Below are positions 1 to 57,256 of a DNA stretch of 57,256 nt, one piece after another. The stretch lies in contig CAZRDQ010000001.1 in NCBI GenBank assembly GCA_964598945.1, forward strand, positions 1 through 57,256, read 5' to 3'. Source of the stretch: an uncultured Candidatus Bathyarchaeia archaeon. GTDB lineage: Archaea > Thermoproteota > Bathyarchaeia > 40CM-2-53-6 > RBG-13-38-9. Under the pieces are notes generated by a model. That model saw only the letters and a program-made list of their open reading frames with translations, did not search any database and had not been told where the DNA came from. How positions within the stretch are numbered: position 1 is the stretch's first letter; each line of letters starts with the position of its first letter. The position numbers and the translations under genes were made by a program.

Positions 1-237
1 CTTCTCCTGCTCACTTTTCTTCGCTAGAAGGTGCCTCTGCATCTCGAGTAGTCGGCGGCGCTTCCAGAGGTCGAGATCAGAATCCTCGGACAAGTGATTC
101 ACCTATGTGAGAGAGTACGAGAATGTTTCTTGACCCCACATATAGAGATAATGAAAACCGGAGGCACATCAGGGCGTAGTCCTCAGCCCCATGACTAACC
201 TTGGCTACTGCCTAGTTTGGGTCACGATTTCAAGATC

Positions 238-936
238 CTAGCTTTTGAGTTTATGCTCGCCACGCTTACCCCACGCTGTTTCATAGGCGAAGATCAGCCA
301 CGAGGCCACGATCCAAGCTTCGAGGCCTGTCGGATGTACTCGGACAAGCTCATCCATAATTCTCTTGGTCTCTTCGGAGAAGTGCCCTCTTGGGAACCCA
401 CCCATGAGGACAGTCGGCCTATCCTGCCCTGCCAGCGATGAGGCCAGTCTCTGCAGCTCTCTGTCTTCTCCTTGTACTGACAATCCAACCGTGTAAGTTG
501 GATTTACCAACTGCTTCAACTGATTTAGGTCCATCTTATGGATCTCTAGGAGAGGCTTGCTTGTTAGAGGTACGCGGTGGGTTTCAAACAGCTGCTCTAT
601 CAACCCTTTGAACCTTTCACTGTTTCTGGGTATCCTGGCTCTGGGCGAGACACTGATGACGAGATCTCCTATCGTATGGATGTAGACTCTCAACTGCCCC
701 ATCAAGTTCAGCGGTGAACCAAGTGCTGCTAGCAGGGTGATGTGTACAATATCGGGTCTACCCCTTCTTGCTGAGTTAGGAAGCTTGCTCATGGCGCCGT
801 GGTGATAAGCCCTGTCGAGAAGAAGCTGTTCAGAATCCTTGCGGCGTCTGTTCGCATCTCGCCTGACCAACGGATGGTCACGTATCTCACTTGGAATCAG
901 TTCAAGTGCAGACTCGGCTAGGATTATTGTCAGCAA
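238..936 (-). CDS. nep1: rRNA small-subunit pseudouridine methyltransferase Nep1/Emg1 (SPOUT fold)
   Basis: 232-aa ORF with a TTG start. The blocks LTIILAESALELIP, RGRPDIVH and GGFPRGHF match the Nep1 family pattern. It is divergent from rnp4, as in other archaea. Confidence 0.85.
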   Translation of the reverse strand: MLTIILAESALELIPSEIRDHPLVRRDANRRRKDSEQLLLDRAYHHGAMSKLPNSARRGRPDIVHITLLAALGSPLNLMGQLRVYIHTIGDLVISVSPRARIPRNSERFKGLIEQLFETHRVPLTSKPLLEIHKMDLNQLKQLVNPTYTVGLSVQGEDRELQRLASSLAGQDRPTVLMGGFPRGHFSEETKRIMDELVRVHPTGLEAWIVASWLIFAYETAWGKRGEHKLKS

Positions 937-989
937 CAGGAGCTCCTCAAAGCTTAACGCTCAGTGGTAACGATATAAACGAGAACCCC

Positions 990-1385
990 ATGAGAAAGAG
1001 CTCCCGTGACAAGGAGCTTGCCAGAGAGAGGATAGAGAGGCTCTTCACTTTGGCGAGCGAGTGCTTCAAGGAGAATTCTCTTCTCGCCAACCGCTACGTT
1101 TCACTGGCGAGAAGAATTGGGATGAAGTGCCAAGTTCGGATGTCCAAACCGCTTAAGCTGCGTTACTGTCGTGAATGTGGATCTTTCCTTGTTCCAGGGG
1201 TAAACTCAAGGGTCAGAACCAGACCAGATGGTAAAGGAAGAGTTGTGGTTACATGCCTGAATTGCGGAACGGTCAGACGTTACCCGATGCTCAGAGAGAA
1301 GTTGCGGAGAAGAAGAGGCGCCACCGACTCAGCCGAAGATCCTCCTCGATCAAGCCGAAGATATGGATCGGCAAGACAGGGATAA
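990..1385 (+). CDS. rnp4: RNase P protein component 4 (Rpp21/RNP4)
   Basis: Track ORF 891..1385 trimmed to its first ATG at 990. It has a helical N-half (RIERLFTLA..ANRYVSLARRI) followed by a zinc ribbon (CRECGSFLVPG...CLNCG..RRYP). The Arg/Ser-rich tail overlaps the next gene. Confidence 0.8.
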   Translation: MRKSSRDKELARERIERLFTLASECFKENSLLANRYVSLARRIGMKCQVRMSKPLKLRYCRECGSFLVPGVNSRVRTRPDGKGRVVVTCLNCGTVRRYPMLREKLRRRRGATDSAEDPPRSSRRYGSARQG

Positions 1386-1594
1386 CGGCCAACGTCATCG
1401 AACAGCTTGACAGGCAACTCAAGGCAGACAAGCTCGTTAAGGTGAAAGTCCAGAAGAGCATCGCAGGGAACGAAGATATTAGTGAGATCTCAAAGACTGT
1501 TGTCTCTGCCACAGGCTCCTACCTCGTCGATCTGAGAGGCAGAACATTCACACTTTACAGGAGTAAGAGCGAGGACAAGAACAAGAGCCCTTGA
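1253..1594 (+). CDS. YhbY/CRM-domain RNA-binding protein
   Basis: KPKIWIGKTGITANVIEQLDRQLKADKLVKVKV is the YhbY (CRS1/YhbY) signature. The exact start is uncertain because the ORF overlaps rnp4 by 133 nt in another frame. Confidence 0.7.
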   Translation: MPELRNGQTLPDAQREVAEKKRRHRLSRRSSSIKPKIWIGKTGITANVIEQLDRQLKADKLVKVKVQKSIAGNEDISEISKTVVSATGSYLVDLRGRTFTLYRSKSEDKNKSP

Positions 1595-1629
1595 GCAAAG
1601 TCCGCTCGTCACAGAAGCCTCAAGAGAGC

Positions 1630-2994
1630 CTAGGCCTTGCCTTTGGCGTATTCCAGCCAGAGTCGCTCTCGCAGCTCCCTGATGCTTCTGCTTATCTTCA
1701 CAGGATAAGCCTCGGCTTGATCCAGTTTCTTGTATTTCTCAGGCAGCATCTGCAATTGCTCCGCGGCATACTTCTTGGCATCTCCGATTGAGGGGAAATC
1801 ATAGACTGGGTTTCCGTCGACCACAATAGGGATCAGCAGAGGCTGCCAGCCAGGTCCTTTCTCCAGCAGCTCATCCCATAAAGTTATCATGTCTTCGACG
1901 AACAAGCCTCCACTGGTACGTCGGTGGACTTGTTTCCTTCCGGGAAGCGTTGACTTCGAGACATCATCTGTTGTCTTCATCTTGGGAATTGCCTTGCCTG
2001 CTTCTACTCTCTCGGCGATCTTGTAGATGCCGTTGAGAGCTGAGACCTCACCTTTCCCCGTTATGGGGTTGTAGTTTGCTCCTGTGATCAATCTGGTGCC
2101 TACTCCGAAGCCGTCTATGGGTGCTCCGGACCCGATCAGCTGATCTATTACAAACTCATCGAGGTCGCTGCTGGCGAAGATCTTGGTCTCAGTGAGACCT
2201 TCAGCGTCCAAGATCGATCTTACTCCTTTACTCAGTTGGAGCAGGTTGCCGCTGTCAAGCCTTACCCCTTTCAACTCGCCACCTCTCTGTCTGAGTTCCT
2301 TGCCGACGATGCAAGCGTTCCTTGCACCCTGCAGAGTATCGTATGTGTCGATCAGAAGTATTGAGTTGTGAGGAAACGATCTGGCGTAGTCACGAAAAGC
2401 ATCAAGCTCATTATCCCTGTCCTGGACGAATTTGTGCGCCATGGTCCCTATGTAAGGTATCCCCCATATTCTACCCGCCATCACTAGCGACGTCCCTGTA
2501 GCGCCGCCGATGAATGCTGCCCTCGCCCCCATTACGGCCGCATCCCTTCCGTGAGCTCGCCGCGCCCCAAAGTCAACAACATCCCGTCCCTGGGCGGCTC
2601 TGACTATCCTGGAAGTCTTCGTAGCAATCAGAGTCTGATAGTTCATGACATTCAAAATGTATGTCTCGAAGAGCTGGACATCAAGTGAAGGCCCTGTTAC
2701 ATTCACTAAAGGCTCATTTGGAAAGACAACCGTACCCTCTGGAACAGCATATACATCCCCTTTGAACCTGAAATTCAAAAGATATTCCAAGAATCTATCG
2801 TCGAAGTCTCTTCCACTTGTGGCTCTTAGCCAGTCAACATCATCTTGAGTCACCTTGAAGTTCTGGATGAAATACACTACTTGCTCCAGCCCAGCCGAGA
2901 CCAGATAGGAGCCTTGAGGGATCTTACGGACATAGTAGTTCTCAGTGACGATGTCAAAATTGTCATGATCGAGATCAGCCTTAGCCATGGTCAA
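1630..2994 (-). CDS. pncB: Nicotinate phosphoribosyltransferase
   Basis: 454 aa. Family blocks are FETYILNVMNYQTLIATK, DFGARRAHG and GTSLVMAG..GIPYIGTMAHKFVQ. Confidence 0.85.
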   Translation of the reverse strand: MTMAKADLDHDNFDIVTENYYVRKIPQGSYLVSAGLEQVVYFIQNFKVTQDDVDWLRATSGRDFDDRFLEYLLNFRFKGDVYAVPEGTVVFPNEPLVNVTGPSLDVQLFETYILNVMNYQTLIATKTSRIVRAAQGRDVVDFGARRAHGRDAAVMGARAAFIGGATGTSLVMAGRIWGIPYIGTMAHKFVQDRDNELDAFRDYARSFPHNSILLIDTYDTLQGARNACIVGKELRQRGGELKGVRLDSGNLLQLSKGVRSILDAEGLTETKIFASSDLDEFVIDQLIGSGAPIDGFGVGTRLITGANYNPITGKGEVSALNGIYKIAERVEAGKAIPKMKTTDDVSKSTLPGRKQVHRRTSGGLFVEDMITLWDELLEKGPGWQPLLIPIVVDGNPVYDFPSIGDAKKYAAEQLQMLPEKYKKLDQAEAYPVKISRSIRELRERLWLEYAKGKA

Positions 2995-3171
2995 CTCATA
3001 ATAGTCCAGAAAGAGACCTAACGATCTCTCATCGATCAGCCCCGACTTTATTTGCGGCCTGTTGATATCCTGTTACCTCCTTGATATTTTCCTGGAGCAG
3101 GCGGCGAAGAATCAAGGTCCAGAATCTGCCACTTGGTCCGGTGAGAGTTAATCAAAACTTATATTGCGCAT

Positions 3172-3678
3172 TTGAATCTAGTGGTTAGAACTGTAGGTTC
3201 ACTGCGAGATCAAAAAGGAGCGCCAGACCACTTGCCTACGCCGTATGAGATCCCAGCCGACTTGTTCATCAAGAGACTGGCATCTTACCTTAAGGAGAAT
3301 GTTGGGGAGGTCTCGCCTCCCGCATGGTCCCTCACTGCTAAGACCGGTTCGCATAGGGAGTTTCCACCGCAAGAGCCTGACTGGTGGTATACAAGGTGCG
3401 CTTCGATCCTGCGTAAGCTCTACATCCATGGAGCGGTTGGAGTCCCGAGGCTTAGGGCTGCTTACGGCGGCAGGAAGAGAAAGGGAACAAGCAGGGAGCA
3501 CGTCAGGCCTGGCAGCGGCTCATCCATAAGGGAACCGCTCCAGCAGCTGGAAAAGGCGAAATTCGTCTCAAAACATGAGAAGAAAGGACGCAAGCTGACG
3601 AGTGAGGGCGTAAGGTTACTTAACAAGATCTCTACAGAGATGCTCAAAGAACTCAAAAGTGGAGAAGGGGGAAGATGA
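3172..3678 (+). CDS. rps19e: 30S ribosomal protein S19e
   Basis: PPAWSLTAKTGSHREFPPQEPDWWYTRCASILRKLY and GSGSSIREPLQQLE are S19e blocks. The real start is probably the TTG at 3232, preceded by AAGGAG, rather than 3172. Confidence 0.9.
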   Translation: MNLVVRTVGSLRDQKGAPDHLPTPYEIPADLFIKRLASYLKENVGEVSPPAWSLTAKTGSHREFPPQEPDWWYTRCASILRKLYIHGAVGVPRLRAAYGGRKRKGTSREHVRPGSGSSIREPLQQLEKAKFVSKHEKKGRKLTSEGVRLLNKISTEMLKELKSGEGGR

Positions 3679-4019
3679 GTTCTGAAGATCTAGGCGATGA
3701 AGATCTTGAACTCATCCGCAGAAGAAAGCTCTCTGACCTCCAACGTGCAATGGCTGAAGAGCAGAGGGCCGAGAAGGTTCAGAAGCAACTAGAAGCTCAG
3801 AAGGAGAGCCTGCTGAGGGCGATACTTGAGCCTGAAGCCAGGCAGAGGCTCACAAACATAAGGATGGTCAGGCCGGAGTTCGCCGAGCAACTGGAACTCC
3901 AACTGATCCAGCTCGCCCAGACAGGGAAGCTTAAGATTCCCCTAACAGACAGCCAACTGAAAGAAACCTTAAGACGACTCCAGAGTCAGAGAAGAGACAT
4001 CACGATAAGAAGGGTCTAG
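3675..4019 (+). CDS. PDCD5/TFAR19-like dsDNA-binding protein (MTH1615 family)
   Basis: 114 aa, with [40 protein letters not shown]. It sits in the conserved position between S19e and L39e and has a 4-nt overlap with rps19e. Confidence 0.8.
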
Positions 4020-4021
4020 AC

Positions 4022-4177
4022 ATGGCTAGAAACAAGCCGGCGGCCAAGAAGAGAAGACTGGCCAGGGCTCAAAAGATGAGCAGACCAGTCCCAACATGGG
4101 TAGTGGCCAAGACAGGTGGAAGAGTAAGATCAACGCCTAGAAGAAGACACTGGAGAAGGACCAAACTGAAGGCGTAG
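4022..4177 (+). CDS. rpl39e: 50S ribosomal protein L39e
   Basis: Not in the ORF track because it is under 60 aa. My translation is [51 protein letters not shown], which matches the L39e pattern (RPVPxW..KT....RRHWRR.KL). Confidence 0.85.
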
Positions 4178-4186
4178 TGAAGCATT

Positions 4187-4570
4187 ATGTCTGAAGAAGA
4201 GAACAAGACCGAAACGACGACTCCAGAAGTCACTGAGGAGACAAAGGAGCCGGCGGCAGCCCCAGAAATCAAACGACCTGCCGAGGTTGAGGAGATCGAA
4301 GAGGAGATTGAGATCGTTGAGGAGAAGTTCTACACAGTCAATCTCAGAGACGTCTGGAATGCTCCGAGGAAGAAGAGGGCCCCTAAAGCGGTCAAGACCT
4401 TGAGAGATTTCGTGAAGAGAAACATGAAGGTCGATAACATAAAGGTAAGTAATGAGATCAACGAGAAGATCTGGACAAGAAGTCTTCAGAAGCCTCCGAG
4501 GCGACTGAAGATCAGGGCAGTGAAAGACAAGGAAGGACAGGTAATAATCTTCCCGGCCAAAGCCGTGTAG
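4187..4570 (+). CDS. rpl31e: 50S ribosomal protein L31e with an acidic N-terminal extension
   Basis: The core FYTVNLRDVWNAPRKKRAPKAVKTLRDFVKRNMK...INEKIWTRSLQKPPRRLKIR is L31e. About 45 extra Glu/Thr-rich residues precede it. Confidence 0.9.
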   Translation: MSEEENKTETTTPEVTEETKEPAAAPEIKRPAEVEEIEEEIEIVEEKFYTVNLRDVWNAPRKKRAPKAVKTLRDFVKRNMKVDNIKVSNEINEKIWTRSLQKPPRRLKIRAVKDKEGQVIIFPAKAV

Positions 4571-4737
4571 ACTTGTCCAGAGACGAATTCTAGTGTAACT
4601 CAACGCACTTACCCAATGTTCTCCTTCCTGCAGCATTCCAATTCTTCCAGTACGCTGAGTCATCGGTCGAACTTTTTCGCGGATAGCGCTTCCGAACACA
4701 TAAATAAGTCGTCACGTAGCAAGTCTGGCAAACTCAG

Positions 4738-5754
4738 GTGAATGACACGGAAACCATTGCAGAAGGTCATGGACAGCTCGTAGGTTTCAGGGATCCTGAC
4801 GAGAACCGCCGCTGGGTCTTGGAGAACAAATCCAGAAAGCTTGAGGACAAGCGAATGAGCGCAAAAGAGGCAGTATCGAGACTCGTTCAATCTGGAGATT
4901 TCATAGCCTCAGGCGGTTTCGGCCATGTCAGAGTCTCAATGGCGATCATCTACGAGATCATCAGACAGAGAAAACAAGGCTTGACGATGGCAGGCAAGAC
5001 TGCCGTGCATGATATAGATCTGCTTGTGGCCTCAGGGTGTGTTGACAAAGTCGAGGCAGCCTATTCTTTCGGATATGAGCTAAGGGGTCTCTCTCACGCC
5101 TCCAGAAGAGCTGTTGAAAAGGGTAGGTGCAAAGTCGTTTCAGAGATCAGTAATGCTGCATACCAATGGCGTTTCTTAGCTGGGATGATGGGGATACCAT
5201 TCATTCCGTCAAGAACATTGCTGGGAACTGACACTTTCAAGAAGAGTTCAGCGAAAGCAGTCACATGCCCTTTTACCAATAAACCATTGGCTCTTATCCC
5301 CTCCTGCAATCCTGATGTTGGAGTAGTGCATGTTCACCGCTGCGATGAGTATGGTAACGCGCAGATCGATGGCGCCTTGATCGAGGATTTTGAGCTTTCA
5401 CGCGCTTCACGCAAACTCATAGTGACCACGGAAGAAGTGACCCCTCACAAGAGGATTAGGGTTGAGCCTTGGCAGACTGCGATACCATTCTACTTTGTAG
5501 ACGCGGTCGTCGAAATCCCCTATGGCGCGCATCCCTGTCAAATGCCGCTGAAGTACTTCTTTGACGAGGAGCACATCTCCGAATGGCTCAACCTCTCCAA
5601 AGATGATGACGGGGTAAGAGAGTATCTCGACAAATACGTCCATTCAGTTGAATCGTTCAAAGAGTATCTGAGACTTGTAGGCGGCCAGAGAAAGCTGAGA
5701 CAACTTGAGAGGATAGAGAAGAGAGGCGGTCTGAGGCCAAGGGGGACGAAATGA
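4738..5754 (+). CDS. Family I CoA-transferase subunit A (glutaconate CoA-transferase GctA-like), copy 1
   Basis: 338 aa with a GTG start. Family blocks are SAKEAV..SGDFIASGGFG, NAAYQWRFLAGMMGIPFIPSR and VHVHRCDEYGNAQIDG. It overlaps the B subunit gene by 4 nt. Confidence 0.8.
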   Translation: MNDTETIAEGHGQLVGFRDPDENRRWVLENKSRKLEDKRMSAKEAVSRLVQSGDFIASGGFGHVRVSMAIIYEIIRQRKQGLTMAGKTAVHDIDLLVASGCVDKVEAAYSFGYELRGLSHASRRAVEKGRCKVVSEISNAAYQWRFLAGMMGIPFIPSRTLLGTDTFKKSSAKAVTCPFTNKPLALIPSCNPDVGVVHVHRCDEYGNAQIDGALIEDFELSRASRKLIVTTEEVTPHKRIRVEPWQTAIPFYFVDAVVEIPYGAHPCQMPLKYFFDEEHISEWLNLSKDDDGVREYLDKYVHSVESFKEYLRLVGGQRKLRQLERIEKRGGLRPRGTK

Positions 5755-6530
5755 TGGCCAAGGAGACCGCTTACACACAGGTCGAACTGATGGCAACAAT
5801 AGCCGCAAGGATGCTTGATGACGGAAGATCAGTGTTCGTGGGCACAGGTCTCCCCGTAATAGCAGCTATGCTGGCTCAGAAGAGTAACGCACCAAACCTG
5901 CTGATAATCTATGAGGCTGGCGGCATAGGCCCCCAATCTCCCGTCATACCAGTATCCGTGGGAGACTCTAGGACTTTCTACCATGGAGTCGCAGCGTCAA
6001 GTATGCACGACGTCATGGCAGCCACCCAAGCAGGATATGTCGATTACGGATTCCTAGGCGCAGCCCAGATCGATATGTTCGGCAACATCAACACCACCGT
6101 GATTGGTGATTATGAGAACCCGAAGGTGCGACTTCCCGGCAGCGGCGGTGCCAATGACGTCGGCTCTCTATGCCACAAGACAATAATTGTGATGAAACAG
6201 GACGAGAAGAGGTTTGTCAAGAAACTTGATTTCATGACGACCCCAGGCTATCTTGCAGGGCCCGGCGAGAGGGAGCGAGTCGGGCTTCCCAGAGATACAG
6301 GTCCATACAGGGTGATCACCCAACTCGGAGTGTATGGATTCAACAGCCAGACAAAGAGAATGATGTTGATCTCGAGGCATCCCGGCGTGAATATCGAAGA
6401 GATCAAGAAGAATTGCGGTTTTGACCTACTAGTCCCACCAGTTGTGATGGACAGCGAAATCCCAACAGGAAAGGAATTGAGGATTCTCAGAGAGATAGAT
6501 CCTGGAAGTATAGTCTTGGGCAGATCTTGA
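5751..6530 (+). CDS. Family I CoA-transferase subunit B (GctB-like), copy 1
   Basis: 259 aa. LIIYEAGGIGP is the catalytic-Glu block, and GAAQIDMFGNINTT and LPGSGGANDV are also present. Confidence 0.8.
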   Translation: MMAKETAYTQVELMATIAARMLDDGRSVFVGTGLPVIAAMLAQKSNAPNLLIIYEAGGIGPQSPVIPVSVGDSRTFYHGVAASSMHDVMAATQAGYVDYGFLGAAQIDMFGNINTTVIGDYENPKVRLPGSGGANDVGSLCHKTIIVMKQDEKRFVKKLDFMTTPGYLAGPGERERVGLPRDTGPYRVITQLGVYGFNSQTKRMMLISRHPGVNIEEIKKNCGFDLLVPPVVMDSEIPTGKELRILREIDPGSIVLGRS

Positions 6531-6747
6531 TCTCAGTCTGCCTTCAACTAGCTTTCACCATTCATCCACCTGAGACAGAATCGACTCAACGTGCCTCGCT
6601 CTAGGTGAACCCATTTCTCAACAGATGCTACCGATCACCGCAGCGTAGCCTCTGGAGCCATGATGACAAGACAAGGATGAAACTTTTAAATCCTGACAAA
6701 CCAACGCCTTGCAATACAAGACGATTGAAAGGTTGAGATGCTAACAG

Positions 6748-7779
6748 ATGGAAATGAAGATTCTCGAGAAAGGAACCAAGTTTGAGAGACCTAAGATAAC
6801 GCCTAACGACTTTCGCGAGTGGGTTCGCGAGAACAAACCGCGCGTTATGGAAGACAAAACGATGGACGCCAAGACTGCTGTGAAGAGATTTGTCAAGAAT
6901 GGCGACATCGTCTCGATAAGCGGCTGCAGCTTCGTGAGGATCCCAGTCGCGATCCTGCATGAAGTACTCAGGCAAGGAATCAAGGACCTGTATGTTGCAG
7001 GAGGCACCAGATCCTACGACCTGAATCTGCTCACCGACAACGGTAGGGTCAGCCACATAGATCCCGGCTACATTATTGGACTTGAGGTCATGGGCATCCC
7101 CAGGATGGCCAGGAAGATTGTGGAGCAGGCCGTCACCAAAGGTGAGATCACACTGACAGAATGGGATAATGCGTCAATGGCTTGGAGACACAAGGCTGCG
7201 GCCATGGGGGTGCCTTTCATGCCGGTAAGGCATATGATGGGCGCAGACGGCTTCAAGTACAGCGGAGCCGTGAAAGTCCAGTGTCCATTCACTGGAGAGA
7301 AAGTTGTTCTGGTTCCAGCCCTCTATACCGATGTAGCGCTGATCCACGTTCACGAGTCAGACATCTACGGAAACGCCAGGATCACATCAGGCGCGATTGT
7401 TGAAGACTGGGGAAAAGTCAGGGGTGCCAAGAGGGTGATCTTAAGCACCGAGAAGATTGTTGACACCGAGGACATCAGGAAACAGCCCGACAGGACATTT
7501 GTCCCTTACTTCTATGTTGACGCCGTGGTAGAGGCGCGTTACGGCTGCCATCCAGGGAACATGCCCGGAATGTACTACGTAGACATGGAACACTTCAACG
7601 AGTACAGGACTGCATGCGAAGACACCACTGGCGAGGCGTTGAAGCAATACTATGACAAGTATGTCTTCAGCGTCAACTCATTTGAAGAGTACCTAGATAA
7701 GATCGGTGGAGAAAAGAAGCTAAAGTATCTTGAAGATCTCGAGTTTCTAAGAGTCAAGCCAAGAGGTGCACCCCAATGA
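6748..7779 (+). CDS. Family I CoA-transferase subunit A, copy 2 (paralog of 4738..5754)
   Basis: 343 aa and colinear with copy 1 (DAKTAVKRFVKNGDIVSISG, NASMAWRHKAAAMGVPFMPVR, IHVHESDIYGNARI). Confidence 0.8.
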   Translation: MEMKILEKGTKFERPKITPNDFREWVRENKPRVMEDKTMDAKTAVKRFVKNGDIVSISGCSFVRIPVAILHEVLRQGIKDLYVAGGTRSYDLNLLTDNGRVSHIDPGYIIGLEVMGIPRMARKIVEQAVTKGEITLTEWDNASMAWRHKAAAMGVPFMPVRHMMGADGFKYSGAVKVQCPFTGEKVVLVPALYTDVALIHVHESDIYGNARITSGAIVEDWGKVRGAKRVILSTEKIVDTEDIRKQPDRTFVPYFYVDAVVEARYGCHPGNMPGMYYVDMEHFNEYRTACEDTTGEALKQYYDKYVFSVNSFEEYLDKIGGEKKLKYLEDLEFLRVKPRGAPQ

Positions 7780-8555
7780 GCGAAGAATACAACGCCATGG
7801 AATTGATGACGATAGTCGCCAGCAGAGACATCGAGGACAAGAAGATAATCTATGTCGGAACAGGCATACCCATGCTCGTCACGTCATTAGCACAGAAGAC
7901 CAGGAATCTGAAGATCACACCGATCTTTGAGGTCGGCGGCATCGGCCCCGAGATGCCAACCCTACCGCTCTCTGTAGCATGCTCAAGAACTACCTGGAGA
8001 GCCCTCAGAGCGGCCGACAGCTCTGAAGCATTCGAGATAGCTCAAGCCGGATTCGCGGACTACGCTTTCCTAGGTGGTGCCCAGATAGACAAGTATGGCA
8101 ACCTGAACTCGACAGTCTTGGGCGACTACCATTCACCCAAAGTGCGGTTTCCAGGAAGCGGAGGGGCGAACGCCTTCGCCTCATTCGCCTGGAAGACCAT
8201 GATCATTATGAATCATGAGAAGCGAAGATTTGTCGAGAAGGTTGACTACATCACTTCACCAGGATATCTTGACGGACCGGGCGCCAGGGAGAGGATCGGG
8301 CTGCCGCCTGGAACAGGGCCGTACAAGGTCTACACGACGAAGTGCACGTTCGACTTCGATGAGAAGACCAAGCGGATGAGGTTGTTCGCTCTCAGCCCGG
8401 GAGTGACAGTGGAAGATGTCGTCGCTAACACAGGATTCGAGCTGGTTATTCCGAACAAGGTAAGGCAGACGGAGCCGCCCAGCCGTGAGGAGTTACGGAT
8501 ACTCAGGGAAGAGGTCGATCCCTACAGGGTGATCCTGGGAAGGGGAGAAGCCTAG
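7776..8555 (+). CDS. Family I CoA-transferase subunit B, copy 2
   Basis: 259 aa with IFEVGGIGPE, GGAQIDKYGNLNST and FPGSGGANAF. It has the same 4-nt overlap architecture as copy 1. Confidence 0.8.
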   Translation: MSEEYNAMELMTIVASRDIEDKKIIYVGTGIPMLVTSLAQKTRNLKITPIFEVGGIGPEMPTLPLSVACSRTTWRALRAADSSEAFEIAQAGFADYAFLGGAQIDKYGNLNSTVLGDYHSPKVRFPGSGGANAFASFAWKTMIIMNHEKRRFVEKVDYITSPGYLDGPGARERIGLPPGTGPYKVYTTKCTFDFDEKTKRMRLFALSPGVTVEDVVANTGFELVIPNKVRQTEPPSREELRILREEVDPYRVILGRGEA

Positions 8556-8559
8556 AGGG

Positions 8560-9963
8560 CTAAAGAGAGGCCCTGATTACAGAGTACCTGTGCATGGTAG
8601 CAAGTGCTTCAGCAGCCATCTCAGGAGATGTGTAGAGGGGAACCCCCTGCTTTTCAAGGTCGGCCTGCATTTGATCAACCATCTCCCACTCACTTGTTGC
8701 GAAGACCATGATAGGTTTCTCGGGATGCTTTCTTGACGCAGCCGCAATGAAACTGTTGTCTTTCAATTCAGTGAAGCCTTTGGTGACCATGAAGCCAGCG
8801 ATGATCGCGTCAACGTTCTTGTCTTCAAACATAGATTCGATGGCTATTCTGTAGGCCTCATCCATCCCAACAAGCGAGACTGAGGGCCAAATATCATAGG
8901 GATTCCCAACATCGATGAATGGTGGACTTGCCTTTCGGAATTTGTTCAAGGTTTCCTCGGTGAGCTTTGCGACCTGCAAACCTGAACTCTCGCATGCGTC
9001 TGCTGTGATGACGCCGAGACCGCCGGAGGGGGAGATTATCCCGACACGGTTTCCTTTTGGTGGCTGTTGATAGACGAAGGCCTTTGTGTAGTTTATGAGA
9101 TCCATGTAGTTCCTGACACGTATTATGCCCGCCTGTTTGAACGCTGCCTCGACTATCGTATCGTTGGCTGCAAGAGATGCTGTATGTGAATGAGCCGCTT
9201 TCGATCCTGCAGACGTTCTTCCTGATTTCAATGCAAGGATCGGCTTCTTCTTGGCTACTTTCCTTGCAACCTCTACCAGCCGCCTACCATTCTTGATGCC
9301 TTCGACATACATCGCGATTACTTTGGTTTCCGGATCCTTCTCCAAGTATTCCAGCGCATCGGCATCGTCAACATCACACTTGTTTCCCAGGCCGATAACT
9401 CGGCTGATGCCGAAATGCTCCTTTGAGAGTATCCACTTGAATGTGATTGAAGCAAAATTTCCCGTTTGTGAGATGTAGGCAGCAGGTCCTGGCCGGAGTT
9501 CGACTCCTGCCTGGAAGGTGGTTGAGAAGCGCGCTGGGCTACTGACTATCCCTGTGGTGTTCGGTCCGATTATTCTCATCCCGGCCTTCCGGGCTATGTC
9601 GACCATCTGCTGCTGTCTGCTTGCACCTTTCTCATCGACTTCTCCGAATCCTCCAGCTACGACAACAGCGTGCTTGACCCCTTTCTCAGCGAGATCCGCA
9701 ATGACCCCAACTGCTATCTCAGCGGGAACCAGGACCAGGCCAACATCCACTGGCCCCGGGATGTCCTTGACATTTGGATAGGCCTTTAGGCCGAGAACGT
9801 CATCTACTTTGGGATTCACTGGATAGATCTTTCCTCGGTATCCTATCTTCACCAAGTTTTCTATGGCGATATACCCAAGTTTCCCAGGGGTGTTCGAGGC
9901 CCCGATCACTGCAACGCTCTTTGGATCAAAGAATGTGTCCAACGGTGTCTTCATTATGCCCAC
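8560..9963 (-). CDS. ADP-forming acyl-/acetyl-CoA synthetase alpha subunit (CoA-binding and CoA-ligase domains)
   Basis: 467 aa. FFDPKSVAVIGASNTPGKLGY..IYPVNPK is the CoA-binding N-terminus and SGRTSAGSKAAHSHTASLA is the phospho-His loop. No beta subunit is present in the window. Confidence 0.8.
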   Translation of the reverse strand: MGIMKTPLDTFFDPKSVAVIGASNTPGKLGYIAIENLVKIGYRGKIYPVNPKVDDVLGLKAYPNVKDIPGPVDVGLVLVPAEIAVGVIADLAEKGVKHAVVVAGGFGEVDEKGASRQQQMVDIARKAGMRIIGPNTTGIVSSPARFSTTFQAGVELRPGPAAYISQTGNFASITFKWILSKEHFGISRVIGLGNKCDVDDADALEYLEKDPETKVIAMYVEGIKNGRRLVEVARKVAKKKPILALKSGRTSAGSKAAHSHTASLAANDTIVEAAFKQAGIIRVRNYMDLINYTKAFVYQQPPKGNRVGIISPSGGLGVITADACESSGLQVAKLTEETLNKFRKASPPFIDVGNPYDIWPSVSLVGMDEAYRIAIESMFEDKNVDAIIAGFMVTKGFTELKDNSFIAAASRKHPEKPIMVFATSEWEMVDQMQADLEKQGVPLYTSPEMAAEALATMHRYSVIRASL

Positions 9964-10115
9964 TCTTTCCGCAATGCTACAATAACAAACCGATAAAAAC
10001 GTTTTCCGTGTCGATCATGTGACCTAGGATTTGTGGCCGGACAAGCCATCGGGCCTGATGAGGTTTGACCCGCTACCACACTCTTAATTACGACATTCCC
10101 AAATCATAGCCCCAG

Positions 10116-10832
10116 GTGTCTAATTTGAAAGTAATCGACTTGACACAGGAGATCTATAACGGTATGCCAGTGTTTCCGGGCCATCTCAGGACTGTAGTGT
10201 TTCCTTTCCACACACATGAAGAGACAATGGGCTCGGTTCGCGGAGAAAAAGGCGACTTCAGCTACACGACTTTTGGCCTATTGTTATCTGATCACGGCCC
10301 CACTCACGTAGATTCGATCTGGCACATAAGCAACAAACCAGGATCCAAGAAAATAGACGAGATACCCGTTGAAAATTTCCTCACAGGCGCAGTATGCCTG
10401 GACTTCACCAATATCAAGCCCAAAGGCATAATATCCGTGAAGGAACTTGAATCCGCGCTGGGAAAAGCCAAACTCGACGTGAGGAAAGGAGACACATTAC
10501 TTCTCTACACCGGACACTATGACAGAACTTACCCCAAGAAAGAATACCTCACAGAGAACCCAGGCCTGGACCATGATGGCACAGTCTGGCTTGCAGAACG
10601 CGGGGTTATTAACATCGGCATAGACGCCAGCACCATCGACTCCTGCGGCAACACAGCCAACAAGTTCTTTCCGGCACATCAGGTCTGCGCTGAATATGCC
10701 ATAATGAACACTGAGAATCTATGTAACTTAGGCAGAGTGTCAGGCAAACGCTTCACTTATGTCGGGTTGCCTCTGAAGATTCGCGGCGGGACCGGCTCAC
10801 CCATACGCGCGGTCGCACTCCTTGATCAATAG
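10116..10832 (+). CDS. Cyclase-family protein (kynurenine/aryl-formamidase-like), copy 1
   Basis: 238 aa. MPVFPGH...SDHGPTHVDSIWH is a variant of the HxGTHxDxPxH metal site, and GLPLKIRGGTGSPIRAVALL is the family C-terminus. Confidence 0.75.
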   Translation: MSNLKVIDLTQEIYNGMPVFPGHLRTVVFPFHTHEETMGSVRGEKGDFSYTTFGLLLSDHGPTHVDSIWHISNKPGSKKIDEIPVENFLTGAVCLDFTNIKPKGIISVKELESALGKAKLDVRKGDTLLLYTGHYDRTYPKKEYLTENPGLDHDGTVWLAERGVINIGIDASTIDSCGNTANKFFPAHQVCAEYAIMNTENLCNLGRVSGKRFTYVGLPLKIRGGTGSPIRAVALLDQ

Positions 10833-10872
10833 AGCAAATCTTAATAGCTTTCATCTTTGAATCACGAGTCAG

Positions 10873-11586
10873 GTGTTTGACTTGGTCAAGCTCGTAGACC
10901 TATCACAGGAGATCTATCAAGGAATGCCTGTCTACCCAGGCCACCTGAAGACCGTTCTCTGGTATCATAACACACATGAGGAGACCAGAGCATCCTTCCC
11001 GGACGAGTATCCGTTCAGGTCATACGCAAGTATGGGGATGTTGATGAGTGACCACGGCCCGACCCACGTAGACTCGATCTTCCACATCAGACCCGATGGT
11101 GAGACAATAGATAAACTGCCCCTAGAGATGTTCTATACGGAAGCTGTTTGTCTGGACGTGTCTCACGTCCCAGCAGACAAATTCATCACTCTAAAGGATA
11201 TCAAAGACGCTCTTGCCAAACACAAACTGACAGTAAAGAAAGGAGACACCGTACTGCTGTACACGGGCCACTATAACAAGAAATACGGAACAAAAGACTG
11301 GCTCTTCAACTACACAGGCTTGGACATGGAAGCCGCCAAGTGGCTCGGAGATCAAGGGGTTGTGAACATAGGCGAGGACGCACCGAGCATAGACAGCAGC
11401 CAAGCAATGAAGACAAGATTCTACCCAGGACACATAGTCTGCAGAGAGAAACGCATACTGAACACTGAGAATCTCGCGAACCTTGACAAGGTCGCTGGAA
11501 AACGCTTCATCTACGCAGGCTTGCCCCTTAAGATCAAGGGCGGGACAGGCTCCCCGATCAGGGCCATCGCAATCCTCAACGAATGA
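10873..11586 (+). CDS. Cyclase-family protein, copy 2 (tandem paralog)
   Basis: 237 aa and colinear with copy 1 (MPVYPGH, SDHGPTHVDSIFH, GLPLKIKGGTGSPIRAIAIL). Confidence 0.75.
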   Translation: MFDLVKLVDLSQEIYQGMPVYPGHLKTVLWYHNTHEETRASFPDEYPFRSYASMGMLMSDHGPTHVDSIFHIRPDGETIDKLPLEMFYTEAVCLDVSHVPADKFITLKDIKDALAKHKLTVKKGDTVLLYTGHYNKKYGTKDWLFNYTGLDMEAAKWLGDQGVVNIGEDAPSIDSSQAMKTRFYPGHIVCREKRILNTENLANLDKVAGKRFIYAGLPLKIKGGTGSPIRAIAILNE

Positions 11587-11900
11587 CGAGACTATAAATT
11601 CAGCATACAGATGATGCGATATCGACTACCCAACTTTGTGGTTGGCCGCCAGAATACTTCCTAGACCTGTGTTCAGAGTCGCAGGCACATGCTCATGATT
11701 TGGATGCCCGGATTCATGATATCGGTTTGGCTCATCAAGCCCTTGGCTTGATTTGGGTCAGCGATTCACAGTATGTCGACGAGATGGTTGCTCCGATGGG
11801 TTCAAGCAAGAAACACTAGTAGGGGTACATTTTCCGGATTGCCGATGCACATCTTTAACCTCGGAGCATCATGAGTCAGCGGTCAGATTTCTGAGACCCA

Positions 11901-12713
11901 TTATGACTGATCCTTGTTCTGAGCGGTCTTTTTGGGGAACAGTAGTTGCATGAATTCCAGGCTCTCTTTTCGCCGCTTTTCCAGCTCCTTCTCTCCTCTT
12001 GAGCTTACTGCCGCCAACTCCTGTATCTTCTTGAGCTTCTCGGCATCCTCTTCGGAGTACTTGGCCCAAGGTCTCTCAATCCGCCAAGTTATCTTTTGAC
12101 TTATGGAGGGCTCAGGATAAGCTCCTACATCTTGGAGAGCAAAGCCAAGAACTGAAGTCGGCTCCTCCTGGATGCATGCGTTTATTACCCTTTTGATCGT
12201 TTCAGGATCTATCCTGAGCTTTCGATCATCCTCGAAGAGCAGACTCACGAGTTTGATCTGCTTGCGGAACCTCTCTATGGCTTCAAGCGAGATGTTGTAG
12301 AGATAAGGCGTCAGAGATACCGCCCCAATTATCCCTCTGTTCTCGTTGACACCGTTAGTCATGAAGGCCTCGAAGGTCTGTCCAGGGTGATGACCAACCG
12401 ATTCAACGCCGCACAAGATCACGTATCGAATGTTGGGGTTGGCAATTATATTGCACACTATCTTCTCTATTCCCAGGTTCTCTGTCTGAAGAAAACCTGA
12501 TAGCGCGGCGCCGGCCTCAACAGCGATCTTGGACAGATCTTTCAGAAATCCAGGAATCTTGTCATAATCGGTGTGGAGCAGGATAGCTACGGCGACGGGC
12601 GAATAGTCGTTTCCTCTGAGATAGCTTCCATCCTCAGGAGGATATTTGTCAGGAGGTTTGACTTTGTTTATGTTTTTCAAATCTACAAGCCTTCTGTTGG
12701 ATAGTAGGTTCAT
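11901..12713 (-). CDS. MtrA-like corrinoid-binding protein (homolog of tetrahydromethanopterin S-methyltransferase subunit A, without the C-terminal TM helix)
   Basis: SPVAVAIL..., TENLGIEKIVCNIIANPNIRYVILCGVESVGHHPGQ and RGIIGA... parallel the MtrA blocks CKTENLGIEK..NPNIRFLILCGSEV.GHITGQ. The His in the position of the MtrA cobalt-ligand His is kept. The C-terminus is a charged coiled coil. The start shares an ATGA overlap with the upstream gene. Confidence 0.75.
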   Translation of the reverse strand: MNLLSNRRLVDLKNINKVKPPDKYPPEDGSYLRGNDYSPVAVAILLHTDYDKIPGFLKDLSKIAVEAGAALSGFLQTENLGIEKIVCNIIANPNIRYVILCGVESVGHHPGQTFEAFMTNGVNENRGIIGAVSLTPYLYNISLEAIERFRKQIKLVSLLFEDDRKLRIDPETIKRVINACIQEEPTSVLGFALQDVGAYPEPSISQKITWRIERPWAKYSEEDAEKLKKIQELAAVSSRGEKELEKRRKESLEFMQLLFPKKTAQNKDQS

Positions 12714-13714
12714 AATCTATGCGTTCGCGGTGGCTTCTTAGCCCTCCTCGACAATACATTTTTCTTTGGGAAAACATTTCTTTTCCGATTCCTTCTCAAA
12801 ACCAACACGGCACCACCAGTAACCACTAGCAAAAAGAGAATCATCGTCTTCATCTGCGTACTGGTAGTCTGCTGATGCCCAGGTTGCAGATTTTCCAAAG
12901 TATTCGTAGAAGTCTGAAGAGGTGTTACTGACGGAGGCGGAGTTGGTGAAATCTGAGGCGGAGTCTCGATTGGGGATGTGGAGGGGGTTTCAGGCATCGA
13001 GGTTTCTGTTGGTGTAGGTGCAGGTGATGGAGTCGAGTTTGCTGGCCTATGCCAGTCTACTCTCACTACTAGTCTGGGTTTCAGCTCCTGAGGTTGTGTG
13101 GATTCTCTTGGATAGAAGGAGGCGACCTGATCAGAGGCATTTATCTCATGCCTGATCTTTATCATCGTTCCGTGGTTTTCGGCAGATCCGGAGTGCCACA
13201 TTCCAAGATCATTCGTAATCTCCCAACACACCCATTGTTCTCTTGGAGTTGGGGTTATCGTGGTTGCGGAGGTCCGCGTTCTAGTTGTTGGTGGCTGGGT
13301 TCTCCAGGTGAGTTGGTGTTGGTTCCAGTCGGCCAAGACCCTGTAGGTCTCAAACTCCTGAGCTGCCTTCGGCGGGTCGAACATGAAGAGACACATGTTT
13401 GCTGAGAGCACCTTGGCATCCTTCGGGATCGAGGTGATGTTGAACTTGACGTAGATCCTTGAGGAGCCGTAGAGCTTGTAGGAATCGTACTCAACATACA
13501 TGTTTCCTGCGAATATGGACCAGAGGTATCCGTGAGGATCCTCAGGATACTTGGTTTGCAGATACATGCTGTTGACAAATGTGTCTGCGATCGACGGCTG
13601 GATAATCAGGGTCGACTCAACAGCCCACACATTGACCGCTTGGAGCTGCACCAACAGAAACGAAAGTAAGACCAGGATAAGGGTCTTGGTGTGCAGTCCG
13701 GCCATGATTGACAT
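12710..13714 (-). CDS. Cell-surface protein with signal peptide, DNRLRE-like beta-sandwich domain, Pro/Thr/Ser linker and C-terminal TM anchor
   Basis: The N-terminus is LILVLLSFLLVQLQAVNVWA. The domain shows ADTFVN...SRIYVKFNITSIPKDAKVLSANMCLF...YRVLADWNQHQLTWRTQP. A PTPSPAPTPTETS linker follows, and the C-terminus is ILFLLVVTGGAVLVLRRNRKR. Confidence 0.6.
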   Translation of the reverse strand: MSIMAGLHTKTLILVLLSFLLVQLQAVNVWAVESTLIIQPSIADTFVNSMYLQTKYPEDPHGYLWSIFAGNMYVEYDSYKLYGSSRIYVKFNITSIPKDAKVLSANMCLFMFDPPKAAQEFETYRVLADWNQHQLTWRTQPPTTRTRTSATTITPTPREQWVCWEITNDLGMWHSGSAENHGTMIKIRHEINASDQVASFYPRESTQPQELKPRLVVRVDWHRPANSTPSPAPTPTETSMPETPSTSPIETPPQISPTPPPSVTPLQTSTNTLENLQPGHQQTTSTQMKTMILFLLVVTGGAVLVLRRNRKRNVFPKKNVLSRRAKKPPRTHRL

Positions 13715-13750
13715 CTCTGCGCATCGGGTTTCATGCGTTGAGTAGTGAGT

Positions 13751-14314
13751 TTAGACCACAGATAGTGCGACGAGTAGTATGTAGAGTCCTGCAGCGATGA
13801 GGATTGCGCCGGTTGCCCGATCTATCCATGTGGAGTACTGGGTTATCTTGCTCATCATGGATTGCTTGGTTCTTAGTGTTATGAGGGATACTGCCATGGT
13901 GATGAGTCCCATTCCGAAGCCGTAGGATGCAAGTGCTAGTATGCCGTTCTGGAGGCCGCTTATGAAGGAGTAGAGTATTATCGAGAAGAATACTGGTGCT
14001 GAGCATCCTGAGATGACAAGTCCGAAGCCCAAGCCGAAGACATAGAGCCCCAGCGTTCCCTTCTTGAGGTTTATTCTGGGTGAGAACGAGGGTAGACCCA
14101 AGCCGATTATTTGGAGTAGGCCCAGAACGATTATCGCGACACCAACTATGGATTGTAGCCATGGCATGTAAGTTACGAGGATGCCTCCGATAGATGATAA
14201 GAGAGCTCCTAAGATCGCTAGGACTGTAATGAGTCCTGAAGTGAACACCAGCCCTGAGAAGACGCCGTGTGTTAACGATTTTGATTCAACCAGGTATGCT
14301 ATATATCCGGGCAA
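13751..14314 (-). CDS. ccdA: CcdA/DsbD-family transmembrane thiol:disulfide electron transporter
   Basis: Polytopic membrane ORF with the second conserved Cys in VISGCSAPV. The homologous first TM with its Cys (FAFLAGVSSLLHPCAFALLPGY) is encoded in frame upstream at 14315..14398, where there is no ATG/GTG/TTG. The true 5' end is therefore unresolved. Confidence 0.75.
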   Translation of the reverse strand: MPGYIAYLVESKSLTHGVFSGLVFTSGLITVLAILGALLSSIGGILVTYMPWLQSIVGVAIIVLGLLQIIGLGLPSFSPRINLKKGTLGLYVFGLGFGLVISGCSAPVFFSIILYSFISGLQNGILALASYGFGMGLITMAVSLITLRTKQSMMSKITQYSTWIDRATGAILIAAGLYILLVALSVV

Positions 14315-14403
14315 GAGGGCGAACGCGCATGGATGAAGGAGTGAGGAGACTCCGGCGAGAAAAGCGAAAGTGAAGTTGAAGAATGTGCTCTCAAGAGCTA
14401 AGG

Positions 14404-15054
14404 TTAAGCCTCTCCTTGGATTGCCTTTATTTCTTGGATGATTGTTGGTGCCTCTGCCACTCCTTCATGCCTGAACCGCACGTAGCCATCCTGGTCTATT
14501 ATTATGATGCTGGGAATCAGCGTGATTCGGTATTTGAATGAAGCCCCCTCAATGTCGACAGCGATTCTCCATTTCACATTGTAGGAACTGGCGAAGGTGT
14601 GAAGCTCTTCATTGATTCCTTTTCCTCCATAGACTGAGATCGAGAGGATCTCCACTTTGTCGCCGTAAGCAGAATGGACCTTTGTCAGTTCGATGACCTG
14701 TTGTTTGCACGGTTTGCATTGCGCCCCCATAAAGTCCAGAATCACAATCTTACCTTTGAAGTCGCTTAACGTGAATCGATTTCCATCAATATCCGTGAGA
14801 GTGAAATCTTCAGCTGCGGGATAGCGCGAGTCACCTGTGACCTGATCAGACCCGGTTACTTGCGACGTAGCACCAACTGGGGCGTTGGATAATGTCACGA
14901 ATGCCTCTGTTGAATCACCTTGCCTTGTGAAGTTATATATGGCAACGGATACTAAAGCCACGAATGAAACTAATACCACTGCAACTACGACCGGGTTTTT
15001 CTTCCGGGCATCCGTCCTTTTCTTCAACATGCGTGCTTGGGATTTCCTGCCCAT
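14404..15054 (-). CDS. Membrane-anchored TlpA/ResA-like thioredoxin-fold thiol-disulfide oxidoreductase
   Basis: N-terminal TM helix (VVVAVVLVSFVALVSVAIY) and a redoxin domain with DFMGAQCKPCKQQV (CxxC). Confidence 0.8.
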   Translation of the reverse strand: MGRKSQARMLKKRTDARKKNPVVVAVVLVSFVALVSVAIYNFTRQGDSTEAFVTLSNAPVGATSQVTGSDQVTGDSRYPAAEDFTLTDIDGNRFTLSDFKGKIVILDFMGAQCKPCKQQVIELTKVHSAYGDKVEILSISVYGGKGINEELHTFASSYNVKWRIAVDIEGASFKYRITLIPSIIIIDQDGYVRFRHEGVAEAPTIIQEIKAIQGEA

Positions 15055-15083
15055 GGCTTACTTCCCTTAGCCAGTTGTGCACA

Positions 15084-15488
15084 TCATGATTCTTTATGAA
15101 TGCTAGGTTGTCTCGTGGCTCTAACAATAGCATCCGCTGTCTCTTGCACGTCTTCATCTGAATAGTTAAGCGGGGGCCCCTTGGCGATTCCAAGATCTGA
15201 GACAACATTTATCGTCGCATCAGGTTGATAGCCGGCATTTTCCACTATCTTCCTGGCGCAGTTGAGTGGACAGCCATCAACCGTGATTATTCTCTTGACA
15301 TGTTTCATCTTCTCAAGCACGGGTGTAGCTCTCGTGGCAAGTGCCCCCAGACAGAAGATGTTCGCTGTCTCTAGGCCAACTCTTCTTATTGCTTCAAGAC
15401 CCGCCAACCCTGTTATGCGGCCTACATTCGACATGCATCCGAAGCACACGAACAGAGCGTTATTTGACACATTCTCCGAAAGACTCAT
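15084..15488 (-). CDS. DGC-domain putative zinc-binding protein
   Basis: 134 aa with FVCFGCMSNVG and ITVDGCPLNCA (DGC motif). Confidence 0.65.
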   Translation of the reverse strand: MSLSENVSNNALFVCFGCMSNVGRITGLAGLEAIRRVGLETANIFCLGALATRATPVLEKMKHVKRIITVDGCPLNCARKIVENAGYQPDATINVVSDLGIAKGPPLNYSDEDVQETADAIVRATRQPSIHKES

Positions 15489-15519
15489 GATTTACCATCC
15501 TGACAATCTTTTCAATACT

Positions 15520-16563
15520 CTATAGTCCTCCGATTGCTGCTCCATAGATTAGTCCGAAGGCCACGCTGAACATCCAAGCCACAATGGCGTAGGACAATAC
15601 TACTTTCCATCTCACTATCTTGGACGCTGCCATCATGTTTGGGATGTCATACGGTTGGCCCATGAGCCAAGAGAGCAGGGCTGCTTGGGACATGCCGAGA
15701 TTCAGAAGGCCCCTCCCAAGCACGATCTCCACGAGAGTTGGTGTGTATAGTGGGCCTCCAATGACCGAAGCCAACAATACTCCCTGAACTCCAGTAAGGT
15801 AGTTTACAACGATGTCTTCCGGCATGAAAGCCTCTACGTAGCTGACCATTACTAGACCCGCAAAGAAGAATGGGAGTATCTGCCTTCCAAGGTACCATGC
15901 AAATTTGAGAGCGTTCGTCAGTTTCTCATCCAGAGGGATCTGAACAACGTTCACGGTTGTAGAATGCCCCGGATTGTTAGGTTTATGCTCATTCTCGATC
16001 GCTCTTCCCCAAGGTGTACGGGAGATGATGAGCCCTGCAACCAAGGCGGTAGTTAACGATGTGAAGATCCTTACGATCGCTATCTGCCACGAGATTATCT
16101 CTCCTGTGAGAAGAATGGTGAGGATGTTTGCGGCTGGGGCCATAAGCAAGAACGAGATTGCCGGGCCGATGCCGGCGCCCGCGTAGAGTATACCTGAGAA
16201 TAGCGGGATCATAGTGCATGAGCAGACCGTGAAGAATGGAGCCACACCGATCCCTAAAGCATAGCCTGAAGCTTTGCCGCTGCTCATGTATCTGTTGATG
16301 ATGTCTTTCGGTATGAACTCGTAGATCATCCCTGCTGCGACGAAAGCGAACAGAAGGCATATCCATCCGTGGCTCATGTAATCCCAGATGTAAGCTAACG
16401 GAATATGCCAGAGGGGGAGGCCGTGGAAATCAGCTGGCTTCATGGTTGGAGCCAATGAGTAAGCCATGATTCTGGAGTAGACCAATGCTAGAAAGACCGC
16501 CGCCACGAAAGACGCCAAAATCACGGTTCTCAATGATCTAGTGTGAGGGTTCATTCTGTTCAT
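15520..16563 (-). CDS. Polytopic permease of the ArsP-like / DUF318 'predicted permease' family
   Basis: 347 aa with about 8-10 TM helices and a membrane-embedded CxC (PFFTVCSCTMIPLFSG). It shows the typical linkage to ArsR, a small thioredoxin and a DGC protein. Confidence 0.65.
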   Translation of the reverse strand: MNRMNPHTRSLRTVILASFVAAVFLALVYSRIMAYSLAPTMKPADFHGLPLWHIPLAYIWDYMSHGWICLLFAFVAAGMIYEFIPKDIINRYMSSGKASGYALGIGVAPFFTVCSCTMIPLFSGILYAGAGIGPAISFLLMAPAANILTILLTGEIISWQIAIVRIFTSLTTALVAGLIISRTPWGRAIENEHKPNNPGHSTTVNVVQIPLDEKLTNALKFAWYLGRQILPFFFAGLVMVSYVEAFMPEDIVVNYLTGVQGVLLASVIGGPLYTPTLVEIVLGRGLLNLGMSQAALLSWLMGQPYDIPNMMAASKIVRWKVVLSYAIVAWMFSVAFGLIYGAAIGGL

Positions 16564-16564
16564 C

Positions 16565-16834
16565 CTAGCGGGTATCCGTCTGTTTGATGATTCGCGTTAT
16601 CTCGTCGGGGCTTGGGATTCTGCCGGCGATCCTTACTTGACCGTTAATAGCGACGGCTGGAGAGAGAAGAACACCGTACTTGGCGATGACTTCTTTCGAT
16701 GCGATATTCAGCTTCTGTACAGTAACTTCTGCTCCTTCCTTCCTGAGCAGAGAGGCAGCTTCTTCAGCATTCTTATAGGTAGCAGCACACCTCTTGCACG
16801 GAGGATCAACACCAACAACTTCGATTAGAACCAT
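16565..16834 (-). CDS. Small thioredoxin-fold protein (redox-active disulfide protein 2 / Thioredoxin_3 type)
   Basis: 89 aa with IEVVGVDPPCKRCAATY (CxxC) and SPAVAINGQVRIAGRIPSPDEI. Confidence 0.7.
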   Translation of the reverse strand: MVLIEVVGVDPPCKRCAATYKNAEEAASLLRKEGAEVTVQKLNIASKEVIAKYGVLLSPAVAINGQVRIAGRIPSPDEITRIIKQTDTR

Positions 16835-16835
16835 C

Positions 16836-17222
16836 TTATCGGTACCCCGCCTTTATGCCTTCAATGACGTTTCTGCTTAGTGATTCGACGAGCTCTGGAT
16901 CAACAAAATCTAGCAGTTGGTAAACCTTTGAAGAACTAATCGAATAGAATATCCTGTTTCCCTCTTTCCGCCTTTTTAAGATCCCGCAGTCGACCAAGAC
17001 TTTTAGATGTCTTGAGACCGTTGGTTGAGCGAACCCGACGGTTGGAACAATCTTGCAAGCACATTTCTCGCCTTCCCTAAGAAAGTCGATTATCTTCAGC
17101 CTACTGGGATCTGACAGGGCCTTGAATACTGTAGATTTGAAGTTGAGCATGCTGATCTCGTCCATACGCTTCACAGACTTGGGTGAGTGTAAATAGATCA
17201 TAGTTATCAAGCTATATGGCAA
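16836..17222 (-). CDS. ArsR/SmtB-family metal(loid)-responsive repressor
   Basis: FKALSDPSRLKIIDFLREGEKCACKIVPTVGFAQPTVSRHLKVL is a winged HTH with a CxC in helix 3, as in As(III)/metal-sensing ArsR. The likely real start is Met-20 (MDEISML, about 17165). Confidence 0.8.
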   Translation of the reverse strand: MPYSLITMIYLHSPKSVKRMDEISMLNFKSTVFKALSDPSRLKIIDFLREGEKCACKIVPTVGFAQPTVSRHLKVLVDCGILKRRKEGNRIFYSISSSKVYQLLDFVDPELVESLSRNVIEGIKAGYR

Positions 17223-17233
17223 TATTTAAATAT
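17222..17233. promoter_or_regulatory. Perfect 12-bp AT palindrome ATATTTAAATAT in the divergent arsR / tolB-like control region (candidate TATA element or operator)
   Basis: Read directly from the sequence. It lies between the probable real starts of the two divergent genes (about 17165 and about 17271). Confidence 0.2.
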
Positions 17234-19280
17234 GCCCCGTTCGATTCCGTATTCGAGGTGTGGATGGTCGATGCACAAGCCGAACAGGATCCCTTTCAGC
17301 CTAGCGGGAGTATCCTTTCTGATAGTCACGATTTTTCTTCTATCACTTCCCGTCAACACACTGGGTCAAGACCCTTCACGTGATTATGGTACTGCCGTGC
17401 AAAATCCGCTTCAGCGGACTCTTGACGCATACGGAAAAGGACCATTTTGTGCGGGCTGTCACAACATACCATATCCTCTCCCTCCTGAGAATCCGCTTTC
17501 TCCATCAATGTATCCAGTTGGAGATACCAAGGCGGAAGTTGGACTTAAACGGCTCACAAGTAGTCAAGGTAGAGATGTCGGAGCGGTCTATAGCCCCAAG
17601 GAGAATAAGATCGTCTGGGTCACAGACCGTCTCGGGAACTGGACCGTCTGGGTCATGAATGATGATGGAACCAGCAAGAAGCAGTTAACTCCAAGTAACG
17701 TTATCAGCGGTTGGCCTTCGTGGAGCCCGGATGGCCAGGAGATAGCCTACTGGTCGTACAACCTAACATCCAAGACCTGTGACATCTGGAAGACCAGGAT
17801 CGACGGCAGCTCCAGAGCCCGGCTCACAGCTGATGGCAGCTTCAAGGGGCCGCCCATGTGGAGTCCAAGAGGCGACAGAGTAGCCTACACAGCAAACCAG
17901 ACAGGAAACATGGAAGTATACATCATAAACACTGATGGAACCGGAGAGAGACAGATTACTGCAGGACACAGTCCTAGCTACTCTGTTGAGACCCGCCCAA
18001 CATGGAATCCCAACGGAGTGATTTTGTACTATCAAGCGTTGACCTTTCCACTTCCACCGCTCACAGTCCCAACCATCACAGGAGACGTAGCATACGTAGA
18101 GATATTCTCGCTCAACGTGGATACTGGCCTGGAACTTAACCTCACGCCGAAACTGCATGAGAATGTTCGCAGCGTCAGCTCAGACGGCAAGATAGCCTAC
18201 ATCTCACTGCGCTCACCAAACTACGGCCTATGGATCATGAATGAGGATGGAACAGGCCAGACAAGACTAACCTGGAACAACAAAGGCGACAGAGCACCCC
18301 GCATCACCCCAGACGGAAAAAGAATAGTCTACTGGTCGCTGGCATCAGGCAACCCTGACATATGGATGATCAACGCTGACGGAACCAACAACACCCAGCT
18401 GACAAGCAGCCCCTACATGGATGTTTACCCATCCTGGAGCCCTGACGGAAGGAAGGTAGCCTTCGAGTCAGACAGAGCAGGCAGCTTCGACATCTGGGCC
18501 CTCTCACTAGACCAACCACTGAATGTTAATGTGGAATTCGAAACCTGCGCAACGAAGGGTGAGACCGCAAAGGCGCTCTTAACAGTTAGCCCCGGCGATG
18601 GTCATGGCGTAATCCGGCTTGAGAGCATTGGACTGAGATTCGACTGGGACGAAGTAGGCAATTATGTTAATCCTTCTGGTCCGCTTCCCTCCACTGTCTC
18701 AAGTCCAAACAATACATTCCGAATACCAATTGAATTCAAGGTCCCAGCCAATGCCACATCTGGATACCACTTCTATGACATCAAGATTCAATACTCAACG
18801 ACCAGCACCAGCGACTCTGATTCGAGAATGACGTATGAACACAGCGCTGGAGATTTGGAGGTTGACGTTCCTGAGCACGCCCAATGCGATCTGCTCTTCA
18901 TCGAACTCGGCGGGAAACTGGACGAACTGCACAGAAAAGCTTTGGATGAATCTGCTGAGCTGGGTCTGACAACCTCTGAGGTAGCTGTTCCTTTGAAGGG
19001 CTACTTCGACTATTTGCTGAAGCCTGAGGCTAAGCCGTTCCTCGAGTCAAACAGGGAATTCTATGAGGCAACGCGCCTTTATCTGGCTGGCGACTACTCC
19101 TCAGCGCTTGTCCGTTTTCAAAACGTAAAGGCCCAAGTTAGCAGACAGCCAATGGACAAAGTGGGGGGACAAACCTTATTCGGCACGCAAACACTGCTTG
19201 CGCTTTTGCCTGTGATCTTGATTGCTGCGCTCCTCGTACTTCACACGAGGCGCAGAAATAGACAGGTCAAGAAGAGTTGA
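17232..19280 (+). CDS. Surface-anchored TolB-like WD40/PD40 beta-propeller protein with an N-terminal CXXCH motif and C-terminal TM anchor
   Basis: Signal/TM segment FSLAGVSFLIVTIFLLSLPVNTLG. CAGCH lies at residues 73-77. PD40 repeats recur (WSPDGQEIAY, WSPRGDRVAY, ITPDGKRIVYWS, WSPDGRKVAFESDR). The C-terminus is LLALLPVILIAALLVLHTRRRNR. Confidence 0.75.
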   Translation: MPRSIPYSRCGWSMHKPNRIPFSLAGVSFLIVTIFLLSLPVNTLGQDPSRDYGTAVQNPLQRTLDAYGKGPFCAGCHNIPYPLPPENPLSPSMYPVGDTKAEVGLKRLTSSQGRDVGAVYSPKENKIVWVTDRLGNWTVWVMNDDGTSKKQLTPSNVISGWPSWSPDGQEIAYWSYNLTSKTCDIWKTRIDGSSRARLTADGSFKGPPMWSPRGDRVAYTANQTGNMEVYIINTDGTGERQITAGHSPSYSVETRPTWNPNGVILYYQALTFPLPPLTVPTITGDVAYVEIFSLNVDTGLELNLTPKLHENVRSVSSDGKIAYISLRSPNYGLWIMNEDGTGQTRLTWNNKGDRAPRITPDGKRIVYWSLASGNPDIWMINADGTNNTQLTSSPYMDVYPSWSPDGRKVAFESDRAGSFDIWALSLDQPLNVNVEFETCATKGETAKALLTVSPGDGHGVIRLESIGLRFDWDEVGNYVNPSGPLPSTVSSPNNTFRIPIEFKVPANATSGYHFYDIKIQYSTTSTSDSDSRMTYEHSAGDLEVDVPEHAQCDLLFIELGGKLDELHRKALDESAELGLTTSEVAVPLKGYFDYLLKPEAKPFLESNREFYEATRLYLAGDYSSALVRFQNVKAQVSRQPMDKVGGQTLFGTQTLLALLPVILIAALLVLHTRRRNRQVKKS

Positions 19281-19448
19281 GATATGCGGGCGCCCACAAT
19301 CTAGTATCTGCGGCCACGAGCTGTTCATTCATGATAGTGATGGCTCTCATTGGTGAGCCTTTTGAGGCTGAGTTTTCTCTTGTAGGCACCAGCAGGATAT
19401 GTTGACGTAATCTTGTCGTTCAGAGCCATTGTAGATAATGAAGAGGCC

Positions 19449-19879
19449 ATGAGGGCCGTCTCAGCAGGTCTGGTTCTGCTGGGCATATTCGGTCTGGCAG
19501 CATACTATGCGATAGTGAGCTCTGCGCCAAGCATTGAAGCTACCAAGCTCACGATATTGGGCCCATCTGAGTTTTCCCTCGTGACGGAGTAGAACTGACC
19601 ATCAAAGCTGTAGATGAGGAGGGGACAGTGGATTCGAATAGAAGTGACCTTATCAGAATTTCCGTCGACCCACGTACCCACGCCCAACTTGGAGTTTCCA
19701 CTGCGTCAGGAATCATATGGTCAAGTTCACTAACCTTGAACCTTGAAGGCGGATTGTGCAAAGTCAAATTCCTAGACAGAGAATCTGAGAAGGTGCTCGT
19801 ATCGGTTGAATGGCTGGAAGGAAAGTCGCCACTGATGTCTGATGCAATCGAGATCTCATGTGGATGGCCAGGTTTCTAG
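19449..19879 (+). pseudogene. Frameshifted member (A) of a local family of small membrane-anchored Ig-like-domain proteins
   Basis: ATG 19449 encodes MRAVSAGLVLLGIFGLAAYYAIVSSAPSIEATKLTILGPSEFSLVTE and then stops at 19590-92. The -1 frame continues DGVELTIKAVDEEGTVDSNRSDLIRISVDP... (track ORF 19628..19879), colinear with paralog B. Confidence 0.5.
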
Positions 19880-20331
19880 ATTTGCCAAAACGAATAGACC
19901 GTGTGGAACTGGCCAAGATAATAGTTGCGGCAGGGATTCTATCATCGATCGTCGCCTTTAGCATATTTCAGATCCAAATAGAGAATCCGCCGAAGATAGA
20001 GAAGTTGGTGGTCGTAGCTCTATCTCGACCTTATGTCAATGAGGAAGCTGTTCTCAGAGTTGCAGTTGTGAATGAGGAGGGTACAATCTTGGAGAACAGA
20101 GATGACCTCATCGAGGTCTCCATCTTGACTAAAGGGATCTCGTTAATCGGTGTAGAGGGCAATGCCAATACATCGTGGGTTAAGAAGCTCCAGATCAGAC
20201 TCAGAAATGGTGCGGCGCACATACTGTTCAGGAGCCTAGATGAGGAACCGATCATAATCATCGCAAGACAGATAGAAGGTGCTACACCACTCGATGAGAC
20301 CAGAGTCACATTCATCGCTCATTCAGGATGA
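19858..20331 (+). CDS. Small membrane-anchored Ig-like-domain protein (paralog B)
   Basis: 157 aa with TM helix IIVAAGILSSIVAFSIF followed by LRVAVVNEEGTILENRDDLIEVSI...LQIRLRNGAAHILFRS, a Big-like beta-sandwich pattern. Confidence 0.5.
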   Translation: MWMARFLDLPKRIDRVELAKIIVAAGILSSIVAFSIFQIQIENPPKIEKLVVVALSRPYVNEEAVLRVAVVNEEGTILENRDDLIEVSILTKGISLIGVEGNANTSWVKKLQIRLRNGAAHILFRSLDEEPIIIIARQIEGATPLDETRVTFIAHSG

Positions 20332-20565
20332 TTCAGTCTGCTCGAGTCTGTATGCGATACACTAATGAACCAAGATCATGATCGAGGCTTAAGATCCGGT
20401 GAGACAACGTTCTCGATCTACAGAACACGGATCTAGAATCTTCGTCAGAGGACTCTGGGAGGACACGAGAGCAGTTTAGAGGGTAACAGAAACCCTGCTT
20501 GAGGACAAGACACGTGAGAACGGAAGATAGAAGAGATGGCGACCCACTCGCTGCTCATGCTGCTC

Positions 20566-20955
20566 CTAGTGAGAACAGATCAAATAGGTTAGCTGCACAC
20601 CTTGAAGCGGCGTTTTTCCACTTATCCATCTGGCCTTGATGATCGGTACCTCAGGCAACTCGCCTGATACAATATTGGTCTTTGCCTCACCATTTACCAA
20701 GGTGAGCTGCTTTACCTTTGACGTGTCACTGAAGCGAAGACGGCACTCTGGGTTTATCGAGAGTTCAACCACATCATCTCTATCGGGGTCTGTCTTCCCC
20801 TCATCAGTTATAGCGGCGACCGTTATCGTTTTTTCAGTTGACTTCTCTATTCGCGGCAAGAGAATTACAAGTCTCGTGGCCTTTGGTTTGTTCGTTTCTT
20901 CCGTCTTTGCCGAAGATGTACTCATTGAGCGGATCCTTCCAAAGCTTTCCTTCAT
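20566..20955 (-). CDS. Ig-like-domain protein (paralog C) with no recognisable anchor; possibly decayed
   Basis: ITVAAITDEGKTDPDRDDVVELSI...LTLVNGEAKTNIVS is colinear with paralogs A and B. It is overlapped upstream by another ORF (20834..21166) that has a strong AGGAGGTGA-ATG. Confidence 0.35.
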   Translation of the reverse strand: MKESFGRIRSMSTSSAKTEETNKPKATRLVILLPRIEKSTEKTITVAAITDEGKTDPDRDDVVELSINPECRLRFSDTSKVKQLTLVNGEAKTNIVSGELPEVPIIKARWISGKTPLQGVQLTYLICSH

Positions 20956-21172
20956 CTGTGTCAGTTCCCAAATTTAAGGGTTCGGTTCTAGTGGTTAGGT
21001 ACCTCAGACATTTGGAATGAATAATGAGACAGTTCTTCATCATTGCGATATCGAAGACTTGAACGTTTGTGTGCCGCGCATTACATCTGGATCGGGTGGT
21101 GCAGTCTGCGTCTGACAACCCCAATCCACTTCCTCTGGGCCCAGACATCACCTCCTGAATCTGCAAAAGGCA

Positions 21173-21460
21173 GTGAGACTAAATATCACCTCAAATGTTC
21201 CTCGGAGAGCCAAGAAGGCGATCGTCACCCCAATCAGGATATGGGAAGTCGGTGAGGAGGGACGAGTAGACAAGAACAGAAACGATGCCGTCGATTTAGC
21301 CATGACGAAATCGCCTATTCTTAGCCTTAGCGAGACGAGGCTAACCCTACACACCGAGGAAGGCGCAGTCGCGGCATACTCCACCGAGGAGAAAAGAACT
21401 CTCCAGTCACAGTTGATTGACTCAGCGGCGAGTCCTACTCTAAAACCGAAAGCCTTCTGA
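21173..21460 (+). CDS. Ig-like-domain fragment (paralog D) with no anchor
   Basis: IRIWEVGEEGRVDKNRNDAVDLAM...LTLHTEEGAVAAYS shows the same pattern. GTG start. Confidence 0.3.
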   Translation: MRLNITSNVPRRAKKAIVTPIRIWEVGEEGRVDKNRNDAVDLAMTKSPILSLSETRLTLHTEEGAVAAYSTEEKRTLQSQLIDSAASPTLKPKAF

Positions 21461-21583
21461 TCGCTATCCAGCGCTGACAGCCGACAAACAAGTCACGGCG
21501 CATGCTGGACTTTCCGATAATGGGATAGACTGTTCAGTACGCGTTGAATTCTCCGAAAAAAGGAAAAAGGGAAAGGGAGTCGC

Positions 21584-22462
21584 TCAGACTCCTGCTTGCT
21601 TAAGCAGGCTTCTGACGACTGACAGCTTGTATTTGTTCTGGCTGAGGGGTGTTGCTTTGTCCAAAGCGGCCTTAATCTCGTCAGGCGTGCCGCTTGGGAT
21701 AATTGGGGCCACGCCGCCGAGTGCCACGGTTGTGCCCTTGCTGGTGGTTGCTGCTGCTACGCTGGCTGTTGCAAAGTCTATTGCGGCTCTTGTTCTGCTT
21801 TTGACGAAGACTCCTTTGCTGGGTGTCTCTGGGACGACGATGTCGGTGATTATCTCGTCTGGCTTCAGTACGTTTCCCAAGACTATGTAGAATTCCTTTA
21901 TGGGGACGGTTCTTGATCCTCCGCTGCCTTGGATCATCAGGTTTGCTCCCAAGGCTGTCAATGCTACTGATACGTCGCCAGGCACAACTGCGTTGCAGAC
22001 CTTCTGTTCCATTATGGCGTGGAACTGGTTGCGTCCTGCTGTAGCGAAGCAGACAGGGCCTCCTTTTCTGTAGCAGTACCAGTCTGGCCAGCGGTAGTAC
22101 CAGCACCAGACGTTCTGGCATATGTTGCCGCCGACTGTTGCTTGGGTTCTGAGGTTGGGCGCTGGGCCCTTCTTTGCCGCGTCGGCCAGCATCGGGATGG
22201 GTGACCCGTCAACGAGCTCTGCCAGTGTGACTAGAGATCCTATGTGGACGCCGTCGCTCTGCTTCTCCATCTTGTTCAGGCCAGGGATCTTCTTGAGGTT
22301 CACCAGCACTTGTGGCGTGGGCATGTATCTTTTCTTCATCCAGTCGATTACGTCGACTCCGCCTGCGTAGGCCTTTGCTTTTCCTGCGTACTGGTTGAGT
22401 ACTGAGATTGCGTCTTGGACTGAGGCTGCCTCGTAATACTTGAATGCACCTAGTGCTTTCAT
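21584..22462 (-). CDS. FAD-binding subunit of a xanthine-oxidase-family molybdoenzyme (CoxM/PaoB-like) with a Cys-rich insert
   Basis: AYAGGVDVIDWMK and ATVGGNICQ are family blocks. A roughly 45-aa insert, NVWCWYYRWPDWYCYRKGGPVCFATAG...KVCN, lies where 4-HBCR HcrB and E. coli PaoB bind a [4Fe-4S] cluster. Confidence 0.8.
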   Translation of the reverse strand: MKALGAFKYYEAASVQDAISVLNQYAGKAKAYAGGVDVIDWMKKRYMPTPQVLVNLKKIPGLNKMEKQSDGVHIGSLVTLAELVDGSPIPMLADAAKKGPAPNLRTQATVGGNICQNVWCWYYRWPDWYCYRKGGPVCFATAGRNQFHAIMEQKVCNAVVPGDVSVALTALGANLMIQGSGGSRTVPIKEFYIVLGNVLKPDEIITDIVVPETPSKGVFVKSRTRAAIDFATASVAAATTSKGTTVALGGVAPIIPSGTPDEIKAALDKATPLSQNKYKLSVVRSLLKQAGV

Positions 22463-22478
22463 CTCTTGTTCTCCTCCT

Positions 22479-24908
22479 TTACGCCTTCCCCAGAGCTTTC
22501 AGGATCTTCTCCTGTGTAGCCGCTGGAGACGTGGTGATCCATACGCCGAGAGCATCATGGATTGCGTCGACCAGACATGGGACAGAAGCGCAGACAACGC
22601 CTTCACCGATTCCTTTTGCTCCGAATGGTCCGTCGATCCGTGGGTTCTCTCCGAAGTACTCTCCCCACACGGGCACTATTGCACAGTGGACGTCATCGAT
22701 CTTGGGATAGTCAAGTATTGTTGGCTGTTTCCAGTCGAGACAGGTTCTGCTGAGGTAGGCTCCATTGTTGTCTATGTATGGTTCTTCGTACATGCCGTTG
22801 GCCATTCCGTGGTAGAGCCCTCCGCCGATTATCTGACCTTCACAGGTTGTTGGGTTTACTGGAATAACATCGTTTCCGGCAACGAATTTGGTTACTCTGA
22901 GCTCGCCTGTCTCCTTGTTTATCATCACCTCGCATGCGTTGGCCATGAAGTTCATGTGCATTACCAGTCGGAAGTATGGTCCTAATGCTTGGCCTGTGCC
23001 GTAGTCGTTCTTTCCTGGTCCGTCATAGTCGTTCGGTGCGCCAACAGGGTCGTTGAGTCCTCCAGATACGATCATGTGTGCTTGCGGTGCCATTACGCTT
23101 CCCCATGCGACTGCTTTGTCAGGCTGACCTTTGACCATGACCTTTCCGTCTTTGGTCTCAAGATCCTCTGGTTTGGCGCCTAACATTGGTGCGGCTAGTG
23201 CGAATAGCTCCTTCTTGGCCTTCTTGCAGCAGGTCACTGCGGCTCCTCCAAAGTCAGTTGTCGCTGAGCTTGAGAATGAGTCTGAGGTCCACGGCACGTA
23301 GGATGTGTTGACCTCAACCTTCCTCACGTTCTCAATTGGTATGTTCAGTCCCTCGGCGACGAACTGCCTAGATACTGTATTCATGCCTTGTCCGATGTCC
23401 ATAGAGTCGGCTATGATGTCCACCAGTCCGTTTGCTCGTAGCTTGAGGAATAGCAGGTTATGTACCATGTCTCCTTGCGAGTACTTGTTTGCTCCCGAGA
23501 ATCCTCTTCCCACAACCCAAGGTTCTGAGACTGCGGGTTTTGGTCCCCATGAATCAAGTATCTCTTTTGTCTTCTTGTAGACGCCCTCAGTGCCAACGCT
23601 GCGTACGATCTCATTCTGCGCAGTGCGATCGCCATCTTTGGTCAGGTTCTTCAGTCTGAGCTCGACCTTGTCCATGCCCAGCTTGTCAGCCAGCATGTTG
23701 ATCGCGGTCTCGTGTGGGAATTGGGACTCTAGCACGCCGAATCCTCTGTAGGACATTGTGCTGGTGAGGTTGGTGTATGTGTCGTATGCTGTGAACATCA
23801 CGTTAGGTTTACCGTACAGTTCTGGATGTCCCCAGTGGTATGTGCAGGTTATGGCTTCTCGCGCTCTTTCCATCACGGTCATTGTGAATCTTACGTATGG
23901 AGTGCCGACCCAGAATGTTACTTCGAGCGCAGTGAATCTGCCGTCTTTCTTGGCTCCAACCTTGATCTTGCTGTGGCACCATGGTCGTGTTGCATGCAAT
24001 AGTCGGGTATCGTCGAATACTACTTGGACCGGTCTTCCTGTGGCTTTTGCGAGTACTGCTGCGTAGACGCCGGGAACTCCACAGTTCTTGCCGCCGAATC
24101 CACCTGTGCAGACCTGAGGACCTATGAAGTTCAGCTTGTCCAAGGGTATGTCTGCAGCCCCAGCGGCTGTTGGCCACGGGACTGGGTGTATGTTCTGGAC
24201 GTCTCCCCAAACAGTCATTGTCCCGTCACCGTGAGGTTGAGCTACCGCGCTGGTGGGGGTGACGTATCCGTGCGGGTCAGAGTGTGTATCGAATTCTGAT
24301 TCGACTATTACATCAGCATCTGCGAAGCCCTTCTGTACATCTCCGCTTTTGACGTAGAAGCAGTTGATGACGTTCGGTCTGTCGGCCTCGAATGGGGGGG
24401 TGATCAGTCGTGGTGTATGGACAATTACTGGCGGGCTCTTGTCAGCGGCCTGAACTACGTTCAGGATTGGGTCCTGTGCTTCGTATTTTACGTCGATCGC
24501 GTCTACTGCATCCTCTGCTTCCTCTATGGACTCTGCGACAACTATTGCCACCATCTGCTGGTTGTATACAACATCAGTGTCAGCTACTAGCGGCTCGTCG
24601 CCCAGATTCAGCTTTCCTGCAACCTCGGGGGATTTCCCAGTCAGGACCTTCACAACCCCGGGCATATTCTCTGCTTTGCTGGTGTCTATACTGATTACCT
24701 TGGCTCGGCTGTAGGGGTTTCTCTTGAACTTAGCATAAAGCATCCCCGGTGGATGATTGTTCAATGTATACTTGACGTTTCCAGTTACTATGGCTCGTCC
24801 GTTCTGGTCTGGAACGCGTTGACCAAAGTAGCGGAGACCTGCGTAGCCTTGAGCGGCCATCTTCTCCTTGAACGGTTCAAGACTTCCAACAAATCTTATT
24901 CCCATCAA
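22479..24908 (-). CDS. Molybdopterin-binding large subunit of a xanthine-oxidase-family oxidoreductase (aldehyde oxidoreductase-like)
   Basis: 809 aa. It has MSYRGFGVLESQFPHETAINMLADKLGMD, GGFGGK and GAKGIGEG blocks. It lacks the CODH VAYRCSFR loop. Confidence 0.85.
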   Translation of the reverse strand: MMGIRFVGSLEPFKEKMAAQGYAGLRYFGQRVPDQNGRAIVTGNVKYTLNNHPPGMLYAKFKRNPYSRAKVISIDTSKAENMPGVVKVLTGKSPEVAGKLNLGDEPLVADTDVVYNQQMVAIVVAESIEEAEDAVDAIDVKYEAQDPILNVVQAADKSPPVIVHTPRLITPPFEADRPNVINCFYVKSGDVQKGFADADVIVESEFDTHSDPHGYVTPTSAVAQPHGDGTMTVWGDVQNIHPVPWPTAAGAADIPLDKLNFIGPQVCTGGFGGKNCGVPGVYAAVLAKATGRPVQVVFDDTRLLHATRPWCHSKIKVGAKKDGRFTALEVTFWVGTPYVRFTMTVMERAREAITCTYHWGHPELYGKPNVMFTAYDTYTNLTSTMSYRGFGVLESQFPHETAINMLADKLGMDKVELRLKNLTKDGDRTAQNEIVRSVGTEGVYKKTKEILDSWGPKPAVSEPWVVGRGFSGANKYSQGDMVHNLLFLKLRANGLVDIIADSMDIGQGMNTVSRQFVAEGLNIPIENVRKVEVNTSYVPWTSDSFSSSATTDFGGAAVTCCKKAKKELFALAAPMLGAKPEDLETKDGKVMVKGQPDKAVAWGSVMAPQAHMIVSGGLNDPVGAPNDYDGPGKNDYGTGQALGPYFRLVMHMNFMANACEVMINKETGELRVTKFVAGNDVIPVNPTTCEGQIIGGGLYHGMANGMYEEPYIDNNGAYLSRTCLDWKQPTILDYPKIDDVHCAIVPVWGEYFGENPRIDGPFGAKGIGEGVVCASVPCLVDAIHDALGVWITTSPAATQEKILKALGKA

Positions 24909-24923
24909 AATTCACCTCTCCAC

Positions 24924-25535
24924 TTATGCCTCCAGTATCGCTTTGGTAATCACATCATAGCTACCGCAGCGGCATAGGTTTCCTGAGATCGCTTCCCTAA
25001 CCTCGTCCTCTGTCGGTTTGGACTTCTTGTCCAGCAAGGCCTTGGCCGTCAGTATGAAGCCTGGAGTACAAGTTCCGCACTGGAAAGCTGAGTTCTTCAT
25101 GAAAGACTCCTGTATTCGGTCCAACCTGTCTCCTTTAGCCAGTCCTTCGATTGTTGTAACGTTCCAGCCGTCAGTCTCGATGGCGAATATCTCGCAAGCA
25201 AGCATAGGCTTTCCTCCGACTAGTACTGTGCAGGCTCCACATTCCCCATAGTAGCAGCCCTCCATGGTTCCTACAAGCCCGATCTTGTCACGTAGCAGTT
25301 CCAGAAGCGTCCAGCGAGCACTAACCCACTGAGCATATGCTTTACCGTTTATTGTGAGGGAAATTGTTTTTCCTGCGACAGGCTCAACGGCCGGCTTCTC
25401 TGGTGCCTTTGGCCCCATTGTTAGCTGTGTTGCGCCGTATGTTGCGGCAGCGCCGACAACGAGCCCCGCAACAGTTCCCGTAATGAAGTTCCTTCGGGAA
25501 ACTCCGGGTTTCGCTTCCTTCTTCTCTTCACTCAT
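24924..25535 (-). CDS. [2Fe-2S] small subunit (CoxS/PaoA-like) with an N-terminal twin-arginine signal
   Basis: The Tat signal is SRRNFITGTVAGLVVGAAATYGA. Then come the plant-type and second 2Fe-2S motifs (GCYYGECGACTV, QCGTCTPG, CRCGSY). Confidence 0.85.
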   Translation of the reverse strand: MSEEKKEAKPGVSRRNFITGTVAGLVVGAAATYGATQLTMGPKAPEKPAVEPVAGKTISLTINGKAYAQWVSARWTLLELLRDKIGLVGTMEGCYYGECGACTVLVGGKPMLACEIFAIETDGWNVTTIEGLAKGDRLDRIQESFMKNSAFQCGTCTPGFILTAKALLDKKSKPTEDEVREAISGNLCRCGSYDVITKAILEA

Positions 25536-25784
25536 TTTCTTTTTATTCTCCTTTGTTTACCTTTTCAGGCAGCTAGCAATACCGGAGTACCCGATATAAC
25601 GCTTACCATAGAGGGAGCAAGGATAAGTAGATCGAGAAGCGCACCTATTGCTGCCTCTGCTTACGGAGTCTAACCAAGTAATTGAGAGCACTTACCAAAA
25701 AACAGAGTGATTCTGGAAAACAACGGTAGTACTACTACAATGCTTTCAGACCGAAAGAGTTCATAAGGCACATACACCCAACGG

Positions 25785-25991
25785 ATGACGATCGAATTGT
25801 CTGAAAGCGAAGCATCTGAAGGAAGATTCGGAATGGTCAAGTGCAAGAAATGCGGAACAACGTTCGAGATAACGCCACCTGATGACGTACACACTCTAGC
25901 AGCCTGGTCTGAAGAAGCTTTCAAAGAAAACGTTAAGGTCGAGCACAAGTGCCCCGCCTGCGAGAGCAGTACAACGGTGTTTTGGGGGTAG
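25785..25991 (+). CDS. Small zinc-ribbon protein (hypothetical)
   Basis: 68 aa with CKKCG...CPAC knuckles. No other homology recognised. Confidence 0.35.
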   Translation: MTIELSESEASEGRFGMVKCKKCGTTFEITPPDDVHTLAAWSEEAFKENVKVEHKCPACESSTTVFWG

Positions 25992-26172
25992 AATGGTTTG
26001 CCCCTTCACATGCTTGCCGGACTTGAACCGTAGACTGGTGCGAGCCAGCGAAGCATCATCAGCTCTCAGCCACGATCATCATCAACAGTGAGTCTCTCAG
26101 ACATTCACCGCCTGCGGTGACTATCCGCAAAAGTCTTGATTAGAGGGTGCCTGAAGATATGTCTGGTTCGAC

Positions 26173-27426
26173 TTGAACATACTGACTCTCAACTGTGGCA
26201 GCTCATCAGTCAAGTACTCGCTCTGGGATATGCGTAAGTTTCAGAAGATCTCAAGCGGCATTGTGGAACGTATCGGACTTGAGGGGGCATTCATAGAACA
26301 TCAGACCATGAGCGACTCCCCTGTAAGACTGAAACGGTCTGTGGCCGATCATTCTGAAGCAATCAGTCTGGTGCTGGGACTGACCAAGGCGCCTCTTGTG
26401 TCTGAAAACCATAGCCGCAAGATCGATGCAGTCGCTCACAGAATAGTCCATGGAGGCGACAAGCTGGTACACTCAACGATCATCGACGAGAAGGTCAAGT
26501 CAGAGATCTCAAAGTGTAGTGAACTCGCCCCCCTGCATAACCCTCCCAACCTAGTTGGGCTGGAATCAGCGATGAAGCTTCTGCCTCAAGTCCCTCACGT
26601 AGGCATCTTTGATACTGCCTTCCTTTCAACAATTCCTTCACATGTCTACACTTACGCTATACCAAAGGAATGGACGCAGTCATACGGAGTTCGACGCTAT
26701 GGCTTTCATGGAACGTCACATCTCTATGTGAGTAGAAGAACTGCTGCGCACCTCGGCAGGCCTTACAGCCAGGTCAACATGATCACTCTGCACATCGGAA
26801 ACGGCGTCAGTGTCACAGCGATCAAGCGCGGCTTGGCTTATGACCACAGCATGGGATTCACTCCGCTTGAAGGGGCTGTGATGGGAACTCGTTGTGGGGA
26901 TCTTGACCCAGCCATTCCACTGTACCTTATGCGAAAGCTGAACTTGACATCTGAACAGATGGAGGATGCGCTTAACCGAAAGAGCGGTCTTCTAGGGATT
27001 ACACAGAGATACTCCGATCGAAGAGACATTCTCAGGGGTGTTGATTCAGGAGATGAAGACTGCAAACTAGCTTTTGAAGTCGAATGCTACAGGCTCAAGA
27101 AATACATAGGGTCATACGCAGCAGCCCTCGGCCAACTTGACGCGATCACATTTACAGGCGGCACAGGCGAGCGGGCTCCGCGATACAGGGAGACCATCTG
27201 TTCAGGACTCGAACAGCTTGCTATACAGATTGACAAAGAGAGAAACGACAAAGCCTCAGGGGAAAGTGAGAGCGAGATAAGCAGCGACTCCTCAAGAACC
27301 AAAGTCTTTGTTATCCCTACTAATGAGGAGTTAGTGTTCGCTGAGGACGCGGCTGCTCTCTTGGAGGGCAGGTACGCGCCGCACTGGAAGTTCAGGTATT
27401 CATTCGAGAACAGAGTCAACGATTAG
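26173..27426 (+). CDS. ackA: Acetate kinase
   Basis: 417 aa with a TTG start. ILTLNCGSSSVKYSLW, HRIVHGG, NPPNL, RRYGFHGTSH and VIPTNEELV are canonical AckA blocks. Confidence 0.9.
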   Translation: MNILTLNCGSSSVKYSLWDMRKFQKISSGIVERIGLEGAFIEHQTMSDSPVRLKRSVADHSEAISLVLGLTKAPLVSENHSRKIDAVAHRIVHGGDKLVHSTIIDEKVKSEISKCSELAPLHNPPNLVGLESAMKLLPQVPHVGIFDTAFLSTIPSHVYTYAIPKEWTQSYGVRRYGFHGTSHLYVSRRTAAHLGRPYSQVNMITLHIGNGVSVTAIKRGLAYDHSMGFTPLEGAVMGTRCGDLDPAIPLYLMRKLNLTSEQMEDALNRKSGLLGITQRYSDRRDILRGVDSGDEDCKLAFEVECYRLKKYIGSYAAALGQLDAITFTGGTGERAPRYRETICSGLEQLAIQIDKERNDKASGESESEISSDSSRTKVFVIPTNEELVFAEDAAALLEGRYAPHWKFRYSFENRVND

Positions 27427-27573
27427 CCAGGATCGCGGAATCATCAAGAAGAGAAGGTGAGTGAACTGTCGCTCAGACCGCTTCTGTATGAGATAGGCCA
27501 GACTACCGCTTATTCAGCGTTCTGCCACTGAATGACACTCACCTTGCGGCCTATCTGGATGCGGCATTGTGAT

Positions 27574-30252
27574 CTACTCTGAACCGACCATCTCAAGCTT
27601 TGCAGGCAGATACTCATCAACTATGTACGTGAGGCCGTATCTGCTGAAGGCCTCCTGCTCAGCCTTCTTTTTGATCTTCATGAAAGTCTTGATCTCTCTA
27701 TTCCAGAGTTTGCCCTCGTATCTGGGGTCTTTCTTCAGTTCATAGAGCCTCTTGATATCCAGTTCAGTAAGTTTGTCGCTGGGAAGCTTGTACTCGACTA
27801 TATCCGAATTGTGAAGTACAATACCTCCAAGTCCTCCAACGAAAGTGTGGTCATTCGAGACCTCGATATCATACACGTCTGTTGGCGACATCATGCTCAA
27901 ACGTCTCTTTTCGACTAGCGGTAAGAGTACGACCCTGTTTTCGACAAGTGCTCTAATCGTTTCTATGTACCGGTTGTTTTTGTGTGGGATCGTATTCAAG
28001 ATCTCTTTGAGTTTCGCATAGCCCACCCTCGCTTTTGTACCGTTGGTGAAGAGCTTATTGTGGATCTGCGTCCTCTTTCCGTATGGCGCTGCACTTTTGA
28101 TTTGATGGCGCAGTGGATATACGATGTCTCCGGGCATAGAAAGAAGCTTGGAGTTGACTTTCACAGTCCTTCCGCAGAGCTCGTCAACCACTTCTTGTAT
28201 GCGCTCTGTGTTTGCGAGGGCAACGACATAGTATTCTCCCTGTTTGTAAGTGTAGGCCACGCAGTCTAGCTGGCGGAGTAAGACAACGAGATCCGCTGCA
28301 AGAAGTCTACTTACCGTCTTTGCGGCTAAGCGGGTGTTCTCTCTGTAGTTGATCATCCTGTCTCCTCTGAAATACCCTCGCAAGAACTCGATCTTGAATC
28401 TGTCGGGAACATTGAACATAATGTACGGGACTCGTCTGTCGTAAACGTTCTTTCCCGAAGCAAGCACTTCCGAGATGACTCTAGCCAGTAGAGTTCCGCC
28501 GTATCTTATTCGAACCTTGCTTCTGAAGCGTTCGATCTTGGGTTTGAGCCTGAAAATGCGCTGGACGCAGTTCACCGCATCTTTGACATAGCTCATCTCT
28601 GACAGGGAGAAAGTCAGTTCGCAACAGGATCCTCTCTTCCCACCAGAGAGCCCCCCTTCGGCAACGTGATACCCCAGGAGTCTGGCGAGTTGTCTGGTTA
28701 TCGGGAGAACGACTGGAATGTCGTGTCTACTATAGCGTAGCCGGAGGGATCCACCAGTAGGCAACCGACCCTCCTTTCTAAAGTATGATAACTTGGTGGT
28801 CTCACTATTTCGGAGCGTCGGATATTCGGAACGTACCTTCTTCTTTTCGTATTTCGATCTGATCTCCTTTGCAAGAGCCCGCGATTCTTCTCCCATAACA
28901 AACAGATTACCATCAGGAATCAGACCCTCCCTCAATATCATCTCTGCAATATTCACTGAGGTCAGTGATTCATTGTTTGGAACACGGAAGCAACTTGCTA
29001 AGAGTTCACCTTCACGAAGCTCAGAGACCGGCTTTGACTGCAACTCATAAGTTCGAAGATCAAAGACTTGCACGCTGTGATTCCCAGTGGTCTTGACCCT
29101 GTATCCCCCAGCCGAGACTAGCTCATAAATAGGCTCATCATACTTGTGGCGCAGAACCCCAGAGATCTGTCTCATAGAGATCTTGCCATTTGAATCGCAG
29201 CAGAGCGCTTGGATACCCACGCCACCGTCCAAGAAAACAGCTCTATCACCATTAGAAACAATTATTGGATCGACAATTCTGGAGATCGGCTCATTTCTGA
29301 TAAGTCCGCCCTTAGATACGATGACCGGCTCATCACCCGTTATCGAAGCCCACACGCCGAACCACTTCGCATCGGGCGTGTTCAAGTCTCGCAGATGGGC
29401 TGCATTTGCTGAGCCTGATATTATCACCATGGCGATGTGCATTCCCCACGGGTCCCCATCAGTAAACAGGTAGCAGGGAAGATCAAGCTCCTGGTTGAGT
29501 CTTCTGAGGAAACCTCTTGTTGCTCTTGGCGCTTGGCCTGCGGTATGTATGAGTAGGGCCTTGTGTTTTGTATGTACCTTCTCCTCGATGAATCTAGTGA
29601 AGAGGCCGCCTTTCTCTATGGCTATGACTTTGTCTGCTTTGCAGCCGACGAACTCTGCGCTTGTGAGGGCCGGGCCTATCATCATTCCGTCCGGGTGAGA
29701 AGTCAGGTTGAGTTTTCGTCCTTCATATCCTGGGAGGGTGTACTCCACAGTGAGGTCGCCGAAGATCGCGCTCCGCTCTTCAGGGAAGACGTTGAAGTCC
29801 TCTCTTGAGTATCCTAGCACCGTCTCTAGTTCTGTGATGAGGTTGTCGCTCTCCTGCTGGTCTGTGAAGCTCATCTCATATGCTTGGGCTGAGTAGAAGA
29901 CATCCCTGAGGGTGCTGGTCTTGCTCTGTCTGGTCAGCTCATCTGCGAACATCCCTGTCCAGGCAAGCTGTGTCAGTGGCTTTATGTGTCTGACATTTCT
30001 TGAGCTTCGCTTCACACTCTTGTTTCCCAGGACGTACTGCCGGAGCTTCTGGTCGTAGAATATGTTGTTGATGGATCTGCTCGGCATCTTTACCCATGGG
30101 AACTCTCCGGAGGCTATCTGGCTGTAGACCTTGCTTCCGAAGTCTTGCAGGGAGGCGAGGACCTTCTCCTTCCTCTCTCTAATGGCTCCCTTCGGCTCCT
30201 TCGGTCCCTTCGTTTCCTTCTTTTTCGCTCTCTTTCGTTCCTTCTTCGACAT
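27574..30252 (-). CDS. top6A: DNA topoisomerase VI subunit A (Spo11 homolog) interrupted by an intein
   Basis: The exteins total 379 aa. They include TLRDVFY (catalytic Tyr region), the Toprim blocks IAIEKGG and LFTDGDPWG, and the C-terminus KAEQEAF. A 513-aa insert lies between GVWA and SDIVEYKLP. Confidence 0.9.
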   Translation of the reverse strand: MSKKERKRAKKKETKGPKEPKGAIRERKEKVLASLQDFGSKVYSQIASGEFPWVKMPSRSINNIFYDQKLRQYVLGNKSVKRSSRNVRHIKPLTQLAWTGMFADELTRQSKTSTLRDVFYSAQAYEMSFTDQQESDNLITELETVLGYSREDFNVFPEERSAIFGDLTVEYTLPGYEGRKLNLTSHPDGMMIGPALTSAEFVGCKADKVIAIEKGGLFTRFIEEKVHTKHKALLIHTAGQAPRATRGFLRRLNQELDLPCYLFTDGDPWGMHIAMVIISGSANAAHLRDLNTPDAKWFGVWASITGDEPVIVSKGGLIRNEPISRIVDPIIVSNGDRAVFLDGGVGIQALCCDSNGKISMRQISGVLRHKYDEPIYELVSAGGYRVKTTGNHSVQVFDLRTYELQSKPVSELREGELLASCFRVPNNESLTSVNIAEMILREGLIPDGNLFVMGEESRALAKEIRSKYEKKKVRSEYPTLRNSETTKLSYFRKEGRLPTGGSLRLRYSRHDIPVVLPITRQLARLLGYHVAEGGLSGGKRGSCCELTFSLSEMSYVKDAVNCVQRIFRLKPKIERFRSKVRIRYGGTLLARVISEVLASGKNVYDRRVPYIMFNVPDRFKIEFLRGYFRGDRMINYRENTRLAAKTVSRLLAADLVVLLRQLDCVAYTYKQGEYYVVALANTERIQEVVDELCGRTVKVNSKLLSMPGDIVYPLRHQIKSAAPYGKRTQIHNKLFTNGTKARVGYAKLKEILNTIPHKNNRYIETIRALVENRVVLLPLVEKRRLSMMSPTDVYDIEVSNDHTFVGGLGGIVLHNSDIVEYKLPSDKLTELDIKRLYELKKDPRYEGKLWNREIKTFMKIKKKAEQEAFSRYGLTYIVDEYLPAKLEMVGSE
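27808..29346 (-). mobile_element. Intein with a LAGLIDADG homing-endonuclease domain inside top6A
   Basis: Block A is SITGDEPVIV (Ser1) and block B is TTGNHSV. The LAGLIDADG motifs are LLGYHVAEGG and FLRGYFRGDR. Block F is VYDIEVSNDHTFV and block G is GIVLHN, followed by Ser+1. Confidence 0.85.
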
Positions 30253-31766
30253 ACTTCACAATGCTCCTTAGAAGCTTCTTGACGTCCGGAACCTTCTCTT
30301 TCTTCGCCAGTCTGGCTGAGAATGTGGCGATCTTCGGCAGGTACTTTGAGAAGACATCAAGACGCTTCCTCTCCCTCTCCATGTGGTGTTTCCTTGATAA
30401 GAAGATCGCCAGCTGCCTTGCAACCTCTCTCAGAGCGTTCAGGATTTCATGCTCCACCTCAGGTCTGTCCGCTATGAACTCCTTGCCAACTGTCTTGTAT
30501 GGGATCTTGAGGCTGCAGATATGGATAAAGACCGCCAGTGGAGTATCGGGCAGGACCTTGTAGTGCCGCCAGTTCATAAGTTCGTTCGCGACTTTGTATG
30601 AGACATCGCTCGCCTCATCGAATAGCAGCGGGATCCTGTTCGCGAATCGATAGAGAAGGATCCCGTCCGGCCGCAGTATCTCGCCCCCATGTGCTACGCC
30701 GGCTTCAACTATGAATGGAAAACCTGAGTATGCTGCTGGTCTCCTCTGGTGGACAGCGACGAACTCTGGGTTGAGCTCTTTCTTGATCCCGGTCTTCAGA
30801 AGCTCAGTTCCCAGAGGGGAGAGGCAGCTGGCGTCGGGTGAGAGAAATCCGTCATAGTTCTTGATCGCGTTAACCAGCTTCACAATCTCATCCCGTGTGA
30901 GTTTCTTCGGATTCTTTCTTTCTCCAACATCGGCAAACTCCAGGAACCTTTTTGCTGTTGTCTCGCCGACTCGCTGGAAGTGTCGCTTCATAAAGTCCCT
31001 CATGGATCTTGATCTGGTCGCTTCAATCATCCTCTTGAGCGTCTCGATGTCGATTCCATGAGGATGCGGCGAGGTCTCAGTGGGCGGCTTGGGCATCAGG
31101 GTCGTGGCCCTATCAAACTTGTACAACCTGCCCCTTGGATCGACGAATGTCAGGTTGGCATAGGGCACAACTATCGCGGTCTGTTTCAGATAGTCAAGTA
31201 TCTTAGGCATCGCTCTCGGATAGTCGGCTTCGGTGGTGAACTCCACGACGGTCCCATGCCACTTGGACTTGTTGCTATGCACCTTATGCTTGACGACTAT
31301 CGGTCTGTTCTTCTGGATATCCATCGTTAGTAGGTACTCGTACATCTTTGAGGTGCCTATGCCTGAGATGATCCTTGTCTGGCCGTGGGTTGTGATCTGT
31401 CCGTAGAGCACGGCCATCTTCCCGCCCAGACCGAAGGTCCCGCGGGTCTGCCTAAGCTTGTACTTGGAGCCAAAAAGTACCTGGCCGAATGCTGAAGGGA
31501 TAACCTCAGAGGGCAAGCCTGACCCATTATCCTCAACTCTGATCCTATACACGCAGGGGTCTGCGGCCGTCTCTGACTCCGGAGACATTCGGATGTATAT
31601 GTCTGGCAGTATTCCGTGAATCTCACAAGCATCCAGAGAATTCTCAACAAGCTCCCTGATCGTTGAGTATACCGCTCTGGAAGGATTCGTGAAACCTGCA
31701 ATATCCCTATTCCGATAGAAAAAAGTCTGAGGGGCTGATTTCCCTGAACTCCTCAGTCGTCATCAT
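30179..31766 (-). CDS. top6B: DNA topoisomerase VI subunit B; the frame is broken by one extra T in a T6 run (31719-31724)
   Basis: The track ORF (469 aa, starting at 31588) lacks the ATP-binding N-box. In the same frame upstream I read FFYRNRDIAGFTNPSRAVYSTIRELVENSLDA. ATG 31766 gives MMTTEEFREISPSDFF in the neighbouring frame. Deleting one T fuses them into a roughly 528-aa Top6B. Confidence 0.8.
31722..31739. repeat. 18-bp direct repeat, copy 1 (AAAGTCTGAGGGGCTGAT), encoding ISPSDF of Top6B on the minus strand
   Basis: Identical string at 32697..32714, 975 nt away. Confidence 0.9.
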
Positions 31767-31775
31767 TCACCTCAT

Positions 31776-32768
31776 TCACGATGCTAACTCATCATACCAC
31801 TTTCTCAGTATACTAATCACCGAATCTCTTGTGAAGCAGTTTGCGAATAGACCCTCACATGAATGCTGCCTTCTATTTAGTTGTTCTTGATGGATTCGTA
31901 GCATCAGTTGAAGCAGTATAGCTTTCTGATGGCCATACCACAATCCAGTTCTGTTTTTCTTGCGCACAACTAAGGCTTCTTTTAAAAATCCAGCTTGTTT
32001 TGCAAAGGATCTCAATGCTGCTAATCCAGAGATCTTCACTCCATTTCGCGTTACATGAGCATGGATACCCAGATGAAGAAGCAACTCTGCTACTTGTTTG
32101 GTTATCATTGCATTTTGTGAGGCAACGAAAAGGTAGCTCTCGACTGTGTACTTGTGATATTTCGTCCTTCTTACTGAGACTATCGCGGAGCCTTCAGTGT
32201 CCGCGAAAATGCGCAGAACTTGAGAAGTCAACTTATGCGATGAAGTGATCGTAGTCATCATTTCTTCTGGAATTCCATTCTTTATGTTGTATGATTTCAG
32301 GTCTTCAGCGACTTGCACGTAACTGAGTCGGACCACATTTCCCGTTTCGTGAGCGCGAACTCCGTAGACCTGGTTTACTAGAGTTCCGAATCGTCTCCTT
32401 AAGTACTGAAGATTATTAGTGAACCCAACTTGATACCTGTAAATGTAACCTTCAGTGAGTATCATGATCAAGAGTCTTATTTTGGATGGTGTAAGCGTTT
32501 TTGAGGACGAAGGTATCTCATAAGGTGAATAGACGTTGCCGATGCGATAGCCCTGTCTGTAAAGCAATGAACCTGCTTCCGAGCGGGTCCGAAGTCGCAC
32601 CCCTTGCCCAAGTAGCTCCTTCCTGACTTTGCCATATGAATGCCCGCAAAGCTTGGTGATTCCATTGATGCTGTATCCAGAACGATACAGATCTGGAAAG
32701 TCTGAGGGGCTGATCTCCTGGAAGCTCTCAGACATCAGTTTTTTGCACCTGCCGTTGGGTTGCTCCAT
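31776..32768 (-). CDS. Free-standing LAGLIDADG homing endonuclease fused in frame to a copy of the first ~24 codons of top6B
   Basis: The N-terminus MSESFQEISPSDF is a Top6B N-terminus. An HTH-like segment LYRSGYSINGITKLCGHSYGKVRKELLGQGVRLR follows. The LAGLIDADG-type motifs are LLIMILTEGYIY and LRIFADTEGSAIV. The stop lies 8 nt before the GAGGTGA-ATGATG restart of top6B. Confidence 0.65.
   Translation of the reverse strand: MEQPNGRCKKLMSESFQEISPSDFPDLYRSGYSINGITKLCGHSYGKVRKELLGQGVRLRTRSEAGSLLYRQGYRIGNVYSPYEIPSSSKTLTPSKIRLLIMILTEGYIYRYQVGFTNNLQYLRRRFGTLVNQVYGVRAHETGNVVRLSYVQVAEDLKSYNIKNGIPEEMMTTITSSHKLTSQVLRIFADTEGSAIVSVRRTKYHKYTVESYLFVASQNAMITKQVAELLLHLGIHAHVTRNGVKISGLAALRSFAKQAGFLKEALVVRKKNRTGLWYGHQKAILLQLMLRIHQEQLNRRQHSCEGLFANCFTRDSVISILRKWYDELAS
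32697..32714. repeat. 18-bp direct repeat, copy 2
   Basis: Identical to 31722..31739. The flanks are related but diverged (TTCCAGGAG versus TTCAGGGAA). Confidence 0.9.
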
Positions 32769-32789
32769 GAGCTTGACGCTATCCTCCAG

Positions 32790-33368
32790 TTATTTCTCGC
32801 GAGGTTCCCACAGTTCAGTCATCTTCCTTATCTTCTCCTGTCGCCTGCGTTGTCTGAGGAACTTGTAGACGGTTGAGTGTTGCTTACCCTCTATCAGCAT
32901 CATTATAGCGTCTCTGGCAGTAGAGGCGGATTCATAGTCTCCCGTGATGGATATTGTGTGACCGTAGATCGAGATGTTTGTCTTTGTGAGTTCTTCCAGC
33001 ATGTTCCTTGTCTTGCCTTGTTGGCCAATTATCCTACCTTTGATTCTTGATATGTCGCTTTCGCTCTTTCCAAAGACCTCCCGTAGGTCTATCACGTCAA
33101 GTATCATGTCTTCCTCTCTGAGCGCTAGCGCCTTATCCGGTGAGAAGCCTCTTCCTATCGCCGTCACGACGTCACGGGCCTTAAGCAGTGATGCCGCATC
33201 GCCCTCGTTGGGCATCGTGACAATCTCAACGAATCCACTTTCACTGTCGATGTTTATGGTGACTTTGAAGATCTTCTCTATTAGCCGTTTGACGCTGCCT
33301 TCTTCACCGACAAGAGCTCCAACTCTTTCAAGAGGAATTGTTGTGCTGAGCTTGTTCTGCACCTTCAC
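32790..33368 (-). CDS. Two-KH-domain RNA-binding protein (archaeal Dim2/Pno1 homolog)
   Basis: 192 aa with VGALVGEEGSVKR and GRIIGQQGKTRNMLE (GxxG KH loops). It sits in the conserved aIF1A-Rio1-Dim2 neighbourhood. Confidence 0.8.
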   Translation of the reverse strand: MKVQNKLSTTIPLERVGALVGEEGSVKRLIEKIFKVTINIDSESGFVEIVTMPNEGDAASLLKARDVVTAIGRGFSPDKALALREEDMILDVIDLREVFGKSESDISRIKGRIIGQQGKTRNMLEELTKTNISIYGHTISITGDYESASTARDAIMMLIEGKQHSTVYKFLRQRRRQEKIRKMTELWEPREK

Positions 33369-34155
33369 CCACCACCCGTTTATAGAGAACTTCTACGTCA
33401 GGTACGCTCACACCGATCCTTGAGAAGTAGCTAGCTATGTTCAAGAGATCCCGCTTCAAGAAGGCACCAGCCATAGGATGGTCGAGCTTGACCGCTTGAG
33501 AGAGATCGAAGATCACAGGCTCATTCTCCCAAACCATAATGTTGTATTCACTGAGATCACCGTGAACGAGTTCAGCTTTGCCGTAAAGCTTGGTTACGTT
33601 CTCGATTATCTTTTGGAACATTCGCTCCGGATCCTTGAGAGGCATCTCCCTCAGAAGAGGGGCAGACGTCCCATCCATGCCTATGAACTCCATCAACAGA
33701 ACATTCTTCTCAACGGCGATCCTTTTTGGAACCCTAACCCCGGCATCTTCTGCCAACTTGAGGTTCTCGAATTCCTTTCTGGCCCAAAGATAGATTAGCG
33801 ACCTTGTCGTTCTGTCGACACGCTTGAATCTTGAATCTCCCTCGATGTATTTCTGCATACCCTGTCGAAACTCGGCTGAGGTTGTCAGGTATATCTTCAC
33901 CGCCACGTGGCGGCCTTCAGGATTCTTACCCCAGTATATTCTGGATTCTTTTCCTGATTTCACAACACCAAAGATGTTCTGAAGGTAGCCTCTGTTAAGG
34001 ACGCTGTATATCGCCATCAAGGTCGGCTTGTCGAAGACTTCCTCGATAACCTGCATATCTTCGCTTCTTTTGTCGCGCATCCGCCTCTCGAAGTCTTGCC
34101 TTCTCTCTCTATGCCTCAGTCTCTCGCGTGCTTTCCGATTCGATGGTCTCCTCAA
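33328..34155 (-). CDS. rio1: RIO-type serine protein kinase Rio1
   Basis: VVKSGKESRIYWG, VAVKIY and LVHGDLSEYNIMV (catalytic loop) are RIO1 blocks. Confidence 0.85.
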   Translation of the reverse strand: MRRPSNRKARERLRHRERRQDFERRMRDKRSEDMQVIEEVFDKPTLMAIYSVLNRGYLQNIFGVVKSGKESRIYWGKNPEGRHVAVKIYLTTSAEFRQGMQKYIEGDSRFKRVDRTTRSLIYLWARKEFENLKLAEDAGVRVPKRIAVEKNVLLMEFIGMDGTSAPLLREMPLKDPERMFQKIIENVTKLYGKAELVHGDLSEYNIMVWENEPVIFDLSQAVKLDHPMAGAFLKRDLLNIASYFSRIGVSVPDVEVLYKRVVGEGAEQAQHNNSS

Positions 34156-34167
34156 ACCGTGTCCCTA

Positions 34168-34473
34168 TCAGGCAGGAAGGTAACCGCGCTGTTTGAGCGT
34201 GTCGACCTGGCCCCTCGTGTACCGCCAGAGGATATCTCCTCGCTCATTATACTGGAAATCCCATGGTTCAACGAGCACCGCATCACCCATCCTGACCCAG
34301 ACTCTTCGCTTCATCTTTCCTCTGATTCTGCAGAGTCTCTCAAAGCCGTCAGCACATTTGACCCTAACCCTGTCATAGCCTAAGAGCTGCGAGACCAGAC
34401 CGACAACCTGTCGTGGACCGGGATAGATTATGTCCTTCAGTTCTTCTTCGCTGATTACCTTCTTCTTTCCCAT
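34168..34473 (-). CDS. eif1a: Translation initiation factor aIF-1A
   Basis: 101 aa with an S1-like OB fold: RVRVKCADGFERLCRIRGKMKRRVWVRMGDAVLVEPWDFQ...GDILWRY. Confidence 0.9.
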   Translation of the reverse strand: MGKKKVISEEELKDIIYPGPRQVVGLVSQLLGYDRVRVKCADGFERLCRIRGKMKRRVWVRMGDAVLVEPWDFQYNERGDILWRYTRGQVDTLKQRGYLPA

Positions 34474-34692
34474 TCTGAAATTTTAATCCCCATCTGACTG
34501 TGATGATGCCGAGATTGAGTTGAACCCAGCAATGCAGATAAAGGTTTAGCTCGTGATCGAGCGTCTAAGTTGCATCCATCACTCAATTCAATGTCTTAAA
34601 CATAACATCTGTCTGGAACGACGCGGTAGCTTCTTTGGTCAGCTCTGAATTATTTCCATCTGAAGCAATGTTTTGCTCGAAGAGGCAATTGG

Positions 34693-35433
34693 GTGAATAA
34701 CTTGAACAAGAAGACCGCTGGTCTCGTCCTCGCAGTCTCAATCCTTATCTTCTCCATAACAGCCTACGTGCTGCTGCTATGGCCCAGCAGCAGGCCGACA
34801 GACCGCGTAGACTTGATGCCAGGCAACATAACGACAATGGCCTTGATGAAACCGAGAAGCGACAGCGACACTTCCGTTGAGGAAGCTTTGCTGAATCGGA
34901 GGTCTGCAAGGGATTACTTAGATGACGCCTTAACGCTTCAGGAGTTGTCTCAGCTTCTCTGGGCGGCACAAGGAGTGACTGCCCCTCAGGGCATGAGGAC
35001 AGCACCTTCTGCTGGAGGACTTTATCCTCTCGAGGTGTATGTCGCGGTGGGTAACGTAGAGGGCCTGAACCCAGGGATCTACAAATACGTTCCAAGTGCC
35101 CATTCCATTCAGACAGTCCTAGATGGCGATGTGAGAGGAGAGCTGGCTCAAGCCAGTCTAGGTCAGAGATGGGTTGAAAAGGCCGCTGCGGATATCGTCA
35201 TAGCAGCTGCCTACGAGAGGACCACTGCAAAGTACGGTGAGCGTGGTGTAAGATACGTACATATGGAGGCGGGTCACGCCGCTCAGAACCTCTGCCTGCA
35301 GGCGACCGCGTTGAGGCTTGGAGTAGTCACAGTGGGAGCCTTCGATGACGAAAGAGTCAGCGCAACACTCAATCTCCCTCAGAACCAGAAGCCGCTATAC
35401 GTAATACCTGTGGGAAGAATCGAGAAACCTTAG
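34693..35433 (+). CDS. SagB-type / nitroreductase-family flavoprotein with an N-terminal TM anchor
   Basis: RRSARDY, TAPSAGGLYPLEVYV, HMEAGHAAQNLCLQATALRLG and LYVIPVGR are family blocks. Confidence 0.7.
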   Translation: MNNLNKKTAGLVLAVSILIFSITAYVLLLWPSSRPTDRVDLMPGNITTMALMKPRSDSDTSVEEALLNRRSARDYLDDALTLQELSQLLWAAQGVTAPQGMRTAPSAGGLYPLEVYVAVGNVEGLNPGIYKYVPSAHSIQTVLDGDVRGELAQASLGQRWVEKAAADIVIAAAYERTTAKYGERGVRYVHMEAGHAAQNLCLQATALRLGVVTVGAFDDERVSATLNLPQNQKPLYVIPVGRIEKP

Positions 35434-35505
35434 TCGCCATGTCCAGACCATCAAAATTAGACAGCTTACCTATTCTCGTGGAAAGAGAGAGTGATCGCAA
35501 ACGGC

Positions 35506-35961
35506 TCAGATTAGGATGTAACCTTTCCTCTCTACCTCTGCGAGCAGTGGCTTGAGCCGCTCATGCTTGTCAACAAGATCTTGTGGAGCCACCATGTTGT
35601 TTCTGAAGAGATAATCGAGGATCGCATCGCCGAGAGAGTCAAGGGCTAGCATGGAGCAGTGGATCTTCGGTTCCGGCAGCCCACCTAGAACATTGAGGAT
35701 GTCTTCCTTTGTTATACTAAGAGCTTCGCTGACAGTCTTGTTCTTGACAAGTTCGGTCAGTACGCTGCCGCACGCCACAGATGCGACACAACCTTGGGTC
35801 TTGTATTTTGCGTCTACTATCTTGCCTTCAGCGACCTTTATCCAGAATTTGGTAATGTCACCGCAGAAATCACTCATATAGATTCCTATGCCATCTGCGT
35901 CCTTGATCTCGCCGACGTTTCTTGGATTTCGGTAGTGTTCAAAGACTCTCTCGTTGTACAT
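35506..35961 (-). CDS. IscU/NifU-like Fe-S cluster scaffold
   Basis: HYRNPRNVGEI, FCGD, KTQGCVASVA and IHCSMLA carry the three scaffold Cys. Confidence 0.8.
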   Translation of the reverse strand: MYNERVFEHYRNPRNVGEIKDADGIGIYMSDFCGDITKFWIKVAEGKIVDAKYKTQGCVASVACGSVLTELVKNKTVSEALSITKEDILNVLGGLPEPKIHCSMLALDSLGDAILDYLFRNNMVAPQDLVDKHERLKPLLAEVERKGYILI

Positions 35962-36083
35962 GGTCAGACGAGAATTGGCAGGATCTGCTAAATAGTCTTG
36001 CTCTTGTTAGCGCGCGCGCTGACGTTTTTTGGGTGTGAGACGCTTGCTATCAACATCAGAGCGCCAAGTCATCTCATGTACCT

Positions 36084-36611
36084 TTAAGGACCCTCTTCAA
36101 AGATAGCTTCTCTTATCTTTCTGTTCATCTCTCTGATAGCTTCCTGTATCTTGTCGATCTTCCTGCGGCTCAAGTAGGGGTAGTTCAAGAACAGTAATCT
36201 GTTTGTTTCCAGGATGTCCTTGCGCAGTACAAACCTCCCTAGATGGTTTCGATTTGCCTCGATCCTTCTTACGATTGCGTGATTGTTCTCAAGGTGTTTT
36301 ATTCCTTCCTCAGTGATTGAGTAGATTTTCTTGCCGTTCTCTTCAGTCACTTTGACATACTCCATGTCCTGCAACAGCTGGAGGGTCGGGTAGATGACGC
36401 CAGCGCTGGGTTGATACTGAAATTCTTCACAGATTGACTTCATCAGACCGTATCCGTGCATGGGTCTCCTGCGAAGTAACAGCAGCACCAAGAGCCTGAG
36501 GTCTCCTCTTTCAAGCAAGCTCCTTGCGCCAGTGAACGGAAAGACGGTGCCAATGGGTTGTCGGCGGTACATATGATCAGGAGATATATCTTTAGACATA
36601 TTGTTAAACAT
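36084..36611 (-). CDS. PadR-family transcriptional regulator
   Basis: LLLLRRRPMHGYGLMKSI....AGVIYPTLQLLQDMEYV......KKIYSITEEG. The real start is probably an internal Met. Confidence 0.75.
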   Translation of the reverse strand: MFNNMSKDISPDHMYRRQPIGTVFPFTGARSLLERGDLRLLVLLLLRRRPMHGYGLMKSICEEFQYQPSAGVIYPTLQLLQDMEYVKVTEENGKKIYSITEEGIKHLENNHAIVRRIEANRNHLGRFVLRKDILETNRLLFLNYPYLSRRKIDKIQEAIREMNRKIREAIFEEGP

Positions 36612-36754
36612 GTCTAAAGATGTATGCTTATGCAGCGCACAGGTTGACTTCAGCCAGGTGCTCGTTTCTCGCTAGCTGAGGCATTCAACACATCCCACAT
36701 ACCAGGGGGAACGAGGATGAGGCCATATTGCGAGCTGTTAGAAAGAGTGGTAGC

Positions 36755-37054
36755 CTAGAGCTTGATGATCTGCACGTGTGGAACTCCTGCTATGTAGATG
36801 ACTGCTGCAGGATCGACTAGATGGCTATCAATAGCCGCCTTCACGGATTTCTTTCCAACTAGGTTTCCAGTGTCGGCTTTTGACAGGGCCTCCACAGCCT
36901 CATTTACAGTGGCAAGCTGCCCCTCATAGAATCTGCTTGAGACCTCCAGCTTCAGCGCACCCTCTCGCAAGGTCTTGCCTATCAAATCGCTGTCGCAGAC
37001 TGTCACGAGGGTCTGCTTGTCTTTCATGTGTTCTTTGAGATAGATCATGCCCAA
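36755..37054 (-). CDS. DUF424-family archaeal protein
   Basis: 99 aa with LVTVCDSDLIGK..L.VS..FYEG and IAGVPHVQIIK matching the DUF424 pattern. It is adjacent to aIF-2beta. Confidence 0.6.
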   Translation of the reverse strand: MGMIYLKEHMKDKQTLVTVCDSDLIGKTLREGALKLEVSSRFYEGQLATVNEAVEALSKADTGNLVGKKSVKAAIDSHLVDPAAVIYIAGVPHVQIIKL

Positions 37055-37065
37055 GGTGTGACTCT

Positions 37066-37479
37066 CTAGATTGATCTAACGGGAGATTTCGCGCCGCACG
37101 CCTCACAGGTCAGTGCGCCGAATCGGCCGGACTTTTCGATCTTTGTGTCTGGTCGTTTGCAGATCGGACAGATGACGTATCTTGTTACGTAGATGTGTAT
37201 GAGTTGCTCGATCGAGTTCTTGGGGAAACTTCCATGGAAGAAGACCCTCTGGCCATCATATGTCCCCGCTGTCGCCATCTCCTTCGAGAGAAACTTGAGG
37301 ATGTGGTGTGGGTCTCTGTTCAGTCTTCCTGCAATGTCTGCGAAATTGGAGATCATCGTCCTTGACTTTCCAAAGACCATTATCTCAGGTTTGGGCTCCT
37401 CGAAACGCTCTCCGCTCACTGCTCTCTTAGGAACCTTCTCCAATGCCTTGTCAAGAGCTCTCAGATACCTCTCAGCCAT
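37066..37479 (-). CDS. eif2b: Translation initiation factor aIF-2 beta subunit
   Basis: NFADIAGRLNRDPHHILKFLSKEMATAG and the C4 ribbon YVICPICKRPDT...CEACG. Confidence 0.9.
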   Translation of the reverse strand: MAERYLRALDKALEKVPKRAVSGERFEEPKPEIMVFGKSRTMISNFADIAGRLNRDPHHILKFLSKEMATAGTYDGQRVFFHGSFPKNSIEQLIHIYVTRYVICPICKRPDTKIEKSGRFGALTCEACGAKSPVRSI

Positions 37480-37642
37480 AGATCAACCCGGTTGCCTACA
37501 ACAGATGAACTGTGCGCGGTATTTAAGTTGAAATCCAAATGGGAAGAAGCTAGACTGTCCTTTCTCTTAGGTCAGAGAATCTTTTAATCGCCAAGCAGTC
37601 TTCTCTTATTCTCTCTGCCGAGGTCCAGCCGGAGGTCTCGCC

Positions 37643-39322
37643 GTGGGCAAGTGGATAGTGAACGCAGCATGGCCGTACGTGAATTCGGTTCCTCATCTGG
37701 GAACCTTCATCCACCTTCTTTCGGCAGACATCTTCACCAGATACCTTCGCTTAAGAGGCGAGGATGTGATTGCGGTAACGGGCTCGGATGAGCACGGTAC
37801 ACCCATAGAGGTGGAAGCGCTCAGGCAAGGAATAGAGCCAAAACAGCTCACAGATCGCTACCACAACGTGATACTCGACCTCCTTGAGAAGTATCACATA
37901 TCATTCGACAACTACACCAGGACAGAGACCCCGACCCACATTAAGTTCACACAGTCTTTCTACACGAAGCTGTATGACAACGGATATGTCTCCAAGAAGA
38001 CGGTTGAACTTCCCAACTGCGAGAAATGTGGCAGATTTCTGCCAGATCGATTTGTTGAAGGAACGTGCCCACACTGCGGATATGAGGGTGCTCGAGGAGA
38101 CCAGTGCGAGAACTGCGGGAGGGTCCTAGACCCAACAGAGCTCGTGAACCCCCGATGTGTATTCTGTGGCTCAACACCGACTATCAAACCCTCCGTACAC
38201 TGGTTCTTCGACCTCCCAAGATTCGAGGACGACATCCAGAGATACCTCAGCGGGAACAGGCAGCTTCCAGACAATGCCAGGAACTTCTCCTTAAGATGGC
38301 TCAAGGAAGGCCTCAAACCCAGAGCGCTAACACGTGACAACAAGTGGGGAGTTCCCTCCCCATTCCCAGGATCAGAGGGAAAGACTATCTACGTCTGGAT
38401 GGAAGCAGTACTAGGCTATATCTCAGCCTCCGTTGAGCTAGGCGAGAAGAAAAGCGACCTCGACCTGTGGAAGAGATACTGGTGGAGCAAAGAGACCAAG
38501 AACGTTCATTTCATTGGCAAGGACAACATACCGTTTCACACAATAATCTTGCCCGCGCTACTGATGGCAACTCATGAGAACTATATCTTACCGTGGCAGG
38601 TATCGTCCACAGAGTTCATTCTATATGAAGGACAGGGGAAGTTCTCCAAGAGCCGTCGGATAGGAGTCTGGATGGATGATGCTCTCAAGATAGCCGAGCC
38701 AGAGTACTGGAGATACGTCCTTGCATGCATCAGGCCCGAGGCCAAGGACACCAACTTCACATGGAGAGAGTTTGAAAGACGCATAAACACGGAACTCAAT
38801 GATATACTCGGCAACTTCATCCACAGAACTCTGACCTTCATTAAGTCCAACTTCGATAGCCAGATTCCAGAGGCCAGCAACTATTCCGAGGCAGACAAGA
38901 AACTCATCGAGAAGATAAAGGAGGCCCCCTCAACCGTGAGCAAGTTGATGGAACAGTTCAGATTGAGAGATGCCTTGGCTGCTGTGATCGAGCTGGCTAG
39001 ATCGGGGAACGAGTACCTGAGTGAGAGCGAGCCTTGGCACTCGATCAAGAAGAGCAGGCAGGAGGCCGCCAACGTGATCAGCCTATGCTGCCAACTGGTC
39101 CGCTCGCTTGCTATCCTACTCTACCCATTCATACCCAACACTTCCAAGATGACTTGGGCGGAACTGGCTGCCGACGGCGAGGTCGAGGAGCAGAGATGGG
39201 ATGATGCAGGAAAGCTTCTTCTCGAACCTAACCTCAGGATCGGTGAGCCCAAACCTCTGTTTCACAAGGTCAGCGCGGAGCAGATAGCTAAGAGATGGGC
39301 GACAAACCCTCAGTCCAGCTGA
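37643..39322 (+). CDS. metG: Methionyl-tRNA synthetase
   Basis: PYVNSVPHLGT (HIGH-type motif), zinc knuckles CEKCG..CPHCG..CENCG..CVFCG, and KFSKSRR (KMSKS). Confidence 0.9.
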   Translation: MGKWIVNAAWPYVNSVPHLGTFIHLLSADIFTRYLRLRGEDVIAVTGSDEHGTPIEVEALRQGIEPKQLTDRYHNVILDLLEKYHISFDNYTRTETPTHIKFTQSFYTKLYDNGYVSKKTVELPNCEKCGRFLPDRFVEGTCPHCGYEGARGDQCENCGRVLDPTELVNPRCVFCGSTPTIKPSVHWFFDLPRFEDDIQRYLSGNRQLPDNARNFSLRWLKEGLKPRALTRDNKWGVPSPFPGSEGKTIYVWMEAVLGYISASVELGEKKSDLDLWKRYWWSKETKNVHFIGKDNIPFHTIILPALLMATHENYILPWQVSSTEFILYEGQGKFSKSRRIGVWMDDALKIAEPEYWRYVLACIRPEAKDTNFTWREFERRINTELNDILGNFIHRTLTFIKSNFDSQIPEASNYSEADKKLIEKIKEAPSTVSKLMEQFRLRDALAAVIELARSGNEYLSESEPWHSIKKSRQEAANVISLCCQLVRSLAILLYPFIPNTSKMTWAELAADGEVEEQRWDDAGKLLLEPNLRIGEPKPLFHKVSAEQIAKRWATNPQSS

Positions 39323-39327
39323 AAGAA

Positions 39328-39963
39328 ATGTTGCTGAAGATAGACATTCACATCCATACATCAATGTCGCCAGACGCATCCGTCTCCATCGAAGAGATCC
39401 CTCAAATATTGAGGATGAAGCGGCTTGATGGCGTCGCGGTCACAGATCACGACAGATTCTTCAACAAAGAGATCGAGGGCACAGTCATAATCCCTGGGAT
39501 CGAGGTTAGTACCCGACAGGGGCATCTGCTAGGCCTTGGGAACGTGGGAGAGATCACTCCAGGGCTGTCTGTTGATGAGACTATCAGGATAATCCACAGC
39601 AAAGATGGGGTCGCGATACTAGCCCATCCATTTGATGTGATTCGAGGCGGCATAAGACCAGCTCAGGTGACAGAGCCGCTTGACGGTATCGAGACGATCA
39701 ACTCAAAGGCTCATCCGTTCCGGCTTTCAAAGTACCTTGCGGAGAAGACCGCAAGAAGACTCGGCATCCCGACTCTTGGGGGCAGCGACTCACACATCCC
39801 GGAGACGATTGGTGATGCCTACACATGCATTGAGACACGATCGGCATCAGTGGAGGATGTCCTCGATGCTATAAGACATGGGAGCGCGAATGCACAGGGC
39901 GGCCCATCAGGAGGCATGGATGAGCTGAGACGCGTCAAGAGGAAGATAGGCCGGGGATTCTAG
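39328..39963 (+). CDS. PHP-domain metal-dependent phosphoesterase
   Basis: IDIHIHTSMSPDA, VAVTDHD, AHPFD and GGSDSH are PHP motifs. The start was moved to ATG 39328, just after the metG stop. Confidence 0.75.
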   Translation: MLLKIDIHIHTSMSPDASVSIEEIPQILRMKRLDGVAVTDHDRFFNKEIEGTVIIPGIEVSTRQGHLLGLGNVGEITPGLSVDETIRIIHSKDGVAILAHPFDVIRGGIRPAQVTEPLDGIETINSKAHPFRLSKYLAEKTARRLGIPTLGGSDSHIPETIGDAYTCIETRSASVEDVLDAIRHGSANAQGGPSGGMDELRRVKRKIGRGF

Positions 39964-41221
39964 GCCGGCAGTGGCTTGGCCGAAGCGGTTTGGAGCATAT
40001 CACGTCGCAGTCCAGGTACCGCAGATTCGCATTCGTTACTCGCACTCTGAGCTTTCTGCCGAGGTACTCTCTTTTTCTTATCAATATCTTCTTGTAGTTG
40101 TGTGTTCTACCGAAGATGCTACCGCACTTACTCACTTCAATCGCGAAGACCTCTTCGCGGCAACCCGCCATTCTTGCATTCTGCTCGAAGATTATTCTCG
40201 AGGCGACCTCGGCAAGGCTGCGTGACCTTGATGAGATGACTTTCCCATCCAGCTGCTTCATCTTCGAGGCCAAGGTTCCTGGTCTGGGCGCATATTTCGA
40301 TATGTTTATGACATCAGGACTGACGCTCCCGGAAAACCTGCGATAACTCCTGTGGCAATGGAGATGGTTGGAAACCTTGACCGGAAAAGACTGACAATGG
40401 AGGTGAAGCCCCAGACAGTGTACCTTCTGCTCATCGATTCCAGAATCATATCAGAACCTGACCGCGCAGGCAGATGCAAGAACTTGTAGATCTTTGGTTC
40501 TTGATAGACTTCCGCAAGGTCTTCCATGATTCCGCGTGTCTGATCGGGATTCATCACCCCTACCCGGACTTGATCTCCTTCAACACTCACTACATCTCGA
40601 AGAAGGTCGGCCAAGACTAGACCATTTGCGTGGTAGCTTGCCGTGTCCTGAGCGGTAATTTGAATCTCAACGGCGCCTTCAGCGACAGACTTCCTAGCTT
40701 GCTCAAGGATACCTTTTGGAGAGTAGGAGAACAGCCTGCCTCGCGCAAATCTTGTACAGCAGTATGCACATGCTCCTGGGCAGCCTCCTGAGATTGGCAC
40801 AGCCTCTATGAAGTGATTGAGTCTCCTTCGGGGAAGTGTTGTCTTGTCCGTAGGGAGTTCCGAGAACTTGACTAGTCGTCGTTTCCCCTGCAGGCTTTCT
40901 TCTGCGGCCTCCTGTACCTTATTGACCGAGTCTGGATCAAGGATCACAGAGTATTATGGAATGACTCTATTGATGCCAGAGAGATCTATTCTTGGTAGAC
41001 ATCCGGCGATCATGATCGGTTTACGGTAGGTACCCAACCTGCAGAGCCTTTCGAGCATCCTGTCTTCCGTTGTCTTCTTTGCAGCACAGAGGTTGATCAA
41101 TAGTAAAGATGCTACTTGCGGATCACTCACCTCACAATATCCGACTGCCCCAGAATAGCAAGCATTTTCTCTGTATCGCTACGATTAGCGGTACAGCCGT
41201 AGATCTCATAGTAGACAAGTT
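39935..41221 (-). pseudogene. Disrupted MiaB/CDKAL1-like radical-SAM methylthiotransferase (UPF0004 + radical SAM + TRAM)
   Basis: The pieces are VYYEIYGCTANRSDTEKML (N-domain), SDPQVASLLLINLCAAKKTTEDRML in a shifted frame, an in-frame TAA at 40954-56, GGCPGACAYCC (CxxxCxxC), GFPG followed by a frameshift and about 13 missing aa, then YAPRPGTLASKM and the TRAM tail. No start codon precedes VYYEIYGC. Confidence 0.8.
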
Positions 41222-41269
41222 CTGTACCGTCTATACTCCTGTTCCGTAGCCAGCAATTCGATGCGTTTC

Positions 41270-41650
41270 TCATTTGCGAATTGAGGCTTCTCCAAGTGGA
41301 CTCTTCAAGACGCAAAAGCGAGGTCTCGTGTAGTCGTCTTCTGTTGGCGTACCCCCACCGACAGGCGGGATAATGGCAAAGGCGCACCCTTCATGGAGAA
41401 CCGTTCGTGCTCCATCCATCATAACGATGCTCTTCCCGTCGATAAGGAAGTTCAGGTGGGGTGAAAGTTCTCCGGTGTCTTTGGAGAAGATGTATTCCCT
41501 GAGAGGTTCGCCGTACTTCTGGGACAGGATGTGAAGGAAGTCTCGTGCAGTGGTCTGGTCAGGCACTTCAAAATCCTCTTCGTTCCTCCCAACGATCTCT
41601 CTTACGGCAGCGAAGTATCGTGCCTTGACCTTCATGCAAGCACCTGACAA
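41270..41650 (-). CDS. MoaD/ThiS-family ubiquitin-like sulfur-carrier / SAMP-like protein that reads 26 codons past its Gly-Gly
   Basis: MKVKARYFAAVREIVG...FAIIPPVGGG is the beta-grasp MoaD pattern. The ORF then continues TPTEDDYTRPRFCVLKSPLGEASIRK. The likely start is Met-6 (41635). Confidence 0.7.
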   Translation of the reverse strand: MSGACMKVKARYFAAVREIVGRNEEDFEVPDQTTARDFLHILSQKYGEPLREYIFSKDTGELSPHLNFLIDGKSIVMMDGARTVLHEGCAFAIIPPVGGGTPTEDDYTRPRFCVLKSPLGEASIRK

Positions 41651-41775
41651 GGACCTTGTGTTCTAGATGTCTGACTAATCGATCTAATAAACGTAGGTGC
41701 CTGCCCTCAGATTGATCGCCTATGGATATCAAAGATCTTAAGGATGAAGGCAGTGAAGAGTTGTAGGGGTCATCA

Positions 41776-42579
41776 TTGCCAGTCGTAGACTCTACAGTAG
41801 ACCCGACAGCAGTAGTCGGCAAATTGGTGAAGATCGGTAAAGGGTGCTTCATTGGCCCCAGAGTTCAAGTGACAGGCCCAGCCAATCTTGGGGATTTCGT
41901 ACGGCTCGACTCTGACATAACAGTCTTTGGGGACGTCACAATTGGAGAGTCCACCTACATCGGAAAGGGATGCATCATCGGCCACCCAAGGAGGCAGGAT
42001 CTCAAGCGATTGACTAAAGGTGAGGCGACAGAAAGCACAGAATCGGGTCGCACGGTTCTTGGCAAGAGATGCATTGTAAGGTCAGGCTCAATACTGTACA
42101 CTGACGTCTCCATAGGCGACGATGTAGAGTTCGGTCATAACGTTGTGCTACGTGAGGATGTCTGTGTAGGAAACCACGCCTTGGTTGGAACCAATGTTGT
42201 GATTGACGGCGAGACCTTGGTTGGAAGAGGCGTATCGATTCAGACTGGGGTTTACCTTTGCAGAAGATCAAAGGTGGAGGACTTTGTCTTTCTGGGACCT
42301 TGCTGTGTCTTCACCAATGATAGATATGCGATGCAGCATGAAACAAAGCTCCAGGGCCCGACTGTTAAGAGTGGAGCGAGCGTAGGCGCCAACTCTGTAC
42401 TCATGCCTGGTGTGATTGTTGGTGAGGGAGCCGTCATAGGAGCTCAAGCCGTAGTGACAGATGACGTGCCAGCAGGCACGATCTCCCTTGGGGTTCCAGC
42501 ACGTCAAGTGAAGAAAGTTCCAAAAGGCTGGAGACCCTTGCTGAAGGAACGCTACATGAAGAGCTCAGCCAGCCGTTAA
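41776..42579 (+). CDS. Left-handed beta-helix (hexapeptide-repeat) acyl/acetyltransferase
   Basis: Repeated [LIV]-G-x4 hexads run throughout (IGKGCFIGPRVQV, IGESTYIGKGCIIG, VGRGVSIQTGV, VGANSVLMPGVIVGEGAVIGAQAVV). Confidence 0.7.
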   Translation: MPVVDSTVDPTAVVGKLVKIGKGCFIGPRVQVTGPANLGDFVRLDSDITVFGDVTIGESTYIGKGCIIGHPRRQDLKRLTKGEATESTESGRTVLGKRCIVRSGSILYTDVSIGDDVEFGHNVVLREDVCVGNHALVGTNVVIDGETLVGRGVSIQTGVYLCRRSKVEDFVFLGPCCVFTNDRYAMQHETKLQGPTVKSGASVGANSVLMPGVIVGEGAVIGAQAVVTDDVPAGTISLGVPARQVKKVPKGWRPLLKERYMKSSASR

Positions 42580-42611
42580 CCCATTCAGTCTGTAACGATC
42601 CTGTCTAGTTA

Positions 42612-42998
42612 TCAGGCTTTCTCTACTCTGATCTTCTCGCCGTCTCTGGCCTTCTTGAAGACGGTTGCATCACCAATGATTCTTCCAAAGACGTTGACCG
42701 CGCTGGCGGCCACAGGCTTGCTGCCACTGCTGGCAGGTGTTCTCCCGAAGAATATGCAGAAACAACTGCCCGCTGGCCAATAAGCGCAATCTCCAACCTC
42801 AACTTCGCGTTGTGTCTTTTCCTCATCGACATCGACAGGGATGCTGAAGTAGACTTCCTCGCCCCAGGTACTCACGCTGGATTCGAAAGGAAGACTATCG
42901 ATTATTGCCTTCGCCGTCCTCGGGTTCTTCTGCTCAAGAATCTCAGCTCCGACATGGCCGGTACTTGCTGTGTGTATCCTTATCTTTGTGGGCATCAT
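42612..42998 (-). CDS. Cyclophilin-like-fold protein (TM1367 / Cyclophil_like family)
   Basis: NPRTAKAIIDSLPFES.VSTWGEEVYFSIP....VEVGDCAYWPAGSCFCIFFG....VNVFGRI. Confidence 0.65.
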   Translation of the reverse strand: MMPTKIRIHTASTGHVGAEILEQKNPRTAKAIIDSLPFESSVSTWGEEVYFSIPVDVDEEKTQREVEVGDCAYWPAGSCFCIFFGRTPASSGSKPVAASAVNVFGRIIGDATVFKKARDGEKIRVEKA

Positions 42999-43112
42999 CC
43001 TTCACTGAGCTGGAGTTTACTCTCAAGAATATAAGAGTATAACGCAAAGAGCACTGATAGACGCCTCTGGTAGGGAAGTATGTTGACCTGAGAGAAGCTT
43101 TTCAGATCGAAC

Positions 43113-43433
43113 TCATTTCTTCGCAGCGAGGTTCGGTCTAATTTCTACTACCATAGCGCTCTCTTTGTCTTGTCCTAGCATCTTCCACTTGGCTTTCACC
43201 AGTACGTCAAGATCCTTGTCGATCTTTGGTGACGCCTTGAAGACTGCCGTGGCTTCTCCTTTAGCGTCGGTCTTGACTTTGTCAGATTCCATTGAACCGG
43301 CATCTTTTGACTGGATCTCAAAAGAGATCTCAACATCTGGGAGAGGCTTCCCACTCTCATCCATCTGAATTGTGAATGTACTCTTTTCACCTGGAGCTAT
43401 TGTTCTGGGGTCTCTGGTCATGGACCAACCCAT
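43113..43433 (-). CDS. Small Ig-like (Big-type) domain protein, hypothetical
   Basis: FTIQMDESGKPLPDVEISFEIQS...KTDAKGEATAVFKAS is the invasin/Big-like strand pattern. No signal peptide is seen. Confidence 0.4.
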   Translation of the reverse strand: MGWSMTRDPRTIAPGEKSTFTIQMDESGKPLPDVEISFEIQSKDAGSMESDKVKTDAKGEATAVFKASPKIDKDLDVLVKAKWKMLGQDKESAMVVEIRPNLAAKK

Positions 43434-43869
43434 TCGGAACTCACCTCTGTTTTCCGGTTTTCTATTCTCGACAATATAAAAGGCCTTCCCTATGTTAGCT
43501 AAGATTCAGAGACATAAAAAAGAGGCGTCAACATTCGGAATGCTGACTTTGGATTCGCTACCAACACCAGTAAGGCGCGTACCAGTAGTATGGCACCGGA
43601 GCTGGATAGCAGTATGGTAAAGGATAGTAACATGTTGATGGTAGCATCCAGCCGTACGGCCAATATCCCCAGAAAGGATATTCGAACAACCTTGACCACC
43701 TACCAATTATAACGTAATCGGCGTATTTTTCAAGTTTTCTAAAACCATGAAACCATTGTAGACTTCTAACCGTTCAGTCTTCAAACACCTCAGCTAATAG
43801 CCAAGAAGCGATTGAGGAAGAACAGAAACCGCTAAGGGCATCCTCACCACATTACTTGGGAGGTCAACC

Positions 43870-44427
43870 ATGGTGGACTTCAGAAAACTCGACGACCACC
43901 ATCTCAGAAGGCTAGCTTCGGACTACCCTGAATCAGCAAGCTACCCCGGCGCTCTGGAACAGAAGATACTGATCATCTGGAATTATCTCAGTGAAAGGCC
44001 TCTAAGCTCCATAGAAGAATACGGCAGAGAAATGAAGGATAGTGCAAAGAAGGAGCTTGAGAGAAGGCTGGAGGAGGAACGTCGACGCAGAGCTGAGATC
44101 GAAGCCAAGGAAGCAAAGAGGCGGATCGCTCTAATCAAGAAACTGCAACGTTGGCTTGTTGGAATTGAGGATCCCATATCAGTCGCGGAAGAGACCGGTC
44201 ACTTACAATGGAAATGCCCCGTCTGCGGGAACAAGGCCAAGTTCGACCTCAAGGACTACATAGATGATGTGGCAAAGGGGAAGTCGGCTCTGATATCATG
44301 GTACTGCGCCGGAAAGAATGTTGTTGAGGGACCAAACCACTGGGGACTGACTAGAGAGATCAGACTCGTCCAAGGCGAGGAGATAAGCAGAAAGGTACTT
44401 GAAGAGAGAAGTAAAGCAAAAGCGTAG
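43870..44427 (+). CDS. Hypothetical protein with a charged coiled coil and a zinc-ribbon-like motif
   Basis: 185 aa with ELERRLEEERRRRAEIEAKEAKRR followed by WKCPVCGNK...WYCAG. No family recognised. Confidence 0.4.
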   Translation: MVDFRKLDDHHLRRLASDYPESASYPGALEQKILIIWNYLSERPLSSIEEYGREMKDSAKKELERRLEEERRRRAEIEAKEAKRRIALIKKLQRWLVGIEDPISVAEETGHLQWKCPVCGNKAKFDLKDYIDDVAKGKSALISWYCAGKNVVEGPNHWGLTREIRLVQGEEISRKVLEERSKAKA

Positions 44428-44547
44428 ACTTCGACGCGGAGCCCTTAGTGGCCAAACTGAAGCTATGACATCTAACAAGATATATTAGCAAGGTATTCCG
44501 TCTAAGCCTGCTAAATAGTGTCGCAATGAACCGAAAGTGATAGCACT

Positions 44548-46242
44548 TTGCCGCGACCCCTTGCCCTGACATTTATGCTAGTTCTTGCAACATCAATACT
44601 AATCAACTATACCGGAGGCGCCACAGAGGCGTACATCACAAGAGCCAGTCGAACCATTGCCGTGAACGAATTCGGCGTTACCACAATTACGGATGACCTT
44701 GTGGTGTACAATAACGGAACAACCCCGCTGGAGACCATCGACTGGGGTTTTCCTAAGAGTTACTCTAACAGACTTGAGGCGCTCGAAGTTACAGGACCTG
44801 CCACGGAAATCCTGAAGACGGAGAGGACAGCCAACGAAACCTCGCCCACCCAATGGCTAAGGTGCAGGTTCACTAAACCCGTCTCTTCCGGTGGCACCTA
44901 CGAGATTAAGGTAAGAGCCACCTTCTCGAACCTCATCTCACTTGAAGGTGGGGACTATCTCTTTACATTCTTGGCCTATCCCACAGTCTCACTTAGGGCT
45001 GAAGTCTGCAACTCAACCATAACCCTGCCCAAAGGTGCAACCCCGAAAGAGTGGGCCAACAAGAGCTTCACAGCGACTGAGATCGGAGGAGAGCCAGCTC
45101 TGGTTGGAGTTGAAAAGCCACTTGAACCTTTCTCCAGCAAAGAGATATCTTTCAAGTACTCCAGCGACGCCCAGGAATTGGTGTTCTTCAGGTCTGTAAG
45201 GCGCGAGATCACAATCACGCCAAACGGCGAGGTGACATCAAAGGATACGTACAAGATCACCAACTCCGGAGGAGAACTCAACTCCCTGACAATACCTCGA
45301 CCCAAGAATAGCAGCCCAATACTACTCTATGATTCAGCAGGTTCTGTCCAGGAGAGGCTGCAGGTTCAGGGCGAATCGATAACAGTCCAGCCGCGATTCG
45401 GCAAGCTGGCAAGAGACACCTCATTCACCTTCACGCTAGAATACGGATTACCCCAAAAGGACTTGCTGAGAAGGTTGGAGTGGGAGGGGCGATACAGGTT
45501 CACCGCAGATCTTGCTTCCACATCAGGCTATGTGGCTGAAGGGTATCTTGTGAACGTCTCTCTTCCCAGAGGAGCCAAGCTAGAACAAAGCCTGACGCCG
45601 TCGAATTCAACTTCTATTCTGTCTGATGGAGTGCAGATCCTAACATATGATTTCGGACGACTGCCGCCGTTAACGACAAAGACAACAACTATTGACTACT
45701 ACTACTACATCCTCTCGCCATCCATCTATCCCCTCCAATGGATCTTCACCCTTGAATTGATGGTGGCGGCGCTTGCTGCAGCCGTTCTCCTGAAGAGGCC
45801 AGCGAAAGCTGTCATAGCGGCGCCTGTCGAGAAGGCTAGGAGATTCATCGATCTTCATGATGAGAAGAGGATCTTGAGACTTGAGCTGGAGAAGATCGGC
45901 GAGGAGGTTTCCAGAGGAGCGATCACCAAACACGACTACCGCAGACGCAGCAAGACAATAGAAACTAGACTCAGTGAGTTGAATCGACACCTAGCGGCAC
46001 TGAAGAGCGAGCTGAAGACCATCGACCCGAGATACGACCAGATCGCGAGGAGGCTTGAAAGGGCTGAAAGCGAGATCGATGCTCTAAGAGCAAGCGAGAT
46101 CCAGATGACTAATCAGTACAGAACCGGCCGCATAGGCAAAGATGTCTACGAGTCTCTTACAAGAGACCTCAGAAAGCGGATGGAGAAGGCCAAAGAGACT
46201 GTTGACAGCATAATCGTGACGCTTCGCGAGGAGACACGATAG
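44548..46242 (+). CDS. Single-pass membrane glycoprotein-like protein with ribophorin-I (OST1)-like architecture
   Basis: It has a signal/TM segment, a roughly 390-aa beta-rich ectodomain with N-x-S/T sites, a TM helix (IFTLELMVAALAAAVLL) and a roughly 150-aa coiled-coil tail. The local matches I recall from RPN1 are ITVQPRFGKLARD versus IRPRFPLFGGW, and VSLPRGAKLEQ versus ILPEGAKNIE. Confidence 0.4.
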   Translation: MPRPLALTFMLVLATSILINYTGGATEAYITRASRTIAVNEFGVTTITDDLVVYNNGTTPLETIDWGFPKSYSNRLEALEVTGPATEILKTERTANETSPTQWLRCRFTKPVSSGGTYEIKVRATFSNLISLEGGDYLFTFLAYPTVSLRAEVCNSTITLPKGATPKEWANKSFTATEIGGEPALVGVEKPLEPFSSKEISFKYSSDAQELVFFRSVRREITITPNGEVTSKDTYKITNSGGELNSLTIPRPKNSSPILLYDSAGSVQERLQVQGESITVQPRFGKLARDTSFTFTLEYGLPQKDLLRRLEWEGRYRFTADLASTSGYVAEGYLVNVSLPRGAKLEQSLTPSNSTSILSDGVQILTYDFGRLPPLTTKTTTIDYYYYILSPSIYPLQWIFTLELMVAALAAAVLLKRPAKAVIAAPVEKARRFIDLHDEKRILRLELEKIGEEVSRGAITKHDYRRRSKTIETRLSELNRHLAALKSELKTIDPRYDQIARRLERAESEIDALRASEIQMTNQYRTGRIGKDVYESLTRDLRKRMEKAKETVDSIIVTLREETR

Positions 46243-46411
46243 CAGACCGAGACACCGCGAACCTCGTCCGCGGCGCATTACTCCGCGTAGCGGCGGAGCC
46301 AAGACCCCTAGTCGCTAGCCATCATGATTAACTTCAGCGTCGACTGGGATCCCGTCTATCTTCAGATGGATGAAGCTTGAATTGTACTTTGGTCTTACGC
46401 TTTAGTCGTGT

Positions 46412-47896
46412 CTACGGCGAGTACTTGAAAGGGTGCTTGGCTCTTTCGCTGTTCTCCAGCAACTCCTCAACTGTCGGCCTTCCCTCAACGACTTTCCTGA
46501 TGGCGTGTCTTATCGCCTTGTAGTTGTTGATATACACCCGTTTCCTGTCTACGGCTGACGGGTGAACGAAGACGTTCGCTATTATGATCAAGTCGTCGAC
46601 GGCGTTCTTCGGCAGTGTGCCATCTCTGACGCTATCGATAACTGCCTTGGCAACAGCTGTTTGGGCAGGACCGTAGACCATGCTGGCCTGCCTCATACTC
46701 TTGATGGTGACAGTTGGGATTATCATCGTTGTTGGCTTTACGGCCAGGTTCGGCTCAAGAATTGCCACAAGCGGTTCATGGCCAGCCGACGGAGCGGCCT
46801 TTGCTCTTGCAAAGGCCTCGCCCAACGGCCCGTCCCTAATGCCCATCATAAGTTCTACGTGAGCAACTTCTGGACCGGACCCCGCGAGTGACTCGCCGGT
46901 CATCAGTTTGAAGCTCTTGATCATCTGGTCAGTCAGGCCTATTGAAGAGAGCCTTTCCGTGGCAGACTTTCCGGCTGGGACCTCTACGGCTACGGCCTTG
47001 GGTTTGATCTTTCCTATCTTTTCTAGGTCGAGCCTTAACTCTTCCATATCTTCGTACGTCAATTCCCCTCCCACAGAGAGCGGCAGTCGGACAGGCCCCG
47101 AATCTATTCCCAGCATTCTCAGGGCGGCCTTTGAACCCACCGGACCGCTTCTAACTGTGATTCTGCTTATTTTCTGAACCTTCAGCTGGATCTCTCGAGC
47201 AGTGCTCAAGTCCCCTTTCTTGAAAGCTTGGTAGAGTTTAAGCCATTGATCAGGTATGAAGTTCGCGCTTGCCAAGATCATGCCGGAGGCTCCGGCTGCG
47301 AGCGCAGGGAGAACGACCTCGTCATGACCGCATAGTACTGTGAGTCTTGAGCCGGTCTTCTCAAGGACTGAGAGCATGTAGCGCAGTTCTCCGCTGCTGT
47401 CCTTGAGTCCTACTATGCTTGGAATCTCGACTAGGTCCTCAACCATCTGCCAGCTCAGATTCACGCCAGTAGCTTGCGGAATATTATACAGAATTATCGG
47501 GAGGTCAACAGCCTCTGCCAAACATCTGTAATGTTCATAGATCCCCCTGTCTGTGGGCTTGTGATAGTACGGTGTGACTACCAAAGCCGCGGCGGCACCT
47601 GCATCTTTCGCGTGCTTGGTTGCCTCGATCGCCAGCTTGGTACCACTGCTCCCCGTGCCAGCAATAACAGGAACCCTACCATTAGCCTGATCTACAACAA
47701 CCTCTACTACCTTCTTTCTCTCACCAAGCGATAGGTTCTGGAATTCGCCAGTAGTTCCACATGGGACAAGAGCAGAGACGCCTTGCTCTATTACGTAATC
47801 GACCAGTCTCCTAAGTCGTAGCTCATCGACATCGTTCCCGTCGTCTGTAAAAGGAGTCACGAGAGCAGGCATCACGCCTTCAGGCTTGAATACCAT
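46412..47896 (-). CDS. Fusion of a DapA-family class I (pyruvate-dependent) aldolase with a formaldehyde-activating enzyme (Fae) domain
   Basis: The N-terminal ~300 aa carry PALVTPF, CGTTGEF, TPYYHKP, ILYNIP and GLKDSSG (Schiff-base Lys). The C-terminal ~165 aa carry EVAHVELMMG..GP, GHEPLVAILEPNLAVKPTT, YGPAQTAVAKAV, NVFVHP and KHPF, which is colinear with Fae. Confidence 0.8.
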   Translation of the reverse strand: MVFKPEGVMPALVTPFTDDGNDVDELRLRRLVDYVIEQGVSALVPCGTTGEFQNLSLGERKKVVEVVVDQANGRVPVIAGTGSSGTKLAIEATKHAKDAGAAAALVVTPYYHKPTDRGIYEHYRCLAEAVDLPIILYNIPQATGVNLSWQMVEDLVEIPSIVGLKDSSGELRYMLSVLEKTGSRLTVLCGHDEVVLPALAAGASGMILASANFIPDQWLKLYQAFKKGDLSTAREIQLKVQKISRITVRSGPVGSKAALRMLGIDSGPVRLPLSVGGELTYEDMEELRLDLEKIGKIKPKAVAVEVPAGKSATERLSSIGLTDQMIKSFKLMTGESLAGSGPEVAHVELMMGIRDGPLGEAFARAKAAPSAGHEPLVAILEPNLAVKPTTMIIPTVTIKSMRQASMVYGPAQTAVAKAVIDSVRDGTLPKNAVDDLIIIANVFVHPSAVDRKRVYINNYKAIRHAIRKVVEGRPTVEELLENSERAKHPFKYSP

Positions 47897-48169
47897 CGGC
47901 CGGTCACCTTAAGCAGCGTTAATCTGTCAACCCCCCATGAGTACCTTAATAAGATTAGCTAAGATAGTTACTGTGAGACTATTCTGAAAAGCCAGACCGA
48001 AATACCCATTAACCAAAAATGAAAAGAACTGCCACGTTGGTCGGCTGTAAGACCAATAGTTTTGAAGCTAGGGTCATCGTCAATCAGCTGCGAAACAGGA
48101 GAGGCAGATTACCCGGGTAGACACAGGAACGGCACAACGCGTGTCGATCTAGGTTTGGTGTTGAATAGT

Positions 48170-49087
48170 ATGGCATATTCTAAGACTCGCAAAAAGAAGC
48201 GAATTGGCAGAAGAGCGGTGGAAATCGCGTTATTTCTTCTCATGGTCGGTCTTGTGCTGTTTGCAGCACAAGACTGGCTTACTCGACCAAGGTCCCAAGA
48301 TACAGGTTCTTCTAGAAAGGTCGCCCTGATCGATCAACTAACTATCGCGTTTCCAAACCCCGCTTTCGAAGATGGACTGGTCCGGATGTTCAACGAGGCT
48401 GGCTTCACAACAGACATCTACAGAGGCCCACAGGTTACAGTTAATCTCTACAGGGATTTGCCTTCTATGGGATACAGAATCATAGTGTTCAGGGTCCACC
48501 AATCTACTCCTGTTGAGTATCTGCTACCTCAGAGCAGACCCGTGACTGGGCCTCCAGTATACCTATTCACCGGTGAACCTTACAATGAACGAGAGTACGT
48601 AATTGAACAGTTATCGGACTTGGTGGTTCCGGCAAGAGAGATAAACGGCTCAAAGATCTACTTTGCAATTGGCCCCAAGTTCGTCCAGTCGATGTCAGGA
48701 AAATTCCCGAACACCGTGATAGTTCTTGCCGGTTGTTCAGGCCTATACAGCGCTGACTTGGCCGACTCATTCATCGTCAAGGGCGCTTCGGTAGTAGTTG
48801 GCTGGCAGAGGTTTGTTGAAATGGACTACACGGACAAGGCTATTACGCGTTTTCTCAAAGCCATAGTTCTCGAGCGAACTACAATATACAGGGGCATACT
48901 TGCGATGACCAGCGATGTTGGGTTAGATCCCTCCTACAAGACCAATCTACTCACTTATCCTGAGGAGAGGATTGGCCTCACACTGGCAGAAGCTTTTGAA
49001 CTGAAAGAAGAAGCCGTCGTAACCCAGCAAATACTCCTTGGTGAACCCGTCAAGCCGGGAGTTCCCTTTGTGTCAAGAAAATATTGA
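48170..49087 (+). CDS. Membrane-anchored hypothetical protein, possibly a caspase/legumain-like (clan CD) fold
   Basis: TM helix VEIALFLLMVGLVLFAA. Beta-strand-plus-His (YRIIVFRVHQS) and beta-strand-plus-Cys (TVIVLAGCSGLYS) elements sit in the order and spacing typical of clan CD peptidases. This is weak, motif-level evidence only. Confidence 0.35.
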   Translation: MAYSKTRKKKRIGRRAVEIALFLLMVGLVLFAAQDWLTRPRSQDTGSSRKVALIDQLTIAFPNPAFEDGLVRMFNEAGFTTDIYRGPQVTVNLYRDLPSMGYRIIVFRVHQSTPVEYLLPQSRPVTGPPVYLFTGEPYNEREYVIEQLSDLVVPAREINGSKIYFAIGPKFVQSMSGKFPNTVIVLAGCSGLYSADLADSFIVKGASVVVGWQRFVEMDYTDKAITRFLKAIVLERTTIYRGILAMTSDVGLDPSYKTNLLTYPEERIGLTLAEAFELKEEAVVTQQILLGEPVKPGVPFVSRKY

Positions 49088-49228
49088 AAGTCAAATGTGA
49101 TCGGGTACCTCAATTAGTAATATCTGACTTTTTCTGCGGGATGCCATCATATTCCTATTGGAATATTTCCTCCATCAAAGTATTAATAGCGTCCGACGGA
49201 AGTATCAGGGCAGATCGAGCTGAACCTC

Positions 49229-50728
49229 TTGAAGACCAAGCGAACAATCGAAGAGATCAATGAGAAGATCAAGAAAGGAGAAGCCACAGTCGTCACTGCT
49301 GAAGAGATGACTGAGATAGTGAAGAGCCAAGGGGTCGAAGTTGCCGCCAGAGATGTTGATGTAGTCACGACCGGAACATTCGGCGCAATGTGCAGCTCAG
49401 GCGTCTTCCTCAATTTCGGTCACTCAGATCCACCCATCAAGATAGAGAATCTCACACTCAATGGTGTTGAGGCATACCATGGCAATGCAGCAGTAGACGC
49501 GTATCTCGGTGCCACCAAGATGCATCCCGAGAAGAGGTTCGAATACGGTGGAGGCCACGTCATCGAGGATCTCGTCTCCGGAAAAGAGGTGGAACTGATT
49601 GCCACAGCATATGGAACAGATTGCTACCCAAGAAAATCTGTCAGAACAACGATAACAATAGAAGACCTAAACCAGGCCATACTCTGCAATCCAAGAAATG
49701 CCTACCAACGATATAACGCAGCTACAAATGGAAGAGATGAGCTGATATACACTTACATGGGCAAGCTGCTTCCGAACTTTGGCAACGCAACATATTCCGG
49801 TTCAGGGGAGCTCAACCCTCTAACGAACGATCCTGACTATGAAACCATAGGCGTAGGCACCAGGATCTTCCTCGGCGGCGGAATAGGGTACGTCACAGGA
49901 TCAGGAACACAGCACGATCCAAGAACTGGCTTCGGCACACTGATGGTCCAAGGCGACCTCAAGAGTATGAACCCGAGATTCCTGAGAGGCGGCAGCTTCA
50001 CGAATTATGGAACAACACTCTACGTTGGTCTCGGCATACCCATCCCCATACTGAACGAGGAACTGGCCAAGAAGACAGGCATCAGTGACGAGGAGATCAA
50101 GACCAACCTGCTTGATTATGGAGTTCCGCGCAGAAGCAGACCCATCATGAAAGACACTGACTACGCCGAGCTGAAATCAGGAAAGATAACTCTGCGGGAC
50201 AGAGCGATCCCCGTGACAGCCCTCTCAAGCCTCAAACTCGCGCGAGACGTAGCCTCGACCCTCAAACGCTGGATTGAGGAAGGCAAGTTCCTACTCACGT
50301 CGCCTCAGGAGAGGCTGCCAGACTCGGGAGCTTTGAAGCCTATGAAGATAAGCAAGGAGACTATCTTTGCTCAGAACATAATGATTCCCGCTGTAACCTG
50401 CACAGCTGATGAAGATATCGACACAGTAGCCAGGAGAATAGTTGAGCAGAACGTAAATCACGTGGTGGTTGTAACACCCGCAGGAACACTCAGCGGCATA
50501 GTCACCTCTTTCGACGTCACGAGGGCCGTGGCCTTGAGGGAGAGGAAGCTCTCCAGCATAATGACACGACAAGTTGTGACAGCCTCACCTGACGAACCTG
50601 TGGAGTCATGCGCGCGAAAGATGAAGAAACACGACATATCTGCTCTCCCAGTCATCGATGCGCAGAAGAACATACTCGGCATAGTAACCAGCGAGCGCAT
50701 CAGCACGCTATTCGGAGAGTATCAGTAG
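49229..50728 (+). CDS. COG1900 (DUF39) + tandem CBS protein: methanogen-type homocysteine biosynthesis enzyme (L-aspartate-semialdehyde sulfurtransferase, MA1821-like)
   Basis: VVTAEE, DVVTTGTFGAMCSSG, LNGVEAYHGNAAVDAYLGAT, GGGHVIEDL and YTYMG are family blocks. Two CBS repeats lie at the C-terminus. Confidence 0.8.
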   Translation: MKTKRTIEEINEKIKKGEATVVTAEEMTEIVKSQGVEVAARDVDVVTTGTFGAMCSSGVFLNFGHSDPPIKIENLTLNGVEAYHGNAAVDAYLGATKMHPEKRFEYGGGHVIEDLVSGKEVELIATAYGTDCYPRKSVRTTITIEDLNQAILCNPRNAYQRYNAATNGRDELIYTYMGKLLPNFGNATYSGSGELNPLTNDPDYETIGVGTRIFLGGGIGYVTGSGTQHDPRTGFGTLMVQGDLKSMNPRFLRGGSFTNYGTTLYVGLGIPIPILNEELAKKTGISDEEIKTNLLDYGVPRRSRPIMKDTDYAELKSGKITLRDRAIPVTALSSLKLARDVASTLKRWIEEGKFLLTSPQERLPDSGALKPMKISKETIFAQNIMIPAVTCTADEDIDTVARRIVEQNVNHVVVVTPAGTLSGIVTSFDVTRAVALRERKLSSIMTRQVVTASPDEPVESCARKMKKHDISALPVIDAQKNILGIVTSERISTLFGEYQ

Positions 50729-50729
50729 C

Positions 50730-51113
50730 ATGAAAGCCCGTTTGAGATTCGATAAGCAGAGAACAGCAGAGCCGATCATCTCAACTGTGATTTTGAAGAC
50801 CAAGGCTCCTATCAACATCCTGAGAGCAGAAGTCGACGAGAGTACAGGGGAGGTTCTGATCGAGATCCCAGATGAGAAGGCTGAGAGCACTTTGGCGGCT
50901 TTCAAGCAGATGGGTGTTTCCATTCAAGTGGGAGCATTCATAGAGATCTCACGCCAGAGGTGTATCGACTGCGGACACTGCATAACGATATGCCCCGTCG
51001 AAGCAATATCAGCAGAGAAAGACCTGACAGTAAACATAGATCTGGAGAAGTGTGTAAACTGCGGAGCCTGCGTTGACTGCTGCCCTACAAGAGCCATAAG
51101 CATGCTACAGTAG
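50730..51113 (+). CDS. NIL-domain + 2x[4Fe-4S] ferredoxin (MA1822-like partner of COG1900)
   Basis: The N-terminal NIL-like domain (PIISTVILKTKAPINILRAEV) is followed by CIDCGHCITICP and CVNCGACVDCCP. It starts 2 nt after the upstream stop. Confidence 0.8.
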   Translation: MKARLRFDKQRTAEPIISTVILKTKAPINILRAEVDESTGEVLIEIPDEKAESTLAAFKQMGVSIQVGAFIEISRQRCIDCGHCITICPVEAISAEKDLTVNIDLEKCVNCGACVDCCPTRAISMLQ

Positions 51114-51124
51114 ATGAGGTTAGG

Positions 51125-51889
51125 ATGCTGCAGATCCTCAGATTGCAACGCGTAATCGGGGAGTCGTCTGTAATGGTCAAGACAGATTCATATCAGGCAG
51201 CAGAATCTGCCTTCCAGACGATTCTTGACAATCGGAAGGCTCTGCAGAAGTACATAGAAGCGTATCCGGAGTTTCTATTTGCCCTTGATCCTATTGCTGC
51301 AGGTCACTCCGCTCCTGAGATAGTGCTCCGGATGTCGAGTGCAGCCGAGGAAGCAAATGTGGGGCCGATGGCTGCTGTCGCTGGCGCCTTGGCTGATCTT
51401 GCAACAGAGGCCATGATTGCTCAAGGAGCCGAGATTGCGGTTGTTGAGAATGGTGGAGAGATCTCTGTGAGAAATGATGCTAGACTAGATGTAGCGGTAA
51501 ACTCAGGCGAGTCCTCTCTATCGGGGAGGCTCGGTTTCAGGATCCTGCAAAGAGATCTTCCTCTTGGTCTTGCTACAAGCTCAGGGACCGTGGGTCATGC
51601 GCTTAGCTTCGGCTTCGCTGACTCCGCCACAGTGATTGCTGAGGATGCCACTCTGGCGGATGCTGCTGCGACAGCAGTCTGCAACGCGGTGAAAGGTGAC
51701 GACGCAGACGACTCCATTAGGAAAGGTCTAGAAGTTGCTCAACAGACCAGGGGAGTCAGAGGCGCCCTGATAGTCAGAGGCGACCATGTTGGTACAATAG
51801 GGCAGCTCCCAAGGATGATCACCGTCAGCCCACTTCTGGATCAGCCTGCGCCGGATGCCGTTCTTAAGCACGTCTGTCAATCCTTCTGA
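51125..51889 (+). CDS. UPF0280 / COG2122 ApbE-like protein (MA1715-like, linked to sulfide assimilation)
   Basis: GPMAAVAGALADLATEA....VVENGGEISV and LGLATSSGTVGHALSFGFADSATV are UPF0280 blocks. Confidence 0.7.
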   Translation: MLQILRLQRVIGESSVMVKTDSYQAAESAFQTILDNRKALQKYIEAYPEFLFALDPIAAGHSAPEIVLRMSSAAEEANVGPMAAVAGALADLATEAMIAQGAEIAVVENGGEISVRNDARLDVAVNSGESSLSGRLGFRILQRDLPLGLATSSGTVGHALSFGFADSATVIAEDATLADAAATAVCNAVKGDDADDSIRKGLEVAQQTRGVRGALIVRGDHVGTIGQLPRMITVSPLLDQPAPDAVLKHVCQSF

Positions 51890-52520
51890 GTTCAATTCTG
51901 TAGAGTTCCACGTTTGAGCCTTCACATGTTGCGGCAAGCTGTCCTTCGTAGTCGAGACAGACAACTATCTTGCGGACCTTATCAAGAGGGATCTCGCTTG
52001 ACTTAGCATAGCCGGCTGCGAGTCTGCAGACTTGTGCTACAGAGGAGTCTTTTGCCCTGGTCTCGGCTTCTAACACTACAGGATTTCCTGAGCTGTCTTC
52101 CATCAGTGCATCGATGACGCCTGCCTCGGTTTGAGCATTCGTTTCAAGGAGGACCATTCCTTTCTCTAGGCAGTCGGGATAGTCAGCGATTATCTTGACC
52201 AGTGGATCTTCAAGGATACCTCTTGCCTCAAGATGCTCGTCCGGGCCGACCCTGAGTATTCTTTCGATGGAGTCTTCGGGGCTGCTGTAGTTTGTGCCAA
52301 GAAGATGTGGATAGACATCCACGGGAAGACCATTCTTTCTGAGTAAGATTACTGGCGTGTTCTGGAGGTTGAGCCGCTTTGTTCTTGAGAGTGGGAGAAT
52401 GTGGTTTCTTGAACTCACTATCCTGCCTCTTACTTGGGGAGGGATAGATCTTATCGCAGACTCTACTTTTTCTGTCTCATCCCGCGGCAGCTCTATAGAC
52501 TTGACGAGAACATACTCCAT
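51864..52520 (-). CDS. PD-(D/E)XK nuclease-like protein (NucS/DUF91 C-terminal-domain-like)
   Basis: LEDPLVKIIADYPDCLEKGMVLLETNAQTEAGVIDALMEDSSGNPVVLEAETRA...VAQVCRLAAGY resembles the restriction-endonuclease-like core of DUF91, but the usual ExK reads EAE. The N-domain is not recognised. Confidence 0.4.
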   Translation of the reverse strand: MEYVLVKSIELPRDETEKVESAIRSIPPQVRGRIVSSRNHILPLSRTKRLNLQNTPVILLRKNGLPVDVYPHLLGTNYSSPEDSIERILRVGPDEHLEARGILEDPLVKIIADYPDCLEKGMVLLETNAQTEAGVIDALMEDSSGNPVVLEAETRAKDSSVAQVCRLAAGYAKSSEIPLDKVRKIVVCLDYEGQLAATCEGSNVELYRIELRRIDRRA

Positions 52521-52867
52521 CTTCCACCTACCCTTCAGTTCTTCCAGAAGTGAGATTAACGTTTGGATTCTGGGCGCGTATGAACCATCAGGATCAAAAT
52601 ACAGTTCGATCTTGTGCAGCTCTAAGACCTGCCGATAACGAATTTGTGAATCGATCTGTCTTCTTTACGGGTTCAAATATTAGCTTTGGCGCGACTTCTC
52701 TTACTGTAGTCTCTGCCTCTTGATGGGCGGCTGCAATGCGCTCTAATACGCGATTTGCTTACTGAACCATATAGATCAGGTGCAGGCCTATGATCCGGAG
52801 AATTCTCTGCGGCAACACATTTAGTCCTTATTGAACCAGTCAACTACGTGAAGAGGCGCGAAAACTC

Positions 52868-52975
52868 ATGATGATTTGCGACGGTCCGTGCGAGCATGTC
52901 TATCTGGATTGCAGAAACCTACCTCATGAAGAGTGCCCGAGATGTCACAGCACGTTGTACTCAACAGAAAGATAA
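52868..52975 (+). CDS. Cys-rich micro-ORF (35 aa, zinc-ribbon-like)
   Basis: My translation is MMICDGPCEHVYLDCRNLPHEECPRCHSTLYSTER. It shares the ECPRC knuckle with the next micro-ORF. Not in the track. Confidence 0.2.
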   Translation: MMICDGPCEHVYLDCRNLPHEECPRCHSTLYSTER

Positions 52976-53004
52976 ACCACCAAGAACCAATAAGAGGCCA
53001 ACAT

Positions 53005-53133
53005 ATGAAGTGCCCAAGATGCAGAGGGAGACTCGATTCTAAGGCTTGGATCACAGACTATGCAGCCATTCTCGCACGAATATGTGAGAAGTGCGGCTAC
53101 ATAGCGAACTTGAGACCCTTGTCTTACGAGTAA
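53005..53133 (+). CDS. Zinc-ribbon micro-protein (42 aa)
   Basis: MKCPRCRGRL...CEKCGY. This is track ORF 52933..53133 trimmed to its internal ATG. Confidence 0.3.
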   Translation: MKCPRCRGRLDSKAWITDYAAILARICEKCGYIANLRPLSYE

Positions 53134-53334
53134 CTTCAGGGTTTCATGGTAGAGCAACGTCCGGTAAACATCGAGATATGCCATAACCTTGTTGGCCAAG
53201 GCGGCTGTCGCTCCACCTCCATTGTCAGACTCCCTCTTAGCACGAGAGTGAGAGTACACACCGAGTGTGCGTGAGAGCGTGGACTTGCGACGGGGTTAGT
53301 TCTTGAGATTCCCTGCCTGTCTTGTCGGCCTAGT

Positions 53335-53844
53335 CTAGTATATTGAGACCTTGGCGACCCCGGGCACTTTGAGTAGTTGTGGGATCAGATCTCCCGGCAG
53401 TTGTTTTTCAGCAATGAGTGTTAGTCTTGGTTCAGGGGACAATTCTGGATCATCAACAATTGCCTGCCTGATGCTTATCTTCTCCTCAGAGATCAGCGTT
53501 GAGGCTTTGGCAAGTATCCCAATCGAGTGTGGGTCGTCCGGGGTTATCTCAAGCACACCGAAACCCAGATGTTTCGCGATCTCTCGAAGCGAGAGGCCCG
53601 CAGATCTCATGTGCGCAAAGATCTTACTGAGTTCAGGGTTTGAGGACACTGTCTGGATGGTCTTGGTGACGGTTCTTCTGTCTACACCGGCTGCTTCAGC
53701 TATTCTGACTGTTGGGATCTCTATCTGGTTGCAGTAGATCCTGCCATTTCTAATTGAGAGGCCGGTTTCGACGAGAAGCCGGGCCACCGCGAGCCTTTCT
53801 GGGTGTCCCTCTAGGTGTTTTGCTATGTTATTCCACATATACAT
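53335..53844 (-). CDS. COG2150-type regulator of amino-acid metabolism (HTH + ACT-like domain)
   Basis: LAVARLLVETGLSI, IAEAAGVDRRTVTKTI and ISIRQAIVDDPEL..RLTLI.. match the pattern. It is divergent from trpB2. Confidence 0.65.
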   Translation of the reverse strand: MYMWNNIAKHLEGHPERLAVARLLVETGLSIRNGRIYCNQIEIPTVRIAEAAGVDRRTVTKTIQTVSSNPELSKIFAHMRSAGLSLREIAKHLGFGVLEITPDDPHSIGILAKASTLISEEKISIRQAIVDDPELSPEPRLTLIAEKQLPGDLIPQLLKVPGVAKVSIY

Positions 53845-53927
53845 CTATGTATAATTGTGTACACGAAAGATTAAAATATTTCCTACAGGTCCACGAAAGG
53901 ACAAAACAAACACAGGAGTGATAGAGA

Positions 53928-55313
53928 ATGGCAAAGAACACAATAAAGGTTAACTTACACACAGAGGAGATACCGACCAAATGGTACAACATCCTACCAC
54001 ACTTGCCACCGGGGTATCCTCCACCGCTTCATCCAAAGACCTTCAATCCCCCTCCCTCACCTGACCTGATGCAACTAATGAGCAGACTATTTCCGAAAGA
54101 GTGTTTGATGCAAGCGGCCTCGTCTGAGCCGGAGATAGAGATCCCAGATGAGGTGCTGCAAACATATGTAAGCGTCGGAAGACCAACTCCTTTGCAGCGA
54201 GCAACGCGACTTGAGAAGAAGCTCGGGACACCAGCGAAGATCTACTTCAAGAGGGAAGATGTTAATCCTGTCGGAAGTCACAAGCCAAACACTGCCATAG
54301 CCCAAGCATATTACAACATGAAAGAGGGCGTAGAAAGACTAACTACTGAGACAGGCGCCGGACAGTGGGGTTCGGCATTGGCCTTGGCCTGTTGCCTCTT
54401 CAACATGGATTGCACTGTATATATGACGCGAAGTAGCTACCTCACAAAACCAGGTCGTAAGACAGTAATGGAAGCCTTTGGAGCCGAAGTATTTCCCTCA
54501 CCAAGTGACAGAACTGATGCTGGAAAGAAGTTCCTGAAGCAAGACCCGAACCACCCCGGAAGCTTGGGAATAGCCATCAGCGAAGCCGCCGAAGACTGTT
54601 TCAAGCATGAAAACACAAAATACTCTCTAGGAAGCGTCTTGGACTTCGTGCTCCTACACCAGAGCATAGTCGGGCTAGAGGCCAAGCGACAGATGGAACT
54701 CCTTGATCAATATCCAGACATCGTTGTAGGCTGCATCGGAGGCGGAAGTAACTACGGAGGGTTCAGCTACCCGTTCCTACAAGACAAATTGAAAGGCAAG
54801 AGGAAGGATACAAGATACATAGCAGCTGAACCTACGGCCGTACCTTCCACAACTAAAGGCATCTATGAGTATGACAATGGCGATACAGCTGAGATAGTTC
54901 CAGTTGTGAAGATGTACACAGTTGGCCACACCTACCAATGCCCCCCAATACATGCAGCAGGTCTAAGATACCATGGCAAGGCGCCCAGCATGTCATATCT
55001 AATACACAAAGGCCTGATGGAGAGCCGCGCCTATGGTCAACGAGAGGCGATAGAAGCGGCAGATCTGTTTGCCAAGACTGAGGGCTTCATAGCTGCTCCG
55101 GAAACTGCACATGCCATCAAGGCGACCATAGACCTTGCTCTTGAGTGCAAGAAGACAGGCGAGGAAAAGACGATAATCTTCAACTACAGTGGCCACGGTT
55201 TACTGGATCTGCGAGTGTACGAGGAGTACCGTTCAAGCACACTGAAGGACTTCGAGGCTTCCAAGGAGATGCTGGAGGCTGGGCTCAGGGCACTGCCCAA
55301 GATCCCTGCCTAA
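53928..55313 (+). CDS. trpB: TrpB2-type tryptophan synthase beta-like PLP enzyme
   Basis: 461 aa with NPVGSHKPNTAIAQAYY (PLP Lys), ETGAGQWGSALALAC, GGGSNYGG and a long N-terminal extension typical of TrpB2. Confidence 0.85.
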   Translation: MAKNTIKVNLHTEEIPTKWYNILPHLPPGYPPPLHPKTFNPPPSPDLMQLMSRLFPKECLMQAASSEPEIEIPDEVLQTYVSVGRPTPLQRATRLEKKLGTPAKIYFKREDVNPVGSHKPNTAIAQAYYNMKEGVERLTTETGAGQWGSALALACCLFNMDCTVYMTRSSYLTKPGRKTVMEAFGAEVFPSPSDRTDAGKKFLKQDPNHPGSLGIAISEAAEDCFKHENTKYSLGSVLDFVLLHQSIVGLEAKRQMELLDQYPDIVVGCIGGGSNYGGFSYPFLQDKLKGKRKDTRYIAAEPTAVPSTTKGIYEYDNGDTAEIVPVVKMYTVGHTYQCPPIHAAGLRYHGKAPSMSYLIHKGLMESRAYGQREAIEAADLFAKTEGFIAAPETAHAIKATIDLALECKKTGEEKTIIFNYSGHGLLDLRVYEEYRSSTLKDFEASKEMLEAGLRALPKIPA

Positions 55314-55408
55314 CCCCCCTTCTTTTCTATGATTATCTTGAGTTTTCACAACAATTTCTTTACTAACGAGACTTAAAGTACCCCTCTTGTCCCTCTCTAT
55401 GAGGGCCC

Positions 55409-56056
55409 TTGCTAGAGGACATTCTCCGGGAATGTGATGGAGAAGAGAAGAGGCCATTCCTTTCCCGCCTGAAGGCAGGACTACTTAGGTCCAAGCCTAT
55501 CAGAAAGAGAATTATTCTCTGTATATATCGGCTGAGAGTTCAAAAGGGCAAACTCGAGCTACTCATCCTGAAGATCCGAAAACGGGATAGAGAATTGCTC
55601 GGCCGATGCGTCGATGCTCAAGTGACAAGAGACGGAGGCAGGGCGACGATGTATGCTGAAGCTTGTCATGAGGTCAGGACGATCTTTAAGATCGTCTTCC
55701 ACTGTAAGCTTGCGTTGGAACAGGTGATCCTTAGGCTTGAGACTGTTGAGATATTCACAGACCTCGCCGCGTCGATCATTATCCCGGTGAGCTTGGTCAG
55801 GGAGGTGAAGGGTAAGCTCTCTGGAATCTTGCCATTAATGGCCGATCACCTGGGCGATATAGCTTCTGAACTTGAAGGCATGATCCAGGCGGCAGGACGA
55901 GTAGAGTCCACTCCAGTCGGGGTGTCAAGCATTACGGAGGAAGCTAAAGTAATACTTGAGGAAGCAAGAGTAATGGTCGAGGCGAAAGTCAAGGAGGTCT
56001 TTCCAGATCTTGAGTCAGCGGCATATTCACCTAACCGAGAACCTGAGCCAGCCTAA
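55409..56056 (+). CDS. ESCRT-III / Snf7-family (CdvB-like) protein
   Basis: All-helical. IYRLRVQKGKLELLILKIRKRDRELLGRCVDAQ..DGGRATMYAEACHEVRTIFK...LEQVILRLETV and an acidic C-tail match the helical-hairpin pattern of archaeal ESCRT-III. TTG start. Confidence 0.5.
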   Translation: MLEDILRECDGEEKRPFLSRLKAGLLRSKPIRKRIILCIYRLRVQKGKLELLILKIRKRDRELLGRCVDAQVTRDGGRATMYAEACHEVRTIFKIVFHCKLALEQVILRLETVEIFTDLAASIIIPVSLVREVKGKLSGILPLMADHLGDIASELEGMIQAAGRVESTPVGVSSITEEAKVILEEARVMVEAKVKEVFPDLESAAYSPNREPEPA

Positions 56057-56089
56057 AAGTGCTTAACAAAGATCTACCGAAGTGAATGA

Positions 56090-57139
56090 TCAAGTCTTAG
56101 GTAGCTCAATAGCGGTCAGGTTCAGTACTATCTCAGCAATATCACTCCCGTATTCTCCCACCCGTCTCAGGCTCTCTAGTATAAGCCGCAGAGCCGTCAT
56201 CTGGGCAGGCTCGATCTTCTGCTTGGCGATATCGGTGATTATCTCGCGTTCTGAGGCCTCAATTTGACTCATTCGCTTGAGGACATCCTCTGCTGCTGCA
56301 TAGTTACGCTTGTATAGTGAGAGCATTGCATCCTCAAAGATCTTGGCGGCTGACTCGCTTATCTTGCTGATTCTTTCGAGCAGCCTCTGTGATACTGGTT
56401 GCTTCATCAACGGGACGTTCTCCGCAATCTTGGCAGCGTGGTCTGCGGCTCTCTCGACGCTCTTGGCAACGAGTCTGTACCCTATGATGTCTCTACCTGA
56501 GCTCAATCCGACCTGAGGAATGATTGATCTGTCTTGTGCGGCTGTCTTCAGCTGTCGCACAATGTAGAAGCCGAACCTGTCGACCTCGTCATCCATCTTC
56601 AATACCTCCTCAGCCAGAGTAGTATCCTTCTGTATGAGAGCCGAAGTAGCGTCTCTGAGCATAGCTAGTGTAATCATGACTATTCTTCTCAGCGCGTTTT
56701 CGACTGAGAGTTCTGGGTAGCTTATGAGCACTTGAAGCGCTATCTCGCTCGGCGATTCTGTTACAACCTCGGTTCCGACCAGTTTCTTTCTGACGAACTC
56801 TCTTACGTAGTCGGATTGGGTGGACCCGAATCTTGCCTCAGTTGTTCTTAGTCTGATGAAGTTGAAGCCCGTAAGGTAGAGAGCTATTATCTTCCGCGCG
56901 AGAGATTCAAGATCCGGGTTTGGTGAAACAACTATTGCTGTTTCTGGAGGTTTCGCCTTCCTTATGGCTGTCCGTGGGGTTATCCGCAGCGAACCGTCGT
57001 CTTCTGCCGAGAAGACTATCTGCTCGCCACGGTCAAGGTTCTTGTCTTTCACCCATCTCTTGGGGAGCGAGACTATGTATGAGCCTCTACCTGTAACCTG
57101 GATTCGCCTTACTTCACCAGGCTTCTCATCAGTCTTCAT
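56090..57139 (-). CDS. PhoU-family phosphate-uptake regulator with an N-terminal AbrB/SpoVT-type domain
   Basis: RRIQVTGRGSYIVSLPKRWV is the swapped-hairpin DNA-binding domain. Two PhoU repeats follow (DDEVDRFGFYIVRQL and AKSVERAADHAAKIAE / LRRVGEYGSDIAE). Confidence 0.8.
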   Translation of the reverse strand: MKTDEKPGEVRRIQVTGRGSYIVSLPKRWVKDKNLDRGEQIVFSAEDDGSLRITPRTAIRKAKPPETAIVVSPNPDLESLARKIIALYLTGFNFIRLRTTEARFGSTQSDYVREFVRKKLVGTEVVTESPSEIALQVLISYPELSVENALRRIVMITLAMLRDATSALIQKDTTLAEEVLKMDDEVDRFGFYIVRQLKTAAQDRSIIPQVGLSSGRDIIGYRLVAKSVERAADHAAKIAENVPLMKQPVSQRLLERISKISESAAKIFEDAMLSLYKRNYAAAEDVLKRMSQIEASEREIITDIAKQKIEPAQMTALRLILESLRRVGEYGSDIAEIVLNLTAIELPKT

Positions 57140-57256
57140 GGCTCGCCACCCAAGCCTCTAGGCCCTGGAGTCCCTGATGCATATAGACTTAGCATACATG
57201 CCAGTGATGACATAATTTTCATACTATATCGGTGTGATGTATATAGTTATTCTAAT

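Follow-up and report, generated by a model that had tools for sequence, protein, structure and literature searches.

A soluble MtrA-like predicted corrinoid protein as an accessory component of ars operons in anaerobic archaea and bacteria

We report that a distinct subfamily of soluble, MtrA-like predicted corrinoid proteins constitutes a genuine and widespread accessory component of the ars operons of anaerobes, being encoded repeatedly, in both Archaea and Bacteria, beside ArsR, ArsP_1, Trx_3 and DGC genes as well as those for ACR3, ArsM and ArsC. One member is found in a 57,256-nucleotide stretch of a contig from an uncultured Candidatus Bathyarchaeia archaeon (CAZRDQ010000001.1; hereinafter the window). 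An earlier reading made from the letters alone (hereinafter the sequence-only reading) had speculatively connected its operon with a thiophilic metal or metalloid. The adjacency of the subfamily to ACR3, ArsM, ArsC and other ars genes favors arsenic over other thiophilic metals, and we regard a functional link between the MtrA-like protein and arsenic as highly probable.

The bathyarchaeal operon

The operon comprises eight co-oriented minus-strand genes at 11901–17222. The open reading frame list and profile searches bear out the genes, cysteine motifs and tight spacing of the sequence-only reading, along with its identification of ArsR, Trx_3, ArsP_1, DGC, TlpA/ResA-like, DNRLRE and MtrA-like proteins. 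The successive intergenic gaps measure 1, 1, 31, 29, (−4), 36 and −4 nt, the last being a real ATGA overlap of the DNRLRE and MtrA-like genes, as had been noticed. The leading gene codes for an ArsR/SmtB metalloregulator (16836–17165; HTH_5, 3.6e-15; NF033788, 94.6 bits for a cutoff of 55) whose helix 3 carries a CxC motif (GEKCACKIV) of the GE(K/R)CxC subtype, which also accompanies ArsP and Trx_3 in other loci. Its frame is open as far as a TTG at 17222, the outermost possible start; the most likely start is the ATG at 17165 (MDEISML...), in agreement with the 104-aa gene predicted on contig L001, which is near-identical. A candidate arsR promoter/operator, read from the sequence with no strand assigned, lies at 17211–17236, where an A/T palindrome, ATATTTAAATAT, overlaps a TATA-like box and is followed by GCCATATAGC, the arsR ATG lying about 45–70 nt downstream. 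In L001 this position upstream of arsR is occupied by GGCTATATTTAAATATAGCC, a palindrome perfect over 20 bp, and related elements are also present in L009 and L017.

The next three genes complete a recurrent and already known module that forms the core of this operon. A small cytoplasmic protein of the Thioredoxin_3 (MTH895/ArsE) family (16565–16834; PF13192, 6.6e-15) bears a CKRC motif and scores 51.5 bits with TIGR00412, under the cutoff of 62; its CxxC is kept in 31 of the 31 members of the Trx_3 cluster encoded near MtrA-like genes. It is followed by a polytopic ArsP_1-family permease (15520–16563; PF03773, 4.3e-43, 148 bits) with about 8–10 hydrophobic segments and a membrane CSC motif (FTVCSCTMIP). 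PF03773 is a broad family and the permease reaches the cutoff of none of the named NCBIfam subfamilies; it shares 85% identity with the permease at locus L002, which is flanked by ACR3 and Trx_3 on one side and an MtrA-like gene on the other. The fourth gene encodes a DGC-domain protein with a putative Zn/Cys4 site (15084–15488; PF08859, 1.5e-22); such proteins are found in at least 11 MtrA-like loci, and the gene is missing from the L001 operon, which is otherwise near-identical to that of the window. The same four families constitute the likewise compact and ArsR-headed "operon C" (ArsR-ArsP-ArsE-DGC) of Pseudodesulfovibrio mercurii ND132, which is arsenic-induced (preprint 10.1101/2022.10.17.512643), whereas the window operon adds TlpA-like, CcdA-like, DNRLRE and MtrA-like genes.

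The TlpA/ResA-like thiol-disulfide oxidoreductase (14404–15054; AhpC-TSA, 8.7e-17; Redoxin, 3.5e-14) is an extracytoplasmic CKPC protein anchored by a single N-terminal TM segment (residues 22–40), scoring 75 bits with the ResA model NF002854, under its cutoff of 170. The adjoining gene (13751–~14407) codes for a CcdA-like six-TM thiol-electron transporter with cysteines in HPCAFALLPGY and SGCSAPVF. Its identity as CcdA is supported in that it matches the CcdA structure 5VKV (E=1e-8) with both active-site cysteines aligned and retrieves the DsbD_TM-positive CcdA of a bacterial ars locus, L079 (BLASTP, 3e-12); the relationship is nevertheless remote, with zero Pfam matches, including DsbD_TM, even at E<0.1. 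A weak match to the ArsG family was also recovered (NF040495, 37 bits where the cutoff is 200). The −4 gap before this gene requires a TTA start (14407–14405), a codon that lines up with the TTG from which the L009 gene starts; frame analysis finds no canonical start codon before the first Cys motif. The pair resembles the CcdA/TlpA (ResA) pathway in joining a two-Cys six-TM protein to an anchored CxxC redoxin, but differs from it in lacking a cytochrome c maturation context, in the non-canonical start codon and in the missing DsbD_TM match. The sequence-only reading did not recognize the extension of the core by such a pair and a corrinoid-binding protein; the pair is not unique, as a periplasmic Trx with a DsbD_TM-type CcdA recurs in bacterial versions of the ars/MtrA-like loci. 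The DNRLRE/CBM96 surface protein (12710–13714; NF033679, 5.9e-27; CBM96, 5.8e-15) is secreted and C-terminally anchored, with a signal-like hydrophobic N-terminus, a Pro/Thr-rich stalk, two cysteines and a C-terminal TM segment. Its gene immediately precedes the MtrA-like gene only in the window, L001, L009 and L017, and the protein is thus specific to these closely related Bathyarchaeia. Of the two genes at issue in the question of co-conservation with the permease module, the MtrA-like gene is repeatedly adjacent in relatives, whereas the surface protein is confined to four loci.

The MtrA-like subfamily and its ars neighborhoods

The MtrA-like gene (11901–12713) encodes a protein matching PF04208 (1.1e-40, 139.6 bits) and exceeding the cutoff of NF002126 (181 against 161 bits), but falling below the mtrA equivalog threshold (TIGR01111, 132 against 249 bits). 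As had been claimed, it is soluble, with no TM segment or membrane anchor, and keeps the cobalt-ligand histidine: H108, within ESVGH, aligns with His84 of MtrA. An MtrA Rossmann domain (residues ~15–185) is followed by a long charged C-terminal helix (221–258). The closest structural reference is 5LAA, the cobalamin-bound structure of a cytoplasmic Methanothermus fervidus homologue of MtrA, matched in sequence (4e-34) and in fold (AF2 model, pLDDT 82; Foldseek E=3e-18, TM 0.93). The MtrA-like protein shares with methanogen MtrA, the corrinoid subunit of the CH3-H4MPT:CoM methyltransferase, and with 5LAA the Pfam family, the His84/Glu54-type lower-ligand network and most nucleotide-tail contacts: His84, Glu54, Asn55, Thr53, Gly57, Asn64 and Tyr18 correspond to H108, E78, N79, T77, G81, N88 and Y31, which are invariant or nearly so across the subfamily. 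Going by these residues and the model, the protein probably binds a cobamide. However, identity to MtrA/5LAA is only ~38%; the LRGND motif, the conserved TWRIxxPW loop and the charged helix are specific to the subfamily; the C-terminal TM helix of MtrA is absent; and the genomic partners are ars genes, with no mtr neighbors at these loci. The protein stands outside the methanogenic Mtr complex and is a member of a distinct subfamily. Some members show fusions to 2x[4Fe-4S] ferredoxins or have small ferredoxins encoded adjacently, suggesting an electron supply to a redox-active cofactor.

Genomic homologues number ~445 in all; we surveyed 82 non-redundant loci of the soluble subfamily, drawn from GTDB species representatives and metagenome contigs, counting ArsR, ACR3, ArsP, ArsM, ArsC, Trx_3/ArsE and DGC genes within 7 kb. 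Such genes are present at 48 of the 82 loci, with ACR3, ArsP, ArsM or ArsC at 40 and a same-strand ars-family gene within 400 nt at 30. Strict ars genes are co-stranded with the MtrA-like gene in 69 of 78 cases, and their density per flank declines from 0.22 in the first kb to ~0.04 at 6 kb. Family assignments were checked by profiles (ACR3, TIGR00832, 465 bits; ArsM, NF008823, 349 bits against a cutoff of 263; ArsC-type LMWP). The CxC motif is present in 33 of 40 neighboring ArsR proteins, mostly as ELCVCE, and the ArsP-type CSC motif in 24 of 25 permeases, which, with the ACR3, ArsM and ArsC neighbors, specifically favors arsenic as the metal(loid) in the supposed link. The association extends across the subfamily tree and over more than 12 phylum-level lineages (including Bathyarchaeia, ANME-1, Hadarchaeota, Chloroflexota, Acidobacteriota, Actinomycetota, Spirochaetota, Aerophobetes and Fraserbacteria) in many gene orders, such as arsR-arsM-acr3-arsC-mtrA-like, and is mostly missing in one Desulfobacterota clade and in Asgard archaea. 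Close relatives of the window operon (L002, L009) are joined to ACR3 and ArsM; in L009 an operon of this type continues into ArsR-ACR3-...-ArsM.

A purely functional analogy is offered by HgcAB, likewise a corrinoid protein (with ferredoxin in some members of the MtrA-like subfamily) dealing with a thiophilic toxic element and often ArsR-regulated or near ars genes. However, the two are non-homologous, HgcA being CFeSP-like, Cys-on and membrane-anchored, as against His-on, MtrA-fold and soluble, and no link to Hg is seen at the MtrA-like loci.

Possible roles of the corrinoid protein

Arsenite is methylated by methylcobalamin in the presence of thiols, also in methanogen extracts, and trivalent methylarsenicals are export substrates of ArsP. 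As the likeliest working model, still a tentative one, we take the locus to be a single ArsR-repressed arsenical-detoxification operon. The MtrA-like protein would hold a His-on methyl-cobamide and donate its methyl to As(III) or MAs(III) bound to thiols; Trx_3 and DGC, as small cytoplasmic thiol proteins, would reduce the arsenical and pass it on; and the methylated trivalent product would be exported through the ArsP-type permease. Reducing equivalents would go outward via CcdA to the anchored TlpA-like redoxin, which would keep extracytoplasmic thiols reduced despite the exported arsenicals, the two-Cys DNRLRE protein being a possible target. Methyl donation to arsenic is itself a conjecture that we judge somewhat less likely than not. 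Counted against the model are the 34 of 82 loci without an ars neighbor, the highly conserved Desulfobacterota clade with the gene in unrelated contexts, and the want of ACR3, ArsC or ArsM genes in the window. Further, SAM-dependent ArsM, which differs in fold, cofactor and methyl donor but would give the same kind of product, is co-encoded at 12 loci, sometimes overlapping the MtrA-like gene, making a second methylation route look redundant. Finally, the neighborhoods hold no recurrent MtrH/MeTr-like methyl-donor:corrinoid methyltransferase, activase or MT2 enzyme, and the window operon has no methyl-donor methyltransferase.

The reaction might instead run in reverse, with a cob(I)amide form taking methyl from pentavalent MAs(V) and DMAs(V); this would parallel ArsI-type demethylation under anaerobic conditions and with no need of O2, and the inorganic As(III) set free would then be exported. 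In the field, corrinoid methyltransferase systems are suspected behind the anaerobic demethylation of DMAs (PMC10579292; preprint 10.64898/2026.08.27.747368). The hosts are all anaerobes, ArsI and ArsH families do not recur in the neighborhoods, 12 loci join the MtrA-like gene to both ACR3 and an ArsP_1 permease, and the ferredoxin fusions fit the need for Co(I). We nevertheless consider this unlikely: neither a substrate-specific MT1-type enzyme nor a methyl acceptor system recurs nearby, co-occurring ArsM would create a futile cycle, pentavalent methylarsenicals are of low toxicity, and methyl cation abstraction from toxic trivalent MAs(III) would be chemically unfavorable. Rather improbable, too, is a role in redox chemistry or cofactor protection, whereby pentavalent or organo-arsenicals are reduced to trivalent forms exported by ArsP or ACR3, or the cobamide pool, attacked by As(III) and thiols in Wood-Ljungdahl organisms, is buffered or repaired. 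The His-on MtrA-type site is known solely from methyl transfer (PMC4915002), ArsC already covers As(V) reduction at several loci and a B12-dependent arsenical reductase lacks precedent. Yet there is no fixed enzymatic partner (ArsP, ACR3, ArsC, ArsM, DGC, Trx_3 or DUF169 by lineage), the 2x[4Fe-4S] fusions recall the cofactor set of reductive B12 enzymes, most hosts rely on corrinoids, and the conservation of the Desulfobacterota clade outside ars loci suggests a more general role.

That the window operon handles another substrate (Sb, Hg, Cd, Cu, Zn or an organosulfur/selenium compound) and does not share its relatives' connection with arsenic is quite improbable. The missing ACR3, ArsC and ArsM, the variant ArsR site (EKCACK rather than ELCVCE) and the permease's weak matches to two efflux families, SO_0444 (Cu/Zn) and SaoE, would fit, but the same ArsR subtype and the closely similar permease stand beside ACR3 in L002, the L009 operon leads into ACR3 and ArsM, the CSC motif is that of ArsP-type permeases, and the homologous ND132 module responds to arsenic. 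Very unlikely is a C1-metabolism remnant, a methyl-H4MPT-related carrier functionally unconnected to the adjoining ars genes, even though the gene is annotated as MtrA everywhere, non-methanogen MtrA/MtrAH are treated as C1 methyltransferase remnants (PMC9635834; PMC11291895), and many loci are free of ars genes. Co-stranded adjacency or overlap with ars genes in so many lineages and differing gene orders, the sub-threshold equivalog score, the missing membrane anchor and the lack of recurrent MtrH or other C1 genes nearby all argue against it.

We found no description of a link between this subfamily and ars operons in literature searches. The presence of such proteins in the ars operons of many anaerobes, archaeal as well as bacterial, suggests that a B12-dependent step, as yet undescribed, takes part in their handling of arsenic.

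An ars-like operon with a thiol-reducing pair

Profile searches bore out both the block of eight co-oriented minus-strand genes at 11901-17222 and the family to which the sequence-only reading had assigned each of them. The genes are as tightly packed as that reading described, with gaps of 1, 1, 31, 29, 36 and -4 nt, and the ATGA in which the stop codon of the DNRLRE gene overlaps the start of the MtrA-like gene is real; no clear oligo-T terminator is seen downstream of the latter, the last gene of the operon. The predicted locations of the encoded proteins are consistent with a hydropathy scan. The window is an ordinary Bathyarchaeon chromosome coding for ribosomal protein S19e, Nep1, topoisomerase VI, MetRS, a RIO kinase and similar genes, with Bathyarchaeia being the source of the best homologues, and tRNA and Rfam scans of its whole length found nothing. 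Flanking the operon (4738-8555 and 10116-11586) are two tandem CoA-transferase A/B-like gene pairs and two tandem paralogues of the cyclase family (PF04199), and the cyclase-family pair adjoins the MtrA-like gene in two homologous loci, L007 and L001, as well. Elsewhere, the topoisomerase VI subunit A gene (27574-30252; 892 aa) is interrupted by an intein, with the Intein_splicing match covering residues 357-815. Also encoded on this archaeal contig are an acetate kinase of bacterial type (PF00871, 449 bits) and a fusion of DHDPS with Fae (26173-27426 and 46412-47896).

The operon opens with an ArsR/SmtB regulator (ORF 16836-17222; NF033788, 94.6 bits against a cutoff of 55), for which the earlier identification stands while the start at 17222 does not: translation most probably begins at the ATG at 17165, because the gene called in L001, a near-identical operon, encodes 104 aa. 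Its helix-3 CxC site, EKCACK (in EKCACKIV), is a variant form of ELCVCE that also occurs beside ArsP and Trx_3 elsewhere. Between arsR and a divergent PD40/TolB-like gene, a palindromic A/T element (17211-17236) overlaps a TATA-like box; it is conserved upstream of arsR in relatives, being a perfect 20-bp palindrome in L001 (about 5866-5895), and is a plausible candidate for an ArsR operator or a bidirectional promoter. There follow a small Thioredoxin_3/ArsE-family protein (Trx_3; 16565-16834) with a CKRC motif, an ArsP_1 permease (15520-16563) with the membrane Cys pair CSC in FTVCSCTMIP, and a DGC-domain protein (15084-15488; PF08859, 1.5e-22). The permease belongs to PF03773 (148 bits); none of the curated ArsP equivalog models matches it, and its matches to SO_0444 and SaoE are sub-threshold only. 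The ArsR-ArsP-Trx_3(ArsE)-DGC set had been taken for a recurrent module and is indeed a recognised one; in Pseudodesulfovibrio mercurii ND132 the four families make up an arsenic-induced operon (preprint 10.1101/2022.10.17.512643). In L001, the other operon proteins of which are 78–95% identical to those of the window by tblastn, the DGC gene is cleanly absent (L001 7585-7653 versus window 15084-15488), and thus the modules of the operon vary. The window operon can be described as putatively ars-like: it holds this known module, whereas strictly arsenic-specific genes are missing from it yet present in close relatives. ACR3, ArsB, ArsC and ArsM are all absent from the 57-kb window; three homologous loci, L002, L009 and L005, have ACR3/ArsC/ArsM-type genes.

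The next two genes code for a TlpA/ResA-like redoxin (14404-15054) and a CcdA-like membrane protein (13751-about 14407). The former has a single N-terminal TM segment at residues 22-40, a CKPC motif, and Redoxin and AhpC-TSA profile matches above their cutoffs, and falls below the ResA and TlpA equivalog/subfamily thresholds (75 versus 170 and 31 versus 230). The latter is a remote match to the CcdA structure 5VKV (phmmer, E=1e-8, both catalytic cysteines aligned), and this alignment and the hydropathy profile agree on a six-TM pattern with one Cys each in TM1 and TM4. It also matches the DsbD_TM-positive CcdA of a bacterial ars locus at 3e-12. In its 218-aa form it has no Pfam match even at E<0.1, including to PF02683 (DsbD_TM) and PF13386, and it reaches 36.9 bits against the NF040495 ArsG family cutoff of 200. 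The start of its gene is unusual in that no ATG, GTG or TTG precedes the conserved TM1 and first Cys (HPCAFALLPGY) in the junction region (window 14314-14410), with the reading frame open through the TlpA stop codon. In L009, the start TTG aligns with a TTA (14407-14405) overlapping the TlpA stop in the window, and the independent contig L001 has the same TTA at this junction (L001 8270-8340; L009 8255-8300). The upstream differences between the window and L001 are synonymous, indicating selection at the protein level. A truncated pseudogene starting from the TTG at 14314 is unlikely, given these synonymous changes and the conserved upstream TM1/Cys motif. Translation could instead involve a non-canonical start, termination-reinitiation or a frameshift; no slippery heptamer for a -1 TlpA–CcdA fusion is evident. 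The extension of the module by CcdA and TlpA, earlier regarded as unfamiliar, proves to have counterparts beyond the window: a thioredoxin of lipoprotein type and a DsbD_TM CcdA adjoin ACR3 in four bacterial ars loci (L050, L057, L073 and L079), and CcdA lies beside ACR3 in L046. Extracytoplasmic thiol-reducing pairs, comprising TlpA or a thioredoxin with CcdA, are thus recurrent ars accessories. The DNRLRE/CBM96 protein (12710-13714), with hydrophobic N- and C-termini, immediately precedes the MtrA-like gene in only four loci, all from Bathyarchaeia (the window, L001, L009 and L017).

The MtrA-like protein and its predicted cobamide site

The final gene (11901-12713) encodes an MtrA-family protein (PF04208, 139.6 bits against a cutoff of 25; subfamily model NF002126, 181.3 against 161), which retrieves 5LAA, the cobalamin-bound cytoplasmic MtrA homologue of Methanothermus fervidus, at 4e-34. 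Its AF2 model (pLDDT 82) displays the Rossmann-like MtrA fold, with Foldseek matching 5LAA at E=2.7e-18, a TM(target) of 0.93 and an rmsd of 2.2 Å. In MtrA, cobalamin is contacted by His84, Glu54, Asn55, Thr53, Gly57, Asn64 and Tyr18 (Wagner et al., PMC4915002); in the alignment these correspond to H108, E78, N79, T77, G81, N88 and Y31 of the window protein, residues that are invariant or nearly so in 65 homologues. Alignment and model together predict a corrinoid site with the conserved cobalt-ligand His, the Glu relay and the cobamide tail contacts. Both properties earlier ascribed to this protein, solubility and a His at the cobalt-ligand position, are upheld by the lack of a TM segment and the pairing of H108 with H84.

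While profile, fold and ligand residues fit the MtrA Pfam family, a bona fide Mtr subunit is ruled out: the protein fails the TIGR01111 mtrA equivalog (132.2 bits against a cutoff of 249.15), has no TM segment or membrane anchor in a hydropathy scan, its C-terminus being a charged helix in the model, and lacks an mtr context, with no mtr genes in the window and none recurring across the 82 homologous loci surveyed below. The subfamily has elements of its own, namely a YLRGND motif, a TWRIxxPW loop and the long charged C-terminal helix. A role as an As(III) metallochaperone acting via Cys was rejected, as few cysteines are conserved and many bacterial members have Gly or Phe at the position equivalent to C101.

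Certain subfamily members show an N-terminal 2x[4Fe-4S] ferredoxin fusion (proteins P0102-P0107, P0112 and P0117; loci L077, L038 and L048), while in others a small ferredoxin gene lies directly upstream of the MtrA-like gene (L050 5823-6212; L040 3315-3980). These associations suggest a redox-active cofactor that has to be supplied with electrons, like that of HgcAB or CFeSP. The combination of ferredoxin and corrinoid recalls HgcA/HgcB; however, this resemblance is one of functional analogy only, as the family, PDB and fold matches of the window protein are to MtrA alone, with no homology to the CFeSP-like domain of HgcA with its Cys-on cap helix. A second MtrA-like copy is present in an ANME-1 (Methanospirareceae) MAG (L028 5449-6321), in the same ars locus in which the first copy overlaps ArsM; its C-terminal extension of about 70 aa has no Pfam domain.

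Genomic neighborhoods of the MtrA-like subfamily

Subfamily-specific peptide patterns were applied to one genome per GTDB species, with 445 of the 460 pattern matches encoding relatives of the query. The best 80 loci of these 445 relatives were kept, and neighbors were counted over 82 non-redundant loci, drawn from GTDB species representatives and metagenome contigs, by tblastn with the window proteins and by unbiased all-vs-all clustering of flanking ORFs. Across this set, the MtrA-like gene has as neighbors ArsR in 36 loci, Trx_3 in 28, ACR3 in 26, ArsP_1 in 23, ArsM in 12, DGC and ABC-2 exporters in 11 each, ArsC in 10, CcdA-like proteins in eight and DUF169 in seven. The identities of neighbors were checked for ACR3 (TIGR00832, 465 bits), ArsM (NF008823, 349 bits against a cutoff of 263), arsC-type LMWP, DUF169, DsbD_TM and ABC2. 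An ars-family gene lies within 7 kb of the MtrA-like gene in 48 of the 82 loci, leaving 34 without one; 40 have ACR3, ArsP, ArsM or ArsC, and 30 have an ars-family gene at most 400 nt away on the same strand. Strict ars genes are co-stranded with the MtrA-like gene in 69 of 78 cases, and their density per flank declines from 0.22 within 1 kb to about 0.04 at a distance of 6 kb. The neighbors also conserve arsenic-type cysteine motifs: a helix-3 CxC in 33 of 40 ArsR proteins (mostly the classical ELCVCE), an ArsP-type CSC in 24 of 25 permeases (TPFCSCS-type included) and CxxC in all 31 Trx_3 proteins.

Exact-protein look-ups recovered the orders ArsR-Trx_3-ArsP_1-TlpA-CcdA-CBM96-MtrA-like in L001, ArsR-ACR3-Trx_3-ArsP_1-MtrA-like in L002 and MtrA-like-ArsR-ACR3-...-LMWP ArsC in L005. 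Elsewhere, the ArsP gene overlaps the MtrA-like gene by 10–14 nt in Nitrososphaeria-labelled MAGs, ArsM overlaps it in ANME-1, and the orders ArsR-ArsM-ACR3-ArsC-MtrA-like and ArsP-MtrA-like-Trx_3-DGC are seen in Acidobacteriota and an uncultured bacterium, respectively. On a neighbor-joining tree, the ars association appears in almost every clade, the exceptions being one Desulfobacterota clade and the Asgard archaea. Coincidental adjacency is weakly supported, being opposed by the strand bias, the decay with distance and the phylogenetic spread. The MtrA-like gene genuinely belongs to the ars operons of anaerobes, as an ancient and mobile component. Co-conservation of the permease and MtrA-like genes in relatives, on which the sequence-only reading had beforehand staked its proposal, is found far more broadly than expected. 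That proposal is thereby supported in part, its methylation scheme being still a hypothesis.

The exceptional Desulfobacterota clade shows unusually high conservation, with 82–91% mutual identity across many MAGs (L039, L053, L061, L065, L070, L075 and others; P0121-P0240), in heterogeneous contexts devoid of ars genes except for an ArsM neighbor in L080 and L081. In Acidobacteriota and one Bathyarchaeon, a block of GcvH-like (lipoyl-carrier-type), DGC, OsmC-like and Trx_3 genes adjoins the MtrA-like gene (L009 12846-14261; L064 5728-7798; L069 and L074) and appears to be a further ars-associated set of thiol proteins. A small cupin, an ABC ATPase and an ABC-2 permease also recur beside the MtrA-like gene (flanks of L011, L014, L028-L030, L044, L055 and L057). 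DUF169 recurs in archaeal loci, either flanked by Trx_3 and ArsP or immediately ahead of the MtrA-like gene.

A possible corrinoid role in arsenic metabolism

Methyl transfer to arsenic has precedents in free methylcobalamin with thiols and in methanogen extracts. In the mechanism we propose, the MtrA-like protein would serve as a His-on methyl-cobamide carrier that methylates As(III) or MAs(III) bound to thiols, Trx_3 and DGC being the thiol partners; ArsP would export the resulting trivalent methylarsenicals, and CcdA and TlpA would convey electrons to extracytoplasmic thiols. More broadly, we tentatively posit, as possible rather than probable, that the subfamily supplies the corrinoid carrier for a methyl-transfer pathway, to or from arsenic, that depends on B12 and not on SAM; such a pathway would be common among strict anaerobes and would match HgcAB on the arsenic side. 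The N-terminal 2x[4Fe-4S] fusions and the small ferredoxin upstream in L050 count for a methyl carrier. Against it count the lack of a recurrent methyl-donor methyltransferase or activase, as all-vs-all neighbor clustering found no MtrH/MeTr, MT2 or RamA-like partner family in at least four loci, the co-occurrence of ArsM in 12 loci, and the 34 loci without ars neighbors.

The protein might instead demethylate pentavalent methylarsenicals, which we consider rather unlikely; the mechanism of anaerobic demethylation is seen as unknown by the field, with corrinoid systems being suspected (PMC10579292; preprint 10.64898/2026.08.27.747368). A redox or cofactor-protection role for the corrinoid protein, with which the ferredoxin associations are also compatible, strikes us as similarly unlikely. 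Specificity of the window operon for another metal is weakly supported; its lack of strictly arsenic-specific genes speaks for this reading, and the arsenic induction of the homologous module in ND132 speaks against it.

Non-methanogen MtrA proteins have been read as C1 remnants (PMC11291895; PMC9635834), and the full text of PMC9635834 does not mention arsenic. Our literature searches, in which subscription journals were thinly covered, found no published link between MtrA-like proteins and ars operons, and the source annotations of the archaeal and bacterial homologues have no arsenic-related names, all being "MtrA" or hypothetical. With the ArsR/ArsP/ArsE/DGC module already known, the new element is the corrinoid-protein component in an ars operon. 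The link parallels that, itself debated, of arsenic resistance with the corrinoid protein HgcA.

In anoxic soils, the methylation of arsenic and its demethylation govern how toxic and mobile the element is, as well as rice straighthead disease, and to our knowledge the sole established arsenic methylase is the SAM-dependent ArsM. A predicted B12-binding protein in the ars operons of many anaerobic phyla is a concrete, cloneable candidate which, if our proposal is true, would supply the missing gene for the long-observed methylcobalamin-linked methylation of arsenic or for its unexplained anaerobic demethylation, in settings such as sediments, paddy soils and methanogenic consortia. Thousands of non-methanogen genes are labelled "tetrahydromethanopterin S-methyltransferase subunit A" and taken as remnants of methanogenesis or C1 metabolism; for most of the MtrA-like subfamily, a place in metalloid detoxification is more probable.

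Follow-up and report, generated by a model that had tools for sequence, protein, structure and literature searches.

In the top6A gene of this uncultured Candidatus Bathyarchaeia archaeon, the Toprim domain is very probably interrupted between Ala302 and Ser303 by an ordinary class 1 intein that bears a LAGLIDADG homing endonuclease. Top6A, subunit A of archaeal topoisomerase VI, is homologous to Spo11, which makes the DNA breaks of meiosis. Within the window, by which we mean the whole 57,256-nucleotide stretch of DNA that was analyzed, the gene and its parts are placed as follows (residues are those of the precursor unless intein numbering is given).

27574 to 30252, minus strand: top6A precursor gene, 892 codons plus stop (open reading frame list; Pfam TP6A_N and TOP6A-Spo11_Toprim).
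29347 to 30252, minus strand: N-extein, residues 1-302, covering the winged-helix/catalytic-Tyr region and the start of Toprim (Pfam; relatives align to query residue 303).
29443 to 29460, minus strand: Toprim DGDPWG, the DxD metal-binding motif, in the N-extein, residues 265-270 (motif position).
27808 to 29346, minus strand: 513-aa intein, residues 303-815, a Hint splicing domain into which a LAGLIDADG endonuclease domain is set (Pfam, NCBIfam, orthologue junctions, structural model).
29317 to 29346, minus strand: block A, SITGDEPVIV, residues 303-312, with the Ser1 nucleophile (motif; Ser1 invariant in 22/22).
29071 to 29091, minus strand: block B, TTGNHSV, residues 388-394, with Thr87 and His90 in intein numbering (both invariant).
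28651 to 28680, minus strand: first LAGLIDADG motif, LLGYHVAEGG, residues 525-534, with the acidic Glu230 (Glu in 17/22 relatives; model helix 520-532).
28357 to 28386, minus strand: second LAGLIDADG motif, FLRGYFRGDR, residues 623-632, with the acidic Asp329 (Asp or Glu in 18/22 relatives; model helix 617-627).
27838 to 27876, minus strand: block F, VYDIEVSNDHTFV, residues 793-805, with Asp493 and His500 (both invariant).
27808 to 27825, minus strand: block G, GIVLHN, residues 810-815, with His512-Asn513 (His and Asn invariant in 22/22).
27805 to 27807, minus strand: Ser+1 (Ser816), directly after block G (invariant in 22/22).
27577 to 27807, minus strand: C-extein, residues 816-892, which begins SDIVEYKLP and includes KKAEQEAF (alignment to relatives).

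Profile searches recognized both halves of the splicing domain and the endonuclease, far above chance level. Pfam Intein_splicing matched with E = 2e-11, the TOP6A-Spo11 Toprim match being interrupted at residue 303, and LAGLIDADG_3 passed its cut-off (E = 4.9e-5); NCBIfam intein_Nterm (TIGR01445) reached 29.8 bits (cut-off 24.5) and intein_Cterm (TIGR01443) 28.6 bits (cut-off 15.6). The insert has the residues that define class 1, namely a Cys/Ser N-terminal nucleophile, TxxH in block B, blocks F and G with His-Asn, and Ser/Thr/Cys at +1. When 22 inteins from the same site were compared, Ser1, Thr87, His90, Asp493, His500, His512, Asn513, and Ser+1 were invariant in sequences otherwise 28-80% identical. 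The two LAGLIDADG motifs are spaced 98 residues apart and form two helices that each close with a putatively catalytic acidic residue, in keeping with the paired alpha-beta-beta-alpha-beta-beta-alpha half-domains of a monomeric two-motif enzyme. An RNA element or intron was rejected as the nature of the insert because an Rfam search on both strands of 27300 to 32900 gave no match.

The junctions were then compared with those of relatives. Of 40 related species genomes from the same order, 38 lack the intein: in their DNA the query residues up to 303 and from 816 onward adjoin directly. These insert-free relatives read GVWA(S/T)DIV across the junction, and in the four whose junction DNA was read directly the sequence is GVWA(T)DIV. 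Among 120 intein-free Top6A proteins, the junction is Ala-Ser in 89 and Ala-Thr in 31, while all 28 same-site intein bearers have Ala before Ser1 and His-Asn before Ser+1. Across the junction, the spliced extein and Methanosarcina mazei Top6A (PDB 2q2e) align with no gap (E = 8e-64; colinear over residues 16-377). The insert is in frame and precisely missing from the orthologues, which leaves the host protein colinear; the reconstituted 60-bp intein-less site reads CCCGATGCGAAGTGGTTCGGCGTGTGGGCT/TCGGATATAGTCGAGTACAAGCTTCCCAGC.

The initial annotation, made from the DNA letters and a list of reading frames, had placed a 513-aa intein at 27808-29346 in an 892-aa Top6A frame, and these limits are correct to the base, with SITGDEP starting at residue 303 and VLHN ending at 815. 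Its division of a 379-aa Top6A into 302 and 77 residues, between GVWA and SDIVEYKLP, agrees with our alignments, and blocks A, B, F, and G and both endonuclease motifs lie at the precursor residues given above. It expected a clean junction, which both the intein-free relatives and M. mazei Top6A bear out exactly at Ser1 and HN/Ser+1. Its description of a complete LAGLIDADG intein is upheld by profiles, conservation, and predicted fold, as is Ser at both splice junctions by its invariance. The junction does lie downstream of DGDPWG, at 32 residues rather than about 35.

We also examined the predicted structure. AlphaFold2 modeled the intein segment with a pLDDT of about 80-95, whereas many extein segments fall below 50, so that the model is uninformative on the precursor as a whole. 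The modeled intein has the Hint fold: Foldseek searches of the PDB gave PI-PkoII (2cw7, E = 7.5e-29), TliVMA (7qss), and PI-PfuI (1dq3) as best matches, followed by PI-SceI and I-DmoI, and also matched the mini-inteins 5o9i and 4e2u. By sequence, too, PI-PkoII was the best match among solved structures (E = 8e-17).

The host protein is a genuine Top6A. Both PF04406 (TP6A_N, the catalytic Tyr region) and PF21180 (Toprim) are matched, the Toprim acidic residues Glu213, Asp265, and Asp267 are invariant and located in the N-extein, and the 892-codon frame is open throughout. A profile search of the whole genome returned a single PF21180 match, the sole Top6A gene. The genome, which is metagenome-assembled (55 contigs, 93% complete, 3.8% contamination), yielded no GyrA, and no type II topoisomerase other than topoisomerase VI was detected. 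Relative to a copy of the gene from another family (G028), the exteins have a dN of 0.15 with saturated dS, indicating strong purifying selection. The precursor would have to splice, since the cell has a single Top6A gene, GyrA was not found in the 93%-complete genome, and the exteins are under such selection.

The intein is apparently functional and self-splicing, and the pathway would be the following. The 892-aa precursor would be translated whole, Ser1 would undergo an N-to-O acyl shift aided by Thr87 and His90, and the ester would pass to the side chain of Ser+1. Cyclization of Asn513, aided by His512 and by Asp493 and His500 of block F, would release the intein, and an O-to-N shift would yield the normal 379-aa Top6A reading GVWA-SDIVEY. 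The freed 513-aa protein would be a monomeric two-motif LAGLIDADG endonuclease that cuts intein-less top6A at the GVWA/SDIV coding site, into which repair would copy the intein. Such homing would explain the patchy spread of the element through Bathyarchaeia and Nitrososphaerota.

Comparison with the G028 copy bears on both the origin of the intein and the state of its endonuclease. The two inteins share 80% of their nucleotides while the exteins share 71-75%, and the intein dS is 0.9 whereas extein synonymous sites are saturated; the extein of this genome is closest to intein-free relatives of its own family (83-89% nucleotide identity). Since the intein resembles the copy from another family more than the host genes resemble each other, the data indicate that it was horizontally transferred and that its history differs from that of the host gene. 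Within the same genus, one species lacks a Top6A intein, and in a second one the gene is occupied elsewhere by a different intein. The G028 copy had seemed to be broken by an internal TGA, but this is the normal terminal stop; the gene is intact at 880 aa. Co-conversion of the flanking extein was set aside: its sole hint, 87% identity to G028 across the 10 codons that follow the junction (66-80% elsewhere), covers too short a stretch to count.

The intein as a whole is under purifying selection (omega about 0.12), and the endonuclease core has a dN/dS of 0.12 relative to the G028 copy, the same value as the splicing domain. Together with the retention of Glu230 and Asp329 in the two motifs, this suggests that the endonuclease is probably active. 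The strongest alternative, which we consider unlikely, is that the intein splices while its endonuclease is now inactive, so that the element is inherited only vertically as a resident late in its homing cycle. Same-site family members with decayed endonuclease domains do exist (P0025, P0027, and P0031, with core identities of 24-29% and the acidic residues lost), and the element is present in only 2 of 41 genomes of the order. Against these points stand the kept acidic residues, the equal constraint on core and splicing domain, and an intein synonymous divergence from the other-family copy that is lower than the host gene's and argues for a fairly recent transfer.

We regard it as improbable that the intein doubles as a conditional switch whose splicing responds to temperature, DNA, or some other cue and so times the appearance of active topoisomerase VI. 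A regulatory role has been proposed by Novikova et al. (PMC4760082), inteins cluster at the active-site motifs of replication and topology proteins, and this one separates the Toprim DxD from the C-terminal KAEQEAF segment. However, most close relatives manage without it, and the Ser/Ser junctions provide no redox handle.

The neighboring top6B gene was inspected as well. It lies just upstream of top6A; a T6 run in it shows an apparent +1 frameshift, and its 5' end carries an endonuclease cassette. A free-standing LAGLIDADG open reading frame stands beside the gene. The apparent frameshift raises the question of whether topoisomerase VI is intact in this assembly. Kinship between the intein endonuclease and the free-standing one was rejected, the best BLASTP E value being 0.14, in line with the initial annotation, which had seen no obvious relation between the two.

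Could a non-splicing insertion have killed top6A, with the top6B frameshift belonging to the same decay, as that frameshift and the cassette might suggest? We find this very hard to credit: no stop interrupts the 892 codons, every splicing residue is present and invariant, purifying selection on the exteins is strong, neither a second Top6A nor gyrase was found in the 93%-complete genome, and over 28 independent assemblies show this architecture unbroken. That assembly or binning joined a foreign intein to this top6A, as the 55 contigs and 3.8% contamination of a metagenome-assembled genome might suggest, is negligibly probable given that each junction keeps the frame and falls precisely on the splice residues, that an identical fragment (P0010) occurs in another assembly, and that independent projects recovered homologous inteins at the same site. 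A splicing-competent intein remains our preferred reading.

Those homologues, sought in a survey of the kind proposed in the initial annotation, occupy the A302/S303 site in about 35 protein clusters and in the genomes of 12 other species. All carriers are uncultured Bathyarchaeia or Nitrososphaerota, the genomes being metagenome-assembled in 12 of 12 cases, and no named or cultured carrier was found among them. The earlier suggestion that this may be a new intein allele holds in part: no named Top6A allele at this site appeared among the article full texts that were searched. The site is common in metagenomes, yet we found no published description of it in the literature searched. The intein hosts named there were Top6B, TopA, GyrA/B, and reverse gyrase, and Top6A inteins were mentioned once, in passing, as removed from an alignment (PMC9348778).

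Counting all sites, there are more than 100 intein-bearing Top6A clusters, some automatically annotated "intein/homing endonuclease," and at least five insertion sites. Besides A302/S303 these are R160/S161, F263/T264, D265/G266, G280/S281, and probably E213/K214, and four alleles carry two inteins (P0008, P0014, P0022, and P0028). Like the A302/S303 intein, most of the others begin with Ser1 and most have a LAGLIDADG domain, but their insertion points differ; Ser1 is the rule across the related inteins, so that Ser at both junctions is not special. The nearest relatives of the A302/S303 intein are those at F263/T264 and R160/S161 (about 30-38% identity), and the G280/S281 and D265/G266 inteins belong to other lineages. 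The three related sites formed a clade with an SH-aLRT of 95 in a quick tree and support of 75/87 in a careful one; because of the latter values, intragenic site switching stays a hypothesis.

We tentatively propose, at somewhat below an even chance, that in uncultured archaea (Bathyarchaeia, Nitrososphaerota, Micrarchaeota, and relatives) Top6A is an unrecognized intein hotspot with five or six sites round the Toprim active site, colonized at least three separate times, and that the A302/S303 intein arose from the DxD-site F263/T264 intein by a 39-codon move within the same gene, not from another host protein. If true, an intein would here be documented as having switched insertion sites within a single gene.

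These results leave the understanding of intein mechanism unchanged. They add Top6A to the list of intein hosts, with catalytic Toprim motifs as the invaded sites, in keeping with the known rule by which the best-conserved regions of DNA-handling enzymes attract inteins. There is also a consequence for annotation. The intein drops Top6A below NCBI family cut-offs and several homologues are deposited as "hypothetical protein," so topoisomerase VI can wrongly seem missing from such genomes. With Ser1 and Ser+1, a host that probably lives at moderate temperature, and a putative new LAGLIDADG specificity, such an intein could serve in protein ligation and as a rare-cutting nuclease.

Among characterized inteins, the closest structural counterparts are the Thermococcus kodakarensis Pol-2 intein PI-PkoII (2cw7), PI-PfuI (1dq3), and TliVMA/PhoVMA (7qss, 7qst), which matched with E values from 7.5e-29 to 5.6e-18. 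They share with the Top6A intein a large archaeal architecture in which a Hint domain is joined by a two-motif LAGLIDADG endonuclease and by additional helical parts for DNA binding, but identity over the structural alignment is only 11-18%, and their hosts are the DNA polymerase B, RNR, and V-ATPase of Thermococcales, none being reported in Top6A. The Top6B inteins of Haloarchaea (InBase top6B; Soucy 2014, PMC4071816; Novikova 2016, PMC4760082) reside in the same enzyme, are archaeal, and have the same sporadic, homing-type distribution, but occupy the other subunit, the GHKL ATPase, in other lineages. With haloarchaeal MCM, which has four sites (Turgeman-Grott 2023, PMC10643990), and PolB, Top6A shares several close sites in the catalytic core of a DNA-handling protein and some two-intein alleles, whereas the host protein and lineages differ. 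That survey of complete genomes found only one intein-bearing gene in 18 Thaumarchaeota; in contrast, Top6A of metagenomic Nitrososphaerota is often invaded, and lineages thought nearly intein-free from complete genomes have uncultured members with many inteins, doubles included.

The Top6A precursor ORF (27574..30252, minus strand) encodes 892 residues, in which Pfam recognized the Top6A N-terminal domain and a Top6A/Spo11 Toprim domain in two pieces, the first ending at residue 303. The stretch between the Toprim halves matched an intein splicing domain (E = 2e-11) as well as a LAGLIDADG domain, and the NCBI intein N-terminal and C-terminal models scored above their cut-offs at precursor residues 304-394 and 792-816, respectively. 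The insert is placed between the Toprim DxD motif and the conserved C-terminal KAEQEAF segment, and its removal leaves a Top6A extein of 302 + 77 = 379 aa.

27808..29346, minus strand: intein, 513 aa, SITGDEP from residue 303, VLHN to residue 815

These values match exactly the span and the 379-aa remainder given in the initial annotation, and every motif quoted there was found in the precursor.

We used the precursor as a query against 40 species genomes from the same order. Top6A was uninterrupted at A302|S303 (numbered on the spliced protein) in 38 of the 40, with query residues to 303 and from 816 adjacent in the DNA. The same intein occupies the same site in G028, a species of another family (79% protein identity over the whole precursor), while the 915-aa Top6A of G001, a species of the same genus (C2:26331-29057), carries a different intein, 36% identical and approximately 39 codons upstream at the DxD site F263|T264, with A302|S303 empty. 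The Top6A of G002, a third species of the genus, has no intein; thus, three different states exist within one genus. Read directly from the DNA, four intein-free relatives gave ...AKWFGVWA-TDIV(D/E)YKLP..., and of 120 Top6A proteins from Bathyarchaeia that lack an intein, 89 have A|S at the site and 31 have A|T. Every one of the 28 proteins with an intein at A302|S303 had A | S1 ... HN | S+1 (S+1 being the first C-extein residue). The spliced Top6A aligned with the solved Methanosarcina mazei Top6A (2q2e; 8e-64) without a gap at the junction, where 2q2e also reads SDIVEY. The clean extein junction that had been proposed is therefore borne out in both the relatives and 2q2e, and the survey of related genomes found the site mostly empty.

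Across 22 inteins at this site, which are otherwise 28-80% identical, Ser1, Thr87 and His90 of block B, Asp493 and His500 of block F, and His512-Asn513 of block G with Ser+1 were invariant. An AlphaFold2 model of the whole precursor, built from 31 aligned sequences, had a pLDDT of about 80-95 over the intein and was poor over the interrupted exteins. The best PDB fold match of the modeled intein was PI-PkoII (E = 7.5e-29), which is also the nearest solved structure by sequence, followed by the TliVMA and PhoVMA inteins, PI-PfuI, and PI-SceI; I-DmoI matched the endonuclease core, and mini-inteins matched the splicing domain. The acidic residues of both LAGLIDADG motifs (Glu230 and Asp329, numbered on the intein) are kept in the window intein and in most relatives and are lost in three with plainly decayed endonuclease domains. 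Between the window and G028, dN/dS came to 0.12 both over the whole intein and over its endonuclease core, and purifying selection acts on the endonuclease and splicing parts alike. The intein looks functional; the element at 27808..29346 is a real, well-formed LAGLIDADG intein and is probably active.

The 93%-complete window genome contains one Top6A gene, and no GyrA was found in it. This leaves topo VI as the sole type II topoisomerase detected in the genome, and the Top6A intein would have to splice. As read from the sequence, the pathway is most likely standard four-step splicing with oxygen nucleophiles, in which an N-to-O shift at Ser1 would be followed by transesterification onto Ser+1, cyclization of Asn513, and an O-to-N shift. 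The intein would then home by cutting empty alleles.

Top6A inteins at different stages of decay occur among database proteins: in P0025, P0027, and P0031 the same-site intein has a degenerate endonuclease domain (core identity 24-29%), and mini-inteins of 275-279 aa occur at G280|S281 and D265|G266 (P0081; second intein of P0028).

The initial annotation had seen no obvious kinship between the intein endonuclease and the free-standing one in top6B, and we likewise detected no relationship between the two.

31776..32768, minus strand: 330-aa LAGLIDADG + HTH ORF (region 31707-32768)

This ORF opens with what is nearly a copy of the top6B N-terminus (MSESFQEISPSDF versus MMTTEEFREISPSDF). The true top6B start, an ATG at 31766/31763, reads into a T6 run; minus one T, the Top6B N-terminus would be unbroken (...SPSDFFYRNRDIAGF...). 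The window's own genome has about four further ORFs with inteins (846, 1060, 707, and 1010 aa), and two of them contain strong LAGLIDADG domains.

C12:4774-6117: intein-bearing ORF
C13:14026-14997: intein-bearing ORF
C13:23167-23364: intein-bearing ORF
C14:2449-3846: intein-bearing ORF

Between the window and G028, nucleotide identity was 80% for the intein and 71-75% for the exteins, and synonymous divergence reached 0.9 in the intein and was saturated in the exteins. The window extein has its nearest matches (83-89% at the nucleotide level) in relatives from its own family that lack an intein, and the precursor P0006 shares 86% identity with the window in the extein and only 53% in the intein. 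Since these identities disagree, host gene and intein have different histories, a pattern typical of homing, and the intein has moved between lineages.

A search of 5.8 billion proteins yielded 106 clusters of intein-bearing Top6A, which mapped onto at least five insertion sites of the spliced sequence.

R160|S161: Top6A intein site
F263|T264: Top6A intein site
D265|G266: Top6A intein site
G280|S281: Top6A intein site
A302|S303: Top6A intein site, that of the window, about 35 clusters
E213|K214: probable sixth site, just after the catalytic Toprim glutamate, in P0272, a divergent 881-aa Top6A (..VIAIE|CLDADEP...THN|CGGMF..)

The P0272 intein has Cys at both junctions. Some metagenomic Top6A proteins of 1148-1409 aa, mostly from Nitrososphaerota, carry two inteins at once (P0008, P0014, P0022, and P0028), in the combinations G280|S281 + A302|S303, D265|G266 + A302|S303, and R160|S161 + D265|G266. 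In GTDB (one genome per species), A302|S303 is filled in 12 other species, all of them metagenome-assembled Bathyarchaeia or Nitrososphaerota/'Thaumarchaeota'. When 1.84 billion representative proteins were searched exhaustively, the window intein family came back as only three representative clusters; a large gap separated these from the next matches, which were F263|T264 inteins of Top6A and inteins found in geranylgeranyl-reductase-like proteins, XPD helicases, secretion ATPases, and FtsH.

A quick tree of 132 related inteins placed the A302|S303, F263|T264, and R160|S161 inteins of Top6A in a single group free of foreign hosts (SH-aLRT 95), with the G280|S281 and D265|G266 inteins elsewhere. 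A second tree, built with more care from 76 inteins, gave the three-site group only moderate support (ultrafast bootstrap 75, SH-aLRT 87), against 100/100 for the A302|S303 clade itself and 100/99 for a wider group with the reductase inteins. The trees suggest, short of proof, that Top6A was invaded independently at least three times and that an intein changed its site within the gene. In the roughly 110 related inteins (P0228-P0328), whose many host proteins belong to uncultured archaea and some CPR bacteria, the first residue is almost always Ser (SV.GDEP or SVDY.EP) and not Cys, and these inteins look like a large Ser1 lineage. Because Ser1 is the rule across this group, Ser at both junctions is no peculiarity of the window intein. 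Top6A may be a multi-site intein hotspot, which would be a somewhat more interesting story.

InBase is not known to list a Top6A allele. The suggestion that the allele may be new holds in that it is apparently undescribed in print; in sequence databases it is plentiful and in part auto-annotated. Several intein-bearing Top6A proteins (P0006, P0008, P0018, P0040, P0052, and others) are deposited at NCBI as 'hypothetical protein'. The window precursor scored 365 bits against the NCBIfam Top6A equivalog model (cut-off 424 bits), and NCBIfam has intein-containing models for GyrA and Tes and none for Top6A. Named intein hosts in published surveys include Top6B, TopA, GyrA/B, and reverse gyrase (PMC4760082, PMC4071816), and the only mention of Top6A inteins found in the literature searched was a methods sentence stating that inteins were taken out of Top6A/Top6B alignments (PMC9348778). 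A 2023 survey of complete genomes reported a single intein-bearing gene among 18 Thaumarchaeota (PMC10643990); whereas those genomes hold almost no inteins in Nitrososphaerota/Thaumarchaeota, it is from Nitrososphaerota that most of the two-intein metagenomic Top6A proteins come.
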